Position numbers and translations under genes: made by a program. The notes beneath the pieces are model-generated. The model saw nothing but the letters and a program-made list of their open reading frames with translations. It ran no database searches and was not told the origin of the DNA. From a virus (taxonomy: Duplodnaviria > Heunggongvirae > Uroviricota > Caudoviricetes): DNA of 64,000 nt. The stretch spans positions 28,836-92,835 of IMG/VR virus record IMGVR_UViG_651053022_000007. One strand, 5' to 3'. Positions 1 to 64,000 of this stretch are shown piece after piece. Every line of letters begins with the position of its first letter. The first letter of the stretch is position 1.

Positions 1-33
1 GGATGGCGGTCTACAGAGGGTTGTTGCCAGATA

Positions 34-264
34 TCATGAGTAGAAGAAGTATGCCAGTTCCGCTTTTGAGCGCAGCCATTGTCTTGTTTTACAGGCTTTA
101 AAAAGCCCATTCATCAATACCTTACCTGGCATTTTGCGCTTACCTGTTAAGTGAGTCTGGATATAGTGACTCGTCGTTCCGGCTTCCTGTGCGAAGGCTT
201 CACGCTCATCCGGAGTAAGTGCAAGCCAGTGCTTTTTGAAATCGAAATGTCCGTTATCGCTCAT
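34..264 (-). CDS. Cro/CI-type HTH regulator (Cro-like), divergent from 419..1003
   Basis: 76-aa ORF; small basic protein with HTH-like segment; divergent from a tandem-HTH gene across an operator-bearing intergenic region. Confidence 0.4.
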   Translation of the reverse strand: MSDNGHFDFKKHWLALTPDEREAFAQEAGTTSHYIQTHLTGKRKMPGKVLMNGLFKACKTRQWLRSKAELAYFFYS

Positions 265-418
265 AGCTATTGCCTGATATTTATTTCAGATAATAAATAT
301 TCACCCATAAGGTAACAAAAATCAAGGATAGTTACCTATGAGGTGCATTTACCTGTTGGGTAATATTGCTTTAAATTGAATCATCTACTGATTCATATAT
401 GAGGCGATTTTCCAGAAA
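265..418. promoter_or_regulatory. divergent immunity-region control region with operator-like palindromes
   Basis: TTACC-TGTTG-GGTAA at 349-363 and GGTAA..TTACC pair at 311-336 between divergent regulator genes. Confidence 0.4.
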
Positions 419-1003
419 ATGAAAAGTATCCAGGACGTCCGCAGGCAAAATCTCAACGACTTGATCGACCGTGAATTCAATGGTGTTCAGACGCGGATGG
501 CAGAAAAACTTGGAACTCAGGCAAATCTGGTAAACCGCTGGGCTCTTGGAAAGAAGGTTATCGGCGACCAGGTTGCGCGAAAAATTGAAGCTGCCGCCAA
601 TAAACCCCGTAACTGGCTTGATATCGATCGCTCGCTTTCTCAGGAAGGTTTTCAGCCTGTCGGCCCAAGCGACATTGGTCAGCTGGCGGCTCACAACCTG
701 GAACGCTGGATGAGCGAAAGCCGCGACCTTTCAACGCAGGGAAAACTACACCGCGCATCCGGCGTCGCCCAGGTGACAATCAGCCGCCTGTTAAACAATG
801 AAGTCAGCGTTTCCATTTCCACCCTGGAGAATGTTGCATCCGCATTCGGGCGTCACGGCTATGAATTACTGATTCACCCGCACGACCCTGCGACTATCAA
901 CTATGATCGCTCGCGCTACGCATTGTTACCTGAAACAGAGAAGGCAAAGATCGAAAGTTACATTGAATTTGTCATCAACCAGAACGAAAAAAGAAAACAA
1001 TAA
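419..1003 (+). CDS. tandem-HTH (XRE-like) DNA-binding protein, putative phage repressor/regulator
   Basis: 194-aa ORF with two HTH-like segments (QTRMAEKLGTQANLVNRW and ASGVAQVTISRLL). Confidence 0.5.
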   Translation: MKSIQDVRRQNLNDLIDREFNGVQTRMAEKLGTQANLVNRWALGKKVIGDQVARKIEAAANKPRNWLDIDRSLSQEGFQPVGPSDIGQLAAHNLERWMSESRDLSTQGKLHRASGVAQVTISRLLNNEVSVSISTLENVASAFGRHGYELLIHPHDPATINYDRSRYALLPETEKAKIESYIEFVINQNEKRKQ

Positions 1004-1024
1004 AATCATATTTTTCAGTAAGTA

Positions 1025-1048
1025 AGCCGCCTCATGGCGGCTTTTTTA
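1025..1048 (+). terminator. rho-independent terminator
   Basis: hairpin AGCCGCC-TCAT-GGCGGCT followed by T6 immediately after the 419..1003 stop. Confidence 0.55.
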
Positions 1049-1060
1049 TTGCCTATACGA

Positions 1061-1075
1061 TTACCTTATGGGTAA
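1061..1075. promoter_or_regulatory. operator-like palindrome TTACC-N5-GGTAA
   Basis: TTACCTTATGGGTAA read directly. Confidence 0.45.
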
Positions 1076-1094
1076 TTTTTTTAACTCATATCTA

Positions 1095-1137
1095 TTGACA
1101 TCAAACCAGATACGCATAATTATTACCTCAACGGTAA
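1095..1137 (+). promoter_or_regulatory. putative early promoter overlapped by operator palindrome
   Basis: TTGACA at 1095-1100, -10-like TAATTA/ATAATT near 1116-1122, then TTACC-TCAAC-GGTAA at 1123-1137. Confidence 0.4.
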
Positions 1138-1156
1138 CAGACCGAGGTAACAAGTT

Positions 1157-1309
1157 ATGCAGTGGAAAATCATCAACGGTTGGTACTGCGTTACTGCATG
1201 CGGATTCATGAGCTGGAAGTTCCGCACCTTACAGGAAGGCATTAAGTGGGCTTTCGTCAGCAAAGAAGCTCGCGATGTAGCCAACGATAACGAGATATGG
1301 GAGGGCTGA
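1157..1309 (+). CDS. small hypothetical protein (50 aa)
   Basis: ATG..TGA ORF not in supplied track (MQWKIINGWYCVTACGF...); first ORF downstream of promoter. Confidence 0.25.
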   Translation: MQWKIINGWYCVTACGFMSWKFRTLQEGIKWAFVSKEARDVANDNEIWEG

Positions 1310-1311
1310 TA

Positions 1312-1611
1312 ATGAACGTTAATCAGCAGAAAAATCTTCAAAAAATCATGCTGGCATTCGACAAGGACTACCCCCTGTCAGAACAGCTATATGACCGACA
1401 AGTTGAACTGATTGAGAGCATCCGACTTCATCAACTGTCCTCAACTTTCGACGTTGTAACAGGCAAAGGCGTTCGTCAGGAAGTGCTGGAGGCTGCTAAA
1501 GACAGCCCTGAGTTCGAAGAACTGATGGATGCCTACCGGCGCGAGGCAATGGCAATTATAGCGCGCTGGGATCTGGCGGATCAGCTTGATGGGCAGAGGG
1601 ACGCGGCATGA
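1312..1611 (+). CDS. hypothetical early-operon protein (99 aa)
   Basis: ORF 1297..1611 with likely start at MNVNQQ; immediately upstream of and overlapping the exonuclease gene. Confidence 0.45.
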   Translation: MNVNQQKNLQKIMLAFDKDYPLSEQLYDRQVELIESIRLHQLSSTFDVVTGKGVRQEVLEAAKDSPEFEELMDAYRREAMAIIARWDLADQLDGQRDAA

Positions 1612-2507
1612 TGCGGAACGCTGGAATCATGGATAGAACAAAATACATCGGAGGAAGCGATGTTGCAGGGATTCTTGGAATTAGCCCATGGCGCACCCCG
1701 CTTGAGGTTTATCTGGATAAGGTACAGCCACGTGTCAAACCAGTAGACCCAAGCAAGCAGAAAGTTTTCACGCGTGGCCAGCGTATGGAGCCATACGTAA
1801 TAGACCTGCTTTCTGAGGAAACAGGGATGGAAATCGTTCATCGCGGAAACCGCTATATCCACCGTGATTACGATTTTATTGCAGCTGAGATCGATGCAGA
1901 AGCAGCGTCAGGCGAGAACATTGAGATCAAAACAGTTAGTCCGTTCAAAGCCAAAGAATGGGGAGAAATCCAGACAGATGCAATTCCTGTGCATTACACG
2001 GCCCAGGCCATGCACGGGTTGATGGTTACAAACAAACAGGTATGCGTTTTCGGTGTGCTTATCGGTGGCGACGACTTCCGAATCTATCGGGTTGAGCGTG
2101 ATGAAGAAACTATCCAGGCGATCTTAGAAAAAGAAATCGCTTTCTGGGACCGAGTGAAAAATCTTAACCCGCCGGAAGCTACCAGCGTAAGCGATGTATC
2201 GCTGATGTTTGAGAAAGATGCCGGGACAAGTATCGAGGCTGACGGAAAGGCACTCGCACTATTCAACGATCTACGAGACATGAAATCACGCAGAAAATCA
2301 CTGGAAGAAGAAATAGCTATATCAGAAGAGAAGCTGAAGATGTACATGCAAGAGCACTCAGTCCTGACCCTGGACGGAAAGCCGCTCTGCACATGGAAAT
2401 CTCAGATCAGCAACAGATTCGACCAGAAGCTATTCCAGTCAGTACACCCTGAGTTATTCGAAAAATTCAAAACAACAACGACACAACGCGTCTTCAGAAT
2501 GAAGTAA
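1608..2507 (+). CDS. YqaJ-type PD-(D/E)XK recombination exonuclease
   Basis: 299 aa; N-terminal GGSDVAGILGISPWRTPLEVY motif typical of YqaJ viral recombinase exonuclease; precedes RecT. Confidence 0.7.
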   Translation: MMRNAGIMDRTKYIGGSDVAGILGISPWRTPLEVYLDKVQPRVKPVDPSKQKVFTRGQRMEPYVIDLLSEETGMEIVHRGNRYIHRDYDFIAAEIDAEAASGENIEIKTVSPFKAKEWGEIQTDAIPVHYTAQAMHGLMVTNKQVCVFGVLIGGDDFRIYRVERDEETIQAILEKEIAFWDRVKNLNPPEATSVSDVSLMFEKDAGTSIEADGKALALFNDLRDMKSRRKSLEEEIAISEEKLKMYMQEHSVLTLDGKPLCTWKSQISNRFDQKLFQSVHPELFEKFKTTTTQRVFRMK

Positions 2508-2516
2508 GGAGAAAAA

Positions 2517-3539
2517 ATGTCTATCAATGCACTTAAGGCAGCGGCTACCGGTAACCAAGTTGCACATCATAATGAGAAACCAACAACTCTGGCCGGACTT
2601 CTGGCAGACCCAAAAATTAAAGCTCAGATGGCTTTGGCACTTCCAAAGCACATGACAGCAGACCGTCTGGCGCGCATAGCAACCACAGAGATCAGAAAGG
2701 TTCCAAAACTTGCATCATGCGACCAAGCCAGCTTCCTGGGGGCAATTATGCAATGTGCCCAATTGGGTCTTGAACCAGGCGGAGCTCTTGGACACGCTTA
2801 CCTGATACCGTTCGACAAACGCCAGAAAGTAAATGGAAGATGGGAAACCGTATCTACAGAAGCACAGCTGATTATCGGCTATCGCGGAATGATTGACCTT
2901 GCCCGCCGCTCTGGGCAGATCCTGAGTATCTCGGCTCGTACCGTACATACAAACGACAAATTCAGCTACTCATACGGCCTGGAAGAAACGCTCGAGCATT
3001 TACCTTGCGAAACAGGTGACCGCGGAGAATTAACGCACGTTTACGCCGTTGCACGACTGAAAGATGGCGGAGTCCAATTTGAAGTTATGAGCCGGGCAGA
3101 CGTTGAGAAAGTTCGTGCACTGAGCAAAGCCGGTAGCAGTGGCCCATGGGTTGATCACTTCGATGAGATGGCTAAAAAAACAGTAATTCGCCGACTGTTC
3201 AAATATCTTCCTGTTTCTATTGAAATGCAGAAGGCTGTTGTTATGGATGAGCGCGCTGAAGCTGGACTTAGCCAAGATAACGCAGCTGTTATCACTGGTG
3301 AATATTCCGTAGTTGACGATGAGCGTCAACACCTGTCGCCAATTTCAGATTCAGAACGAGAAGAAGCTCGAGAATATATCATCGCGATACTTAATAGCCT
3401 GGATCCATCTGCTGAAGATGCAAAAACGATGTTCAAGCGCGCTGAAAATGAAATTAACACCATGGCTGAAAAGCTCGGTGATGAATATCACCAAAAATTC
3501 ATGATGACGCTTAACGATATGCGTCCAGAATTCGAGTAA
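2517..3539 (+). CDS. recT: RecT-family single-strand annealing recombinase
   Basis: 340 aa; strong similarity to RecT (RIATTEIRKVP, GLEPG..LGHAYL.PF, LIIGYRGMIDLARRSGQI, GPW, AKKT.IRRLFKYLPVSIE). Confidence 0.85.
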   Translation: MSINALKAAATGNQVAHHNEKPTTLAGLLADPKIKAQMALALPKHMTADRLARIATTEIRKVPKLASCDQASFLGAIMQCAQLGLEPGGALGHAYLIPFDKRQKVNGRWETVSTEAQLIIGYRGMIDLARRSGQILSISARTVHTNDKFSYSYGLEETLEHLPCETGDRGELTHVYAVARLKDGGVQFEVMSRADVEKVRALSKAGSSGPWVDHFDEMAKKTVIRRLFKYLPVSIEMQKAVVMDERAEAGLSQDNAAVITGEYSVVDDERQHLSPISDSEREEAREYIIAILNSLDPSAEDAKTMFKRAENEINTMAEKLGDEYHQKFMMTLNDMRPEFE

Positions 3540-3588
3540 CCACCACCGCGGCGCCACGTGCGCCGCACTGCAACCAAGAGAGGTATTC

Positions 3589-3837
3589 ATGAAAGGTGCA
3601 TTAGGTAAGAAAGAACTCCTGGCGGTGGTGCCACTGTCATGGAGCACTATCGACCGTATGGAGCGCGCAGGGGAATTTCCTAAACGCTGGTATATCACCG
3701 ATAAACGCTGCGCATGGAACCGTGATGAAGTTGAGCGTTGGCTTGATGAACGTCAGGCAGCAAGCCCGGCAGAGTTCCAGGGTAAAAAGCCTCCTGTTCA
3801 GCAACGTGTATATCGTCCTGTGAGCAACGCGGCATGA
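3589..3837 (+). CDS. AlpA-family phage regulatory protein / excisionase-like
   Basis: 82 aa; small HTH protein with AlpA-like motif (LSWSTIDRMERAGEFPKRW). Confidence 0.6.
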   Translation: MKGALGKKELLAVVPLSWSTIDRMERAGEFPKRWYITDKRCAWNRDEVERWLDERQAASPAEFQGKKPPVQQRVYRPVSNAA

Positions 3838-3946
3838 GTGTGCTGCTAAGGCACTGGAGCAAATGGTCAGGATGGTACTTATTCCTGGCCTCTGTTTCAG
3901 CATGGCTTTATCTGCTGGCATTAATTTTCAGAGAGGGTTGGATTAA

Positions 3947-4246
3947 GTGAGAAAGTTAAGCCGACTTGAAAAATATCACATGAACAAGGTTTCAATGCGC
4001 AGCCCTTCAAAGGTTGTTGCCGTTACTCCTGCGGCGATAGAGATCGAAAAACGCGCGATTGAAAGAGAGAAAAAAGGGCAGTTCCGCATTGCCGCCCACC
4101 TTTGGCTTCAGTGTATGGATGTTGCTTCTGGTGATGTTGAACGTGCAAGGATCGCGATTCTCAGGGACCAATGTATCACAAAAGGTAACGGACTTCGCCG
4201 TGGCGACTATAGCGGCATAGGATGTTGTGGGGTGGTTTATGACTAA
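3947..4246 (+). CDS. small regulator, tentatively PerC-family-like
   Basis: 99-aa ORF; pattern EKKGQFRIAAHLW...ERARIAILRDQC resembles PerC/Pch small activators; recalled from memory only. Confidence 0.3.
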   Translation: MRKLSRLEKYHMNKVSMRSPSKVVAVTPAAIEIEKRAIEREKKGQFRIAAHLWLQCMDVASGDVERARIAILRDQCITKGNGLRRGDYSGIGCCGVVYD

Positions 4247-4889
4247 GAAATACACACTAATCTATGCAGATCCACCCTGGGCATACCGGGACAAAGCCAC
4301 AGATGGTAATCGCGGTGCCGGTTTTAAATATCCGGTTATGAGTGTGCTGGATATCTGCCGCCTTCCTGTGTGGGATTTGGCCGGTGAAAACTGTCTGTTG
4401 GCCATGTGGTGGGTGCCAACACAACCACTCGAAGCACTAAAAGTTGTTGAAGCCTGGGGATTTCGTCTGATGACGATGAAGGGCTTCACGTGGATAAAAT
4501 GTGGTAGTCGACAACCAGATAAACTGGTTATGGGTATGGGACACATGACTCGCGCCAATAGTGAAGATTGCCTGTTTGCGGTAAAGGGAAAACTACCTAC
4601 GCGCATTAATGCAGGGATCGTTCAGTCATTTACCGCACCGCGGCTTGAGCATTCAAGAAAGCCAGATATCGTTCGTGAAAAACTTGTGCAATTATTAGGC
4701 GATGTTTCTCGCATTGAACTGTTCGCCCGCCAGACGTCTCATGGCTTTGATGTTTGGGGTAATCAGTGCGAAGACCCGGCAGTGCAACTACACCCTGGAT
4801 ACGCGTTGGATATTGGCGGATTAACAAATGCATTCAGCAATGCTCCGCTGTCACCAATAGACAACCAGGGGCGGGAGCGTGCAGCATGA
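4239..4889 (+). CDS. MT-A70-family DNA N6-adenine methyltransferase
   Basis: ORF 4227..4889; YADPPWAY (DPPW) catalytic motif. Confidence 0.7.
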
Positions 4890-5545
4890 GCCTATATCAA
4901 CGCATCAATGGCGCTGACTGGTGCAATATCTTCGTCGTCGGCGATCTGCATGGGTGCTACACGCTGCTGATGAACGAACTCGACAAAGTTTCATTCGACC
5001 CGGCGCGCGATTTACTTATTTCCGTTGGTGACCTTGTTGACCGCGGCGCTGAAAACCTCGAATGCCTGGATTTGATTACTATGCCGTGGTTCCGAGCTGT
5101 TCGTGGCAACCATGAGCAGATGATGCTGGATGCACTGGTCAACGGCGGAAGTTTCGGACATTGGATGTCAAACGGCGGTGGATGGTGGCACCAACTTGAT
5201 TCTGAGCAGGATGTGCAAATCAAATACCTTCTGCCAAAGATTGCCAACCTCCCGATGATTATCGAACTGGTTACCGGCAATAAGAAGGTCGTCATCTGTC
5301 ACGCAGACTACCCGCACAACGAATACGCATTCGATAAGCAAGTACCAGAAGAAATGGTGATATGGAATCGTGAGCGGGTTAGCGACGCGCAGGACGGTAT
5401 TGTCTCGGAGATAACCGGTGCCGATTTGTTCATCTTCGGTCATACGCCAGCACATCACCCACTGGTGTATGCAAACCAGATGTACATCGACACCGGCGCA
5501 GTGTTCTGCGGAAATCTGACGCTTATCAAAGTCCAGGAAGGATAG
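4886..5545 (+). CDS. lambda-type Ser/Thr protein phosphatase (metallophosphoesterase)
   Basis: Start [12 protein letters not shown] inside ORF 4766..5545; motifs GDLHG, GDLVDRG, GNHE. Confidence 0.75.
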
Positions 5546-5547
5546 AA

Positions 5548-6804
5548 TTATTTATTACTGTCTTCCATCCACTTCTCAAACTTCGACGGGGAGAACGGAA
5601 TCAGATCCGTATGCTCCCCGTCAATCCAGGAATCAATCATATCTGCCCACTGCTGCAACATGTAGGCGCGCTGTCTGGCGTATTCCGCTTTGTTATATAC
5701 GGCGCGCACACCTTTCTGCTCATGTGCCAGAGCCTTTTCAATCCAGTCTGAAGGATAACCAGCCTCATGCAACAACGTACTGGCTGTACGGCGCATATCG
5801 TGTACGGTGAAGTCCTGAATATGCTCACCATCTTCATTTATTATTTTCACCGTTCTGTCGATCAGAGAGTTCAACGCGGCATTAGATAATGGCTTCCGGA
5901 AATTGTAACGACCAGGAACCAGGTATTCACTTCCACCAGCGCACATCTGCAACCCAACCAATATATCCTGTGCTTGTTTAGGCAGGTAAATAACGTGCGC
6001 CCGGCTTCCCTTCATGCGGCCTGAAGGAATTGTCCATGTCCATTTTTTAAAATCTATTTCATCCCACGTTGCATTGGTGAATTCGCCTTTACGAACCATA
6101 GTGATAAGCACCAGCTTTAAAGCCATTTTCATAGTGCCCATAGCACCAATGGCATCCAGCGTGCGGAAGAACAGACCAATTTCTTCTGGTGTCAGTGTTC
6201 GCTCTCGTGGTTTAAATATGGCGATAGACGAAGGTTTAATGTCAGCAGCAGGATTAAACAAACCATGACCACGGTCATTGGCGTGACGGTATACGCTGCT
6301 GATGATCTCCCTGGCCTGTACTGCTGTTGCCCGACCACCGCGTTCGACAATCCGGTCACACAAATCACGAACCATCGATGTGGTAATTTCAGCCATCATT
6401 TTGTTGCCAAGAACCGGAAGTATGTCACGGTCGATCACCGCCTGCTTCATTGCGCGGGTACTTTCAGCCAGGATGACGTGTTTCATATAACTGTCGGTAT
6501 GTACCGCAAACGTCTCGGCACCACGAATCTTTTTGATACCGTCACGTTTAGCCGCAGCCGGCGACTGGCCTGCTTTAAGCAGCTTCTTTGCAGCAATCAG
6601 TTCTTCTCGCGCTTCTGCCAGGCTGATACCGTCACGCCCATACTGCCCGATTACCAGTGTTTCGCGGCGACCGTTGATACGGTAGTCATAGCGAAACGAG
6701 ACCGTACCTGACGTAAGCACAGCTACATACAGCCCGTCACGATCGGAAACTTTGTACAGTTTGTCCTGTGGCTTGAGGTTTTTTAATTTTGTATCGGTAA
6801 GCAC
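5548..6804 (-). CDS. int: tyrosine integrase (P4-type, N-terminal arm-binding domain)
   Basis: 418 aa; MLTDTKLKNLKP...LYVAV N-terminus and C-terminal catalytic region (HDMRRT, Y near C-terminus). Confidence 0.85.
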   Translation of the reverse strand: MLTDTKLKNLKPQDKLYKVSDRDGLYVAVLTSGTVSFRYDYRINGRRETLVIGQYGRDGISLAEAREELIAAKKLLKAGQSPAAAKRDGIKKIRGAETFAVHTDSYMKHVILAESTRAMKQAVIDRDILPVLGNKMMAEITTSMVRDLCDRIVERGGRATAVQAREIISSVYRHANDRGHGLFNPAADIKPSSIAIFKPRERTLTPEEIGLFFRTLDAIGAMGTMKMALKLVLITMVRKGEFTNATWDEIDFKKWTWTIPSGRMKGSRAHVIYLPKQAQDILVGLQMCAGGSEYLVPGRYNFRKPLSNAALNSLIDRTVKIINEDGEHIQDFTVHDMRRTASTLLHEAGYPSDWIEKALAHEQKGVRAVYNKAEYARQRAYMLQQWADMIDSWIDGEHTDLIPFSPSKFEKWMEDSNK

Positions 6805-7121
6805 AATTCACCCGTATAGAAACCATTTTCATGACGGTATGAGAGTATACCTTTAAGGTAATACCGTCACCTGTACCGCCGAAAAATATGGTGTAGAGTG
6901 AATAGAAATGAATACGTAAAAACAAAAACCCTCTGCAAAAACAGAGGGTTGAGTTGGCATCTGAATAGGAATGATTTGCTATGAGTTAGCTGTTAATCAT
7001 TCCCACTCAATTATTTACGGATACCATAACCAATTGAGTGATAACATTTTTCCAAAACTCAATTTTCCTCGTACCGTTTTATATACCGTCACCGGAAATC
7101 AGTACCATGAAAAATGCCATG
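6805..7121. promoter_or_regulatory. integrase upstream region / candidate attP
   Basis: repeated ATACCGTCAC-like motifs, degenerate palindrome ATACC-TTTAA-GGTAA at 6847-6861, hairpin AACCCTCTG..CAGAGGGTT at 6925-6950; lies between int and the lysis cassette. Confidence 0.3.
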
Positions 7122-7604
7122 CTATCTGGTCAGGGTGTCGTACTGTTTTTCACAGACTCTTCCGGCTTCGGCTGCCCGGTCAGCATACTCTGCCAGTTGT
7201 CTGTTTCTCTCGAGAGATTTACTGAGCACGTCGGCAAGCAAAACTCCGGTGTCTGCGGCTGACGTCCCAGCGCCGACAATGGCGTTATACTGCCTGAGCT
7301 GCTCACGGATGGCAACGAGCTGTTGCTGCAACCGGCCAGCGCGAGCGGCAGCATCAAGAGCATCATTGCGCGCCTGGTCGATCCTCTGCTGCGCTTCACG
7401 TTCATTGATCGCTTTCTCCTGTTCGTAGTGCTGACGAATTCTCTCATCTTCGGTTTTGCGGTCTTCTTTCGCCTGCGCATACCCGGCGTCGTACTGACGA
7501 CTGCCGTGTACACTCCAGGCAGCAACTCCTGATATGACCAGAACAGCAAGCACCGCCATGATAATCAACTGTTTCCGGTATGCTTTTACGAATGCCCAGA
7601 TCAT
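7122..7604 (-). CDS. Rz-like i-spanin
   Basis: 160 aa; N-terminal TM segment then charged coiled-coil-like region; last gene of lysis cassette. Confidence 0.6.
7130..7366 (-). CDS. Rz1-like o-spanin lipoprotein embedded in Rz (+1 frame)
   Basis: internal start [14 protein letters not shown] with lipobox LAGC and proline-rich mature part, within ORF 7130..7549. Confidence 0.5.
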   Translation of the reverse strand: MMLLMLPLALAGCSNSSLPSVSSSGSITPLSALGRQPQTPEFCLPTCSVNLSRETDNWQSMLTGQPKPEESVKNSTTP

Positions 7605-8230
7605 ACCGCCAGCACCTTACTGGCAGCGATGTACCGCGCGCGCCGGTCGTCGATGCCGTTCCGGCCACCATTGATAATCAGAGTTACACGTGCAATATCG
7701 CCGGTATACTTCATGCATCCTTTGCTGGCGAAGAACCACGCCGCGCTACGAGCCGCATATTCGTCCTGCGCCAGCAGTTCAGGGCTCTCCAGCAGGTCAA
7801 CCTTCAGACCGTTTCCGCAATCACGATAGTTATTCAAACCGGTAATCTGGATAAGTCCGCGCCCTCGGTAATTCCAGCCATCACCAGGGGCATTGTTCCC
7901 CATGCGTTTGCTGTATACCAGATTTGCGATCGCGCGCTGGCGCTCAAGTGGCAATGGTGGTTCACCAGCACGGCGCCCCAGTGCATTAGCCTGCCCCTGA
8001 GTGAGACGCCCAGCCCGAACGAAGTTAGCCAGTCCGCTGACACTGTAGTTGAAATTCTCCTGCAACCTGGTGAAGCCCCCAGACTCATGCCCGACTTGAG
8101 CAATAAACATTGCCTGATCTTCTGCTTTGCTGATACCAAACTCTTTCATCGCAGAAGTTATATGCGAGAACCAGCGTGCGGCCAGCGCCTCGCTAATACC
8201 AGCAGCTCGCTGGAATTGTTTAATCTCCAT
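7601..8230 (-). CDS. endolysin, glycoside hydrolase family 19 type
   Basis: 209 aa; motifs [10 protein letters not shown] and GRGLIQITG typical of GH19 phage lysozymes. Confidence 0.75.
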
Positions 8231-8528
8231 GTTTAGACCTCGTTATCTTGAAAATCTGAACGACGTTACCGCGAGTTTTAAGAACCGCAGCAAGCATGAC
8301 AGCGTTGATAATGACCTCAGATAAATCCACAGCCATTGGCGTGCGTAACCAGATTGCATAGGCGACTCGAACAGGAATACTGGCCGCAGCAACAATCAGG
8401 AAATAAGCAAGCCATCCTCCCCACCTTCGATGTTGAGAGCCGTTACGCCGGAATGTGACAACGCGAATTGCTATGCCAGTGCAAATAACTGCATTGGTGA
8501 TAAGCAAAAAAAACTCATGCGTTACCAT
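8220..8528 (-). CDS. membrane protein, putative holin/antiholin
   Basis: 102-aa hydrophobic ORF between holin-like gene and endolysin. Confidence 0.4.
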
Positions 8529-8919
8529 CGTCTTTTCTCCCCGGAATTAACTCGCGTGGATTATCGGAACGGTGATAGAGCCATATACCAATACGCACAG
8601 CGACAATTGCTGACACGAATGCGCCTGCAGAGAAAACAATCCCTTTTTCAAAAGAGTCCTGCGTGATGGTAGGGATCAGGCTGGCTATGCCGATAAGAAT
8701 TGATGCTGCTGGTTTGTAAAAGAGAAGGCCGCAAAGAAAGCTGAGCATCGACAGGAGCACCCGGCGACGGATGGGGTACTCTACTGCAGAGGTAACAAAA
8801 ATTACCGCCCCAGCCAAAGCCCCTAAAGCAACCTCCGGAGGGACACCTGCAATAACCGCAGCAAGAGAACTAACACTAAGCCACTGATTTGAAGTTTCAT
8901 TGGTTAGTTGGAATGACAT
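8515..8919 (-). CDS. membrane protein, putative holin
   Basis: 134 aa with several hydrophobic segments, first gene of lysis cassette downstream of tailspike. Confidence 0.45.
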   Translation of the reverse strand: MSFQLTNETSNQWLSVSSLAAVIAGVPPEVALGALAGAVIFVTSAVEYPIRRRVLLSMLSFLCGLLFYKPAASILIGIASLIPTITQDSFEKGIVFSAGAFVSAIVAVRIGIWLYHRSDNPRELIPGRKDDGNA

Positions 8920-8991
8920 AACGAAACCCGTTTATTTGCAAACACCCTGCTTCAGGAAAAGTATACCGCGCAACAACACACCATTTACGGT

Positions 8992-11454
8992 TCAATTCCC
9001 TGTTAATTGCAAAACTTGCTCTTCCAGCTTTTTAACCCTGCGTCTCATCATCGCAGATTCCAGAATCAGAGCCTCTTCATAACGGATACCGTAACATTCA
9101 CCAGCCTCGACGGCTTCGCGTACCAGAACCTTTGTCTGTATAAGTGGGTAAACTCCTGCAGAATGCTCTTCTTCCGTCACATCCCTGTATTCTGCCGGGG
9201 TCTCATTCCACTTGTCATAACAGATAAATGCCAGTCGTGACACATCTATGCCTTCATTCTGAAATACACTGATAACATGCTGCGCAACTGCACCAAAGTG
9301 CCATCTTGCTCCGTCTTTACCTTTCACTTCGATCCTGTCAAGGTACTGGTATGAAACCCATTCCACTCTTTCCCATGCGTCCAGTATTTTCTCATCAATA
9401 ACCTCTGGAGCAGTCTTGAAACGCGCATCGGACAGCACCGTAAACGCTGACTGGGTAAATCCCCCCGACCATGCACGACCAGCCAACCCAAGAGAATAAG
9501 TATTCGTTGTCGATGGTGTCATGGCTGAATCAGAAAACTGTATATATTCTGAATTTCCAGTAGATATTCGAATATTTCCATTTATTAGCGACATAGTGCC
9601 TTTAGTATTATCACTATTGAATAATTTCAATTGCGAACTTATACCGCCTCCCACAGCCAGAGATACATCGCCTTCAGCAAGCATTCTGAATTTATCTGCA
9701 GAAACAAGCGTCTGGTTAGCAAGGTTAAAATATTTAACCCACCATTCAAAACGCCCTGACATAGTCCCAACGTACTGACCAAGCGCAGGGACGTGAACAA
9801 CATTGCTATTTGTAGTGCCGTCTATACTGGAAATACCAGTCACCGCTGATGCAGAACTCAGAATATTATTTCTGTCACCCGGATGTTTAATTTCAACAAA
9901 GTTCCTGATACACCCTTCCTCGAAGGTAACCACGCCGGAAGAACTATACATGGGGAATATTGACGCATAATTACTGCGTGCAGCATCTAAGAAACGAATG
10001 GTTGTAGATGTCTGCAGATCTCCTGATTCATTTTTCCCATCACACCCAGTCATTAGAATATTACTGGCAATATTATTATTTCCCTGAACGGTGACTCCGT
10101 GCGCCTGCTTTGCGTCCGATTCAGAGTAATCAACCAGCACATTCGAAATCAGGTTACCAGTCCCCTTGCCAACAACTACTGCGGCGTATTTTGGGTTGTT
10201 AGCCATTACACTGCTAATGATATTATTCGTTGGGGCAGTTTCCGTCTCAGTTCCATTGTAAACAACGTGCTGACACTCTTCACCAATAACATTGCTGACA
10301 ATGTTATATTTTGCTGCTGTTTTAAGTTCCACTGCACCAAACTGAGGATAATTTCTGGCTATCACACCATCAATTAGCGTATTTTGCGATGAATCAAAAA
10401 GCACACAACCTGCTTTTTTATTATTTGCGAACCCTAAATACTCTCCTCTTATATCTCTAACAATGTAACCTGACGGAATACCATTATTCGGATAAGCGAT
10501 CAAGCTAAATCCTGTTCCTCGCGTATTTGTAAATCTGATATTTTTAACCGATACATCATGGCCACCTGAAAATGACACCTGGTGTCCCTGCACACTATCA
10601 TCTGATTTATTTCCCATAATTGTTAGCGTACTAAGCATGCCACCATCGGGCATGTTAAAAACCAGATGATTACCATCTCTGTCATACTGTTTTATCGTTC
10701 CCCCACCTGTTCCGTACAAGCCACAACGTGAAAGAGAAACTAAAGATGTATTGAATACCCCTTCCGGAACAAAAACACTGCTAAACGAATGTAATGATTT
10801 TGTAAAAGCATCCTTGTTATCATTTAAGATTCCATTTTGAGCTCCAAAATCCTTAATGCTGACACCATCACGCATCTTATCCTGGAACGTTCTGTATACC
10901 GCTCCAGAACCATACTGAATAAACCAACCAAAACCACCAATAACTCCGGCGATTGCAGCATCGACATAATTACGCATTGAGCGATTATTTACAGCGTCCT
11001 GCTCAAGTGATGGATCGGCAAGGTTAGATATTCTGTTTTGCTTTGCATCGTAATATTTTGCAAGCAAAGATGGTTTCATCAATGCACGTCTGAACCACCC
11101 AAAACATCGCTGGATCAGCATCGTCAGGTAGTCAAATGCATCCTCATGAACTTCGGGGAAAAATTTTCCCTGATTGCGAAGATCAGTCTCCTGCACCACA
11201 TCAAGCACACGCTCTATCGTGATTCGCCAGCCAGCAGCAAGCGGCGACGGAAGAACCACTGCACCGCCACTATAAGTTCCCGCCCCTGTTACCGTATAAC
11301 CAGCATCCAGCACTAGTTTTGTAACGTTACCGTTAAGGTCAGACACCTGAACAACCAGGTCGGATTTTTTGAAAATACGGAAGGTATACGGAAATGATGT
11401 CGTAACGCCGTTACCTGTGTATTCGTTGTGGTCAACTTCGGTTGAGACCGTCAT
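8992..11454 (-). CDS. tailspike / tail fibre with C-terminal S74 intramolecular chaperone domain
   Basis: 820 aa; conserved N-terminal head-binding-like segment (NEYTGNGVTTSFPYTF), long beta-rich central part, C-terminal chaperone-of-endosialidase-like domain (DARFKT...GARWHFGAVAQ). Confidence 0.8.
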   Translation of the reverse strand: MTVSTEVDHNEYTGNGVTTSFPYTFRIFKKSDLVVQVSDLNGNVTKLVLDAGYTVTGAGTYSGGAVVLPSPLAAGWRITIERVLDVVQETDLRNQGKFFPEVHEDAFDYLTMLIQRCFGWFRRALMKPSLLAKYYDAKQNRISNLADPSLEQDAVNNRSMRNYVDAAIAGVIGGFGWFIQYGSGAVYRTFQDKMRDGVSIKDFGAQNGILNDNKDAFTKSLHSFSSVFVPEGVFNTSLVSLSRCGLYGTGGGTIKQYDRDGNHLVFNMPDGGMLSTLTIMGNKSDDSVQGHQVSFSGGHDVSVKNIRFTNTRGTGFSLIAYPNNGIPSGYIVRDIRGEYLGFANNKKAGCVLFDSSQNTLIDGVIARNYPQFGAVELKTAAKYNIVSNVIGEECQHVVYNGTETETAPTNNIISSVMANNPKYAAVVVGKGTGNLISNVLVDYSESDAKQAHGVTVQGNNNIASNILMTGCDGKNESGDLQTSTTIRFLDAARSNYASIFPMYSSSGVVTFEEGCIRNFVEIKHPGDRNNILSSASAVTGISSIDGTTNSNVVHVPALGQYVGTMSGRFEWWVKYFNLANQTLVSADKFRMLAEGDVSLAVGGGISSQLKLFNSDNTKGTMSLINGNIRISTGNSEYIQFSDSAMTPSTTNTYSLGLAGRAWSGGFTQSAFTVLSDARFKTAPEVIDEKILDAWERVEWVSYQYLDRIEVKGKDGARWHFGAVAQHVISVFQNEGIDVSRLAFICYDKWNETPAEYRDVTEEEHSAGVYPLIQTKVLVREAVEAGECYGIRYEEALILESAMMRRRVKKLEEQVLQLTGN

Positions 11455-11558
11455 GTTAAATCTCCAGATAGTCGCAGCACCCGTTGCGCCGCATATCTGG
11501 TTATTCTATTACCCAAAAAACCATATATGGATAGAAAGACTGTGAATATGAATAGATA

Positions 11559-11573
11559 TTACCTTTCAGGTAA
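11559..11573. promoter_or_regulatory. operator-like palindrome TTACC-N5-GGTAA
   Basis: TTACCTTTCAGGTAA read directly. Confidence 0.45.
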
Positions 11574-11610
11574 TTTGCAAAACGTGCTGGATAGCAAACA
11601 AATTATTTGC

Positions 11611-11630
11611 TACTGTATAAATATACAGTT
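11611..11630. promoter_or_regulatory. LexA (SOS) box
   Basis: TACTGTATAAATATACAGTT = CTGT-N8-ACAG with AT-rich spacer, about 20 nt upstream of the 11651 start. Confidence 0.6.
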
Positions 11631-11650
11631 ATTGCATGGAGAAGATTAAG

Positions 11651-11908
11651 ATGCAGCAGTATCACTATCCACTGGAAGAGGGATTTACCGAAAGGATTCA
11701 CACGCCGGGAGGCGTCAGGTCACTGGTGGAGGGATCGCACTTGATGAAATTACTCCGGGATCTCGATAAGGATGGATTTAATGTCGATGGCCCACTTGCC
11801 GAACTGACTGCACTGATTAACTACGTCACCAGCTCACAGATGTCTATGCAGGATCTGCAAACACATCTCGACTATTGTGCCGAACAATTACGAAAACAAA
11901 CCAGATAA
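11651..11908 (+). CDS. small protein homologous to the C-terminal domain of Ant; putative SOS-controlled antirepressor-like factor
   Basis: ORF 11636..11908, likely start at MQQYHY (GGAG 8 nt upstream); about 40% identical by eye to the C-terminal 65 aa of 12224..12919. Confidence 0.45.
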   Translation: MQQYHYPLEEGFTERIHTPGGVRSLVEGSHLMKLLRDLDKDGFNVDGPLAELTALINYVTSSQMSMQDLQTHLDYCAEQLRKQTR

Positions 11909-12223
11909 GGTTTGCAATCACCAAATGGAGTGCTTATATTTACCTTTGCGGTAAATTTACAACGCACTCCTCTTGTGCCATAGTAATCGAGCACTGGCAA
12001 AATCCAGTGCCGGGATTGGCGTCCCGGATTACTAAAAGGCGCATTCACCGCGCAAGCGGTTTTTTTATGCGTATAGCACGGCCACATTCGTATTATGGTG
12101 GGCTGTGTGGGGGCACCGAAAGGTGCGCCGGGTCCTTTTAGCCGGTTACGCCAACCCTGCACAGTTCACCACCAACCGATTGGCGTCGGTAGTGGTGATT
12201 AACCAGACTAAAAGGTAACCACT

Positions 12224-12919
12224 ATGACAGCTACAAAAAGCACGTCCATTTTTTCTTTCGAATCCCAAGCCGATATACGGGTAATCGTCATTAATGGTGA
12301 GCCATGGTTTATCGCTTCAGATGTTTGTCGGGCTATAGGCATAGCAAACCATCGAGATGCTGTTCGAAAACTTGATGATGATGAGAAGGGCGTCGCTTCA
12401 ACCGACACCCCTGGCGGTGAGCAAGAATCGATCATCATCTCCGAGTCAGGCCTCTACACACTGATCCTCCGCTGCCGCGACGCAGTGACACCAGGCACTA
12501 TCCCCTACCGCTTTCGCAAATGGGTTACAGGTGATGTTCTTCCTCAGATCCGTCGCACCGGAAGTTACATTAAAAACTCGCTCCCGCAGGAAGAACGCAT
12601 AAAGATGGTTGCCGACCAGGTAGCCAGCGCCACAGCATCAGCAGTGATGCAGGCAATGAAGGTAGAGAACAAAACCTACAGCGCCCCACTGAAGCCCGGC
12701 TACCGCAGCCTGATTCATTCGCCGTCTGGTGTTCTTGGCCTGACGGAGAACTCACTGCTGATGAATCTGCTGAACCAGTTACAGGACGACGGGCATGACG
12801 TATCGGGCGCGGCGGCGGAGCTGACCACCATGTTCTGCTACATCGTCGGTGTGAGCAAATGCCTGCGTGATATCCAGACGCACGCGGAGTACATCAGCGA
12901 CAAAGCAGGGTTCTTCTGA
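12224..12919 (+). CDS. ant: Bro-N domain antirepressor (Ant)
   Basis: 231 aa; N-terminal Bro-N-like region (IRVIVINGEPWFIASDVCRAIGI...SGLYTLIL). Confidence 0.75.
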   Translation: MTATKSTSIFSFESQADIRVIVINGEPWFIASDVCRAIGIANHRDAVRKLDDDEKGVASTDTPGGEQESIIISESGLYTLILRCRDAVTPGTIPYRFRKWVTGDVLPQIRRTGSYIKNSLPQEERIKMVADQVASATASAVMQAMKVENKTYSAPLKPGYRSLIHSPSGVLGLTENSLLMNLLNQLQDDGHDVSGAAAELTTMFCYIVGVSKCLRDIQTHAEYISDKAGFF

Positions 12920-12985
12920 CGGGCGGCGGCACAGGGATGTGCCTTTAAAATAATCATTGGCGATGTGATGTAGATTCGCGTAATA

Positions 12986-13000
12986 TTACCTTAAAGGTAA
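12986..13000. promoter_or_regulatory. operator-like palindrome TTACC-N5-GGTAA
   Basis: TTACCTTAAAGGTAA directly followed by AGGAGG RBS. Confidence 0.45.
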
Positions 13001-13011
13001 AGGAGGCGCGA

Positions 13012-13179
13012 TATGACAGCGTTGAAAAATCGTACTCAGCACAATGAACAAGCCAAGCAATGCTGGGATGTCATTGGAAAAGTTATGCTTGGTCGCGCAA
13101 GCAAAGAGCGCGACAAGGATATGGTTTACCAGACAGGAACATCTTTTAGCGACTTCAAGGCGGCATTTCGCTCCAAATA
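13012..13179 (+). CDS. small hypothetical protein (55 aa)
   Basis: ATG 5 nt after AGGAGG; MTALKNRTQHNEQAKQCWDVIGKV...; not in supplied track. Confidence 0.3.
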
Positions 13180-13200
13180 GAAGCACATCAGGAGTTTTCC

Positions 13201-13644
13201 TTGAAGTTTAACATTAGAATATCTAATAGTTTTCTACATGGGGAAAGCAACACCCCTTTCGCTGTAGACGGACCTTTCCTTACTGATGATGAAATAAAAA
13301 TCATACAAAGGTTTTTAGAGGATGTTGCCAATGGAAGGGCGCTTGTTGGAAAAAACAAGCCATCGTGGGTTGATGATAACCATGATAAAATTCCCGGCTC
13401 AGACAATTATGAGCAAGAGAATTATTGGCATTATCATTGTGGGCCAACATGGTATCCAAACACATTTAAGAATTATACCATTAACTTAAATTTCAACCCT
13501 GGCGGAATGCATTCTAATGAATGCATTCATTATGCAAAAAATGATAATGAAATTGTCATTGTTGGATTTTCAAGAGAACACATACCTTTCCTTTCATCAG
13601 ATGGAAACAACAATCCGCTTTTTAATGATGAAGAAGAAGAATAA
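13201..13644 (+). CDS. hypothetical AT-rich moron protein (147 aa, acidic C-terminal tail)
   Basis: TTG start 8 nt after CAGGAG; low-GC coding region; Cys/His-containing, ends NDEEEE; followed by terminator. Confidence 0.45.
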   Translation: MKFNIRISNSFLHGESNTPFAVDGPFLTDDEIKIIQRFLEDVANGRALVGKNKPSWVDDNHDKIPGSDNYEQENYWHYHCGPTWYPNTFKNYTINLNFNPGGMHSNECIHYAKNDNEIVIVGFSREHIPFLSSDGNNNPLFNDEEEE

Positions 13645-13666
13645 GCCCGCGCTGCGGGCTTTTTTG
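13645..13666 (+). terminator. rho-independent terminator
   Basis: GCCCGC-GCT-GCGGGC hairpin plus T-run directly after stop. Confidence 0.6.
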
Positions 13667-13737
13667 TGGACGAAACAAAAGTCAGTGCTACACTCATTGA
13701 CGCCACATTGAGGTGGCTTATAGATGGAAATTTCACA

Positions 13738-13899
13738 ATGAAAAAAGCATTTGCTGCACTGTTCGTTTTGTTGTCTCTGGTAGCTTCAACTCAGGCCTTT
13801 GCCGGTCGTTGTCAGCACGACAGCGATACTGCCGCTGACGGCTCCCGCTGCGGTGGGCGTTCTGCGGATTCCCGCCCGGGCGGCGGTGGCATTCGTTAA
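13738..13899 (+). CDS. small secreted protein (53 aa) with signal peptide
   Basis: MKKAFAALFVLLSLVASTQAFA then Gly/Ser/Arg-rich mature part with 2 Cys; within ORF 13666..13899. Confidence 0.35.
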   Translation: MKKAFAALFVLLSLVASTQAFAGRCQHDSDTAADGSRCGGRSADSRPGGGGIR

Positions 13900-13935
13900 A
13901 AACAAGGCCGCGAAAGCGGCCTGTGACATGTCACG

Positions 13936-14496
13936 CTACATTGATATATGATTCATAAAGTAGCTTAAAGATTTACTTCCCAGAAAAGAAATTTCTTTTC
14001 CTGGATATGTCGCAATAATTGAGCATGACTTATCCCCGTTAGAGGTAACAAATCCTGAATAACCTACTTGTTCTTTACCATTTTGTTGCTTGGCTAAAAA
14101 GTAGAGGTAGCTTATCTTTTTGCCCTCTGGGTAAAACTCTGCCAAACCAGTATCGGTGATTGAATATTTTATTCTCCCGCCTTGAGTAACGTTTTCCATC
14201 TCAAGTTTAGCTATGTCTTTTCTGTTGTATTCAGCATTGATTTTCCTTTCGAAATCAATGTTGTTTTCAAATGAGTAGGAAGCAACAGTCTGAATAGATG
14301 GGAACACGTTTATCTGGATGCCCCCACAGTCGGCACAGGTATAAAGGTATGAATCAGATGGAATCCCCATAAAAGAAAACTGAGTTACCTTAAATTTATC
14401 GCTATCTCCAAAGTATTGAAGTTCGCATTTAACATTTTGCCCTGCAAAAGAAAATGCAGACATCAATATTGAAACAAAAAATATAATTGCCTTCAT
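13936..14496 (-). CDS. secreted protein with N-terminal signal peptide (186 aa), moron
   Basis: MKAIIFFVSILMSAFSFA signal-like N-terminus; AT-rich; 2 nt downstream of ejection-protein gene on same strand. Confidence 0.55.
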   Translation of the reverse strand: MKAIIFFVSILMSAFSFAGQNVKCELQYFGDSDKFKVTQFSFMGIPSDSYLYTCADCGGIQINVFPSIQTVASYSFENNIDFERKINAEYNRKDIAKLEMENVTQGGRIKYSITDTGLAEFYPEGKKISYLYFLAKQQNGKEQVGYSGFVTSNGDKSCSIIATYPGKEISFLGSKSLSYFMNHISM

Positions 14497-14498
14497 TA

Positions 14499-17051
14499 TT
14501 ATTTACCTAGCATGAACTGCGATGGTGGGATCAGAAAGTCGTTCCCCTGCTCACGCTCAACACGGCGCTGATAACGCTCAAGAGAGCCTGGGTCAAGGGC
14601 ATCTTGTATCCGGTTCAATATTAAACCATTCATCGCCGTACGAAGCCAGAACACGTTGAGGAATGGCGTATTGTCAAGTGCCGTGCGATACCAGTCACCC
14701 AAATCTGCATCCCCTCTCGTGGTCTGCTGGAGCAGCGTGATAATGCTGTCAGCGTTCGATGCTGCTGGCCCCATTAGCGACGTAACCGGCCCGGCCCCCA
14801 TGCGGTTGACCTCACCAAACATGAAGTCACCCAAGATGCCAAGACCGCCCCCCTGAGATGCGGCTGCGAGAAACGTCTTGGCATCTGCCGGGCGTGGTGT
14901 TTGCCCTTTCAGCATGAGTTTTGACTGCATGGAGATATAACCAAACATAGTCGCCCAGACAAAGAGGTTTGCAGCACCAAGGAAAGCCCCCTTCCCGTTA
15001 CGTAGCAGCGCATTCGTCAGCGATCCGGTTTTCGACTCACCAAGCCCAGCAGGAATATAACCACGCCCGAATACTTCGCGTCCTAGTACGTTCTGCATGA
15101 AGCTTGCAGTGAACGATTTGTACTGACCAGCGAATCGTATTGCTTCCCCAGCCACCGTTCCTGGCACCGTGCCCATCTTCATAAACGCCTGCGTGCGATC
15201 GCCAGGCTCTGACATGGCGATATTCAGACGGTCAAGGATGTAGCCGCGCAACTGCCCTTCCAATTGATCGCGTGCGTCAGCGATAGCGCGCTGCGTTGGT
15301 TTGATCCCCTTACTCTCTACATAACCGGCAATCACTTCGTCAGGCACGCCGCGGATGCCGCTGGTCGTCATGAACTTACGACCTTCGCTATCGGCCATGT
15401 CCATGTTGCGAAAAATTTCCCACTCACGTTCGCCAATACCGTGCAGATCCAGCACGCGTCGCAGGTCTTCCGGTAGCCGCGCATGAGACTGGTCAGCATT
15501 CTTTGCAAGCCAGTTGGTTATCATCATGGCGTTGCTGTTGCGACCGCTCTCGGTCCAGAAGTTCATGAGGTTGTACTTAAAGAAAAGCTGCTGCGCGCGA
15601 CCAAGCTTTCCATTCAGCGTGTCATCACCAGATATGCGCCGGATGATTTCCTGCGTCATGGAGTCGGAATAAACTCCGATAGAGGAAAGGATCTCTTTCT
15701 GCTCCGCGCTGTTGTAACGCGTGAAGCGGCCTCTCATAGCACCAAGCAACGCCTGCATAAAATTCTGCCCTTGGTAGCGCATCTCGGTAGCGGCGATAGG
15801 CACGTCGTTAAACGATGAGATTACCGCGCCACCAAGTTGGCTCATACGCAACCAGCCGCGTACAGCCGCCGACGCATTGGCCCAGCCTACGCTGCCAGGA
15901 ATATTTAGCGAGCCGTCAACCTGCGGCATTACGGTACGGTTAATGCGACGCACCTTCGTCATGTAGTCAGCCAACGCTGCCGGTCTTCCGGATTTGCTGA
16001 TATCTTCAGCAATGGCGTCCGTCAGGTACTTAAACATGTTCTGTGGGTTAGTGCCCAGTACGCGCATCATGCCCGTTGTGCGGGCAGCGCTGTTTAAGCC
16101 ACCAAACAGCGCTTCTCGCAGGCTGCCGGTGCCGAATTGCTGGTTGTACTCGTGCCACGAGATACCATCTTTGAAGTGCAAAATTCGCTCTTGGCTGGCG
16201 CGTTTAGCTGCGTTCGCCGATCCCTTAAAGCCATTCATCCAATCGGGCTTTTCAGATGTAAGATGCACGCCGGAAGCCAGCCCGTTATAAATGTTACGCA
16301 TGAACTGCTCGCGGTCAGCCACGCCGTCAAAAGTGCGCTCATCAAGGCGCGGGAGAATAGCATTTCGCCATGCTTCATAACCTGCGGCGCGGATCTTCAT
16401 GATGTCGTGTGACTGGCGCACTATATAGCCCGGCTCTTTGCGTATCCATGCCCCGGCGCGGTTCTCATCAATGCGCGCAGTTTCCTGCCATTTCATGATG
16501 ATTTGTGCAGCGCTTACGGATTGCTTTGTCATACCGTCAGTTGACTGCCCGCGCCCTATGCGCCACATTGCATCGGCAATTTCCCGGTCATTGCTGCCGC
16601 TGGCGATGAATTGCACCAGCCCGGCACGGTCAAAATCGTAGTTGATACCGGAATGATACTTGCCGCGCAGTTGCGCCACCTCCGAAGATACCGACCGGCG
16701 GGCGCCGGTACGCGCATCGTTGCGGCCAACCAGCATTGCTTCAAGCCCGATATCCGGGCGGTCTTTCCAGATAGTACGAAGCTCTCTAAGTCGTTGTGCG
16801 GCAATACGGGCGTCGATTGCCTTATTGCGAGCCTCAATCTGTTTTGCCAGCATATCGGCATTGCTCAGTTCTTCCGCTGCGCGCATCGCGGCCTCTTCCA
16901 GAGACAGCGCCTCATTGGTCGCCAGAATTCGCCTAGTGGTGTCGTTCATGTCACGCACCAGCGACTCCATCTCATCGGAAGAAAGCTCGCGACCAGCGGC
17001 AGCATTTACACTGCGCTCGCACTGCGTCAAAAATTCGTTTGCTGCCATCAC
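14499..17051 (-). CDS. internal virion / DNA-ejection protein
   Basis: 850-aa ORF in series of three large genes between tail and tailspike genes, as for podovirus ejection proteins. Confidence 0.5.
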   Translation of the reverse strand: MMAANEFLTQCERSVNAAAGRELSSDEMESLVRDMNDTTRRILATNEALSLEEAAMRAAEELSNADMLAKQIEARNKAIDARIAAQRLRELRTIWKDRPDIGLEAMLVGRNDARTGARRSVSSEVAQLRGKYHSGINYDFDRAGLVQFIASGSNDREIADAMWRIGRGQSTDGMTKQSVSAAQIIMKWQETARIDENRAGAWIRKEPGYIVRQSHDIMKIRAAGYEAWRNAILPRLDERTFDGVADREQFMRNIYNGLASGVHLTSEKPDWMNGFKGSANAAKRASQERILHFKDGISWHEYNQQFGTGSLREALFGGLNSAARTTGMMRVLGTNPQNMFKYLTDAIAEDISKSGRPAALADYMTKVRRINRTVMPQVDGSLNIPGSVGWANASAAVRGWLRMSQLGGAVISSFNDVPIAATEMRYQGQNFMQALLGAMRGRFTRYNSAEQKEILSSIGVYSDSMTQEIIRRISGDDTLNGKLGRAQQLFFKYNLMNFWTESGRNSNAMMITNWLAKNADQSHARLPEDLRRVLDLHGIGEREWEIFRNMDMADSEGRKFMTTSGIRGVPDEVIAGYVESKGIKPTQRAIADARDQLEGQLRGYILDRLNIAMSEPGDRTQAFMKMGTVPGTVAGEAIRFAGQYKSFTASFMQNVLGREVFGRGYIPAGLGESKTGSLTNALLRNGKGAFLGAANLFVWATMFGYISMQSKLMLKGQTPRPADAKTFLAAASQGGGLGILGDFMFGEVNRMGAGPVTSLMGPAASNADSIITLLQQTTRGDADLGDWYRTALDNTPFLNVFWLRTAMNGLILNRIQDALDPGSLERYQRRVEREQGNDFLIPPSQFMLGK

Positions 17052-18745
17052 ATCCCCCGGTTAATCATACAGGCGGCAAATGCCCGGAAAGCGTTGCTCA
17101 TGCTATTGTCGCTGGCGTCGGCACGAATATCATTGAGTTTCTGGCGCAACGTGGTCGCAAGATCAGGGTTATCGACAGCGATATCGTCAAGCAGGGCGTT
17201 ACTCAGGTTGAGCTCGTTATCAAGGTCTGCAGCGGCAGCGGTAATTTCATGATCTGCCTTTTGCGTTTCTTGATAAACCCGATCGGCTGTTTCGCTTGCT
17301 GGGCGAGCCGTTTCATCAACCTGCCGTGCCGGGTTCTGTATGCGATGGATGGCGCGTTCACGCAGTGCTGGTTTGTGCAGTTCATAGAAGGGCTCAACAT
17401 CTGGGCTACGTCCTTCCATCATGTGTGCCAGCGCAGCGCGATACGCCTGCTGGTTCACGTTCCAGTCAGCATCCCTGATGGCGCTTGCGGCAGTGCGAAC
17501 TGCGCCAGCGACCGGCGACATCTGCATGCCGTCCAGGATCTGCTGCGCACGCTCGGAAATGGTGACTTTCAGGTCGTCGGGGATCTCGCCGCGGGAAATC
17601 TGAGACTGGCGCCAGCGCGCCTGCTCTGCTGTCGCGTTCTGCTCCAGCGATGTGTTGATCTCCTGATTGCGTGCAGCGATGGCGTCTTTCTCGGCCTGAA
17701 TCTCTTTCAGTGCCCTAGAGCGCGCATCCTTAAACTTCATCCGCTGCCCCTGATACTTTTTGGTGCGCTGCTGCAGCGTCGCATCAAGCGAGTCAGCATG
17801 ACGTTGATTAGCCGCAAGCTCGGCACGCAGGTCGGCAACGTTACCGATCTGCCCGCTCTGTAACTCCTGCTGGCGCGCCATATAGTCAGGAACCACGTCG
17901 TCATAAGCTCGGCTGTATGCGTAGCTCTCCGCTTCACTGGAAATGGCCGCCGCCAGATCTGCGTTAGCGCCAACCTCAGGGATATTCACGCCCGCCGGAA
18001 TGTTGTCAGGCGTTATCACTGGGGTTGGCTGCGCATCGCCAGAAAACGCCGGGGACTCTCCCGTTGCAGCATCGGGAACGCGACGCGGTCGCACGATATC
18101 GGCGATAAGGCCGCCGCCGGCATGCATTAGACCGCCAGCCATCGTGTTAAAGAAAGTACTTTCCAACGCGTTGCTATAGGTGAAGTCGTCACCTTCCGCC
18201 GCCGCTGCCAGCCCGGTAAGCGGCACGGTCACCAACGCCTGCGCTGCCCCCATGCGTGCACCAGCAACAAATCGCTCGCCAAATCGGCCAAGCACAGAAG
18301 CCGCCTTTGCTTCTCCAGCGAACGGAACCAGCGCCAGCGCCACGTTACCAGGATCTGCCATTGAACCAGCTAGGCTGGCTGCGAAATTAAGCGGCGTGGC
18401 TACCCACCCGCTCGGTGCCGACATCGCGATCTGCTGGCGTGCCAGAGAATCTTTGCGTTCGGCAATAACATGATCGAGAAAAGCCTGCGTAACGCCAGAA
18501 TCTGGCACGTTTATGCTCTTTACGCCGTACTGCTTCAGGAGCTCATCCGCTTCCTGCTTACTGATAACTGTAGAGTTTGGGTCATTCGCCAGCGAGTCGG
18601 CCTGCGCAAAGCGGTAGCCGGACATGACCGGCCCCTCTTCAAATCCCTGCTTAAGGGAAGAAAGCAGCGATTCGCCAAGCCCTGCTGGCGCGTTGCCAAT
18701 TGGCTGGTTAATTCCCTGTCCCGGATCATCTGTGTAAATTGGCAT
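17048..18745 (-). CDS. internal virion / DNA-ejection protein
   Basis: 565-aa ORF, translationally coupled to flanking large structural genes. Confidence 0.45.
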   Translation of the reverse strand: MPIYTDDPGQGINQPIGNAPAGLGESLLSSLKQGFEEGPVMSGYRFAQADSLANDPNSTVISKQEADELLKQYGVKSINVPDSGVTQAFLDHVIAERKDSLARQQIAMSAPSGWVATPLNFAASLAGSMADPGNVALALVPFAGEAKAASVLGRFGERFVAGARMGAAQALVTVPLTGLAAAAEGDDFTYSNALESTFFNTMAGGLMHAGGGLIADIVRPRRVPDAATGESPAFSGDAQPTPVITPDNIPAGVNIPEVGANADLAAAISSEAESYAYSRAYDDVVPDYMARQQELQSGQIGNVADLRAELAANQRHADSLDATLQQRTKKYQGQRMKFKDARSRALKEIQAEKDAIAARNQEINTSLEQNATAEQARWRQSQISRGEIPDDLKVTISERAQQILDGMQMSPVAGAVRTAASAIRDADWNVNQQAYRAALAHMMEGRSPDVEPFYELHKPALRERAIHRIQNPARQVDETARPASETADRVYQETQKADHEITAAAADLDNELNLSNALLDDIAVDNPDLATTLRQKLNDIRADASDNSMSNAFRAFAACMINRGM

Positions 18746-18746
18746 G

Positions 18747-21443
18747 TTATCGTCCTGATTGCTGGCCGTTCTGGAAAATGTTAATCAGGTTGTCGCGCTG
18801 ACTTTCTGCGCTGTATTCCTTAGACTGTCCGGGAGTATATTTCACCGGAGTATCAATGAACTTGGTAATGCTGTTCCATACTGATCGGTTGGTTGTTCCC
18901 AGTTTCGCCAGATCGTTGAACGGCACCGTAATCGGGTTGCCGTCGGCACCGTTGACGATCAGCCCGTTGAGCATCAGGGTAAGTCCTGTTTCGTCGCTGT
19001 TGGTAACCCACTGCGCATTATCACGAATGCGGGAGATACTCTGCTCACGGTTGACCTCATCAGGTAGCCTTGGGTCACCAATAAGCGGCATAATCTGATC
19101 TGCTGACAGGTTTTTCAGATACGCATTGGCACCATCGTTAACGTCACGAATATCTATCCCTGCACGCTTAGGTAGCCGCCAAGTGCCATTGGTCTGGTAC
19201 TGCTCGCCGAGGATGTCCTGATACGCCTGTTTTGCTGCATCAGACGCCGACATTCCGCGCTGCATGTTGATGTAAGTAAGTCGTTTTCCCTGCTCGTTGA
19301 AGTTATTCCACACGGCAGTGCCACCAGGCTGAACAACCATCGTGCCAGCAAAATCTTTCGATTGGTCATTCCATGACGAGTCGGCGCTATCCGCGTCGGT
19401 TTTCTCAAGACTGCCGCGTAAGTCAGCAGTTTTAACGCTACGGTTTTGCCAGAGCGCATTTGCCGCGCGCGGGTTCTCGGTAGCCATGACAACCTGCAAC
19501 GCAGGATAAGCGCTCTTCTGAACCTGCTGCATCACCTGATCCGAGTATTTGCCGAACGACTGCGCCACCGACTGAATGGCCTTTACGCTAGATTCCTGCG
19601 TGTTGTCAATACGCTGCAGTACGTCGTTGACCATGGACTCCGGTAAAACTTTTTTGCTCATTATCCCCAGGCGGTCTTTTTCAGACTGTATGCGGGAAAC
19701 TAGGTATTCACCAGATGAAGGGTCATTCAGGTACTGCTGGAATGCAGCCTGCACAACCGGAGAGTTTTGTTGCAGCCATGCCCCCGGATCCGCTTCCCGC
19801 GCCTTCAGTACCTGCCCAAGCTTGACCTTTGCCGATGCATAAAGCTCTGCTTTGTATTTAAAGTCAGGGTCGTTTTCCTGCGGTGCCATTGCCTGCACGG
19901 CGGCGGTACCCTGCTGGACGTTGCCCTGCATAATGGTCTGATAAACAGGTTGTAGCGTCATTGCCTGCTGGTATTGCTGGAAGGTTTTTTCCATCTGCAG
20001 GCGCTCGGCAGGCGCTGCCTGAAGCGGCATAACGGCGGCCCATTCGTGCGCTGAAATAGGCGTCACCTGCTTACCGGCCTCAATTTTGGATAGGTCGTCC
20101 TGCATTCGACTCTGTAGCGCAACGCGACCGGCTGAAGCCTGCATGTCGTACATGCCAGCAACCTTGCTCATCATCTGCGACTTTTTGTCCGGACTCATGG
20201 CGTTCCAGAATGGCTGTGCGATGAGGTTTTCCATCGTCGCAGATCCAGGAATAGCTCCAGCACTGCCAGTTACTTTTGCCACATAATTGCGCGTCTCGTC
20301 GTATGGGATAGCTGCGGCAAACTGGGCGTTACTGACTTCGCCTGTGCGCGGATCGCCAATCTGTTTAATCCAGCCGTCAACCTTTCCTGGGCCAGCGTTA
20401 TAGGCAGCTACTGCCAGAACCGGGTTATTGTCGTATTTCTTCATCTGCGCGCCGAAATAAGCTTGCCCCAAGCGGGCATTATAGCGCGGGTCATTCAACC
20501 ATTTATCTCGGTCCCACGGCACGCCAGCAAGGCGGGCAGCTTCGGGGCCAGTATCTTCCGTCACCTGCGCTACGCCAACAGCGCCTTTTGGCGACACCAG
20601 AGGTGTTCCGTCCTTTCCGTACTGATTTCCGCCACTCTCCTGCCAGATTATTGCAGAGAATAACTGCGCCTCACTCGGTGTATCGGTTACCTCAATCTTG
20701 CCGTTCGGACCCATCATCTGTTGATACATCGGCACATACCACGCCTCCGCCGCACCGTTCGCGGCATTCTCGCGCCACGAAACCCAGTTCTGTTCGATCT
20801 CTTCCTGACTCTGGCCGTGGGCTTCGCCGTAAGCGATGATGCTATGATATGCCTTCAATCCTGCCTGGTTTGCCATTGTCGGGTTACGGAACTGCATCGA
20901 TAGGTTTTTTAGTGTCGCATCCTGCATATCCGCCTCATACTGGCGAACCTGTCCTATTTCGTACCTCCCGGCCTGCGTAGTGAACTGAATGCGCTGCTGC
21001 TGCGCCTGCTGCATGAAAGCATTACGAGCCTGTTCATCCGGCAGCGACATAGCCAGTTGTTCGACCTGAGCATCAAACTGCTGCGTATACTCATGGCCTT
21101 TTCCAATAGCATTTTTCCCTTTCAGGTTAAGCAATCCTGTTTCAGGATTATTCAGCAGATCGCTGCTTATCTGACTGAGGTTAAGAGATGCCTCCTGAGC
21201 CAGAGCGATATTGGCACGCTGTTTTGCCTGCCCCAAAACATCAATTGCCTCTGTCCCTGCCCGAACAAAAGCATCACCAATACCTGGCTGAGAAAACGTC
21301 TGCAAGCCTGCTGACTGAACTCCACGACTCTCAACCTGACGTCCGGATACTGTTGGTACGACTGGCATTATAATCCTCCGGGTAATCTGGTTCCTGCTGC
21401 TGCCCCGATTGGCGCAGGAGTGCTTTGAGTAAACGGACTCCAC
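18747..21443 (-). CDS. internal virion protein with lytic transglycosylase (SLT) domain
   Basis: 898 aa; SLT motifs AIIWQESGGNQY...VGVAQV...AYNAGPG. Confidence 0.7.
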   Translation of the reverse strand: MESVYSKHSCANRGSSRNQITRRIIMPVVPTVSGRQVESRGVQSAGLQTFSQPGIGDAFVRAGTEAIDVLGQAKQRANIALAQEASLNLSQISSDLLNNPETGLLNLKGKNAIGKGHEYTQQFDAQVEQLAMSLPDEQARNAFMQQAQQQRIQFTTQAGRYEIGQVRQYEADMQDATLKNLSMQFRNPTMANQAGLKAYHSIIAYGEAHGQSQEEIEQNWVSWRENAANGAAEAWYVPMYQQMMGPNGKIEVTDTPSEAQLFSAIIWQESGGNQYGKDGTPLVSPKGAVGVAQVTEDTGPEAARLAGVPWDRDKWLNDPRYNARLGQAYFGAQMKKYDNNPVLAVAAYNAGPGKVDGWIKQIGDPRTGEVSNAQFAAAIPYDETRNYVAKVTGSAGAIPGSATMENLIAQPFWNAMSPDKKSQMMSKVAGMYDMQASAGRVALQSRMQDDLSKIEAGKQVTPISAHEWAAVMPLQAAPAERLQMEKTFQQYQQAMTLQPVYQTIMQGNVQQGTAAVQAMAPQENDPDFKYKAELYASAKVKLGQVLKAREADPGAWLQQNSPVVQAAFQQYLNDPSSGEYLVSRIQSEKDRLGIMSKKVLPESMVNDVLQRIDNTQESSVKAIQSVAQSFGKYSDQVMQQVQKSAYPALQVVMATENPRAANALWQNRSVKTADLRGSLEKTDADSADSSWNDQSKDFAGTMVVQPGGTAVWNNFNEQGKRLTYINMQRGMSASDAAKQAYQDILGEQYQTNGTWRLPKRAGIDIRDVNDGANAYLKNLSADQIMPLIGDPRLPDEVNREQSISRIRDNAQWVTNSDETGLTLMLNGLIVNGADGNPITVPFNDLAKLGTTNRSVWNSITKFIDTPVKYTPGQSKEYSAESQRDNLINIFQNGQQSGR

Positions 21444-21913
21444 GTCCCACCAAACATCTGGTACGCACCGTATGCCTTCAGAGGCGCAGTGAGCAATGTT
21501 GTTGCTGCTCCCACATTCCCCTGTTTACGGGCTGAACTGGCTTCTGCTTTATAGTTGGCAGCCTGAACCTGATAACCGTAAGCCTCGCGTTGCGCGTTAT
21601 TCACCGTCGTCAGCGAATCAAGAGCGCCGAACTGAGCAGTGTCACCAAATATATCCAGCGCGTTACCTGTAGATAAATCAGCGCCGGTAGCCCCCATTGT
21701 CGCCGCCTGTGTACCAAGCCGCTGTCGGGTCTCTCTGCGCCGTTGCTCAGCTTCAGCGTTACCTCTGTTTATTGCATCATTTGCCTGAGCTGTGGCTATA
21801 TCTGCGTTCGCTTCTGCAACCTTCGAGGCATACTTTCCCTGTTGGTACTGGGTGTATGCCTGAATGCCACTCATGGCGAGCATTGCGCCACCAGCAATAA
21901 CCGGATCGCACAT
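21368..21913 (-). CDS. virion structural protein, unknown role
   Basis: 181-aa ORF in structural operon. Confidence 0.35.
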   Translation of the reverse strand: MCDPVIAGGAMLAMSGIQAYTQYQQGKYASKVAEANADIATAQANDAINRGNAEAEQRRRETRQRLGTQAATMGATGADLSTGNALDIFGDTAQFGALDSLTTVNNAQREAYGYQVQAANYKAEASSARKQGNVGAATTLLTAPLKAYGAYQMFGGTWSPFTQSTPAPIGAAAGTRLPGGL

Positions 21914-22377
21914 TATTTTCTCTCCATGTGAAATCTGTGGAAATTAAGACCAAGAGCACCATAAGGCGCGGCTTCTTCAAGCCTGAATCCAAGCCAGTGC
22001 AGCCATGCTTTGGCAACATGGTTTCGCTCGTCGACGTAGTTTTCCAGGCGCGGATAAACTGCCAGCATCTGCTGCAATACAGGGCGGCAGTGGCGAAGAA
22101 ATGTCTTCTGATATTTTTCAATACGGCTGGTTCCTACCAGCCAGGGCGTACCATTGCCACCGATCATTGACGCCGGAGATACGCCAAACATGGTTACCAG
22201 TTCTCCGTTCGCAAATCCTGACCAGGCCATAGTCGCAGTGCGAAGACCAACACGCAGCGCATCTTCGGTAGTCATCAGTGATACCGCATACAGTTCGTCA
22301 ATATCAGCCTGACGAACATCCGGCAAAATCATCTGAAGATGCTCTTCGGTTGCGGGAATAATTTGAACATCGATCAT
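21913..22377 (-). CDS. virion structural protein, unknown role
   Basis: 154-aa ORF, start overlaps stop of upstream gene. Confidence 0.4.
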   Translation of the reverse strand: MIDVQIIPATEEHLQMILPDVRQADIDELYAVSLMTTEDALRVGLRTATMAWSGFANGELVTMFGVSPASMIGGNGTPWLVGTSRIEKYQKTFLRHCRPVLQQMLAVYPRLENYVDERNHVAKAWLHWLGFRLEEAAPYGALGLNFHRFHMERK

Positions 22378-24848
22378 CAGAACCCACCAACAGTAAGGCG
22401 AGGAATAACGGCAAGAACAGACAGCGGCAACGGATCAAGCTGACGGATTTTTACACGTCCGTTTTTGCCCCAGTTACTGTCCAGTTTCACTTCTACTTTT
22501 CCGGTAGCATCATCAACAGGATCATCGTAGAACTCGAATTCACGCTGTGGATATTCGTACCATTTGCCGCCGGGCGTAGTCGCCCAGATGCCGCGGCTGG
22601 CATTCACAACCAGAGTAACGGAGGGGATCACCTGTTTTTTGTCCAGCAGCGTTTCCTGTCCGTTAATGTTGATATCCAGTGTTTCGAATTCAGCAGTTAT
22701 TGGCAGGCCGATGTGCACAACAGCCCCCGGAGATTCCAGCGTGACGGCACCTCCGGAAACAACTTTCTGTGGTTCCACGTTCGCATCAGAGAGAATGTTT
22801 ACGGTCTGGCCTTCAAGATGAGACAGGCCTCCAAATGTCCGGCGCGCCATCTGCCAGTTCGTGGTGGCCACATTCCTGAGGGATGGCGGGACGTTCCTGT
22901 TAGCACGAACCACTACAGCGGTGTTGCTGGTTACAGAAATAATGTCGCAACGTAATTCTTTTGACACTTCATCGCCAGTATCAGGATCAGTTCCGGTATA
23001 AGGGAACTGTAGTTGCGCACCGACATCACTACTGGTGAAGTACGCACCACCAGAAACACTGATTGTATATTCCTCGCGGTAATCCCATTCGCCAGAACCA
23101 CCAGTGATGATCATCGTTCTGTCAGACGTATTTCTTCCATCATAGCTAAGGCCAGAATCAACAAAGAAAGCATCTTCATCGCTGGTAAATAAACGGCTGG
23201 ACAGTCGCTCGATGTATCTCACTGTTTGCCCGTTAACGGTTCGGTTAACGACGAAATACACCGCATCTTCATTGCCTTCACTGATACTGCATGTGCTTTC
23301 ATATTTTCCGGTACTGGATTGTGGTGCCCATGCAAAAACCTGCTGATCACGCAAATAGGTCATCACCAGTAATTTACCGTCATCACGAATGCAGAAGGCG
23401 CTGGAGTAAGGGACAATAGAGAAGCACCAGTCAACAATGCTGTGCTTCTGAAAAAGATGATTGGCAAGGATGGTCAGGTCGTTCCCCTGATAGCCGTCAA
23501 CATCGAATGAGTAGGCCAGATCACGGACAACACTGCCTTTCTCCTGGACGAACAGAGCAATATTCGCCACGGCAATTGGTGGGACATTGCTCGAGCCATT
23601 TGATCCCTGAGAGCTGAATGCAAATGATGATGGGGTAAGCACTTTGTTCTGGTCGCCAGTGATGACGTACTCACCTCCGGAAGTCAGCGCCACCAGCGAA
23701 CCAACATCAATCAGGTGACGGATCTCATTAACCTGACGCCCGGCATAGGTGTAGATAATTCTGTCGTCATCCTGCGTAGGGTTGCTTTTGCCAAAATCCT
23801 TATAATCCCCGGTACGGCTGGCCCCGATAGTCTGAGGAAACGCAGTCGATGCGGCGAAGTAAAGACGTTGTTGATAATAAACAACAGTGCCAGGATAACC
23901 ATTAACACTGTTCCAGGCATATTTAGCCCATTTATAGCTGGCATTATCCTCGCCAACTACCTGCGAAGGGATATAGGAAATCACCTCGGCAGTTGCAGTA
24001 GTTCCATTTGCAGCAGAGATACGGGCAATGCCAAAACCACTGTGCAGATACTCCCACTCAATGCCGGTATCATCATCACCGGATCCGCCCCAGCCATCCC
24101 ATGATGTGCCTTCTGTATGCGAAGGGCGCAAAGTGCCTGTTTTGCCTACTGTAACGGCGCGATAGTAGTTACTGTCTGCACGGCGAATATCGCCAATTGA
24201 CGTACTCTTACTGGTTTCCCATACCGGCACAGAATCCACTGCAGGCTGTTCCAGATAGAACAATTTGCCTACCTGCTCCGCGCCAAAAATAGAGGCGCTT
24301 GCCGTTAGCGTAATTGTCCCGGTGCTGGCGCTGGCATAAACCGTCACTGACTCGTCAATATTGATATCTTCAAATGGTCCGTTCTTCGTTACCACATCAA
24401 CCAGTTGCCAGTTGTCATGCGCATAGCGACGCAACTCTTTCGGCGGGTATGCCGGATGAACAAGCGTAAGCACGTCGGCGCTTTGCGTGAATTTAATTCG
24501 GAACAGATCGGCTTCAGTATATGGCGTGGCAATTTCATAAATAACATTGCTGCTGTTCAGCACCAACGCACCATCTTTGATAACGCGCATGTACTGGTGT
24601 CCGAACTCCAGAGCATAGGTCTGAACCGTCGAGAACTGGAACGGGATCAGGCGGCATTTCCGATTTGGGTATTTGGCGGCACCGACAAAACGCGTACCTG
24701 GTCGATTCTCAACGCCGCCATACTGCCGCACGATAAAGTTATCGCACTTGCGCAATGCCACCTGGTACTTCGCCATGTCAATACGCCCGTACAACGACGG
24801 TCCAATCTCACCACCGGCAAAGCTGGGCTGGATCCAACTGATAGCCAT
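22377..24848 (-). CDS. large tail (tube/nozzle-like) structural protein
   Basis: 823-aa ORF downstream of capsid module; size and position as podovirus tail tubular protein B; no motif-level proof. Confidence 0.45.
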   Translation of the reverse strand: MAISWIQPSFAGGEIGPSLYGRIDMAKYQVALRKCDNFIVRQYGGVENRPGTRFVGAAKYPNRKCRLIPFQFSTVQTYALEFGHQYMRVIKDGALVLNSSNVIYEIATPYTEADLFRIKFTQSADVLTLVHPAYPPKELRRYAHDNWQLVDVVTKNGPFEDINIDESVTVYASASTGTITLTASASIFGAEQVGKLFYLEQPAVDSVPVWETSKSTSIGDIRRADSNYYRAVTVGKTGTLRPSHTEGTSWDGWGGSGDDDTGIEWEYLHSGFGIARISAANGTTATAEVISYIPSQVVGEDNASYKWAKYAWNSVNGYPGTVVYYQQRLYFAASTAFPQTIGASRTGDYKDFGKSNPTQDDDRIIYTYAGRQVNEIRHLIDVGSLVALTSGGEYVITGDQNKVLTPSSFAFSSQGSNGSSNVPPIAVANIALFVQEKGSVVRDLAYSFDVDGYQGNDLTILANHLFQKHSIVDWCFSIVPYSSAFCIRDDGKLLVMTYLRDQQVFAWAPQSSTGKYESTCSISEGNEDAVYFVVNRTVNGQTVRYIERLSSRLFTSDEDAFFVDSGLSYDGRNTSDRTMIITGGSGEWDYREEYTISVSGGAYFTSSDVGAQLQFPYTGTDPDTGDEVSKELRCDIISVTSNTAVVVRANRNVPPSLRNVATTNWQMARRTFGGLSHLEGQTVNILSDANVEPQKVVSGGAVTLESPGAVVHIGLPITAEFETLDININGQETLLDKKQVIPSVTLVVNASRGIWATTPGGKWYEYPQREFEFYDDPVDDATGKVEVKLDSNWGKNGRVKIRQLDPLPLSVLAVIPRLTVGGF

Positions 24849-25456
24849 CAGGACAACCTCGCAATGGTAAACTCGTCAACCGGTGGCTGTGGTTCCTGTG
24901 ATTCATTCTGGCTATGCGAGCCAGCACTAAGAATCACGCGATTGTACATATTGAGAGCAAATGTACCGAGGTCTGCATTCCCAGTCAGCGCCATGTTAAT
25001 AGCTGCCGCAAGACGCCAGGCCAACGCCTCCATAAAAATGGCATCAAACATGTTCACATCTGTAACGCGAGAGACATACTTGAGCCATGCCTGAGGCTGG
25101 TCTGTGTAGATCAACTTTCCTGTTCCGTTGGTGTCTGCACCAACTTCGTACTGAACGCGCATTGCTGCTGTTGGATTGCGTACACCAGGAAGCATAATTT
25201 CAGTAATGCGCAGACAATCTGACGGGTACTGGTACGCATATTCCCAGTCAGGCGGTGGATTGCTCGTATCTGCAAGCGCCACGCGTTTGGTAGCAAAGTT
25301 CCAGTCAAAATCAGAAAGCACAGTATCACGGCAGGCCTCAAAGTGCAGCGAACATTCCCCCGCTTCCTTGCTGGCTTCCGTCAGGCTGTTAATGCTGCGG
25401 CTGTTGCCAATATTGGACAGCGCACGATTACAGATCTCTACTACAGAGGCCATCAC
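24848..25456 (-). CDS. tail adaptor/tubular-A-like structural protein
   Basis: 202-aa ORF immediately upstream of the large tail protein; call by position only. Confidence 0.35.
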   Translation of the reverse strand: MMASVVEICNRALSNIGNSRSINSLTEASKEAGECSLHFEACRDTVLSDFDWNFATKRVALADTSNPPPDWEYAYQYPSDCLRITEIMLPGVRNPTAAMRVQYEVGADTNGTGKLIYTDQPQAWLKYVSRVTDVNMFDAIFMEALAWRLAAAINMALTGNADLGTFALNMYNRVILSAGSHSQNESQEPQPPVDEFTIARLS

Positions 25457-25782
25457 TCACCTCCGTTACCGTACAGAGTTTCAGCCGCTGATTTTTCTAC
25501 ATCCCCGGAAACAGGAGCGATCGCCATATCAGTGATCTGCAGATCGGCGCTGCGATTAACGCCATCGTCAGTTTCTCTGGCAGACAGGCCTCGGATAACA
25601 GCCTTTGCAGTTATCATCACTTCTGTTCCGACGCCCTGAGGTTGCGCCTTCAGCTTATTCAATGTGTCGTTATTCAGCGTGATGCACAGCCCCCACGGGT
25701 ATTCATCGCGAGTTCTGGTTTCTCCGCTCTCATCCTGGTAGCTGTCAGTGCCGGTTTTGAGGTTTACGAGTTCCATATACAC
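25453..25782 (-). CDS. structural-module hypothetical protein
   Basis: 109-aa ORF with overlapping stop/start. Confidence 0.35.
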   Translation of the reverse strand: MYMELVNLKTGTDSYQDESGETRTRDEYPWGLCITLNNDTLNKLKAQPQGVGTEVMITAKAVIRGLSARETDDGVNRSADLQITDMAIAPVSGDVEKSAAETLYGNGGE

Positions 25783-25826
25783 TCCTGCAATAAAGGGGCC
25801 GAAGCCCCTTGTCTCATCCGCGAGGC

Positions 25827-26171
25827 TTACACGCCCAGTTCTTTACGCTTATCTGCGATCTTCTCGCGGAGCGTTTCTGCTTTGGCGTTATGGTGTGGCT
25901 TCTCGTTAAAGAGCAATTCGTACTCTTCACGGAGCTTATCCAGTTCACCATCATCTGACACATCGTTGATGATTTTGGTGCTGGTTGCTGCCATAGACAC
26001 CTTTCCTGCTACCTTTGCTTTTGCCTGTCTGGCTGCATCGTTAACAGGTTCCAGTGCGCTACCAGGCTCACCTTCGTATTCGATTTCTGCCCCCTCCGGC
26101 CACAGAGTGTTATGGATATGAGAGAGGCGCAGAACGCGGTATCTTGGTTTCTCACCTGACATCAATATCAC
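25827..26171 (-). CDS. structural-module hypothetical protein
   Basis: 114-aa ORF. Confidence 0.35.
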   Translation of the reverse strand: MILMSGEKPRYRVLRLSHIHNTLWPEGAEIEYEGEPGSALEPVNDAARQAKAKVAGKVSMAATSTKIINDVSDDGELDKLREEYELLFNEKPHHNAKAETLREKIADKRKELGV

Positions 26172-26172
26172 C

Positions 26173-26610
26173 TTAACCAGTTACTTTTGAGCGGATCGGA
26201 TACGGCGTATTGGCATCAACATCAAGACTGATACCAGCAGTGAATTCGCCAGCCGTTAGTGGGCCAGTTGCGACGGAGTAGTTAACACGCAGATATCGCT
26301 GAACACCGGCAGGCACCTTTGCAGAAACAACTCGTTTACCTGCTGTCAGGGCGGTCTTTGCCAGTGCGCCACTATCATAAATAGTGGTCCATGAGCTGTT
26401 ATCCTCACTCGTCTGCAACTGGATGTTTACAGTTGCATCACCGCTTGCCGCGGCGGCTGTGTTAACCAGCGCCCAAAACTCAAGCGGGTAACCCACGCCG
26501 ATATCACGACGTTTTCCGTCAATTGGACCGAGATCGATTACGTCAGTAGAAGCCGCGGTATTCGTAACCGCCTGAGCTTCGGAGAACATCAACAGTTTGT
26601 CGGTGATCAT
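26173..26610 (-). CDS. structural-module hypothetical protein (possible capsid accessory)
   Basis: 145-aa ORF directly downstream of capsid gene. Confidence 0.35.
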   Translation of the reverse strand: MITDKLLMFSEAQAVTNTAASTDVIDLGPIDGKRRDIGVGYPLEFWALVNTAAAASGDATVNIQLQTSEDNSSWTTIYDSGALAKTALTAGKRVVSAKVPAGVQRYLRVNYSVATGPLTAGEFTAGISLDVDANTPYPIRSKVTG

Positions 26611-26661
26611 CTTCTTTCTCCATTAGTGGGTCTGTTACGACCCACAGGTTAATAACAGGCG

Positions 26662-27654
26662 TTACACCACGCGGGCTTCTGTTTCCAGAAGCGCATCAGT
26701 CTCACGGATTGGTACACCACGGAATGAAGTCCACCACTCGCCTTCTGTCTCTTTTACGCTGATCGCCAGAGATGTTTTCTCCAGAGATTGCAGATCAAGC
26801 GCCTGGCCTACAGTGCGGTTCATGTAGAACACCGGGCTGCCCATGCCACGGTTTGGAATGCGATGCAGTGCTTTAACCATCAACTTCGCAATATTTGCTG
26901 CAGAGGAAGGTTCTGAAAGATTGCTGACATCGATGTTTGCAATGCGAACAACATAACGCCAGTCACGCAGAGCAAGTCCGTTATCCCATTTGTAATGGGT
27001 GCGATAGCCTTCGTACTTGCCGCCATTAGCATCTTCCAGTGTCACCTGGCCTTTATCTTCCATCTGGATGCCAGCCTTCTGCCCTTTCGGGAAGATGCCA
27101 TGCACGGTGTTTTCGCCCCACACCACTAACCAGATTGAGGTGTTATCTGTACCCGTGCCACCAGCATCAATGATGTTCTGAGCATTACCCGCAGACAGGC
27201 TGGAATAGCGGGAGGACAGTCCCATAAACTGCTGAGGGTTAACGCTGGAATCACCATAAAACAGCGTCTGCGCCATCTGCTGATTCATCGCTTCAATAAA
27301 TGCGCGGTCTTCAGACAGGCGGAATTCGGCGGTATTGCCGTTCAGATCAGCCAGTGACTTATCGACTTCCGCATAGGTTTCCAGCATGCCAACGGAATCG
27401 GTTACCTGTACTGTGTTTGATTTGCTTGGCTGTACGCCATAGTTCAGCAAACGCCAGGTAGCTGAAGGTAAACCAGAACGAATGGTGGTTCGGTGTCCGG
27501 TAGGAAGATTCCCTTCGACAAAAGGCATATCCTGAAGGATCGGGTTAGTTTGACCGAGAAGCTCGATAATCTTATCGACTTTCCCGTTTGGATCGACGCG
27601 CTTACCCCAGTCAGCCAGCGTTAGCGCAGTTAAGCCTTTAACAGCCATTGTCAT
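26662..27654 (-). CDS. major capsid protein
   Basis: 330-aa ORF directly downstream of scaffold-like gene. Confidence 0.6.
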   Translation of the reverse strand: MTMAVKGLTALTLADWGKRVDPNGKVDKIIELLGQTNPILQDMPFVEGNLPTGHRTTIRSGLPSATWRLLNYGVQPSKSNTVQVTDSVGMLETYAEVDKSLADLNGNTAEFRLSEDRAFIEAMNQQMAQTLFYGDSSVNPQQFMGLSSRYSSLSAGNAQNIIDAGGTGTDNTSIWLVVWGENTVHGIFPKGQKAGIQMEDKGQVTLEDANGGKYEGYRTHYKWDNGLALRDWRYVVRIANIDVSNLSEPSSAANIAKLMVKALHRIPNRGMGSPVFYMNRTVGQALDLQSLEKTSLAISVKETEGEWWTSFRGVPIRETDALLETEARVV

Positions 27655-27662
27655 TTCCTCTC

Positions 27663-28364
27663 TTATTTGCCATAGAGCACTTCGGCCGCACTACGCTGGC
27701 CTTCATTACCACCGGTGACCATGCCATCTTCAGACATCGCCTTTCCGATTTTCACGAACGTTTTGACCAGATCAGGGTGATTACCCAGTCCGGTGGTGTT
27801 CAGATATTCTTTGAGTTCAGGTGTCCCGAACTGGTCAAGCGCACGCTGTGCGGCGCTAAGGTTAGAAATCAACTTGTCGCCACCGATTTCTTTGTCAGCT
27901 TTTACATCCGCAGCCCACTGCTCGGTTGTTTTCTGCCAGGCTTCTGCCTGGCGCTGCTGAACACCTGCCAGAATCTTCGGATAAGCATCAACCAGCTTTT
28001 GCGCTTGCTCGTTGGTCAGGTTTAGTTCTCGCGCCACCGGCTCGAATTCCTTCAACGCTTCTGTATCCAGCTCTACGCCTTCGGCAGCCTGAAACTCGTA
28101 CTTCTCCGGCGCACCCTCCGGTTTATCGCCGCCCTTTTTTTCATCCTGCTTATCGTTTTCAGGCTTTTTGTCATCAGCAGGTTTATCGCCATCAGCAACA
28201 GGTTGTGGCTTATCACCTTCCTGTTGTGATGGTTCACCAACTGGAGCAGGGGTATCACCTGCAGGCGCTGACGGTTCTGACGCAGCCGGAGCTGCTCCAC
28301 CATCGACTGGTTGCTCATTGCAAAGACGGCGATACAGCAAACGCTCAAATAAATTCATGATCAC
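27663..28364 (-). CDS. scaffolding protein
   Basis: 233 aa, acidic, Pro/Glu/Lys-rich N-terminus then helical region; between portal and capsid. Confidence 0.55.
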   Translation of the reverse strand: MIMNLFERLLYRRLCNEQPVDGGAAPAASEPSAPAGDTPAPVGEPSQQEGDKPQPVADGDKPADDKKPENDKQDEKKGGDKPEGAPEKYEFQAAEGVELDTEALKEFEPVARELNLTNEQAQKLVDAYPKILAGVQQRQAEAWQKTTEQWAADVKADKEIGGDKLISNLSAAQRALDQFGTPELKEYLNTTGLGNHPDLVKTFVKIGKAMSEDGMVTGGNEGQRSAAEVLYGK

Positions 28365-28657
28365 TCCTGTTCACTGGCCTCTTTGGCCATCTTCAAATAC
28401 TGTTCAGGGCAATGCGCCATAACGCGCTGAAACAGTTCCAGCGCCAGATTGCGTTGCCCCTCATTAAATGCCATTGCCATAGCGTCCATCGGTGAGATAG
28501 CGGAAAACACACGGCCTTTCTCCAGCACCGACCAGACAACGCGACGCCCCTGTTCACTGCTCATGACAAAGCGAATGTCATCAATTTCACGCTGCGCCAT
28601 GTCACGTTGCTTACGGGCGTTTTCTTCTTTCAGTTGATCGTCTTCGTAATCAGTCAT
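28361..28657 (-). CDS. small structural-module protein
   Basis: 98-aa ORF overlapping portal stop. Confidence 0.35.
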   Translation of the reverse strand: MTDYEDDQLKEENARKQRDMAQREIDDIRFVMSSEQGRRVVWSVLEKGRVFSAISPMDAMAMAFNEGQRNLALELFQRVMAHCPEQYLKMAKEASEQE

Positions 28658-30333
28658 TGTGATTGCCCACCCTGACCACTAACTGCATTCGCCATAGCTG
28701 ACAAAACACTCGGATCCGAAGTTTTAGCTTCGCTTAGCGTCTTGGCGCCCTGTGCCGCCGCCATCCCCATCGCCATCATTTGTTGCTGCTGTTGCTGCTG
28801 TGCCCGTTGCTGGCGAGCCTGCTCAACCTGTTCCTGCGGAACAATGACGGTTGGAGACACTCCGGACATATCAGCGAATGCATCGATCGCCTGATCAACG
28901 TTGAGTTTGTCGAGAGCTTCTGGTTTCGCTTGCGCAAGTTGACCAATGAAGTTGACCGTAGACGCCAGACTGGACAGGCCGATAGACTTCTGCGCCTGAG
29001 CCATGACGGAAATGTATTCGACCTTCAGGGGCATACCTTCCATCACGTCTGGCGGTGGCGGCAGCATGTTTTTACGCACCATCATTGAGAAAGCGCGGTC
29101 AATGAGAGGATTAAGACATTCGTCGTTCAGACGCTCCAGAACCGGCCCCAACATCAGAAGTTTTTCTTCTTTCATTTCGATCACTGCTTCAACAGGCATC
29201 GAGCGGGTATTGATGTTCTGCAACATCATGAACAGATCGACAAAGTAGGCGCTGTTAATGATTTGACGAGTGTCCTGAATGTCTGCTACCAGATCTGCTG
29301 TACTGGGGTTAACCAGATAAGCAGGCCTGAAGCCATCCTGACCAGTAATCTGATCGATATACGTGATGTCGCCAGGAAGAAGGGAGGCGCGCTGATTCTT
29401 GAGGGAAGTCGGAGCAACCATCGGCGGATTGGTGGCTTTATCAATCAACTGCGACTTGCGCTTCTGGAGAAGTTGCAATGCCTTAACAGGTCCAAGCGCC
29501 AGCATACCCGGGCATGATGATCCATAAACATCTTCGCCATTAACTTCCCAGCGCGGAGCCATAATTGGAAACTCATCAAATCCGGACTCACGCAACAACT
29601 TGTCGTTATCGCCACCAACCTCGTAATAAACCGATTTGAATGGCTTGTTCTTGCTATCCAGCTTCGATGTATCGCGGTCAATGTTCGGGTAAACCGAATG
29701 CATCACGTCAATCCACTTCTCGTAGGTGCCGCTTTCCCACATGCTTTTTACGGATTCGCTGACGTTATTTAGCCCGAACTCCTGAACAAGCTGACGAACA
29801 GTCATAGAGAACTTGCGAAAACAGGTGTCCACACTGCCACGAGGTGAGTTAGCCAGGTAGTAACTGCCTATCGGGAATGGCATTGTGCGAATGATGTCCT
29901 CGTCATCCTCCAGCACCGCCATTGCACCAGTGCTGTATGTGCCGAGGCTTCCGTATAACTGCGGAAGAGACTGGTAGAGATTCGACTTATTGAACATATC
30001 GTTCATGCGGTTCTGCACCGCCTCGAGCCACAACTTAACAGGACCATAATCCATCATTTCAGGATCTGGCGTAGCCAGGCGAAACCACGGACGCGCGGGG
30101 CTTGTGATGCCTGACATCATGCCGCTGGCGAGAGTGCGCGCCGCCATAGTCCCGGTCGAATCAATAATGCGTGTATTGCGTCGATCGTTACGGTTGACCT
30201 CAGAAGTCAGAAAGCGGGAACCACGCGGGTTGATGTAATCACTCAACTCGCGCCAGTGCGGCTCAAACGACTGACGCTCGCTTTCAAGTTGTGCGAACTG
30301 TTTGTTCAATCGCTCTTTAGTTGTTTCCGCCAT
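28654..30333 (-). CDS. portal protein
   Basis: 559 aa; position upstream of scaffold and capsid; C-terminal Gln/Ala-rich tail. Confidence 0.7.
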   Translation of the reverse strand: MAETTKERLNKQFAQLESERQSFEPHWRELSDYINPRGSRFLTSEVNRNDRRNTRIIDSTGTMAARTLASGMMSGITSPARPWFRLATPDPEMMDYGPVKLWLEAVQNRMNDMFNKSNLYQSLPQLYGSLGTYSTGAMAVLEDDEDIIRTMPFPIGSYYLANSPRGSVDTCFRKFSMTVRQLVQEFGLNNVSESVKSMWESGTYEKWIDVMHSVYPNIDRDTSKLDSKNKPFKSVYYEVGGDNDKLLRESGFDEFPIMAPRWEVNGEDVYGSSCPGMLALGPVKALQLLQKRKSQLIDKATNPPMVAPTSLKNQRASLLPGDITYIDQITGQDGFRPAYLVNPSTADLVADIQDTRQIINSAYFVDLFMMLQNINTRSMPVEAVIEMKEEKLLMLGPVLERLNDECLNPLIDRAFSMMVRKNMLPPPPDVMEGMPLKVEYISVMAQAQKSIGLSSLASTVNFIGQLAQAKPEALDKLNVDQAIDAFADMSGVSPTVIVPQEQVEQARQQRAQQQQQQQMMAMGMAAAQGAKTLSEAKTSDPSVLSAMANAVSGQGGQSQ

Positions 30334-30622
30334 TTCAATGACTCCGGTTACTGACCAAGCAGCGTTTTACCGCTGGTATTAGCGGTTGATGTGTCGCCCT
30401 GAGAACCGGTAAGCAGCGTAGAACTACGACCAGCAGCAGCGCGACGGCGACGTGTTTCTTCGTCGCGGGCATCAACAACGGCGACATCCTGCTCCTGTGG
30501 TGCTGCCTGAACTTCTGGTGTTGCAGGCACTGATGGTGAGCTACCCATGCACATATCAATGACTCCGTACGCAATTAAATTATTACCAATTTAACCACAT
30601 ATGTTTTATTTATCGTAGAAGG

Positions 30623-30659
30623 TTGACATTTAACGCGCTAATTATTACCTTTCAGGTAA
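30623..30659 (+). promoter_or_regulatory. putative promoter with operator-like palindrome
   Basis: TTGACA at 30623-30628 and TTACC-TTTCA-GGTAA at 30645-30659. Confidence 0.4.
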
Positions 30660-30981
30660 CTAAAGAGTTCATTCCGGTTACTAACCTGACTGGCTTGTCG
30701 TTAAATTGAACAGGTGGAGTGAGCTTTTATTTTGAGCAGTACGGCGTATGGCACATGCGCCGATAGCGGTCTGGATACGTTTAAGGGGCACCCTCCCTTG
30801 CTCGGGCAAACGAACCAGGTAGCCGGAATGTGCAAGTCGAGCGGTTTTATTCCGCGCACGGGGATTCACCATCCCGGCGATTCGGTGTGACGCCTCGGAA
30901 GAGACGAGGGTACAACGATGAGAGCATTTATGGAGCCGCGACAAAGTGTGGCGCCTTAACAGGCTAAGTGCTCTCAGCGTT

Positions 30982-31058
30982 GTGGCATTAGCTCAGTTGG
31001 ACAGAGCAACCGCCTTCTAAGCGGTTGGTCGCAGGTTCGAATCCTGCATGCCACGCCA
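30982..31058 (+). tRNA. tRNA-Arg (anticodon TCT)
   Basis: cloverleaf folded by hand: acceptor GTGGCAT/ATGCCAC, D-arm GCTCAGTTGGACAGAGC, anticodon loop CTTCTAA, T-loop TTCGAAT, CCA end. Confidence 0.85.
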
Positions 31059-31256
31059 GAATCACGCCTAAGGACCGTGATGCCAGAAGTTCCAGGGGGT
31101 TGGCGGTGATGGTTTCCCTTGAAGGACTATCACCGCCCTTTTTACAGCAGGACGCCATTGCGATGACTTCATGCTGTAAACCAGTACAGCCACGGAAGGC
31201 ATAACTCATTGCTTCCAGTTCGCCCGGTTCGCCGGGCATTTTTTTAAGGTGAGATT

Positions 31257-31613
31257 ATGAACGACCAGCAAATCGAAAAAGAAATCGTTGAGAAAGGCAA
31301 AACCGCTCCGCGAGTTACGCCTCAATATATCGAAAGCATCATTCTTGAAGAGCATTTCTTTACTGCTTATGACGGCATTCGTGCTGCCAATATGGGCGTT
31401 GGCGATTCATGGACAGCGCATAAATCTACAGACCTCCTGACTTTCTGCGTATTGGTACTGAAGAATGGCTTCACCGTCACCGGAGAGAGTGCCTGTGCAA
31501 GTCCGGAAAATTTTGATGCAGAAATTGGTCGGAAGATTGCCCGGCAGAATGCTGTAAACAAAATCTGGATGCTCGAAGGTTACTTGCTGAAGCAGAAGTT
31601 AAGCGAGCAATAA
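31257..31613 (+). CDS. conserved phage protein of unknown function
   Basis: 118-aa ORF opposite in orientation to the flanking terminase and portal genes. Confidence 0.45.
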   Translation: MNDQQIEKEIVEKGKTAPRVTPQYIESIILEEHFFTAYDGIRAANMGVGDSWTAHKSTDLLTFCVLVLKNGFTVTGESACASPENFDAEIGRKIARQNAVNKIWMLEGYLLKQKLSEQ

Positions 31614-31703
31614 CACCGTGGCATGTCACAAACAGCAAGCCTATGAACTGGCTTTGTTTTATCCTCACCAGAAGATATCAACGACATTATCCCCACCAGC
31701 GAA

Positions 31704-33179
31704 TTAAGCATAAGGGTCATAATCCGTTATGGCCCTTCCCTGCTGGCTTTGCTGTCCTGGTATATTTATGCGTTTCGAGACCGGGAAAGCAAACGTCAGC
31801 AGTAGCGCATCGCCTTTACCAGGAGAACGCCCAAGACGCTCTTTGATATCTTCCTTCGGTTCGATAACGATTTTACCGTCCACACGAACTTTGTACTCTG
31901 CCGCAGACAGGTCGTCCGCTGTTTCCTGGTCATCCAGCATGCCGCCCAGCCTCAGCCATGTCTTGCATGAGTTGAACATCTCCCCACGCTTGTTGAGCAT
32001 CTGCGGGTCAGTAGACGCGCCACCGAACGGAACAAGTTGCCATGTGCGCCCCCAACCATCACCGATTGACTTCAGACCGGTACCGTAACCGAAGTCGATG
32101 AACACCGCGTCAGCCTGATACTGGTCTTCAAAGTCAGCGATACGCTTCGCCATAATCAGATCGTCGGTAGTCTTGTTGCCAGTCCACAGCACCTTACTGT
32201 GTAGCCCCTGCCGCAGGTATATCACCGCGTCATCAACGCCTGAATATGCCGGGTCAACACCGATTATCACCGGAGCATGCGCCACCTGCGCAGCGGTTAC
32301 CACCCGTTTCATTGCCTCATCAGTAAGACCGGTAGGGATAAACTGCAATTCAGATGCATCAGGGAATATGCCGCGCACACGGATTTTAACGAAGTCGCTG
32401 TCTTCCCCGTAGTCATCGACCCATTTCTGCAACTGCTGTTTGTTAGTGCCTTCCACCGTCCGGCTGTCAATCTGCGCAGTTTTCCAGCGGTGTTTATATT
32501 TGCGGAAACATTCGCGGAAACGCCCGGTGTTACGTGTAGGGTTTCCGAACGCCACCCAGATAATCTCAGTGTCTTCGTCCGTAAGCGCACCCTCAGCAAC
32601 TTCCCACACCAGATCCGCAATGTTCGACGCTTCATCGAATACCACGATGATGCGTTTGCGCTCGTTGTGTAGTCCGGCGAATGCCTCAGTGTTGTGCTCA
32701 GACCAGGGGATTGCGTCAGCTCGCCACCGCTTGTCGTGCCCAGGATCATTGCTGTACATCGCGGTAGCGGTACAGGTAAACCAGTCTTTCGTGATAGCAA
32801 GGTTCGACCACTTGATAATTTCCGGCCAGGTCTTCGTTCGTAGCTGGTTGTCGGTGTTGGCGGTCACCACGACCTTACAATCCTCGCAAGTGGACATGCC
32901 CCAGTTGATCAGCATTGAGATGAATGCGGATTTACCAATACCGTGACCAGAAGCACGTGCCAGCATAAGCGGCTGATAGCGCGTCTCTGGATTCTGCAGG
33001 TGATCACGTATCTCTCGGAACGCATCAGCCTGCCACTGACGTGGACCGGTGGCATGTGCCAGTTCAGTCCCCTCTTCCCCCCACGGGAACGCATAGATGG
33101 CATAGCCAAGCGGATCGTGAGTGAACCCTGCAATATCCTCGATCAACTGCTCTTCAGGAGATAACGCTGTATCTGTCAC
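31704..33179 (-). CDS. terminase large subunit
   Basis: 491 aa; ATPase Walker A-like GHGIGKS, nuclease-domain acidic residues. Confidence 0.85.
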   Translation of the reverse strand: MTDTALSPEEQLIEDIAGFTHDPLGYAIYAFPWGEEGTELAHATGPRQWQADAFREIRDHLQNPETRYQPLMLARASGHGIGKSAFISMLINWGMSTCEDCKVVVTANTDNQLRTKTWPEIIKWSNLAITKDWFTCTATAMYSNDPGHDKRWRADAIPWSEHNTEAFAGLHNERKRIIVVFDEASNIADLVWEVAEGALTDEDTEIIWVAFGNPTRNTGRFRECFRKYKHRWKTAQIDSRTVEGTNKQQLQKWVDDYGEDSDFVKIRVRGIFPDASELQFIPTGLTDEAMKRVVTAAQVAHAPVIIGVDPAYSGVDDAVIYLRQGLHSKVLWTGNKTTDDLIMAKRIADFEDQYQADAVFIDFGYGTGLKSIGDGWGRTWQLVPFGGASTDPQMLNKRGEMFNSCKTWLRLGGMLDDQETADDLSAAEYKVRVDGKIVIEPKEDIKERLGRSPGKGDALLLTFAFPVSKRINIPGQQSQQGRAITDYDPYA

Positions 33180-33772
33180 TGATTACCATCCTGACGTTCT
33201 TTGAGTCGCTTCCTGGCTGCTGCTATGCGATCAGCAATTGTCACATTCACATTAACATCCAGGCGTTCTTTGAATGCGTTGACGTCGACGTGCTTACCAA
33301 TCAGTTCGAGGTTCTTCACCTTGTCAGGCCATTTAATTTTTTTGAGGATTGTCTCTATCGAATCCTCGTTCATGTTCATGATGGTCGATGACAGATCAAA
33401 GCCACTAAGCGTAGTGCGCCAGATTTTCGGCCACTCACGGATTGGTTTAAGGCTCCCATCGTCGTTGAGGATGTCGATCACGTCCATCTGGTCGATCTCC
33501 ACCAGGCGCATGAGAACGTAATCAGCACTGACGCGCATTCGTTTGTTGCGCTCCTCCATCAACTCGGCAATCCGTTTTTGAATGCGTTCATCGCGCATCA
33601 TGACACTGGCTTTAACTGCCGCTGTATTTGGAGAGAATCCTGCGTTAATCGCTGCCTGAGTCTGGTTTTCAGGCGTTTTGATGTATGACTGGCAATAAGC
33701 CTCCTGCATTGCTGTTAGTGGCTTAAATTGCGTTGATTTGCGTTTATAGGTTTTAGGTTCAGCAGGCATCAT
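33176..33772 (-). CDS. terminase small subunit
   Basis: ORF 33176..33850 with probable internal start MMPAEPK; overlaps terminase large start. Confidence 0.55.
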   Translation of the reverse strand: MMPAEPKTYKRKSTQFKPLTAMQEAYCQSYIKTPENQTQAAINAGFSPNTAAVKASVMMRDERIQKRIAELMEERNKRMRVSADYVLMRLVEIDQMDVIDILNDDGSLKPIREWPKIWRTTLSGFDLSSTIMNMNEDSIETILKKIKWPDKVKNLELIGKHVDVNAFKERLDVNVNVTIADRIAAARKRLKERQDGNQ

Positions 33773-33890
33773 AACCACCGTGGTAATAGTTACCGTTGTG
33801 GTAATAGTACCATGCAAAATAAAGCCGCCATAGTTGGCGGCAGTATTCAAAACCCATCAAATTCATCATGCATAATCTACTCGTGACATG

Positions 33891-34232
33891 TCACACTATT
33901 AATTTCGTTTCATGCCAGCCTTTAGTCACCCAGCATTGCGAGTCACCATTACACGGGCATGAATTAACTGGAACTCTCTCGCCGCACTTACCGCAACATT
34001 TTCTGCTGATCGATTTTATACGCCCGCGCACGCGTGCATCATCCTGGCGGATCAGTAACGCTATATACTCACCAAATTCGTAAGGCGCACGCCCGGGGCG
34101 ACGCGTGGCACAGTTACGCTCCAGCATTTCAATTTCCTGAGCATCAAGCACAATTTCCAGCTTACGCACACCAGATGCAGCTTGTCTGGCTCTCTGAGCG
34201 GCTTTGCGCTCTGCTGCTGATTTAGCCATCAA
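33891..34232 (-). CDS. hypothetical Cys-rich phage protein
   Basis: 113 aa with CCGKCGE..C.C motif. Confidence 0.35.
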   Translation of the reverse strand: MMAKSAAERKAAQRARQAASGVRKLEIVLDAQEIEMLERNCATRRPGRAPYEFGEYIALLIRQDDARVRGRIKSISRKCCGKCGERVPVNSCPCNGDSQCWVTKGWHETKLIV

Positions 34233-34503
34233 TATTTACCTTTATCGCGAACACATTTACCGGTTTATCGCCGATGTGCGGATGTGTGATTGTCTTGATT
34301 TCATATCCGTCATACGGAACATCAATTCTACGGCTGGGATCGTCGCGCTTCGGATATCCCTTTGTGATAATCAGGCGGTCATATTCCCGGAACATAATTC
34401 GCTTATTCCAGTAGTCATTACACAGGCGATACTCTTCCGTTTTATCTCCGCGAATCATGGCATCGAAGTATTCACCTTTGACGGCAAGTTGCAGGTTAGC
34501 CAT
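34222..34503 (-). CDS. ASCH/PUA-like domain protein
   Basis: start MANLQLAVKGEYFDAMIRGDKTEEYR within ORF 34222..34524. Confidence 0.4.
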   Translation of the reverse strand: MANLQLAVKGEYFDAMIRGDKTEEYRLCNDYWNKRIMFREYDRLIITKGYPKRDDPSRRIDVPYDGYEIKTITHPHIGDKPVNVFAIKVNIDG

Positions 34504-34763
34504 TACCGCACCTCCAGTCTCCATACCGCCTGACCAATCCGGCTGGCATGGTTATCTTTAGATACTGTTCCGTCTTTAGCAATCTCCATAAGAATTTTGC
34601 GCAAATCTTCCGAACGCCATTCTTCATCAGGAAATTCCTTCTCCATTGCCAACCGCAAATTCCAGGTTGCCATCCTGAATGGATATTCCCCGCCGAGAGC
34701 TTTATCTTGCAGGGCAGCCCGGGAACGCATCACCTGCAAAACCTTCTCTTTTACATCCATCAT
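34503..34763 (-). CDS. hypothetical phage protein
   Basis: 86-aa ORF. Confidence 0.35.
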   Translation of the reverse strand: MMDVKEKVLQVMRSRAALQDKALGGEYPFRMATWNLRLAMEKEFPDEEWRSEDLRKILMEIAKDGTVSKDNHASRIGQAVWRLEVR

Positions 34764-35719
34764 TTCGCCTCCTGCGGCGGTTCCGGTAGCGGAATCCAGT
34801 GAGTTGCTTGCTCAATACCATTACCCGGCTTAATCGTTGCATCTCCGCGCCGAAAGGTGCTTCCGGTATAGCGTGCGGAGCATATTAGCGGCTCAACCAG
34901 ATCACTATCGAAATTCACCGAAATAAGTACGTTCTGATTCTTTTTCGGCATTCGCTCACTACAGCTTATCCAACCATCCGGAGTTACCGGAGTTGGTCCA
35001 TCGAATTCGGGCATGTCAGGACCTTTTCTGATAGCTTTAGCCAGCTCCAGCGGGTCATCGTAAAGCCAGTCGCCAGTTTGTGGGTGATTTGCTTCTGCAA
35101 GCTGCGCAGCCCATTCAAGACCATCTTTTTGACCTTGGAGATAATCAAGCGGCAACTCTTCATGATTACTTACAGGTTCGGCACCATGAAGCATGGCGCC
35201 GCTCCGCTCTATGCCATCCAGCGCGATTCGCAGTGCCTGAATTGTGGTAGAGCTATCGTTTGGGGCTATTCCATATCGCTCGAATACAGCTAAATGGTTG
35301 CGCATAATCTCAGGCGTAAGCTCTTTGTAAGCATAAGCAAGAGGCTCTGATGCATTATCCAGCACAACCGACGCAGGCGCGGCAGCATAAACAGGAATAA
35401 CGTCCGCTTGCTCTTTATTGCTTTCATCCGTTAAAGCCCAGAATAATTTCCCGGCCGGATGTTTGAAAATATAAGCAACTGGATCTGCTTCCAGCGATGC
35501 CAGCGCAATCCGTGCCAGTTCCATTTGTTCACCACGGGTAAGCCCGTTTTCAAGCGGGTTTTTAATGAACAATTCAATACGTTCTTTGGTAATAGTGGTC
35601 ATGACCCACTGCTTCCCCTGAAAGTCTGTAACGCCTTTTTTCACGTAGCGATATCGCCATGCCACTGGTTTTGCCTGCCCTGCCTTTTCATGCCCTTCCT
35701 GATAATTAATCTCGCTCAT
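34760..35719 (-). CDS. DUF551-like domain phage protein
   Basis: 319 aa; C-terminal DGWISCSERMPKK...VLIS segment resembles the DUF551 family. Confidence 0.5.
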   Translation of the reverse strand: MSEINYQEGHEKAGQAKPVAWRYRYVKKGVTDFQGKQWVMTTITKERIELFIKNPLENGLTRGEQMELARIALASLEADPVAYIFKHPAGKLFWALTDESNKEQADVIPVYAAAPASVVLDNASEPLAYAYKELTPEIMRNHLAVFERYGIAPNDSSTTIQALRIALDGIERSGAMLHGAEPVSNHEELPLDYLQGQKDGLEWAAQLAEANHPQTGDWLYDDPLELAKAIRKGPDMPEFDGPTPVTPDGWISCSERMPKKNQNVLISVNFDSDLVEPLICSARYTGSTFRRGDATIKPGNGIEQATHWIPLPEPPQEAK

Positions 35720-35751
35720 TCATCGCCCCACTCATCACAATATGCTTCGAC

Positions 35752-35884
35752 CGGTAGGCATGATAAGACGCGTCAGCGTCGCATCAGGCATCTGCGCACG
35801 GTGTCGGATGCGGCGCGAGCGCCTTATCCGACCTACGGTTCAGGCCTGTAGGCATGATAAGACGCGTCAGCGTCGCATCAGGCA
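35752..35884. repeat. two REP-like palindromic units
   Basis: GGCATGATAAGACGCGTCAGCGTCGCATCAGGCA occurs twice; resembles E. coli chromosomal REP elements. Confidence 0.55.
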
Positions 35885-37080
35885 ATTGATGTCTTAGGGC
35901 CGGAGAAACGCAGACGGCGTACCACACAGGAAAAGATCGCAATTGTTCAGCAGAGCTTTGAACCGGGGATGACGGTCTCCCTCGTTGCCCGGCAACATGG
36001 TGTAGCAGCCAGCCAGTTATTTCTCTGGCGTAAGCAATACCAGGAAGGAAGTCTTACTGCTGTCGCCGCCGGAGAACAGGTTGTTCCTGCCTCTGAACTT
36101 GCTGCCGCCATGAAGCAGATTAAAGAACTCCAGCGTCTGCTCGGCAAAAAAACGATGGAAAATGAACTCCTTAAAGAAGCCGTTGAATATGGGCGAGCAA
36201 AAAAGTGGATAGCGCACGCGCCCTTATTGCCCGGCCTGCTCGGCAAGAAAACGATGGAAAATGAACTCCTCAAAGAAGCCGTTGAATATGGACGGGCAAA
36301 AAAGTGGATAGCGCACGCGCCCTTATTGCCCGGGGATGGGGAGTAAGCTTAGTCAGCCGTTGTCTCCGGGTGTCGCGTGCGCAGTTGCACGTCATTCTCA
36401 GACGAACCGATGACTGGATGGATGGCCGCCGCAGTCGTCACACTGATGATACGGATGTGCTTCTCCGTATACACCATGTTATCGGAGAGCTGCCCACGTA
36501 TGGTTATCGTCGGGTATGGGCGCTGCTTCGCAGACAGGCAGAACTTGATGGTATGCCTGCGATCAATGCCAAACGTGCCGATGACTGGAAGGACGGCCGC
36601 CGCAGCCGTCACACGGATGATACGGATGTGCTTCGCCGTATACACCATGTTATCGGAGAGCTACCCACATATGGTTATCGTCGGGTATGGGCGCTGCTTC
36701 GCAGACAAACAGAACTTGATGGTATGCCTGCGATCAATGCCAAACGTGTTTACCGGATCATGCGCCAGAATGCGCTGTTGCTTGAGCGAAAACCTGCTGT
36801 ACCGCCATCGAAACGGGCACATACCGGCAGAGTGGCTGTGAAAGAAAGTAATCAGCGATGGTGCTCTGACGGGTTTGAGTTCCGCTGTGATAACGGAGAA
36901 AAACTGCGGGTCACGTTCGCGCTGGACTGCTGTGACCGTGAGGCACTGCACTGGGCGGTCACAACGGGTGGCTTCGACAGTGAAACAGTACAGGACGTCA
37001 TGCTGGGAGCAGTGGAACGCCGCTTTGGCAGCGAGCTTCCGGCGTCTCCAGTGGAGTGGCTGACGGATAATGGTTCATGC
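35885..37080 (+). mobile_element. IS2 remnant (5'-truncated orfA, 3'-truncated orfB, internal tandem duplications)
   Basis: orfA from codon 2 ([55 protein letters not shown]) and orfB to ..WLTDNGSC; 98-bp duplication at 36137-36333 and 170-bp duplication at 36407-36747. Confidence 0.8.
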
Positions 37081-37102
37081 CTCACCACTGAGCTAAAGGG
37101 CC
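37081..37102 (-). other. 22-nt fragment identical to the 5' end of the tRNA(CAT) at 58856..58931
   Basis: CTCACCACTGAGCTAAAGGGCC plus about 30 nt of shared flank. Confidence 0.5.
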
Positions 37103-37263
37103 GGGAGCAGAATAATAACGGTCCGTAATTAATTCCGCAATAAAAAACCCGCTCGGCGGCGGGTTGTAGAAACTCTTCTAACGTCAGGCATAAAAAGCCC
37201 ATTGTTATGACGAATTTACCACAGATTCCGGAAAAATCAACCTTGTTACCTAGTTACCTTTTT

Positions 37264-37452
37264 TAACTGCCGCTCAGCCCATGCTTCTTCAATATCAAAC
37301 CGGGTCACCAGCGCATCATAGAATTTCTTAACTGTTTTTTCCCATGACGCGCGTGTTATCTGGTTTGTCACCTCGCATATAGCATTAAATGCCTCCGTTG
37401 ATGGTAGTCTTTCATAGCCACGACCACCACAACGCTGGCAGTCTCTGATAAC
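37264..37452 (-). pseudogene. Q antiterminator 3' fragment
   Basis: about 80% identical by eye to the 3' end of the Q gene at 60606..61427 including its downstream flank. Confidence 0.5.
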
Positions 37453-37697
37453 ACGAAGCTAAGGTTGGTAATTAAGGAGTTCTCCACGGGTCAGGTGGAG
37501 TGCGTGCGCCGGACACGGGTGAACATCCGGCACTGACAGTTTACTGAAAGGATATGTCCCTGAAAAGTCAGGGCATAAAGCGAAAGCGCACGGCGAAATT
37601 GGTCTCTCTGTACGGTGTCGTTAAATTTAGTTCGACCGTGCGCTTCCGGTTGTGGCACTCCGCGAAATGGCGCGGCGGTAAGTATGGCGGGGTTATT

Positions 37698-37716
37698 CGG
37701 TTGGATCACCTCCTTA
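37698..37716 (+). rRNA. 16S rRNA 3'-terminal 19-nt fragment (start of an rrn spacer fragment)
   Basis: CGGTTGGATCACCTCCTTA, followed by spacer with tRNA-Ile and tRNA-Ala. Confidence 0.6.
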
Positions 37717-37784
37717 CCTTAAAGAAGCGTACTTTGAAGTGCTCACACAGATTGTCTGATGAAAATGAGCAGTAAAACCTCTAC

Positions 37785-37861
<77 letters not shown>

Positions 37862-37903
37862 AATTTGCACCGCAAATTTGAAGAGGTTTTAACTACATGT
37901 TAT

Positions 37904-37979
37904 GGGGCTATAGCTCAGCTGGGAGAGCGCCTGCTTTGCACGCAGGAGGTCTGCGGTTCGATCCCGCATAGCTCCACCA
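37904..37979 (+). tRNA. tRNA-Ala (anticodon TGC)
   Basis: GGGGCTATAGCTCAGCTGGGAGAGCGCCTGCTTTGCACGCAGGAGGTCTGCGGTTCGATCCCGCATAGCTCCACCA. Confidence 0.85.
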
Positions 37980-37994
37980 TCTCTGTAGTGATTA

Positions 37995-39193
37995 AATAAA
38001 AAAACGATATTGATTTCATCAAACTGCTCATCGTCCATTAACACTCCCGCATGCGTCAGCGCATCCAGCGGTGCTTTCAGGATATTGTCCAGGTCGCGAC
38101 GACGCTTATCCGGTGGCTCTGCAATCACCTTTATCGCCAGCCTTCCGGACAGGTTTAATTTCAGCCGCTGCTGGCGAACAATTAGCGCCACATCACGGCG
38201 ATAACGCTTTCCGGCCTCCGAGATGAAATACGTATTGCCATGACGTCGCCAGTAGGTATTCACCGTCGGCGGGTAAGGCAAAACAAATTCTATGCGTTCA
38301 GTCATACCTCCCAGGCCATGACCAATGATGTGATGCGGATCATCTGCCTGATTACCGCACGTCATGCATTTCTGCGTTTTTACCCAGCGCGTGTATACAG
38401 GCATCTCTTCCCGTTGTGGTTTCTGGCGCTGGAGATACTGAGCCGGAGACTCCGGATCAACGGCGATGCTTACTAACGTCTTTTCCTGGAGTGGGGGCTG
38501 TTGCTGGTGGACGTGAAGTGGCAGCGCAATATTTTTTGTGCGCTGCTTCAGTATGCTGGTGGCAGTCTGTTCTCCCGGTACGATGTCACTCTCACGGTAT
38601 ACGGAGCGGATTTTTTCCACCGGTAATCCCAGTGAACGACACAATACAGACTCCGGAAGCACATCAGCCACCTGATTGCAGACCGCCCACCAGGATAATT
38701 CGGCCAGCGATAACTCCCTCTCCTGCGTACCGCTGATTGCGTGACGGATGACGTCAATCATCCATGCTGACAAGTTTTGGTGAGCAAGTTGCTCAAGTGA
38801 TTCTGAGGTCTGGTCACACAACTGGTTGTCGCAGTGCCAGCACAACACCATTGCGCCGGTACCATAACGGTGAATGACGGTTTCACTGTGGTGATAATCA
38901 CCGTGTGGCCACTGGCAGGATTTAATATGGCGCAACAGCCAGTCAGACAGTGCACCAGCGCCGCCAGCAGCACGAATCACACGCTCATTGCTGAAAAATG
39001 GCAGTAATGATTTATCCTCCGCCAGCGGCTGGCGAACGGCAGGGACGACTCCGGATGGCAGGCCGCACATGCTTTTCGGTTCCGGCTCCACCAGCACTCG
39101 AGGATTATGAAATATCTGTATGGATTCACGGCCCGGCTTAAGGACCACCAGCCCAAGCTCAGGCACCAGAACAGGTCTAAGTAATACCCGCAC
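37995..39193 (-). pseudogene. YdfU-like (DUF968) :: RusA in-frame fusion remnant
   Basis: relative to intact copy at 61442..62860, about 62 codons at the YdfU/RusA boundary are missing (HGLGGM|TERIEFV) and rusA ends at EINIV; ORF 37889..39193 then reads through antisense tRNA-Ala. Confidence 0.6.
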
Positions 39194-39194
39194 G

Positions 39195-39467
39195 TTACCT
39201 CCAGATCCGTTGCTGGAAAGTGCGGGACGGACGTGGTGGGCGTTCGGAATAAGGCAGCCTGACAGAGATTATCCAGTGCCGATAGTCGAGACTGAGAGCT
39301 TTCTTAACCTCGAACCCGCGCCTGCGGTAAGAATGAATCAGCCATTCGGCCTGTTCTTCAGTACATGGTGGGTGTTGGTACCAGTCGGTTTTAAATGCGT
39401 GTGAACGCCGCTCATGCCGGATGGCAAGGTCGGTATCAGAATTGTGAAATTTGGTTTTGTGCGCCAT
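39195..39467 (-). CDS. nin-region hypothetical protein
   Basis: 90-aa ORF; C-terminal 60 aa conserved upstream of the second ydfU-like copy. Confidence 0.35.
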   Translation of the reverse strand: MAHKTKFHNSDTDLAIRHERRSHAFKTDWYQHPPCTEEQAEWLIHSYRRRGFEVKKALSLDYRHWIISVRLPYSERPPRPSRTFQQRIWR

Positions 39468-39634
39468 CTGTTTTCTCTGCTGGCGCAGCAGGTGTCAGGT
39501 GTTCAGGCTGACGTGCGAATTGTAAACCAGAATGCCAGGAAAAAACAAAACCCGCCGAAGCGGGTTAAGTGCGGGTGCGTTGAGGATGCCTGACACATCA
39601 GAGGTGGCGAGGGATTTCTCCCCCGCCGGGTCTC

Positions 39635-39790
39635 TTACTCCTCAGGTTCGTAAGCTGTGAAGACAGCGACCTCCGTCTGGCCGGTTCGGATTCGTACCTC
39701 GCAGAGGTCTTTCCTCGTTACCAGTGCCGTCACTATGACGGTTAAACAGATGACGATCAGGGCGATTAACATCGCCTTTTGCTGCTTCAT
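39635..39790 (-). CDS. hokD: Hok/Gef-family type I toxin
   Basis: 51 aa MKQQKAMLIALIVICLTVIVTALVTRKDLCEVRIRTGQTEVAVFTAYEPEE; not in supplied track. Confidence 0.75.
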   Translation of the reverse strand: MKQQKAMLIALIVICLTVIVTALVTRKDLCEVRIRTGQTEVAVFTAYEPEE

Positions 39791-39807
39791 AGCCTGCTTC
39801 TCCTTGA

Positions 39808-40127
39808 CCTTTCGGTCCGTAAGAGGCTAATCTCTATGTGTCGCATAGATATGGCCTCAGATTAATGTTAAGCGTCTTGCAGGACGCGTAATGTTAACTG
39901 GGGCTTTTCTCTATCTGCCTTTTGGTGTTCATGCCTGAGACAGATAGCCTCAAGCACCCGCACCCTTGCCTTTCGGCACGTAAGAGGCTAACCTACATTT
40001 GTGAGACATAGATTGGGCCTCAGATTAATGTTAAGCGTCTTGCAGGACGCGAAATGTTAACTGGGGCTTTTCTCTATCTGCCTTTCAGTGTTCATGCCTG
40101 AGACAGATAGCCTCAAGCACCCGCAGC
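39808..40127. repeat. tandem direct repeat, 2 x about 160 bp, immediately upstream of hok
   Basis: units 39808-39968 and 39969-40127, a few percent diverged, each with internal palindromes. Confidence 0.6.
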
Positions 40128-40189
40128 CATTCTACTTAACTCACGTCACCTCGCCAATATGAAATCAATCAGAAAGGTGATCCATAAAA

Positions 40190-40876
40190 TTACTCCTTCT
40201 CTTCTTTTCCGTAGTGGAGTTGGCCAATTTTGATAAGAGGGCGTCCCTGAGATTTGCGGTGTAGATTGGTATCGCGCAGAGAATACACACAGCCACAATA
40301 TTCCTGCTGATAGAATTTTTCGCGCTTGCTGATTTCAATCATACGGGACGAGCCGCCCTGCTTGCGCCAGTTATAATCCCAGTACACCATACCCGGATAA
40401 TGCGCAACAGCTCGCCGCCCACACTCGTTAACCTGCTGCATATTTTTCCAGCGTGAAATGCCCAGTGAACTGCTGATCACACTGAAACCATTTTCAGCAG
40501 CGTACAACGCTGTCCGCTCAAAACGCATGTCAAAACACATGGTACAACGGATCCCCCTCTCAGGCTCCCATTCCATTCCTTTGGCACGTTCAAACCAGTT
40601 GTCGGTGTCGTAATCAGCATCGATAAACGGCACGCCGTGTTGTTCAGCAAAGCGAATATTTTCATCCTTACGAATTAAATACTCTTTCTGAGGATGAATG
40701 TTCGGGTTGTAGAAAAAGATGGTGTAGTCGATTCCCGAGGCCTGAAGCGCCTCCATCACTTCACCGGAACATGGAGCACAGCAAGAGTGCAGTAGTAGTT
40801 TGTTTGCCCCGTTTGGGAGCTCCAATTTAGGCCGTTTGAAATCAGCAATAGTCATAAATATTTTTATTGGGGTCAT
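40190..40876 (-). CDS. queH: epoxyqueuosine reductase QueH-like (DUF208)
   Basis: 228 aa; [11 protein letters not shown] motif and conserved Cys pattern. Confidence 0.65.
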
Positions 40877-41029
40877 GAAAATAGCACAGAGTGTAGCATC
40901 AGAGCAGGGCTATCGGGAATATATGTCTAAATCTGGTAATATCTGGTTTTGACGCAAAGCGGACAACCACGCTGGCTCTACCCTGCGCCATGAAAATGTC
41001 AATTCACATCTGAACTAATGCTCTTTAAT

Positions 41030-41428
41030 CTAGTAACGTCTAAAATACCTAACATTTCCTTGATAAAATGCCAGTACACGCTGCATAGCTTCGCTCTTCC
41101 GGCACTCGCCGTCTGGTAACGACCAGATAAGGTCCGGATCAACCACTGCAGGTTTCTTCACCTTTGCCCTTGAGAGTTTTTTGCGAGCATTTTGCCAGTC
41201 CTTACGCGCCTGTTCAGACGGGAATAACCCGTAACCAGAGTTGTATACATCGCCACTGGCAACCAGCTCTCTGGCGAGAACACTCATCAGATATCTTGTC
41301 GCACCTGTCTTGGCTTCCAGTTGCCGCAACGTCTCGCGACCGCTCAGACGTACAAGTTCAACAACCTGCCCTTTAATTTTTTCCCGCTCTTCTTGTGTAA
41401 ATACTTTTGCCATAAGCGCCTCCGGCAA
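41030..41428 (-). CDS. hypothetical phage protein
   Basis: 132-aa ORF. Confidence 0.4.
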   Translation of the reverse strand: MPEALMAKVFTQEEREKIKGQVVELVRLSGRETLRQLEAKTGATRYLMSVLARELVASGDVYNSGYGLFPSEQARKDWQNARKKLSRAKVKKPAVVDPDLIWSLPDGECRKSEAMQRVLAFYQGNVRYFRRY

Positions 41429-42199
41429 TCACTTTTCCGATACAACACGGCGGGAAGAATCAGTAATCTGTCGAACAATATCCCGGTGCTTGTTCAGCTC
41501 CCGCAGCGCGGCGCAGACTCGCTCCCACTTCTGAACATCACTTTTCGCCCTGCGCAGCGCCAGGTTTGCCCTGCGAAGGGACGGAAAAATCAGCTCATCT
41601 GCTTGCGTTTCGGTAAACGATGGCAACGGCTGCACAATGTCCGCCACAGTTTCTGTTTTAATTTCTTCCTGTGTTGCGGCTTCCCGGACTGGTAACGCAG
41701 CACCTGCTGGCTGAGGAAAGGCCTTACCATCACTTTCCGTTACCAGCGCGGCTTTCGGCTCTGCTGGTAAATTATCGCCCGGCATGCAGTAACGAAATTT
41801 ACCGTTCTGATTAACGCGTGCCAGCCGCCCCGTTGCGGTTACCACCGCCAGCGTGGAAGCAACCTTGCGAGTACTGACACCGAACTTACCCGCCAGTTCC
41901 TCACACGTTTTAGCCCCATCCTGACCGATAAACTCAATCATCATGTCTGCGGTAACTTTTTGTTCGACCTCCCCGGTCAGCATATCCTGTGCTTCAGATT
42001 TTACTGGCCGCTCTTCGGTTACCCGGGATTCACCTTCGCCAGCCAGAAACCAGGTGTGACCAGTTTTATCAACGACGCCTTTTCTTTTGAGTTCCCACAG
42101 CTCGTTGACAGCCTCTTCACGACTGATTCCAAGGCGAGCTGCCACCACATGTGAAGAGGCTTTTTTCAGTGCTTTCAGTGCGTCAGATACGGTTTCCAT
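41429..42199 (-). CDS. DUF1627-like phage protein
   Basis: 256 aa; N-terminal HTH-like segment; downstream of DnaC-like gene. Confidence 0.45.
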   Translation of the reverse strand: METVSDALKALKKASSHVVAARLGISREEAVNELWELKRKGVVDKTGHTWFLAGEGESRVTEERPVKSEAQDMLTGEVEQKVTADMMIEFIGQDGAKTCEELAGKFGVSTRKVASTLAVVTATGRLARVNQNGKFRYCMPGDNLPAEPKAALVTESDGKAFPQPAGAALPVREAATQEEIKTETVADIVQPLPSFTETQADELIFPSLRRANLALRRAKSDVQKWERVCAALRELNKHRDIVRQITDSSRRVVSEK

Positions 42200-42220
42200 T
42201 AAAATTTCCTCCGGACAAAA

Positions 42221-42967
42221 TTACTTCACAACCCTCATATTGCTGACATTTGGACGCCAGCTATCCCAGTTAAACGTCACCCATCGACCACCGTTCATGG
42301 TCATGCGGTCCATAATCCTCTCACCAAGAAGCGTACTCATTGCGGCATGATTCAGGTTTGTTAACATCCCGACACTGCACAGTGATGCTGTCCGGCGATC
42401 AATTATCTGGTGCAATACCACCTGCTCGTTTTTCGTCTCCCGCTGAACGCCTATTTCATCCAGGACCAGCAAATCAACCCCGCAAAGCTCCTGTAAAAAT
42501 TTTTCCCCGGATTTGCCGTTGTCGTAGCTGTCATGCAACACGCTCATGACGTCAGACACGGTGACGATAATCACGCTGCGCCCCTTCACCATCAGCCGGT
42601 TGCCCATCGCCGCTGCAAGGTGATTTTTCCCGGTGCCGGTTTTACCGCTGAACACAAAATTCGTGCACCCGGTCATCAGTTCGTCAGCTATGGATTTGGC
42701 CTGGCTCAGCGCGTATTTTTGCCCGTCGTTCTGCACCTGATAATTTGCAAACGAGCATTTGCTGTGCAGAGGCTGGATGCCCGAACGATTCAGGATTTTT
42801 TCCACCCGCAACTGGCGATTCTGGCGGTTAATCTCCTCGCTGCGTTTTCGTCCTTCAGCAAGTTGCCATTCCCGCCACTCCTCCACCGTCCGGTACGGTG
42901 GAACCGACCCCTGTGGTGCAAGTCTGCGAATACGTTCAAGAACCCCAACTGCCGCAATGTTTTTCAT
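42221..42967 (-). CDS. DnaC-like replication ATPase (helicase loader)
   Basis: 248 aa; Walker A GKTGTGKNHLAAA and Walker B LLVLDEIG. Confidence 0.7.
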   Translation of the reverse strand: MKNIAAVGVLERIRRLAPQGSVPPYRTVEEWREWQLAEGRKRSEEINRQNRQLRVEKILNRSGIQPLHSKCSFANYQVQNDGQKYALSQAKSIADELMTGCTNFVFSGKTGTGKNHLAAAMGNRLMVKGRSVIIVTVSDVMSVLHDSYDNGKSGEKFLQELCGVDLLVLDEIGVQRETKNEQVVLHQIIDRRTASLCSVGMLTNLNHAAMSTLLGERIMDRMTMNGGRWVTFNWDSWRPNVSNMRVVK

Positions 42968-43023
42968 GACACGTCACCCCCTGAATCCCGGCGGTATTTC
43001 AGTGTCCGGTTCAGAAATGTGAT

Positions 43024-45093
43024 TCACGCAACGCGGGGTTCCAGGGTCACCCACTGTGGAATGAGGCCAAAATGCTGCGGCCAGAAGCTGATGCGCTGTT
43101 CATCAGGGACTATGGTGGCAACCAGTTGTTGCAGGCCAGTCTCCGGTGCACAGGCCGAAGAGGTGGTGTTCTGAGCATCATCTAACGGGATTTCATCGGT
43201 CATAATGGCAGATTGCGCTTCGCGTGATTGCTTAAGCCACCATTTAATGGTGTCCCGATCAATGACTCCGCCAGCAGTTTCCAGATCGATAGTCTTACTA
43301 AATTCCGGTCCCATATCTCCGGTTTGCGGATCGAAAAATATTGCATCTATTGAGATAATCGGGGCATCAGGATTTTTTCCCATGGTTTCAAGGTCAATCA
43401 TCAGATGGTGCCACAACCTGCTGGTGGATGTGCTTTTACGATGACTGTTCACCTTAATTAAGGGATTTGCTGTCTCGCCTATTTCATTATTGTCATTGGC
43501 ATGTTGATCGCCTTCGGTGCACTCCTTGTTCGGGAGTCCGGCATTTTCTATTTCCTCTGGATCTTTTTCCCGGGCTTCATCCTGGCTTTCTTCGTTGAAT
43601 GTCTCCTGGTAGGTTGCGTCACCCATCACTGCGCCACAATCAGGGCAGTTACCACCACCAGTCTGATTGCATGCGGTACAAACTTTTTCCTCTTCCTGTT
43701 GCACGACTGGTTCAGGTTGTTTCGTTTCTGGCTCGTTTTGTAACGCATTTTGGCTGTTTTGTTCCGCTTTTTGGTCGTACTGTTCCGTTTCTGACTGGTT
43801 CTGGTGCACAGAATCGCGGGTTTCAATCCCCTTCACCCATTTCGGATCATTCGGGTCGCTAATCCCTTCAACAAATTCACCACGTGATGCAGCGAGCAAC
43901 TTATTAGCGTCAGGCTGGCTGATACTGGCTGCCTGCATAATTTTGTTTACTTCGTCAGCGGTAACTTTTACCAGGTCTGGTTGTGCGGTCGTGTCAGATG
44001 CATCAGTATTTTGTTGTGAACCTGTGTATGTGCCGTTTTTGCGGGCAAAATATTCTTCTTTCGTGATTTCAGTTGCCCCGGCAGCCAGCGCCTTATCCAG
44101 ACCAGAAAGTTTGTTTGCGCGACCGTATTTTTCGCCATCCTTGTCGGTGAAGAGGAAGTAGAACGGCCCCTCACGCTCTACAGATGGTTCGACTTCCACT
44201 TTGCATTCGGTTTTTTCGTTGTCCGGAATTGCCGTTTCCACTGCATCAGTTTCTGGTACTGGCGACGAGAGAGTATCAGTTGCGCTCTGATTTCTTCCTT
44301 CATCTTCAAACACGCCCTTTGTAGTCAGGTATTCAGTAATGTATTTGTTCAGTGCCACAGGGTCTTTGTGAATGTCGATCGGACGTTCACGGACAAGGCC
44401 AAAAATAGTCTGGCGGTCGTAGCGAAGGGCATCAGGCTGTTTGCGCATTGATGCCGAGATACGCTTCCAGTCTTCGCGGTCGTTGTCGATAACTTCTTTT
44501 TTTGCCCAGCGATGGATGCTGCCGTCAATGTTTCCGGCATCCACATCACCAGGCCAGAGAGCGTAGGCCAGTTCGTCATCCAGTGTTTTCCATGTCTGCT
44601 TGTATTCGCGATGAATGGCAGCAATGACCGGGCTGATTTTTCCTGTTGAATTTTCAGTGTACTGTTGATTGGCTCTGGCGCGGGCGAGATCAACAACAGA
44701 CGTGTATTTTCCGGTTTCCTTGCGTTCACCTTCACGACGTTTTTTCCAGATGCGCATCTCTGCCTGAATTTCGGGCCATTTGGCACCAGGCTTACATTTA
44801 TGCTTAACCCACCCGATGGCATGCAGCTTAAGCTCCGGATACATGGCGTTAACTTCTGGCATTTTCATCAACGCTTCAACGATATGTCCGTCGAATGTTG
44901 CCATGTCTTCCTGCAACAATTCCTGTGCGCTAATAACCATATCAACGGTGATGTTTTCACATGTGTCGAACTTAACCATGACAGCGTTCTGTACTTCAGG
45001 GGCCAGCTTGTCAAAAGTGACGTTCATCGGATCGGATTCAGTCTCAACCGGGACAAAAGAAGCAGACTCCTCATCCCAGCGGTTTTCCTGCAT
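43024..45093 (-). CDS. chimeric exonuclease ORF: RecE-like central region plus DEDD 3'-5' exonuclease domain
   Basis: 689 aa; KLLAASRGEFVEGISDPNDPKWVKGI and CTACNQTGGGNCPDCGAVMGDATYQETF match RecE middle region; C-terminal IDLETMG exo-I-like motif. Confidence 0.45.
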   Translation of the reverse strand: MQENRWDEESASFVPVETESDPMNVTFDKLAPEVQNAVMVKFDTCENITVDMVISAQELLQEDMATFDGHIVEALMKMPEVNAMYPELKLHAIGWVKHKCKPGAKWPEIQAEMRIWKKRREGERKETGKYTSVVDLARARANQQYTENSTGKISPVIAAIHREYKQTWKTLDDELAYALWPGDVDAGNIDGSIHRWAKKEVIDNDREDWKRISASMRKQPDALRYDRQTIFGLVRERPIDIHKDPVALNKYITEYLTTKGVFEDEGRNQSATDTLSSPVPETDAVETAIPDNEKTECKVEVEPSVEREGPFYFLFTDKDGEKYGRANKLSGLDKALAAGATEITKEEYFARKNGTYTGSQQNTDASDTTAQPDLVKVTADEVNKIMQAASISQPDANKLLAASRGEFVEGISDPNDPKWVKGIETRDSVHQNQSETEQYDQKAEQNSQNALQNEPETKQPEPVVQQEEEKVCTACNQTGGGNCPDCGAVMGDATYQETFNEESQDEAREKDPEEIENAGLPNKECTEGDQHANDNNEIGETANPLIKVNSHRKSTSTSRLWHHLMIDLETMGKNPDAPIISIDAIFFDPQTGDMGPEFSKTIDLETAGGVIDRDTIKWWLKQSREAQSAIMTDEIPLDDAQNTTSSACAPETGLQQLVATIVPDEQRISFWPQHFGLIPQWVTLEPRVA

Positions 45094-45109
45094 ATATTCA
45101 GCATCCCAG

Positions 45110-45281
45110 GAATCGAGGGCAGGGCGGGGTATACCGGGTTTATCCTCGCAGACAAGAAATTTATAAGCGCAGTCCTGAGCAGCCGGATAATGTTTGAATC
45201 GAGGGCAGGGCGGGGTATGCCAGGTTTATCCTCGCAGACAATAAATTTATAAGCGCAGTCCTGAGCAGCCGGATAATGTTT
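45110..45281. repeat. tandem direct repeat, 2 x 86 bp
   Basis: units 45110-45195 and 45196-45281 with 3-4 mismatches, just upstream of the 43024..45093 start. Confidence 0.5.
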
Positions 45282-45573
45282 TTTCGGTTTTAAACGTTTT
45301 GCTTTTGGTATACGTCATCGCGGTGAATGTGCCGTCCTGGTTGGGAAACACGCCGTACACCAGAGATTCGTTGTTGCCAAGATCGATAGTATCCATGTTG
45401 ACCTCATTTCCCCTTAACGCCGGGGTAGCGGAACAAAAACCTGCTGCATAGTTATTAAAGTTGATTCAATTTTCAGCTTGATCCAGATTTTTAAAGAGCA
45501 AATATCTCAAACATCACCCGAAGATGAGTTTTGAGATATTAAGGCAGGTGACTTTCACTCACAAACCAGCAAG

Positions 45574-45649
45574 TGGCGTCCCCTAGGGGATTCGAACCCC
45601 TGTTACCGCCGTGAAAGGGCGGTGTCCTGGGCCTCTAGACGAAGGGGAC
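45574..45649 (-). tRNA. tRNA-Glu (anticodon TTC)
   Basis: reverse complement reads GTCCCCTTCGTCTAGAGGCCCAGGACACCGCCCTTTCACGGCGGTAACAGGGGTTCGAATCCCCTAGGGGACGCCA. Confidence 0.85.
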
Positions 45650-45734
45650 GTATCAGTCTGCTTCGCAAGACGCCTTGCTTTTCACTTTCTATCAGACAAT
45701 CTGTGTGAGCACTGCAAAGTACGCTTCTTTAAGG

Positions 45735-46781
<1,047 letters not shown>

Positions 46782-46982
46782 TAAAATAGTGGTAAGCGTA
46801 CAGCCTGAACCGTCTGGTCAGAATCTGACTGAACAAATCCCTGCCATTGCTGGCATATAAGAATGAAACCGGATATTTATTACGGAACTGTTTTAAAGAC
46901 CTGCCGGGATTTCGTTATTATCCTGGTGAATAACTTTATCGACCGGGTAACAGTTACCGGGAATTTTCTGTTCGGTTGCTGC

Positions 46983-47103
46983 GCACCAGAAAATCATTGA
47001 TATGGCCATGAATGGCGTCGGATGTTGCGCCAGTGCACGCATTATGGGCGTTGGCCTCAACACTGTTTTACGTCACTTAAAAAACTCAGGCCGCAGTCGG
47101 TAA
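46983..47103 (+). mobile_element. IS1 internal fragment (diverged)
   Basis: GCACCAGAAAATCATTGATATGGCCATGAATGGCG...CTCAGGCCGCAGTCGGTAA. Confidence 0.55.
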
Positions 47104-47355
47104 TCGCTTACGAACCGAAGAAGTAGCCGTTGTGCGGGGAGCAATCCCCGCATATCCGGTTGTCAGGTCAGGGTGGTAAGGCACCTGCTTTACACTTTCG
47201 CCCGCGGTCAGTGATGGCTGCGGGCGACCGTCTCCCGTTATCCGGAAGCTGACAACAATAAAAAAGCCACCAGTTAACTACTGATGGCTCTGATAACTCA
47301 TGCAAGCGTCTCAGACGATCCACTGACACTACCGGTGAGTTTAACGATACCTTCC

Positions 47356-47422
47356 ATTCTGTATTCTGGTCATTTGTTGATACCCTTACATAGCCAATCA
47401 GCACACTGAATCTCCCGTCCAA
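47356..47422 (-). pseudogene. DNA invertase (Pin/Gin/Hin family) N-terminal fragment
   Basis: MDGRFSVLIGYVRVSTNDQNT then unrelated sequence. Confidence 0.55.
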
Positions 47423-47438
47423 AAGCGCAAATCATGCC

Positions 47439-47888
47439 ATGCAGGCCAGAAACGGCCATTATTTAAAACCTCGGTTTACGAGAACTCGGCACAAGCGGGG
47501 AGAAAATGTTATGGCTGCGATCGCTGCCCTCGTGGACTCGTCGCCTGACGCACTGAATACGCTGAACGAGCTGGCTGCGGCGTTGGGCAACGACCCGAAT
47601 TTTGCGACCACCATGACTAGCGCGCTTGCGGGTAAGCAACCGAAAGATGCCACCCTGACGGCGCTGGCCGGGCTTGCTACTGCGGCAGACAGGTTTCCGT
47701 ATTTTACGGGGAATGATGTTGCCAGTCTGGCAACCCTGACAAAAGTTGGGCGGGATATTCTTGCGAAATCGACCGTTGCCGCCGTATACCGTTACTCAGT
47801 ACAGCGAATACCTGGACCAATCGACAAACATTCAGCGGTGGCCTTTCTGGTGAACTATCCGGCAATGCTTCTACAGCTGCAAAATTAA
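47439..47888 (+). pseudogene. side tail fibre (Stf) conserved middle segment, frameshifted relative to the C-terminal part
   Basis: SPDALNTLNELAAALGNDPNFATTMTSALAGKQPK...TKVGRDILAK matches lambda Stf middle region. Confidence 0.5.
47459..47484. promoter_or_regulatory. gix-like invertase crossover site
   Basis: TTATTTAAAACCTCGGTTTACGAGAA matches recalled gix consensus at about 22 of 26 positions. Confidence 0.4.
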
Positions 47889-47911
47889 AAACTGCCAGGA
47901 AAATAAGCAAT

Positions 47912-49105
47912 GTGGCTTTTGATGGTTCCTCCGATATCACATTAAAAGCAAGTCATGTTGGTGCGTTTGCCTTAGGGAAAACAGGAAGCACCGTTGCGAA
48001 TGATAAAGCAGTTGGATGGAACTGGAGTAGCGGAGCCTATAACGCAAATATTGGTGGTGCATCAACGTTAATTATTCATTTTTATATGGGAGAAGGAAGT
48101 TGTCCTGCAGCTCAGTTTCGGATTAATTATAAAAATGGCGGTATTTTTTATCGTTCAGCCCGTGATGGTTATGGTTTTGAAGCCGACTGGTCCGAATTTT
48201 ACACCACCACCAGAAAGCCTTCAGCAGGAGATGTTGGTGCACTGCCGTTATCTGGTGGTCAACTGAATGGTGCACTGGGTATCGGAACATCCAGTGCTCT
48301 TGGCGGTAATTCGATTGTATTGGGTGATAATGACACGGGCTTTAAACAAAATGGCGATGGTAATCTGGATGTTTATGCTAATTACGTCCATGTTATGCGC
48401 TTTGTTCCCGGAAGCATTCAAAGTAATAAGACCATAAATATTACGGGGCGTGTTAATCCCTCGGATTACGGTAACTTTGATTCCCGTTATGTGAAGGAAC
48501 TGTCCGGCAATGCCGCTACTGCAACAAAGCTGAAAACAGCACGAAAAATTGCTGGAGTTGGTTTTGATGGTTCTAGCGATATTTCAATTAGTGCCAAAAA
48601 TGTCAATGCATTTGCACTCCGACAAACAGGTAATACTGTTAATGGTGATACATCCGTTGGATGGAATTGGGATAGTGGTGCATATAACGCCATGATTGGT
48701 GGTGCATCTGCATTAATTCTTCACTTTAATATAAATGCTGGTAGCTGTCCTGCCGTACAATTCCGTGTGAATTATAAAAATGGTGGCATTTCCTACAGGT
48801 CGGCTCGTGATGGTTATGGGTTTGAATTAGGTTGGTCAGATTTCTATACCACGACACGAAAACCTTCAGCGGGAGATGTTGGTGCATATACGCGGACAGA
48901 ATGTAACTCAAGGTTTATTACAGGTATTCGCCTTGGCGGTCTGTCATCTGTTCAGACATGGAATGGTCCCGGCTGGTCTGACAGGTCAGGTTATGTCGTT
49001 ACGGGTTCAGTTAACGGAAACCGTGATGAATTAATTGATACAACACAGGCAAGGCCAATTCAGTATTGCATTAATGGGACGTGGTATAACGCGGGGAGTA
49101 TTTAA
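47912..49105 (+). CDS. side tail fibre C-terminal (variable, receptor-binding) region
   Basis: 397 aa with internal duplicated domain; directly followed by tfa. Confidence 0.55.
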   Translation: MAFDGSSDITLKASHVGAFALGKTGSTVANDKAVGWNWSSGAYNANIGGASTLIIHFYMGEGSCPAAQFRINYKNGGIFYRSARDGYGFEADWSEFYTTTRKPSAGDVGALPLSGGQLNGALGIGTSSALGGNSIVLGDNDTGFKQNGDGNLDVYANYVHVMRFVPGSIQSNKTINITGRVNPSDYGNFDSRYVKELSGNAATATKLKTARKIAGVGFDGSSDISISAKNVNAFALRQTGNTVNGDTSVGWNWDSGAYNAMIGGASALILHFNINAGSCPAVQFRVNYKNGGISYRSARDGYGFELGWSDFYTTTRKPSAGDVGAYTRTECNSRFITGIRLGGLSSVQTWNGPGWSDRSGYVVTGSVNGNRDELIDTTQARPIQYCINGTWYNAGSI

Positions 49106-49107
49106 CG

Positions 49108-49641
49108 ATGATGCACTTAAAAAACATTACTGCTGGCAACCCTAAAACAAAAGAGCAATACCAGCTAACAAAGCAATTTAACATCAAATGGCTTTATTCA
49201 GCTGATGGAAAAAACTGGTATGAGGAACAAAAGAATTTCCAGCCAGACACTTTGAAAATGGTCTATGACCATAACGGCGTTATTATTTGTATTGAAAAGG
49301 ATGTTTCAGCAATTAATCCGGAAGGCGCAAGCGTCGTTGAATTACCTGATATTACAGCAAATCGCCGGGCTGATATTTCGGGGAAATGGATGTTCAAAGA
49401 TGGCGTAGTGGTAAAGCGAACTTATACCGAGGAAGAGCAGAGGCAACAAGCGGAAAATGAAAAGCAGAGCCTGTTGCAACTTGTCAGGGATAAAACTCAG
49501 CTATGGGACTCACAGCTACGGCTGGGCATCATTTCCGACGAGAATAAACAAAAATTAACCGAGTGGATGCTCTATGCGCAGAAAGTCGAATCCACAGACA
49601 CCTCCAGCCTGCCAGTAACATTTCCCGAACAACCTGAATGA
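49108..49641 (+). CDS. tfa: tail fibre assembly protein Tfa
   Basis: 177 aa; [21 protein letters not shown]...[15 protein letters not shown]. Confidence 0.8.
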   Translation: MMHLKNITAGNPKTKEQYQLTKQFNIKWLYSADGKNWYEEQKNFQPDTLKMVYDHNGVIICIEKDVSAINPEGASVVELPDITANRRADISGKWMFKDGVVVKRTYTEEEQRQQAENEKQSLLQLVRDKTQLWDSQLRLGIISDENKQKLTEWMLYAQKVESTDTSSLPVTFPEQPE

Positions 49642-49669
49642 GACAAGGCCCGATAACGGGCCTTAATTT

Positions 49670-50040
49670 TTATTCAGGCTTTTGTGGCCATTCAGGATTT
49701 GCCGTATCCACACGGTTGACCAGAACACTGTAGCGTTCCCATGCTTCCAGTCGTGTGCGTTCCTCGTCTGTTGCCATATTCAGCCTGACAGCGCGTTCCA
49801 GCGGCTGGATGACTGATTCAGCTTCGGAAAGCAATGCGGCCTTTTGTGATTCGGCCTGTTGTTGCTGTTCGTCAGCCGTATAAATCCGTTTAACCACAGC
49901 TCCGTCCTTAAACATCCACTTACCGGAATCATCGGTCCGACGATTGGCCGTTATATCGGGAACCTCGACGACGCTAAAACCTTCGGGATTAAGCGTGGAG
50001 GCATCTCTGGTGATGGCGACAATAATATTATTTTCATCGT
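49670..50040 (-). pseudogene. tail fibre assembly protein fragment (N-terminally truncated), inverted
   Basis: ...[25 protein letters not shown]...EWPQKPE on minus strand. Confidence 0.55.
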
Positions 50041-50051
50041 AAACAATCTTT

Positions 50052-50354
50052 ATGGTTTATTACTTTGTGACCTATGATAAAAATATAGAAGAACTAGCGA
50101 GAATTGCTGATGGTGGAGCATATCCTGCTATAAAACCTGATGATATTTGTACATTACCTCTAATTATTCCATCAATAAATATAATTGAGAAATTTGATGA
50201 ATTAACAAGCAATTTCAGAGAGATGATGAATAACTCATTAATTCAAAACGAATATCTCACCAACCTCCGAGGCACCTTGCTCCCGAAACTCATCTCCGGC
50301 GAGCTATCCCTGGAAGATCTTCCGGATCTCACCACCGATACAGAAGCCGCATAA
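50052..50354 (+). pseudogene. type I R-M specificity subunit (HsdS) C-terminal fragment
   Basis: ends LRGTLLPKLISGEL, the conserved HsdS repeat-end motif; no N-terminal target-recognition domain. Confidence 0.55.
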
Positions 50355-50436
50355 CGCATTTTGCCCCTGTAAAATCAGGGGCTTTCTGGTAAGGTTTTCT
50401 ACTGATACGGGAATGCTTACCAGAAATTAGCCAGGG

Positions 50437-53400
50437 TTGGAGCGCGATATGAGTCTCTCTTTCAGTGAAGCAAAATTAGAACAAGCGATCATTGAACTGT
50501 TACAGGATCAGGGATATCAACACCTGATCGGCGATAATGTCCCACGTTCGAGCCTCGATCAGGTCATTATCGAAGACGATCTCCGTCATTATTTAGCGGC
50601 ACGCTACCAGCCTGATGGCATTACTGAAGAAGAGATTCAGCGACTGATCAAACAGTTCACCACGCTTCCGGCCTCCGATCTTTATGAAAGCAACAAAACA
50701 TTTTGTCGCTGGCTGGCAAATGGTTTTCTGTTCAAACGCGACGATCGGCAACAAAAAGATCTCTATATTGAATTGCTCGACACCCGGCATCTACCTGCCG
50801 CACTGCGCCAGATATTTGACGCCGAAGATGTCCCGTTGCAACAGGCGGCGGAACTCCCGCCTTCCTATATGAATCCGCCGCTTAACCGGATTAAGATTGT
50901 TAACCAGCTTAAAATCTCCGGCAAAGATAATCAGACTCGTATTCCTGACGGCATTCTCTATATCAATGGTCTGCCATTGGTCGTCTTTGAATTTAAAAGT
51001 GCGGTGCGCGAGCAGGAAGCCAGTATTGGCGATGCCTGGAAGCAGCTCTGTAAACGCTATCGCCGGGATATTCCGCAACTGTTTATCTACAACGCGCTCT
51101 GCATTATTAGCGATGGCGTAAATAACCGGATGGGCAACCTGTTTGCGCCCTATGAATACTTTTACTCATGGCGCAAAGTCACCGGTAATGAAAACCGTGA
51201 ACAGGACGGAATTCCATCATTGCACTCAATGATTCAGGGGCTGTTTCATCCGGTACGTCTGCTGGATGTGATTAAAAACTTTATCTGCTTCCCGGATAAA
51301 GCCAAGCACGAAGTAAAAATTTGCTGCCGATATCCGCAGTACTATGCCGCCCGCAAACTCTATTACAGCATCAAGCAAGCGCGTAAACCTTTCGGTAGCG
51401 GTAAAGGCGGCACTTACTTTGGCGCAACGGGCTGTGGTAAAAGTTACACCATGCAATTTTTAACGCGTCTTTTGATGAAGAGCGTGGAGTTTGCCAGCCC
51501 GACCATTGTTTTGATCACCGACCGCACCGATCTGGACGATCAGCTTTCTGCGCAAATGTGCAACGCCAAAAATTACATTGGCGACGACACCATCGTTCCC
51601 GTTACCAGCCGTGAAGATTTGCGTAATCAACTGGCAGGACGCAATAGTGGCGGAGTCTTTCTGACAACGATCCATAAATTCACCGAAGACACCGAACTCC
51701 TTTCTGAACGCAACAATATCATTTGCATCTCGGACGAAGCACATCGTAGCCAGGTTAACCTCGACCAGAAAGTCATCGTTGATAAAGAAAGCGGAAAAGT
51801 GCGCAAAACGTATGGCTTTGCGAAATACCTGCACGATTCACTGCCAAACGCCACCTATGTTGGCTTTACCGGCACACCGATTGACGCGACGCTCGATGTC
51901 TTCGGTGAGGTGATCGACAGTTACACCATGACCGAATCCGTTCAGGATGAAATCACTGTACGCATCGTGTACGAAGGCCGTGCGGCTAAAGTGATCCTGG
52001 ACTCCAGCAAACTGGAAGAAGTCGAAAAGTATTACGAAGAGTGCGCAAACGCAGGCACCAATGAGTGGCAAATCGACGAAAGCAAAAAAGCCACCGCCAC
52101 CATGAATGCGGTTCTGGGTGATGAAGATCGGTTAAAAGCCCTCGCAGAAGATTTTGCCAAACATTATGAAAAACGCGTAGCCGAAGGTTCCACCGTAAAA
52201 GGCAAAGCCATGTTTGTTTGTGCCAGCCGTGAAATTGCCTGGGATTTCTACCGTCAGCTTAAAGCTATTCGCCCTGCCTGGTTTGAAGTGAAGCAAGCAC
52301 CCGATGGCGTCGTCCTGACGGAACAGGAGCAGAAAGAGTTACCGCCTTCAGAAATGGTGAAGATGGTCATGACGCGCGGTAAAGATGACGACGAGGCGCT
52401 TTATGATTTACTGGGCACAAAAGAATATCGCAAAGAGCTGGATAAGCAGTTCAAAAACGCTAAATCGAATTTCAAAATTGCCATTGTTGTTGATATGTGG
52501 CTGACCGGTTTCGACGTCCCGGAACTGGATACCATCTATATTGATAAACCCTTACAAAAACATAATCTTATCCAGACTATTTCTCGCGTTAACCGTAAAC
52601 TGGAAGGCAAAAGTAAAGGGTTAGTGGTGGACTACATCGGCATTAAAAGTCAGATGAACCAGGCACTGGCAATGTATTCCCGCATTGATGCCACCAACTT
52701 TGAAGATATTCAGCAATCGGTAATAGAAGTTAAAAACCATCTCGATTTGTTGGGGCAAGTCTTTTACGAATTTGACAGTCGGGATTATTTTAGTGGTGAG
52801 CCACAAGCGCAATTATCCTGCCTCAACCGCGCGGCGGAATTTGTTCTGCGTACCCAGAAAGTTGAACGTCGTTTTATGGGACTGGTTAAACGCATGAAAG
52901 CCGCCTACGACGTCTGCTGCGGCAGCGAAGCATTATCACAGACAGAACGTGACTATATTCACTATTATCTTGCTGTTCGTTCAATTGTTTTCAAACTGAC
53001 GAAAGGTGACGCACCGGATGTTACCCAGATGAATGCACGCGTTCGTGAAATGATTGCAGAAGCGTTAAAAGCTGATGGCGTAGAAGAAATTTATTTTCTT
53101 GGCGATAAAAAAGCGGAATCCATCGATATTTTTGACGAAGATTATCTGGCGCGAATTAACAAGATCAAACTTCCGGCAACGAAGATCCAGTTATTACAAA
53201 AATTACTGGAAAAAGCGATCAGCGACTTCAAGAAAGTGAACCAGTTGCAAGGGATTAACTTCACCCGCCGCTTCCAGGCGATTATAGATCGTTATAATGA
53301 GCGGCGAGAAGATGATGTACTCAACGGTGAAGAATTCGATACATTCAGTCAGGAAATGACCGATATTATCTATGATATTAAAACCGAAATGGGCACCTGG

Positions 53401-53598
53401 GCCGATTTAGGCATTGATATTGAAGAAAAAGCCTTTTTCGACATTCTTGCTCATATGCGCGATAAATATCAGTTCACCTATGACGATGAAAAAATGCTGT
53501 CACTGGCAAAAGAGATGAAAAGCGTGGTTGACAACACATCTAAATATCCTGACTGGAGTAAACGCGATGATATTAAAGCGAAACTGAAATTTCCCGAT
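50437..53598 (+). CDS. hsdR: type I restriction enzyme R subunit (HsdR), 3' end replaced by tRNA gene
   Basis: nuclease motif [10 protein letters not shown], helicase motif I GATGCGKS, motif II DEAHRSQ; ORF 50437..53715 reads through tRNA-Arg. Confidence 0.7.
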
Positions 53599-53675
53599 GC
53601 ATCCGTAGCTCAGCTGGATAGAGTACTCGGCTACGAACCGAGCGGTCGGAGGTTCGAATCCTCCCGGATGCACCA
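53599..53675 (+). tRNA. tRNA-Arg (anticodon ACG)
   Basis: GCATCCGTAGCTCAGCTGGATAGAGTACTCGGCTACGAACCGAGCGGTCGGAGGTTCGAATCCTCCCGGATGCACCA. Confidence 0.85.
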
Positions 53676-53711
53676 TCTCTTACTTGATATGGCTTTAGTG
53701 GCGGTATCAAG

Positions 53712-53951
53712 GTGAGTCAGTATCCGGAGTTGATAGCGCAGTTTTCAAGCGGTAATCAAACACGTATAAAACAAGGATTAATCGCAAAAGCACCACTTGA
53801 AGGTTGGCATTATGGCACTAAAGAAATCGTTAAAAAATTCCACATGTATCATCGTGTTGCGATTGAATATAGTGGCGGAATTTACGATATTGATAATTTA
53901 AGGAGGGCACACCTCATTTGCATGATGAAATTTATTACAGGAGATAGTTAA
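53712..53951 (+). pseudogene. HNH-type DNase bacteriocin/toxin, C-terminal domain fragment
   Basis: 79 aa; FHMYHRVAIEYSGGIYDIDNLRRAH resembles colicin/pyocin DNase core; no N-terminal delivery domain. Confidence 0.45.
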
Positions 53952-54200
53952 ATGTATAATTTTAAAGATAAAATAGAAGATTACACAGAGCGGGAATTCA
54001 TTGAGTTGCTTGGCGAGTTTACAAATCCAACCGGGGATAACGCTCAATTAAAAGGGGAAGAGCTTGACAAATATTGGGATGATCTAGAAGAACATCTTAC
54101 CAGAATTACACAACATCCGTTGATGAGCGATCTTATCTACTATCCTGCAAAGAAGGGAGATGATGAACCTGAAAACATCCTGAAAATTCAGGGAATTTAG
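53952..54200 (+). CDS. colicin/pyocin DNase-type immunity protein (Im family)
   Basis: 82 aa; DYTEREFIELL...HPLMSDLIYYP..GDDEPENI matches Im9-like pattern. Confidence 0.7.
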   Translation: MYNFKDKIEDYTEREFIELLGEFTNPTGDNAQLKGEELDKYWDDLEEHLTRITQHPLMSDLIYYPAKKGDDEPENILKIQGI

Positions 54201-54319
54201 TCTCCAGGATTCCCGGGGCGGTTCACAGTAATCATGCCGGGTCTGGCTGGCTAACACCCCATTATAAGGGGTACGAATAAAGTAACGGGGATGTTACTCA
54301 CCGATCTCCTTCACGGTAA

Positions 54320-54550
54320 TACGCAACTTTCTCCGGGGATTATCTCCGCGTAACTGACAACAAGGGGAAAACGCACGATGTGCTGACCGGAAGTGATGAC
54401 GGTCGCCACAGCAACACGTCTCTGGCGTGGGGGGCTGGCGTGCAGTTTAACCCGACCGAATCCGTGACCATTGACCTTGCTTATGAAGGTTCCGGTAGTG
54501 GCGACTGGCGAACGGATGCATTTATTGTTGGTATCGGATACCGTTTCTGA
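54320..54550 (+). pseudogene. Ail/Lom-family outer-membrane protein, 3' fragment
   Basis: ...SLAWGAGVQFNPTESVTIDLAYEGS...FIVGIGYRF stop; only about 76 codons. Confidence 0.6.
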
Positions 54551-54701
54551 CAACAGACGCCGATTTATCTTCTGTAAATATTGTTATGATACGCAGGTTC
54601 ATCCACCTTATGGGGTGAACTGCGTTTGAGGAAACGTAAAGTTACACTGTCCTGAAGCCCGTGGCGTCACTGCTGCGGGCTTTTTTTATTGGTGGAAAAG
54701 T

Positions 54702-54861
54702 ATGACAGTGAAAATTTCTGGCGTGCTTAAAGATGGCACAGGAAAACCAGTACAGAACTGCACCATTGTGCTGAAGGCCAGACGAACCAGCAGCACGGTG
54801 GTGGTGAACACGGTGGCCTCTGAAAATCCGGATGAAGCCGGACGTTACAGCATGGATGTAC
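54702..54861 (+). pseudogene. side tail fibre (Stf) N-terminal fragment
   Basis: [53 protein letters not shown] matches lambda Stf N-terminus; cut by IS1 fragment. Confidence 0.65.
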
Positions 54862-54982
54862 GCACCAGAAAATCATTGATATGGCCATGAATGGCGTTGG
54901 ATGCCGGGCAACAGCCCGCATTATGGGCGTTGGCCTCAACACGATTTTACGTCACTTAAAAAACTCAGGCCGCAGTCGGTAA
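54862..54982 (+). mobile_element. IS1 internal fragment
   Basis: GCACCAGAAAATCATTGATATGGCCATGAATGGCGTTGGATGCCGGGCAACAGCCCGCATTATGGGCG...GCAGTCGGTAA. Confidence 0.6.
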
Positions 54983-55276
54983 CGAAAACCTGCTGTACCG
55001 CCATCGAAACGGGCACATACAGGCAGAGTGGCCGTGAAAGAAAGCAATCAGCGATGGTGCTCTGACGGGTTCGAGTTCTGCTGTGATAACGGAGAGAGAC
55101 TGCGTGTCACGTTCGCGCTGGACTGCTGTGATCGTGAGGCACTGCACTGGGCGGTGACTACCGGCGGCTTCAACAGTGAAACAGTACAGGACGTCATGCT
55201 GGGAGCGGTGGAACGCCGCTTCGGCAACGATCTTCCATCGTCTCCAGTGGAGTGGCTGACGGATAATGGTTCATGC
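54983..55276 (+). mobile_element. IS2 orfB internal fragment
   Basis: ...[45 protein letters not shown]...WLTDNGSC, ending at the same codon as the copy at 37080. Confidence 0.7.
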
Positions 55277-55669
55277 ACCATAAAGATTGTTTACGATGAA
55301 AATAATATTATTGTTGCCATAACCAAAGATGCCTCCACACTTAACCCTGAAGGTTATAGCGTCGTTGAGATTCCTGATATTACCGCCAACCGGCGTGCTG
55401 ACGACTCAGGTAAATGGATGTTTAAAGATGGCGCAGTCATTAAACGTGTATATACCGAAGAAGAGTTGCGCCTACAGACGGAAAACCAGAAAAAAATATT
55501 ATTACAGCAGGCCAGAGAAAAAACGCAGTTCTGGCAAACACAGCTTACTTTGGGGATTATCACTGATTCAGACAGACAGCAACTGATGAACTGGATGCGA
55601 TACGTGCAACAGGTTGAGACAACTGATACCTCGGTTCTTCCTGTAACATTCCCGGAACCACCAGAATAA
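55277..55669 (+). pseudogene. tail fibre assembly protein fragment fused behind IS2 fragment
   Basis: ...[28 protein letters not shown]...[11 protein letters not shown]. Confidence 0.55.
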
Positions 55670-55699
55670 GAAAAGGCCCGTACGGGCCTTAATTTGTTG

Positions 55700-56227
55700 T
55701 TATTCTGGTTTCTGTGGCCATTCAGGCTTTGCAGTATCCACACGGCTGACCATAACGCTGTAGCGTTCCCATGATTCCAGTCGTGTGCGTTCCTCATCAG
55801 TTGCCATATTCAGTCTGACAGCACGTTCCAGCGGTTGAATCACAGACTCCGCTTCGGAAAGCAAAGCGGCTTTTTGTAACTCTGCCTGCTGTTGCAGTTC
55901 CTGTTTTGTATATTCCCGCTTTACTACTTTACCATCCAGAAACTTCCAGTTTCCCGAGATATCGGCGCGACGGTTGGCTGTTATATTCGGTAACTCAACA
56001 ACACTTAACCCGTCAGGGTTAAGTGTTGATACGTCTTTCTCAATACAACGAATAATCCCCTTCTGGTCATAAGCTATTTTTAAAGTATCATCCTGAAAGT
56101 TTTTTAATTCGTCATACCAGTTTTTACCGTCTTCTGTATATAGCCAGATAACGCCAGCTTTTTTCGTAAGCTGATACTGCTCAATGGTTTTGGGGTTTCC
56201 GGCGGTAATATTTTTCAGATGTTGCAT
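55700..56227 (-). CDS. tfa: tail fibre assembly protein Tfa (alternative copy)
   Basis: 175 aa; [21 protein letters not shown]... Confidence 0.8.
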
Positions 56228-56242
56228 ATATTCTCCTGATGG

Positions 56243-57313
56243 CTATGCCTGTTCAACGTTATACCAGTTACCAGAAATGTATTTTTGTAGTGGTCGTGAC
56301 ACCATCCAGTCATCTCCATCAACCTCACCAATAATTTGCAATCCTGTTGTCACATGACCATTACCTGGTTCGCAAAGTCCTCCGCGATATAATGTGTCAG
56401 AACGTCTGCCTCCCAGACGCACATTTCTGATAAAAGAACTATTCAGGTAATCATTTAAGTTTGACCCCCAGCACCCACCAAATATATTTCCATCGGTGTT
56501 ATAACGGACGCCACCCGCAATAAGAGCACCCGGTGAAATAAAGGATTTATCGTTCGGGTTAAACTGCCATAAAGCATCATTACCGCCATCGCCACGCATA
56601 TGAATACATGGAACCGGAAATCCATACTGTTCTGTCAGTAAATACCCAAAGCTGACCGCGCCGGGATAGCCCTGTCCATTGCGAATGGACAAGCCCTTAA
56701 CTATCGGCACGTAAAGACCACCAGGAGTGGGATTCCAGGCAAACTGCGTCTGAACAAAAGGCGCGGTGGCATTATTCAACTGGTCTGCAAATGCGCCACT
56801 TCCATCAGGAATTATTCCCTGATGAATATATGCAACCCGCTTATAAAAATCAGCAGATGCGGGTTGAAGCCCAAATGCCAGTTGTCCATTTGAATAGAAT
56901 AAAAGGACACCGTCGCCGCCCTGTTTAATACCAGTGTCGTTATCTCCGAGAGTAATGGAATTACCGCCCAGTGCGTTATCTGTACCAAGCGCCAGCCCAC
57001 CATCAATTTTGGCCCCGTGGCTGACAGATATAGCACCTGTTCTCAGATTTATAGCGAATGGCCTTAATGGGCCGATATCACCGTTTTCGCCTTGTCCTTC
57101 AGCCGTCGGAATGAAATGAAGAAAATCTTCTGAACGACGGAAAATAAGACCGAAGGCATCATTGAAAATTCGCAGCGCATTCACCGTGCCAATTTTCAGT
57201 TCTCCGGTCATTTTATCGCCGGAACGCTGAACGGCGTTACCAGCCTTGTTTACCGTTTCCTGTAAACCGAGGTTCTGCAACGAAACGCTCTTGTTTGTGC
57301 AGGATATGAACAA
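56243..57313 (-). CDS. alternative tail fibre C-terminal (variable) segment
   Basis: 356 aa; start overlaps gix-like site (..NLGLQETVNKAGNAVQRSGDKMTGELK); followed by tfa. Confidence 0.55.
   Translation of the reverse strand: MFISCTNKSVSLQNLGLQETVNKAGNAVQRSGDKMTGELKIGTVNALRIFNDAFGLIFRRSEDFLHFIPTAEGQGENGDIGPLRPFAINLRTGAISVSHGAKIDGGLALGTDNALGGNSITLGDNDTGIKQGGDGVLLFYSNGQLAFGLQPASADFYKRVAYIHQGIIPDGSGAFADQLNNATAPFVQTQFAWNPTPGGLYVPIVKGLSIRNGQGYPGAVSFGYLLTEQYGFPVPCIHMRGDGGNDALWQFNPNDKSFISPGALIAGGVRYNTDGNIFGGCWGSNLNDYLNSSFIRNVRLGGRRSDTLYRGGLCEPGNGHVTTGLQIIGEVDGDDWMVSRPLQKYISGNWYNVEQA
57257..57274. promoter_or_regulatory. partial gix-like site (about 18 of 26 positions) abutting invertase-derived sequence
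   Basis: TTCCTGTAAACCGAGGTT then sequence continues as invertase codons. Confidence 0.35.
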
Positions 57314-57393
57314 ATATTTGAAGATAAATTAAGCGGAACAAGGACAGGCCGACCTGGATTAAAACGTGCTTTAAAGCGCCTTCAAAAAGGTGA
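57268..57393 (+). pseudogene. DNA invertase internal fragment (codons about 16-48)
   Basis: EVLQRNALVCAGYEQIFEDKLSGTRTGRPGLKRALKRLQKGDALVV then stop. Confidence 0.55.
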
Positions 57394-57668
57394 CGCACTG
57401 GTTGTCTGAAAACTGGACTGACTGGTTCACTGTATGCGGCATCTTGTCGTGCTGGTGGTGGAAGCCTAGAAAAAGTATCGGGTGTTACTGAACCGTGTTG
57501 ATACATCAACTGCACCTGATATTGAGTGGCCTACGAACCCTGTCAGGGAGTAATCATTGGGATTATGCCGCAGCACGTCTTAAGCAAGAACGTGCTGCGG
57601 TTGGATGCTATTTTTTCCCTGAAGCGGAAAACATTACTAGTATATTTACACTGACTCACACAGGCATC

Positions 57669-57854
57669 ATGCTCAATAACAAAGTGCTACCTGTAACCAT
57701 TTACAACGTAGTACCATTCAATAAAACATTCTGGAATTTAATCAAAAACAGCCAGGAATGCCCTACAAATACAGATAACGTATTGAATGAATGCTTTAAT
57801 AACCGTTGCACTCTGCAAATATGTCCTTATGGACTAAAACAACAAAGTCCATAA
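57669..57854 (+). CDS. small Cys-rich hypothetical protein (61 aa), AT-rich
   Basis: [15 protein letters not shown]...[26 protein letters not shown]; stop lies in a hairpin. Confidence 0.3.
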
Positions 57855-58134
57855 GGAGTTTACTCACATCTGACAAAATCAATATAAACAGCCCCTCCGG
57901 AGAGGGGCTGGAGAGTGGCGCTATGTGCCATTGCATGGTGCCGGGTGCCTCCCGGTGAATTCAGTACCAGCACCTGAATCCGCGATTATCCCATATACCT
58001 ACTCGCTGATTGCCCCTCCGCACAGGGGGATTCACCATGCCAGTTTCTTTTAACAAACTCCCCGCAAACCAGACAACAATCAACCGCCTGAATTGTGAAG
58101 TATTTAAAAATTTCTCCCGCTAACTGATACCCGG

Positions 58135-58221
58135 CTAACAGTCTGGCGTTTTCTTTTTCAGCAACGGGAAAGCAACAACCACCACACCCGCCACCAGCAC
58201 ACCGTCAGCCAGCACTGACAT
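58135..58221 (-). CDS. 28-aa hydrophobic peptide, start overlapping upstream stop (TAATG)
   Basis: MSVLADGVLVAGVVVVAFPLLKKKTPDC. Confidence 0.2.
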   Translation of the reverse strand: MSVLADGVLVAGVVVVAFPLLKKKTPDC

Positions 58222-58568
58222 TATCCGGCTGCCCGAAGTTCATCCATACCACAGGTCCTGGCTATTCTGTTGTACTCCTGAACAAGAGTAAATAATTCTG
58301 AATTAGCCACCATGAACTCATCGCAAACCCTCTGTATAGCATCACTATTCAGAATAATAACGTCTCTTCCCGAAAGACGATCAGGAGTACAGAACAAAAC
58401 TGTCAAACGGCTGAAGGCCTTTGCTCGTGCTGCATTGACTATATCAATACGCTGCCTAAGGATGAAACACCCCGACGCCTCATCAATATTCACTCTACCC
58501 ACACCATATGAATGATAAATATTTAATGCTGAAAAAACCATTAGACCGTATAACAAACACTCAATCAA
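58221..58568 (-). CDS. hypothetical protein, AT-rich cargo downstream of tRNA pair
   Basis: 115-aa ORF in low-GC DNA. Confidence 0.35.
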   Translation of the reverse strand: MIECLLYGLMVFSALNIYHSYGVGRVNIDEASGCFILRQRIDIVNAARAKAFSRLTVLFCTPDRLSGRDVIILNSDAIQRVCDEFMVANSELFTLVQEYNRIARTCGMDELRAAG

Positions 58569-58681
58569 TACTTAACAGAACTTTTATTTTTGACAAACAT
58601 AAAATATTTTCAACAATATCCTGAGCCAGGTATATTTCAGTATAAGGCTCTGCCGGAAGGAATCTGGAAGAATGAATATAG

Positions 58682-58755
58682 CGCGCTGTACTGGATTCGA
58701 ACCAGTGACCGATTGCTTAGAAGGCAATTGCTCTGTCCGGCTGAGCTAACAACGC
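58682..58755 (-). tRNA. tRNA-Arg (anticodon TCT), no encoded CCA
   Basis: reverse complement GCGTTGTTAGCTCAGCCGGACAGAGCAATTGCCTTCTAAGCAATCGGTCACTGGTTCGAATCCAGTACAGCGCG folds as cloverleaf. Confidence 0.7.
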
Positions 58756-58855
58756 TGAATACCGATAATGGACCGCCATCGGGGACCCGCCCCCGCACCA
58801 ACAACCCTGTTATCGTGTCGTCTGCTCTTCCTGATAAGCTAATGGCGGTTTGTGA

Positions 58856-58931
58856 TGGTGGCCCTTGCTGGATTTGAACCAGCGACCTGGCGATTATGAG
58901 TCGCTCGCTCTCACCACTGAGCTAAAGGGCC
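58856..58931 (-). tRNA. tRNA with CAT anticodon (Ile2/lysidine-type or Met)
   Basis: reverse complement GGCCCTTTAGCTCAGTGGTGAGAGCGAGCGACTCATAATCGCCAGGTCGCTGGTTCAAATCCAGCAAGGGCCACCA. Confidence 0.8.
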
Positions 58932-58980
58932 GGGAGCAGAATAATAATGGTGCGTAATTAATTCTGCAATCTCATCCGTT

Positions 58981-60030
58981 TCAAACGATTAAACCCTGAA
59001 CTTCCCTGACTGTCTGCTCAAAACGTCCGGTCTCCAGCTCAACGCCAATCGCACGACGCCCGAGCGCCAGTGCCGCTTTTACCGTTGAACCTGAGCCCAT
59101 AAAAAAATCTGCAACCAGGTCACCCGGACGACTGCTTGCGCTGATTATCTGCTGCAGCATTTCTGCCGGTTTTTCGCACGGATGTTTCCCGGGATAGAAC
59201 TGCACCGGTTTATGTGTCCACACATCCGTGTACGGCACCTGCGCCGTCACACCAAAATACCGCCGCAGATGCTTATATTCACTCTGCAGCTCCACATACT
59301 GCCGGTTCAGTGACGTATACGTATCCACCAGCTGGTGGTGGGGCTTTTCCAGTTCACCGCGCTGATGTTTCTCTTCTGCCACCCGGGCAAACAGCGACTG
59401 TAATTTCAGATAATCGCTTTCGTTCGGTAGCTGCCACTGACTGGCACTGAACCAGTGCGACACCATGTTTTTCTTTCCTGTGGCATCTGCAATCTGTTTT
59501 GCCGTTATCCCCAGGGCCGCGCGCGCATCACGAAAGTAAGAAATCAGCGGGGCCATCACATGCTGTTTCAGTGCACTGCCCTTCGCCGCATACCCGGCAT
59601 CTTTCGGACGATACGGCCCCTGATAATGTTCCGCGAACAGAATGCGCTCTGTGGCGGGGAAATACGCCCGCAGGCTTTCCTTGTTGCATCCGTTCCAGCG
59701 TCCGGACGGCTTCGCCCAGATAATATGGTTCAGCACACTGAAGCGTTCACGCATCATGATTTCGATATCAGATGCCAGGCGATGACCACAGAACAGGTAA
59801 AGACTTCCGGCAGGTTTCAGCACCCGCCAGAACTGCGCCAGACACTGGTCCAGCCACTTCAGGTAATCATCGTCGCCCTTCCACTGGTTATCCCAGCCCT
59901 CAGGCTTCACTTTAAAGTACGGCGGGTCCGTGACTATCAGGTCAACAGAATTTTCGGGTAACGACCGGATAAATTCCAGGCAGTCGGCGTTGATTAACTC
60001 ACAACTGGATATTTTTACAGTATTAGCCAT
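58981..60030 (-). CDS. DNA methyltransferase (N6-adenine/N4-cytosine class, DPPY motif)
   Basis: 349 aa; DLIVTDPPYF and FFMGSGST motifs. Confidence 0.75.
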   Translation of the reverse strand: MANTVKISSCELINADCLEFIRSLPENSVDLIVTDPPYFKVKPEGWDNQWKGDDDYLKWLDQCLAQFWRVLKPAGSLYLFCGHRLASDIEIMMRERFSVLNHIIWAKPSGRWNGCNKESLRAYFPATERILFAEHYQGPYRPKDAGYAAKGSALKQHVMAPLISYFRDARAALGITAKQIADATGKKNMVSHWFSASQWQLPNESDYLKLQSLFARVAEEKHQRGELEKPHHQLVDTYTSLNRQYVELQSEYKHLRRYFGVTAQVPYTDVWTHKPVQFYPGKHPCEKPAEMLQQIISASSRPGDLVADFFMGSGSTVKAALALGRRAIGVELETGRFEQTVREVQGLIV

Positions 60031-60181
60031 AGATCAATAAGCACTTCTCTGATAGGCTCATACCGCTTTTGCGCAAAGCAGATGGGCCTGAGGTTTGCTT
60101 GTGACCCCAACGCATGAGCAGATGGCTGGTGGGTGCCCCTAACACCCACCAGCCGCCCATTTACCACAAATAAAAAAGCCT

Positions 60182-60379
60182 TCACTGCGGAAGGCGTCTG
60201 TAACAACCGAACTGATAGTCTGCCAGACCCGCCATAACCAGCTGGGTCAGTATTAACTGGCAGCGTTCGCGTGAAAGGTAAGTATTCTGCGCAATCTCCC
60301 CGGCTGTCGCCGGTTCGGTGACGCTTAATTCATTAAACACCACTCTGGCGGTTTCTGTCATATCCTGCTGTTTCAGCAT
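60182..60379 (-). CDS. small hypothetical protein
   Basis: likely start MLKQQDMTE within ORF 60182..60466. Confidence 0.3.
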   Translation of the reverse strand: MLKQQDMTETARVVFNELSVTEPATAGEIAQNTYLSRERCQLILTQLVMAGLADYQFGCYRRLPQ

Positions 60380-60605
60380 GTCTTTTTCCCTTTTCCGGTT
60401 AACGTGACACACCAATAACTCTTGTCGAAAAAGCCAGCAAGCTGAAAGACAGGTATTCACCGCCACCAGCGCGTTTACTGTACTGACGCGATTTCAGTCA
60501 TAAAAAACCCGCCAGGCGGCGGGGTGTAAAAAATCTTCTAACGTCAGGCATAAAACGCCCATCGTTAGAGCAAATTTACCACAGATTCGGGAAAAATCAA
60601 CAACA

Positions 60606-61427
60606 CTATCGCGTTACCCTCTTTAACTGCCGCTCCGCCCATGCCTCTTCAATGTCAAACCGAACCACCAACGTATCGTAAAAGCGTTTCACTGATTTTT
60701 TCCACGTATCAAGCGTGATAGCACTCGTCACTTTGCATATGGCATTAAATGCCTCCGTTGATGGTAGTCTTTCACAGCCACGACCACCACAACGCTGGCA
60801 GTCTCTGATAACAGGCATACCACGTTTTACCGACTCTTCACGATGAATGGCGACACCACGCCCACGGCAATCCTTACAGGCGGTGGAAACCTCACCCTTT
60901 CCGCCACACTCCGGACAGGCAACTTTTACCACTTCCTTGACTTTTTTCCATTCTTCCCAGTAAGACGAATACACACCTTTCGTACACTTTGCCCATACCG
61001 GCGGCTTACCATCCGGATACTGGACCTTGTTTGTAAAAACTACGCTTTCAATAAATTTTTCCCCATAGCAACAAGGGCACTGCTTTTTACTCGCTACGCT
61101 GCGGGCATAATCCTCAAAAGCGTACGAAGCCATAATGCGCATCACTACCGGTTTTATTTCTGCCGGAAGTTTTCTCAACGCCGCCACACGATCGCACCGA
61201 CTGAGTGCATAATCTGCCAGTAATTCTGTTGCCCGCGCCCTGTCATTCATACTGATGCCCATTTTCCCCAGGAACGCAGAAAACCCCATCTCAGCCCGAT
61301 TCTGTGTCATGCCCTGCGCGGCCATCACATCAGTGATACTCAGCGCATCTTTCGACGTTGAGGCCGATGCATCAGTCAGGCCGGGGGATTTTGGGGAGTA
61401 GTATTTCGGTAAATCTTCCAGTTTCAT
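60606..61427 (-). CDS. lambda-type late antiterminator Q
   Basis: 273 aa; similar to lambda Q (FHSPKSP-like YYSPKSP, DVMAA.GM, ASYAFEDYARS, Cys clusters, C-terminal TWKKSVKRFYDTLVV). Confidence 0.75.
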   Translation of the reverse strand: MKLEDLPKYYSPKSPGLTDASASTSKDALSITDVMAAQGMTQNRAEMGFSAFLGKMGISMNDRARATELLADYALSRCDRVAALRKLPAEIKPVVMRIMASYAFEDYARSVASKKQCPCCYGEKFIESVVFTNKVQYPDGKPPVWAKCTKGVYSSYWEEWKKVKEVVKVACPECGGKGEVSTACKDCRGRGVAIHREESVKRGMPVIRDCQRCGGRGCERLPSTEAFNAICKVTSAITLDTWKKSVKRFYDTLVVRFDIEEAWAERQLKRVTR

Positions 61428-61441
61428 TTTTTGACCTGCTC

Positions 61442-61804
61442 TTAATGCATTATGGGGTAAATCTTCACCCCCAGACGTCCACCAGATACTGGCTGACCAC
61501 GAACGATATTGATTTCATCAAACTGCTCATCGTCCATTAGCAACCCCGCATGCGTCAGCGCATCCAGCGGCGCTTTCAGAATATTGTCCAGATCACGGCG
61601 GCGCTTATCCGGTGGTTCTGCAATAATTTTTATTGCCAACCTTCCGGACAGGCTTAATTTCAGCCGCTGCTGGCGAACAATAAGCGCCACTGCCCGGCGA
61701 TAACGCTCCCCGGCTTTTGATACAAAATATGTGCTGCCACGACGACGCCAGTAAGTGTTCACCGTTGGCGGGTAAGGCAAAACAAATTCTATGCGTTCAG
61801 TCAT
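61442..61804 (-). CDS. rusA: RusA Holliday junction resolvase
   Basis: 120 aa; LPYPPTVNTYW...PDKRRRDLDNILKAPLDALTHAG. Confidence 0.8.
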   Translation of the reverse strand: MTERIEFVLPYPPTVNTYWRRRGSTYFVSKAGERYRRAVALIVRQQRLKLSLSGRLAIKIIAEPPDKRRRDLDNILKAPLDALTHAGLLMDDEQFDEINIVRGQPVSGGRLGVKIYPIMH

Positions 61805-62860
61805 TCATGCTTTCCACTTCAGGACACCCGAATTTCTCGCGTGCATTAAAAAACGAATCAGCAACAACAGCTGGCTGCCGTGTTTTTCTTCAAAATCTTT
61901 TACCCCGGCGTGCAGTTCGTTATGACATTTACGGCACAGCGGAATAACAAACAAATCATCAGCCTTTGTTCCCATCCCTCCCAGTCCATGACCAATGATG
62001 TGATGCGGATCATCTGCCTGATTGCCACACGTCATGCATTTCTGCGTTTTTACCCAACGCGTGTATACAGGCATCTCTTCCCGTTGTGATTTCTGGCGCT
62101 GGAGATACTGAGCCGGTGACTCCGGATCAACGGCAATGCTGACCACCGTCTTTTCCTGTGGCGGGTTTTGCTGGTGGGCGTGAGGCAGCGGCGCAAGATT
62201 TTTTGTGCGCTGCTTCAGTATGCTGGTGGCGGTCTGCTCTCCCGGTACGATGTCGCTTTCACGGTACATTGAGCGGATTTTTTCCGCACGCAACCCCAGC
62301 GAACGACGTAATACCGCTTCCGGTAGCGCGTCCGCCACCTGATTGCGGACCGCCCACCAGGATAATTCAGCCAGCGATAATTCCCGTTCCTGCGAGCCAT
62401 TCATTGCATGGCGTATGACGTCAATCATCCATGCAAACAGGTTTTGGTGAGCAAGTTGCCCGAGTGATTCGGAGGTCTGGTCGCGCAGCTGGTTGTCGCA
62501 GTGCCAGCACAACACCATTGCGCCGGTACCATAACGGTGAATGACGGTTTCACTGTGGTGATAATCGCCGTGTGGCCACTGGCAGGATTTAACATGGCGC
62601 AGTAACCAGTCAGACAATGCGCCAGCGCCACCAGCAGCACGAATCACTCGTTCGTCGCTGAAAAATGGCAGTAATGATTTATCCTCCGCCAGCGGCTGGC
62701 GAACGGCAGGAACGACCCCGGACGGCAGATTACGCATGCTTTTCGGTTCCGGCTCCACCAGTACCCGGGTATTGTGGAATACCGGCATGGATTCACGGCC
62801 CGGCTTAACGATCACCAGCCCGAGTTCCGGTACCAGAACAGGTCGAAGTAATACCCGCAC
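61805..62860 (-). CDS. YdfU-like (DUF968) protein with HNH-like C-terminal Cys/His motif
   Basis: 351 aa; CMTCGNQADDPHHIIGHGLGG...IPLCRKCHNELHAG. Confidence 0.6.
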   Translation of the reverse strand: MRVLLRPVLVPELGLVIVKPGRESMPVFHNTRVLVEPEPKSMRNLPSGVVPAVRQPLAEDKSLLPFFSDERVIRAAGGAGALSDWLLRHVKSCQWPHGDYHHSETVIHRYGTGAMVLCWHCDNQLRDQTSESLGQLAHQNLFAWMIDVIRHAMNGSQERELSLAELSWWAVRNQVADALPEAVLRRSLGLRAEKIRSMYRESDIVPGEQTATSILKQRTKNLAPLPHAHQQNPPQEKTVVSIAVDPESPAQYLQRQKSQREEMPVYTRWVKTQKCMTCGNQADDPHHIIGHGLGGMGTKADDLFVIPLCRKCHNELHAGVKDFEEKHGSQLLLLIRFLMHARNSGVLKWKA

Positions 62861-63174
62861 GTTACCTCCAGATGCGTTGCTGGAATGTGCGGGACGGACG
62901 CGGTGGGCGTTCAGAGTAAGGAAGCCTGACGGAGATTATCCAGTGACGATAATCGAGGCTGAGGGCTTTCTTAATCTCGTATCCGCGTCTGCGGTAGTTA
63001 TGAATTAGCCATTCGGCCTGTTCTTCAGTACATGGTGGGTGTTGCGTGCCGGTGATTACCGCGCTCCGGGATCACTGGCCGGAATGATTGAACAGGCCTG
63101 GTGCAGTGCCCTGGGGGTGGATGCCGGATGCCATGCCACGCTGGTGCATTTTCCGGCCTGGCCGGCACACCGGG

Positions 63175-63270
63175 TTCATGAAGATGGCGGTCCAGGGTTT
63201 TCAGAGCCCGCAGAATGAGACTGCGCTCGCCGGGCGTCATTTCTCCGGGCAGAAAGGAAAGCTGCTGCAT
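63175..63270 (-). pseudogene. RadC-like (YeeS/YfjY-type) N-terminal fragment
   Basis: MQQLSFLPGEMTPGERSLILRALKTLDRHLHEPGV then unrelated sequence; identity recalled from memory. Confidence 0.35.
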
Positions 63271-63320
63271 TGTCCCTGCCTCCATTCAGTCGATGATGCG
63301 CATAATGGCGCTGCATTGAG

Positions 63321-63427
63321 CTGCTGGAAACGCAGACCGTGGACTTCAGCGTGGGTGCTGAAGGGCTTCGCCATGTACCGGGGGATGTCATTGAAATCTG
63401 CGATGATGACTATGCCGGTATCAGCAC
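63321..63427 (+). pseudogene. J-like internal fragment, second copy
   Basis: same ~110 bp as 46614-46732 ([35 protein letters not shown]). Confidence 0.5.
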
Positions 63428-63675
63428 ATTGATGTCTTAGGGCCGGAGAAACGCAGACGGCGTACTACACAGGAAAAGATCGCTATCGTTCAGCAGAGCT
63501 TTGAACCGGGAATGACGGTCTCCCTTGTTGCCCGGCAACATGGTGTGGCAGCCAGCCAGCTATTTCTCTGGCGTAAGCAATACCAGGAGGGAAGTCTTAC
63601 TGCTGTGGCTGCCGGAGAACAGGTCATTCCTGCCTCTGAACTTGCTGCCGCCATGAAGCAGATTAAAGAACTCCA
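63428..63675 (+). mobile_element. IS2 orfA fragment, 5'-truncated at codon 2
   Basis: [84 protein letters not shown]; same start point as 35885. Confidence 0.7.
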
Positions 63676-63790
63676 GCGCCAGAAGTTAACGCCATGTATC
63701 CGGAGCTTAAGCTGCACGCCATTGGGTGGGTTAAGCATAAATGTATTCCTGGTGCTAAATGGCCCGAAATTCAGGCAGAGATGCGCATCT

Positions 63791-64000
63791 GGAATTGAAG
63801 GCTGGCAAGAAGGTAAATTAGAAGGTTTGCAGCAAGGTAAATTGGAGGGTTTGCAGAAAGGTAAATTAGAAGGTTTGCAGGAAGGCATGCATGAGCAAGC
63901 CATTAAAATTGCCTTGCGCATGCTGGAGCAGGGCTTTGAACGTGAGATTGTGCTGGCGGCAACCCAACTCACTGATGCTGATATTCCGAACTGTCATTAA
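63791..64000 (+). pseudogene. Rpn (YhgA-like) nuclease family C-terminal fragment
   Basis: GKLEGLQ repeats then [33 protein letters not shown] stop. Confidence 0.4.

Follow-up and report, generated by a model that had tools for sequence, protein, structure and literature searches.

What occupies the slot between the late antiterminator gene Q and the lysis genes of a lambdoid prophage when it carries no stx? In Stx phages of the 933W type, this slot holds the toxin genes, and the order is Q, tRNA genes, stxAB, esterase and lysis genes. We analyzed a window of 64,000 nucleotides from a Caudoviricetes virus record (IMGVR_UViG_651053022_000007). The IS1 and IS2 fragments present in it would suggest a Shigella origin, but we rejected this idea, as every segment of the window that we examined was approximately 100% identical to E. 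coli ST131 DNA. A preliminary description had placed three unrecognizable ORFs in the AT-rich DNA at 57400-58980, in the slot that holds stx in Stx phages. Accessory cargo does lie between Q and the position of the lysis genes of this lambdoid prophage, although 57400-57639 falls outside the slot. We propose, with a probability of about 0.88, that the region arose by decay of an accessory ("moron") cassette that is widespread in CFT073/ST131-type lambdoid prophages. This cassette is common and largely catalogued, and the finding is in that respect ordinary.

The late regulatory part of the window was annotated as follows.

60606-61427, minus strand: late antiterminator Q gene, 273 aa (Pfam PF03589 Antiterm, 9.8e-51)
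60508-60523, minus strand: GC-rich hairpin and T-run, a tR'-like terminator just downstream of Q (terminator scan: CCCGCCGCCTGGCGGG then TTTTTTATGA)
60182-60379, minus strand: small conserved phage ORF (phrog_331, function unknown, 3.9e-42)
58981-60030, minus strand: N6/N4 DNA methyltransferase gene, 349 aa (Pfam PF01555, 2.4e-44)
58856-58931, minus strand: tRNA with anticodon CAT (ARAGORN; Rfam tRNA, 72.5 bits)
58681-58755, minus strand: tRNA-Arg with anticodon TCT (ARAGORN; Rfam tRNA, 68 bits)

RefSeq labels the Q homologs in ST131 and CFT073 "antitermination protein" and the ST131 counterpart of the methylase "DNA-methyltransferase." The phrog_331 ORF, which is 65 aa in RefSeq homologs and reaches 60466 in its maximal form of 94 aa, is a "hypothetical protein" at the equivalent place in ST131. 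The position of the hairpin at 60508-60523 suggests that it is the tR' of the late promoter region. PGAP calls the counterpart of the tRNA(CAT) tRNA-Ile, not Met, in ST131, CFT073 and O43 RM10042; it is probably a tRNA-Ile2 of the lysidine type. The order Q, methylase, tRNA(CAT), tRNA-Arg(TCT) that had been described was recovered in full on the minus strand using Pfam, ARAGORN and Rfam, and the low GC content of the cargo was confirmed (0.335-0.38 at 58400-58700 and 0.35 at 57600-57900). The reported absence of an Stx-like ORF also held: the largest ORF within 57400-58680 is 119 aa and none of the ORFs there matched a toxin family in Pfam or NCBIfam, indicating that this interval contains no Stx-like gene. 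The window resembles the late region of Stx phages in that, on the late-transcript strand, Q is followed by tRNA(CAT) and tRNA-Arg(TCT) and these by accessory cargo, but it is without stxA and stxB, and its cargo comprises an sRNA, an anti-adaptor and small proteins.

The cargo and its flank contain the following features, in the order in which the late-transcript strand runs.

58221-58493, minus strand: phrog_2873 gene, 90 aa in the window (92 aa in other sequences), starting at GTG 58493 (phrog_2873, 7.9e-55)
58232/58233, junction without strand: 87-bp deletion (ST131 prophage alignment, with 100% identity on either side)
58135-58221, minus strand: 28-aa hydrophobic ORF, a remnant corresponding to the C-terminal transmembrane half of a TciB-like DUF3927 protein (Pfam PF13064)
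57880-58069, minus strand: STnc100-family prophage sRNA, full length (Rfam RF02076)
57824-57857, plus strand: 12-bp perfect hairpin (inverted repeat I2) across the iraL stop codon (TCCTTATGGACT / AGTCCATAAGGA)
57639-57854, plus strand: 3' fragment of iraL, codons 41-111 and stop (100% identity to CFT073 IraL residues 41-111)
57639/57640, junction without strand: rearrangement breakpoint that joins the iraL interior to the tail-fibre/pin end of the same prophage type (ST131 comparison)
57274-57639, plus strand: pin-type recombinase pseudogene fragment, tail-fibre-assembly fragment and 3' end of a class I SAM-methyltransferase gene (100% identical to ST131 L002 3985-4350)

None of the three ORFs had been considered recognizable. 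Instead, the four-cysteine ORF corresponds to IraL residues 52-111, the 28-aa ORF to DUF3927 and the 115-aa ORF to phrog_2873, and the hairpins belong to STnc100. We compared the region with its closest relatives. The ST131 prophage was 100% identical over 57639-58232 and 99.3% identical over 58233-63044, apart from a gap of 87 bp. In CFT073, ST131, phage mEp460_ev081 and 80 IMG/VR contigs, the space between Q and the lysis genes is occupied by the intact cassette, which consists of the tRNAs, the 92-aa gene, DUF3927, STnc100 and a convergent iraL; among the 80 IMG/VR loci, 78 contained DUF3927 and none contained either window junction. The window shares the order Q, tRNAs, 92-aa ORF, DUF3927, STnc100 and convergent iraL, in near-identical DNA, with ST131 and with the iraL locus of CFT073 (the "potB genomic island" prophage; Hryckowian et al. 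2014, PMC4045071). It lacks the iraL promoter, iraL codons 1-40 and the 87 bp at the boundary of the 92-aa gene and DUF3927, and where these relatives continue downstream into esterase, holin and lysis genes it has pin/tail-fibre DNA. CFT073 itself differs in that IS200C replaces the methylase and three tRNAs are present. On the basis of these comparisons, the late-transcript strand of the intact form carries Q, the small ORF, the DNA methylase, the tRNA-Ile2-like tRNA, tRNA-Arg(UCU), the 92-aa helical-hairpin gene, the TciB-like DUF3927 gene and STnc100, while iraL runs convergently from its own sigma-70 promoter, with an esterase (nanS-p type) and a holin next. Two private lesions in such a cassette account for the ORFs that had been described in the window.

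The first lesion is the 87-bp deletion, which joined codon 87 of the 92-aa gene to an internal position of DUF3927. The 87 bp removed comprise the end of the 92-aa gene (its last five codons and stop), a spacer of 35 nt and the opening 34 nt of DUF3927 (11 codons and 1 nt). The last three codons and stop of the 90-aa gene are consequently neo-sequence, with the terminal residues ITHLG changed to AAG, and the N-terminal 15 codons of the 43-aa DUF3927 form are lost or unusable. The spacer was kept in 77/77 IMG/VR loci scored for spacing, none of which had the 58232/58233 junction, and the best E. coli genome matches all spanned the extra 87 bp, the deleted form being absent among them. The deletion thereby gave the upstream gene a novel end, AAG followed by a stop, and produced both the TAATG overlap and a 28-aa ORF retaining the second TciB hydrophobic helix only. 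Indeed, the 28-aa ORF scored above the gathering threshold of PF13064 (58.3 bits vs. 25 bits; 7.3e-16), but it covered only profile positions 26-53 of 53 and did not reach full length (about 43-54 aa). The preliminary description had coupled the 115-aa ORF to the 28-aa peptide through TAATG. Both ORFs exist, and the TAA of one overlaps the ATG of the other; the overlap is a by-product of the private deletion and not a designed operon feature.

The intact DUF3927 gene is a homolog of tciB in the tciA-tciB(-tciC) cassette, which is found beside tRNA genes in P1-like plasmid-prophages and in the lambdoid phage JLK-2012. The full 43-aa CFT073 protein matched phrog_1470 ("TciB-like") and was 67% identical to JLK-2012 TciB; DNA homology between the two loci (92%) begins midway in tciB and extends across the STnc100 region, and they also have the ribosome-binding and start region in common. 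JLK-2012 has the order Q, tRNAs, tciA, tciB, esterase, S and R, placing the genes in the same slot, behind Q and tRNAs and ahead of esterase and holin. In contrast to the tci cassette, tciA (TerB-like) is missing here and an unrelated 92-aa gene is in its place. Full TciB proteins have two hydrophobic segments in an alignment with P1-type and lambdoid TciB; CFT073-type TciB is without the first of these, and the window copy has lost still more. A tBLASTN search of phages with TciB (50 aa) found nothing, a result probably explained by the shortness and low complexity of this query.

The strong hairpins that had been noted were found: one has a stem of 12 bp (57824-57857), and another, at 57889-57910, is terminator-like. 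The hairpins within 57880-58069 are, by covariance match, an STnc100 sRNA gene: the score was 132.4 bits against a gathering threshold of 47 (E 5e-30) over model positions 1-206 of 206, and the gene ends in its own intrinsic terminator at 57889-57910, a hairpin and T-run detected in the terminator scan. STnc100 is at the equivalent position in CFT073 and mEp460_ev081, and O43 RM10042 contains five copies. The family is reported to be encoded by prophages, to be related to PasD and often to flank Pas sRNA genes (bioRxiv 10.64898/2026.05.13.724894); the window copy shares the full-length match, the conserved stems and the terminator with this family, and no difference was detected. The 12-bp hairpin at 57824-57857 probably serves as the iraL terminator.

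The third ORF had been described as a convergent 61-aa four-cysteine protein. It is convergent and has four cysteines, but it is 60 aa long (57672-57854, plus strand) and is a remnant of IraL, being 100% identical to residues 52-111. IraL is a characterized RssB anti-adaptor of UPEC CFT073, the gene of which has its own sigma-70 promoter (Hryckowian et al. 2014, PMC4045071). We identified iraL by matching the published transcription start sequence (PMC4045071) in the ST131 homolog; the published 5' end, ACATCACCAGCAAGGCATAAACAAGGAAAC, is present in ST131, and the iraL 5' region (ST131 locus 7600-8000) had no match in the window. The four-cysteine ORF is the C-terminal part of a 119-aa open frame, in which residues 49-119 equal CFT073 IraL 41-111 and the residues upstream are unrelated to IraL; the sole ATG-initiated ORF begins at the Met preceding IraL residue 52. 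The IraM model NF007393 (NCBIfam) matched at 1.4e-24 and 86.4 bits, below its 121-bit cut-off, and only over profile positions 43-113 of 114. In the paralog IraM, RssB is bound by a core spanning residues 1-78; the flexible C-terminal tail is not needed for the complex to assemble (PMC10844676). The PmrD-like beta-barrel core is incomplete in the window IraL, the first 40 residues being replaced by unrelated sequence. The second lesion, a non-homologous rearrangement at 57639/57640, put other DNA in place of the iraL promoter, its transcription start and its first 40 codons. What remains is an ORF that starts at an internal Met (IraL 52-111) and lacks most of the RssB-binding core, and the slot is now cut off from esterase, lysis and structural genes. 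Among evaluable IMG/VR loci, iraL was present and intact in 51 of 75.

The sequence on the other side of this breakpoint, 57274-57639, is not cargo; ST131 L002 3985-4350 is annotated as the same pseudogenes. The two breakpoint sides lie approximately 34.5 kb apart in opposite orientation in ST131 strain 4/1-1 (1488359 and 1453809). Opposite orientation is the signature of an inversion junction, and the rearrangement was apparently an inversion, the reciprocal junction of which is not within the window. An IS-mediated or homologous origin was ruled out because the breakpoint has no IS and a microhomology of only 1 nt. A 70-nt junction query found no place with a coverage of at least 80% in 5,426 complete E. 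coli genomes, and an exact scan of GTDB species representatives found no 57639 junction. An exact look-up of the 60-aa ORF returned only contigs that break inside an otherwise normal iraL, all with the 87 bp, and look-ups of the exact 115-aa and 119-aa products returned none. As the exact configuration of the window was found in no other sequence, it is possible that it is an artefact of assembly or construction.

We then considered the "115-aa ORF" (58221-58568, minus strand, TTG start), which contains the 90-aa gene and a 25-codon N-terminal extension beyond the GTG. The extension is not conserved and is interrupted in O43 RM10042, whereas homology, and the starts of all distant homologs, begin at GTG 58493; the phrog_2873 match spans the conserved core (positions 17-104 of 108). 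By its pattern of sequence change, the 92-aa gene is a real protein-coding gene under purifying selection. Three diverged types, at 67-72% nucleotide identity, are colinear and stop-free, with a pairwise dN/dS of 0.26-0.29 compared with about 1 in off-frames. A non-coding origin of this conservation, whether through an RNA element, an ORF in antisense or merely recent shared ancestry, would fit the lack of a RefSeq/PGAP annotation over the gene in the CFT073-type records inspected, the weak Shine-Dalgarno in the window and CFT073 type, and the low dN/dS (0.24-0.38) of the antisense frame that shares the wobble position. However, the antisense frame has stops in two of the three types, and the differences fall mostly at third codon positions (39-43 vs. 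18-25 at positions 1 and 2). In addition, homologs of 91-97 aa with 22-41% identity in Citrobacter, Providencia and other E. coli elements share the start position, and the ETEC4079 variant has an AGGAG Shine-Dalgarno and GTG start and is annotated in RefSeq as WP_001017777.1. We therefore consider a non-coding origin highly improbable. The gene was intact in 80/80 IMG/VR loci surveyed, and its region was matched in 1,314 of 5,426 complete E. coli genomes. An AF2 model of the protein is a helical hairpin (pLDDT 83), for which Foldseek against PDB and BFVD returned generic helical hairpins only (E >0.2). Nothing significant was found in Pfam and NCBIfam, the best PDB profile hit had an E of 0.04, PADLOC component HMMs gave no match at E up to 1 for the 92-aa protein, DUF3927 or IraL, and named members of its cluster are all "hypothetical protein." A TerB/TciA tellurite-resistance-like identity was ruled out by an hhalign probability of 0.1% against TciA and no TerB match in Pfam. 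The gene lies 35 nt upstream of DUF3927 in 77 IMG/VR loci, and its homolog stands ahead of tciA and tciB, and all three ahead of holins, in a Citrobacter prophage. This repeated linkage suggests that the gene may be a functional partner of the Tci module; we tentatively raise the possibility that the protein is a partner or regulator of this membrane module, for example in envelope/cell-division modulation or superinfection exclusion in lysogens.

Two further readings concern the ORFs as a set. In one, the deletion would have made an operon from which the 90-aa protein is translated together with the TciB remnant, and this peptide would act as a small membrane toxin or modulator. A stop-start overlap such as TAATG can support translational coupling, the 28-aa ORF could be translated from its ATG into a membrane peptide, and MSVLADGVLVAGVVVVAFPLLKKKTPDC, a single hydrophobic helix with a basic tail, resembles many small membrane peptides. 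However, the arrangement is unique to the window and shows no sign of selection, the full TciB has two hydrophobic segments, and no Shine-Dalgarno is evident apart from the overlap; we consider such neo-functionalization unlikely. The least probable reading, in our view, is that of three novel cargo genes acting as a functional, possibly toxic unit under Q antitermination. The ORFs, the TAATG overlap, the AT-rich composition and the location in the slot that carries stx agree with it. Against it, the 28-aa and four-cysteine ORFs are pieces of known genes, produced by lesions missing in the surveyed relatives, the extension that lengthens the gene to the 115-aa ORF is not conserved, and the four-cysteine ORF runs opposite to late transcription with its own promoter gone.

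In the decayed cassette, transcription from pR' under Q through the minus-strand slot is plausible, because the minus-strand elements lie downstream of Q and the pR'/tR'-like terminator. A putative sigma-70 site, TTGAAA-16-AAAAAT at 58613-58586, may additionally allow expression in the lysogen. The proposal that all three ORFs would be transcribed under Q antitermination is therefore plausible, from position, for the minus-strand elements but not for the four-cysteine ORF: the iraL remnant lies on the opposite strand and would be antisense to the Q-dependent transcript. The two tRNAs, which would read the rare AUA and AGA codons, and STnc100, as a base-pairing sRNA, are plausibly still working, as perhaps is the 90-aa protein, whereas the functions of IraL and TciB would be lost in the window.

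As a by-product, our analysis provides evidence of selection for a conserved 92-aa phage gene beside tciB that is unannotated in the CFT073-type RefSeq records inspected. Its main value is the correct annotation: three apparent mystery genes in a toxin slot become a degraded copy of a common regulatory moron cassette, which comprises an RpoS-stabilizing anti-adaptor, an sRNA, tRNAs and small proteins. At this locus, iraL appears to be dead and would make no contribution to the RpoS phenotypes conferred on UPEC and Shigella strains by an intact copy.

The slot, the accessory-cargo site between the late antiterminator gene Q with its tRNAs and the lysis genes, was laid out in the window as follows.

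Features of the slot in the window (positions, strand, identity)
60606-61427, minus, Q antiterminator gene
58981-60030, minus, N6/N4 DNA methyltransferase gene
58856-58931, minus, tRNA with anticodon CAT, after the methyltransferase gene
58681-58755, minus, tRNA-Arg(TCT)
58221-58568, minus, 115-aa ORF
58135-58221, minus, 28-aa hydrophobic ORF
57672-57854, convergent, four-cysteine ORF

The order Q, methylase, tRNA(CAT), tRNA-Arg(TCT) given in the preliminary description was thus present on the minus strand, and GC content dropped to 0.34-0.38 downstream of the tRNAs. As stated there, the ORFs were flanked by hairpins, and ORF and profile searches found no Stx-like ORF in the slot. The convergent four-cysteine ORF was also present, at 60 rather than 61 aa. 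The region had been taken to start at 57400; however, 57400-57639 consists of recombinase, tail-fibre-assembly and methyltransferase gene fragments and is not slot DNA. The interpretation as cargo in the Q slot held, whereas the ORFs, described as unrecognisable, are recognisable and largely broken. The cargo finding itself is already known.

Using window 57639-59000 as the megablast query against 5,426 complete E. coli genomes, we found 99.8-100% identity to a prophage of ST131 strains and to CFT073; the best matches always covered the query in two pieces. On the late-transcript strand of this intact locus, Q is followed by a small ORF, a DNA methyltransferase gene (IS200C in CFT073), tRNA-Ile and tRNA-Arg. 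After tRNA-Arg come ~500 bp without annotation, a 43-aa "DUF3927 family protein", a convergent 111-aa "anti-adapter protein IraM" (WP_000871291.1), an esterase gene (or what remains of it), holin, lysozyme and the remaining lysis genes.

The unannotated stretch holds a 92-aa gene, in the window part of the 115-aa ORF (58221-58493, minus; 90 aa in the window), for which the CFT073-type records listed carry no RefSeq annotation. Coding was assessed on three diverged versions, the CFT073, O43 RM10042 and ETEC4079 types, which are colinear at 67-72% nucleotide identity with all 92 codons open. Differences numbered 39-43 at third codon positions vs 18-25 at positions 1 and 2, and pairwise dN/dS was 0.26-0.29 in the 92-aa frame vs ~1 in off-frames; the single antisense frame in which dN/dS was comparably low was interrupted by stops in two of the three versions. 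Conservation set in sharply at the GTG at 58493. In the ETEC variant, AGGAG precedes this GTG and RefSeq annotates the gene as a 92-aa protein (WP_001017777.1), the upstream 25 codons lie in a separate frame in O43 RM10042, and distant homologs of 91-97 aa (Citrobacter, Providencia, other E. coli elements) share the start position. Taken together, these observations show that the 115-aa ORF holds a real coding gene of ~92 aa. It matches phrog_2873 (8e-55), a small family with 22 representatives among 1.84 billion proteins, and its linkage to tciB is recurrent. The AlphaFold2 model was a two-helix hairpin (mean pLDDT 83); Foldseek against PDB and BFVD, a PDB profile search, PADLOC and comparison with TciA gave nothing informative for this protein. 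In the window copy, AAG takes the place of the final five residues, ITHLG.

The 28-aa ORF matches Pfam DUF3927 (7e-16) at profile positions 26-53 only. DUF3927 is labelled "TciB-like" in PHROGs, and the gene is a tciB homolog. The TAA of the 115-aa ORF does overlap the ATG of the 28-aa ORF (TAATG), but this is not the coupling that had been proposed. Alignment with ST131 revealed that 87 bp are deleted in the window at 58232/58233. The upstream gene thereby loses its final five codons and stop, the 35-nt spacer is gone, and the DUF3927 gene lacks its first 34 nt. The apparent coupling arises because the upstream frame now reads the surviving DUF3927 CGG-ATA-ATG as GGA-TAA. The spacer was retained in all 77 IMG/VR loci scored for spacing, none of which had the deletion junction, and the best E. 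coli genome matches to this junction all spanned the extra 87 bp. In P1-like phages tciB adjoins tRNA genes, and in the lambdoid phage JLK-2012 it lies in a Q-tRNA-tciA-tciB-esterase-S slot. Full TciB has two hydrophobic segments, whereas the CFT073-type protein has one; the window copy retains this single segment without the native start.

The four-cysteine ORF belongs to iraL. The CFT073 protein WP_000871291.1 has been characterised as IraL, and the published iraL 5' end was found upstream of the ST131 gene. In the window, a 119-aa open frame matches residues 41-111 of CFT073 IraL at 100% identity, whereas its first 48 residues are unrelated; the NCBIfam IraM profile aligned at positions 43-113 only (86 bits vs a 121-bit cut-off). 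In IraM, an IraL paralog, residues 1-78 form a PmrD-like beta-barrel that binds RssB, and the cysteine-bearing C-terminal tail is flexible, complex assembly proceeding without it (PMC10844676). Since the four-cysteine ORF starts at the Met ahead of IraL residue 52 and its promoter is missing, we read it as a dead remnant, the tail of IraL.

By homology, the hairpins of the slot are those of the sRNA STnc100: 57880-58069 (minus) is a full-length Rfam match (132 bits vs a gathering score of 47; E 5e-30), ending 3' in the terminator hairpin 57889-57910. STnc100 has been described as a prophage-encoded sRNA related to PasD sRNAs (bioRxiv 10.64898/2026.05.13.724894). It also follows DUF3927 in CFT073 and phage mEp460_ev081, and O43 RM10042 carries five copies in one Q-to-esterase slot (locus L005, 4639-5618 and 2668-2880), four of which are arrayed in tandem, repeating every ~260-270 bp. 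The short ORFs overlapping STnc100, one of them called a pseudogene in RefSeq, are unlikely to be genuine.

The iraL truncation lies at a breakpoint, 57639/57640. Left of 57639, the sequence matches the tail-fibre/pin end of the same ST131 prophage at 100% identity; in strain 4/1-1 that DNA lies ~34.5 kb away in opposite orientation, the signature expected of one inversion junction. At the joint the two parental sequences have just 1 nt in common and there is no IS element; the reciprocal junction is absent from the window. A 70-nt junction query found no place in the 5,426 genomes with at least 80% coverage; the complete E. coli genomes and IMG/VR loci that were checked showed neither this junction nor 58232/58233. 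The segments examined were each ~100% identical to ST131 DNA, in an order forming a dense patchwork with clean junctions. This patchwork may reflect a heavily rearranged strain, a misassembly or a constructed sequence.

Further features were noted outside the slot. Sequences at 54881-55270 that look by eye like an IS1 InsA ORF and an IS2 transposase fragment mark further rearrangement next to the slot; the IS2-like fragment runs on in frame into a tail-fibre-assembly gene (ORF 55028-55669). The tail-fibre invertible segment by the pin remnant (55276-57273) is inverted relative to ST131, and other pieces of it lie ~9 kb away (47358-48498); the window therefore holds parts of two related pin/tail-fibre cassettes. 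An odd patchwork at 50437-54550 comprises a 1092-aa type I restriction HsdR ORF (50437-53715) with tRNA-Arg(ACG) inside its 3' end (53599-53675), then a colicin/pyocin immunity ORF (53952-54200) and a stretch resembling a Lom/Ail-type outer-membrane protein C-terminal fragment (54380-54550). A tRNA-Ile(GAT)/tRNA-Ala(TGC) pair (37785-37979), normally found in rRNA-operon spacers, lies between a Q-like fragment (37140-37453) and a fused DUF968-RusA ORF (37889-39193, minus); the whole window is devoid of 16S and 23S matches. The flanks of this pair match a second ST131 prophage at 100% identity, with ~550 nt replaced. The other prophage block has two sok antitoxin RNA matches in tandem (39788-40122, minus; 107 and 101 bits), and isrK Hfq-binding RNA and C4 antisense RNA stand side by side at 11991-12176 (plus).

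For the slot itself, a working can be proposed. The terminator-like hairpin at 60508-60523, a short way downstream of Q, would fit a pR'/tR' unit, in which case Q-modified polymerase would read through the methylase gene, tRNAs, 90-aa gene, STnc100 and the tciB remnant. In the lysogen, the small genes might also be driven by a weak sigma-70-like site (58613-58586), but promoter-like sites are not enriched over chance in the region. RefSeq assigns the CAT-anticodon tRNA to Ile in ST131, CFT073 and O43 RM10042. This tRNA and tRNA-Arg(TCT) would read the rare codons AUA and AGA, respectively. The presumed role of STnc100 is that of a base-pairing sRNA, and IraL and TciB functions would be lost at the window locus.

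In a survey of 80 IMG/VR loci, the 92-aa gene was intact in every one, DUF3927 was present in 78 (frame intact in 75), and iraL was present and intact in 51 of the 75 evaluable loci. Elsewhere, the O43 RM10042 slot has a TolA-like gene after the tRNAs and an AraC-family regulator directly upstream of the 92-aa gene. In this diverged version of the slot the regulator (Pfam HTH_18, 241 aa) occupies 3257-3982 of L005, ending 88 nt before the GTG, and 164-889 of L003, 21 nt before the longer TTG-start ORF; the two genes may form one operon. Phage mEp460_ev081 has a TolA-like gene downstream of DUF3927, the ETEC4079 slot a DUF1883 gene, and a Citrobacter prophage tciA between the 92-aa homolog and tciB. 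This varied cargo at the Q-to-lysis site of related prophages indicates that the slot is a variable moron site, of which the window carries one common variant in damaged form.
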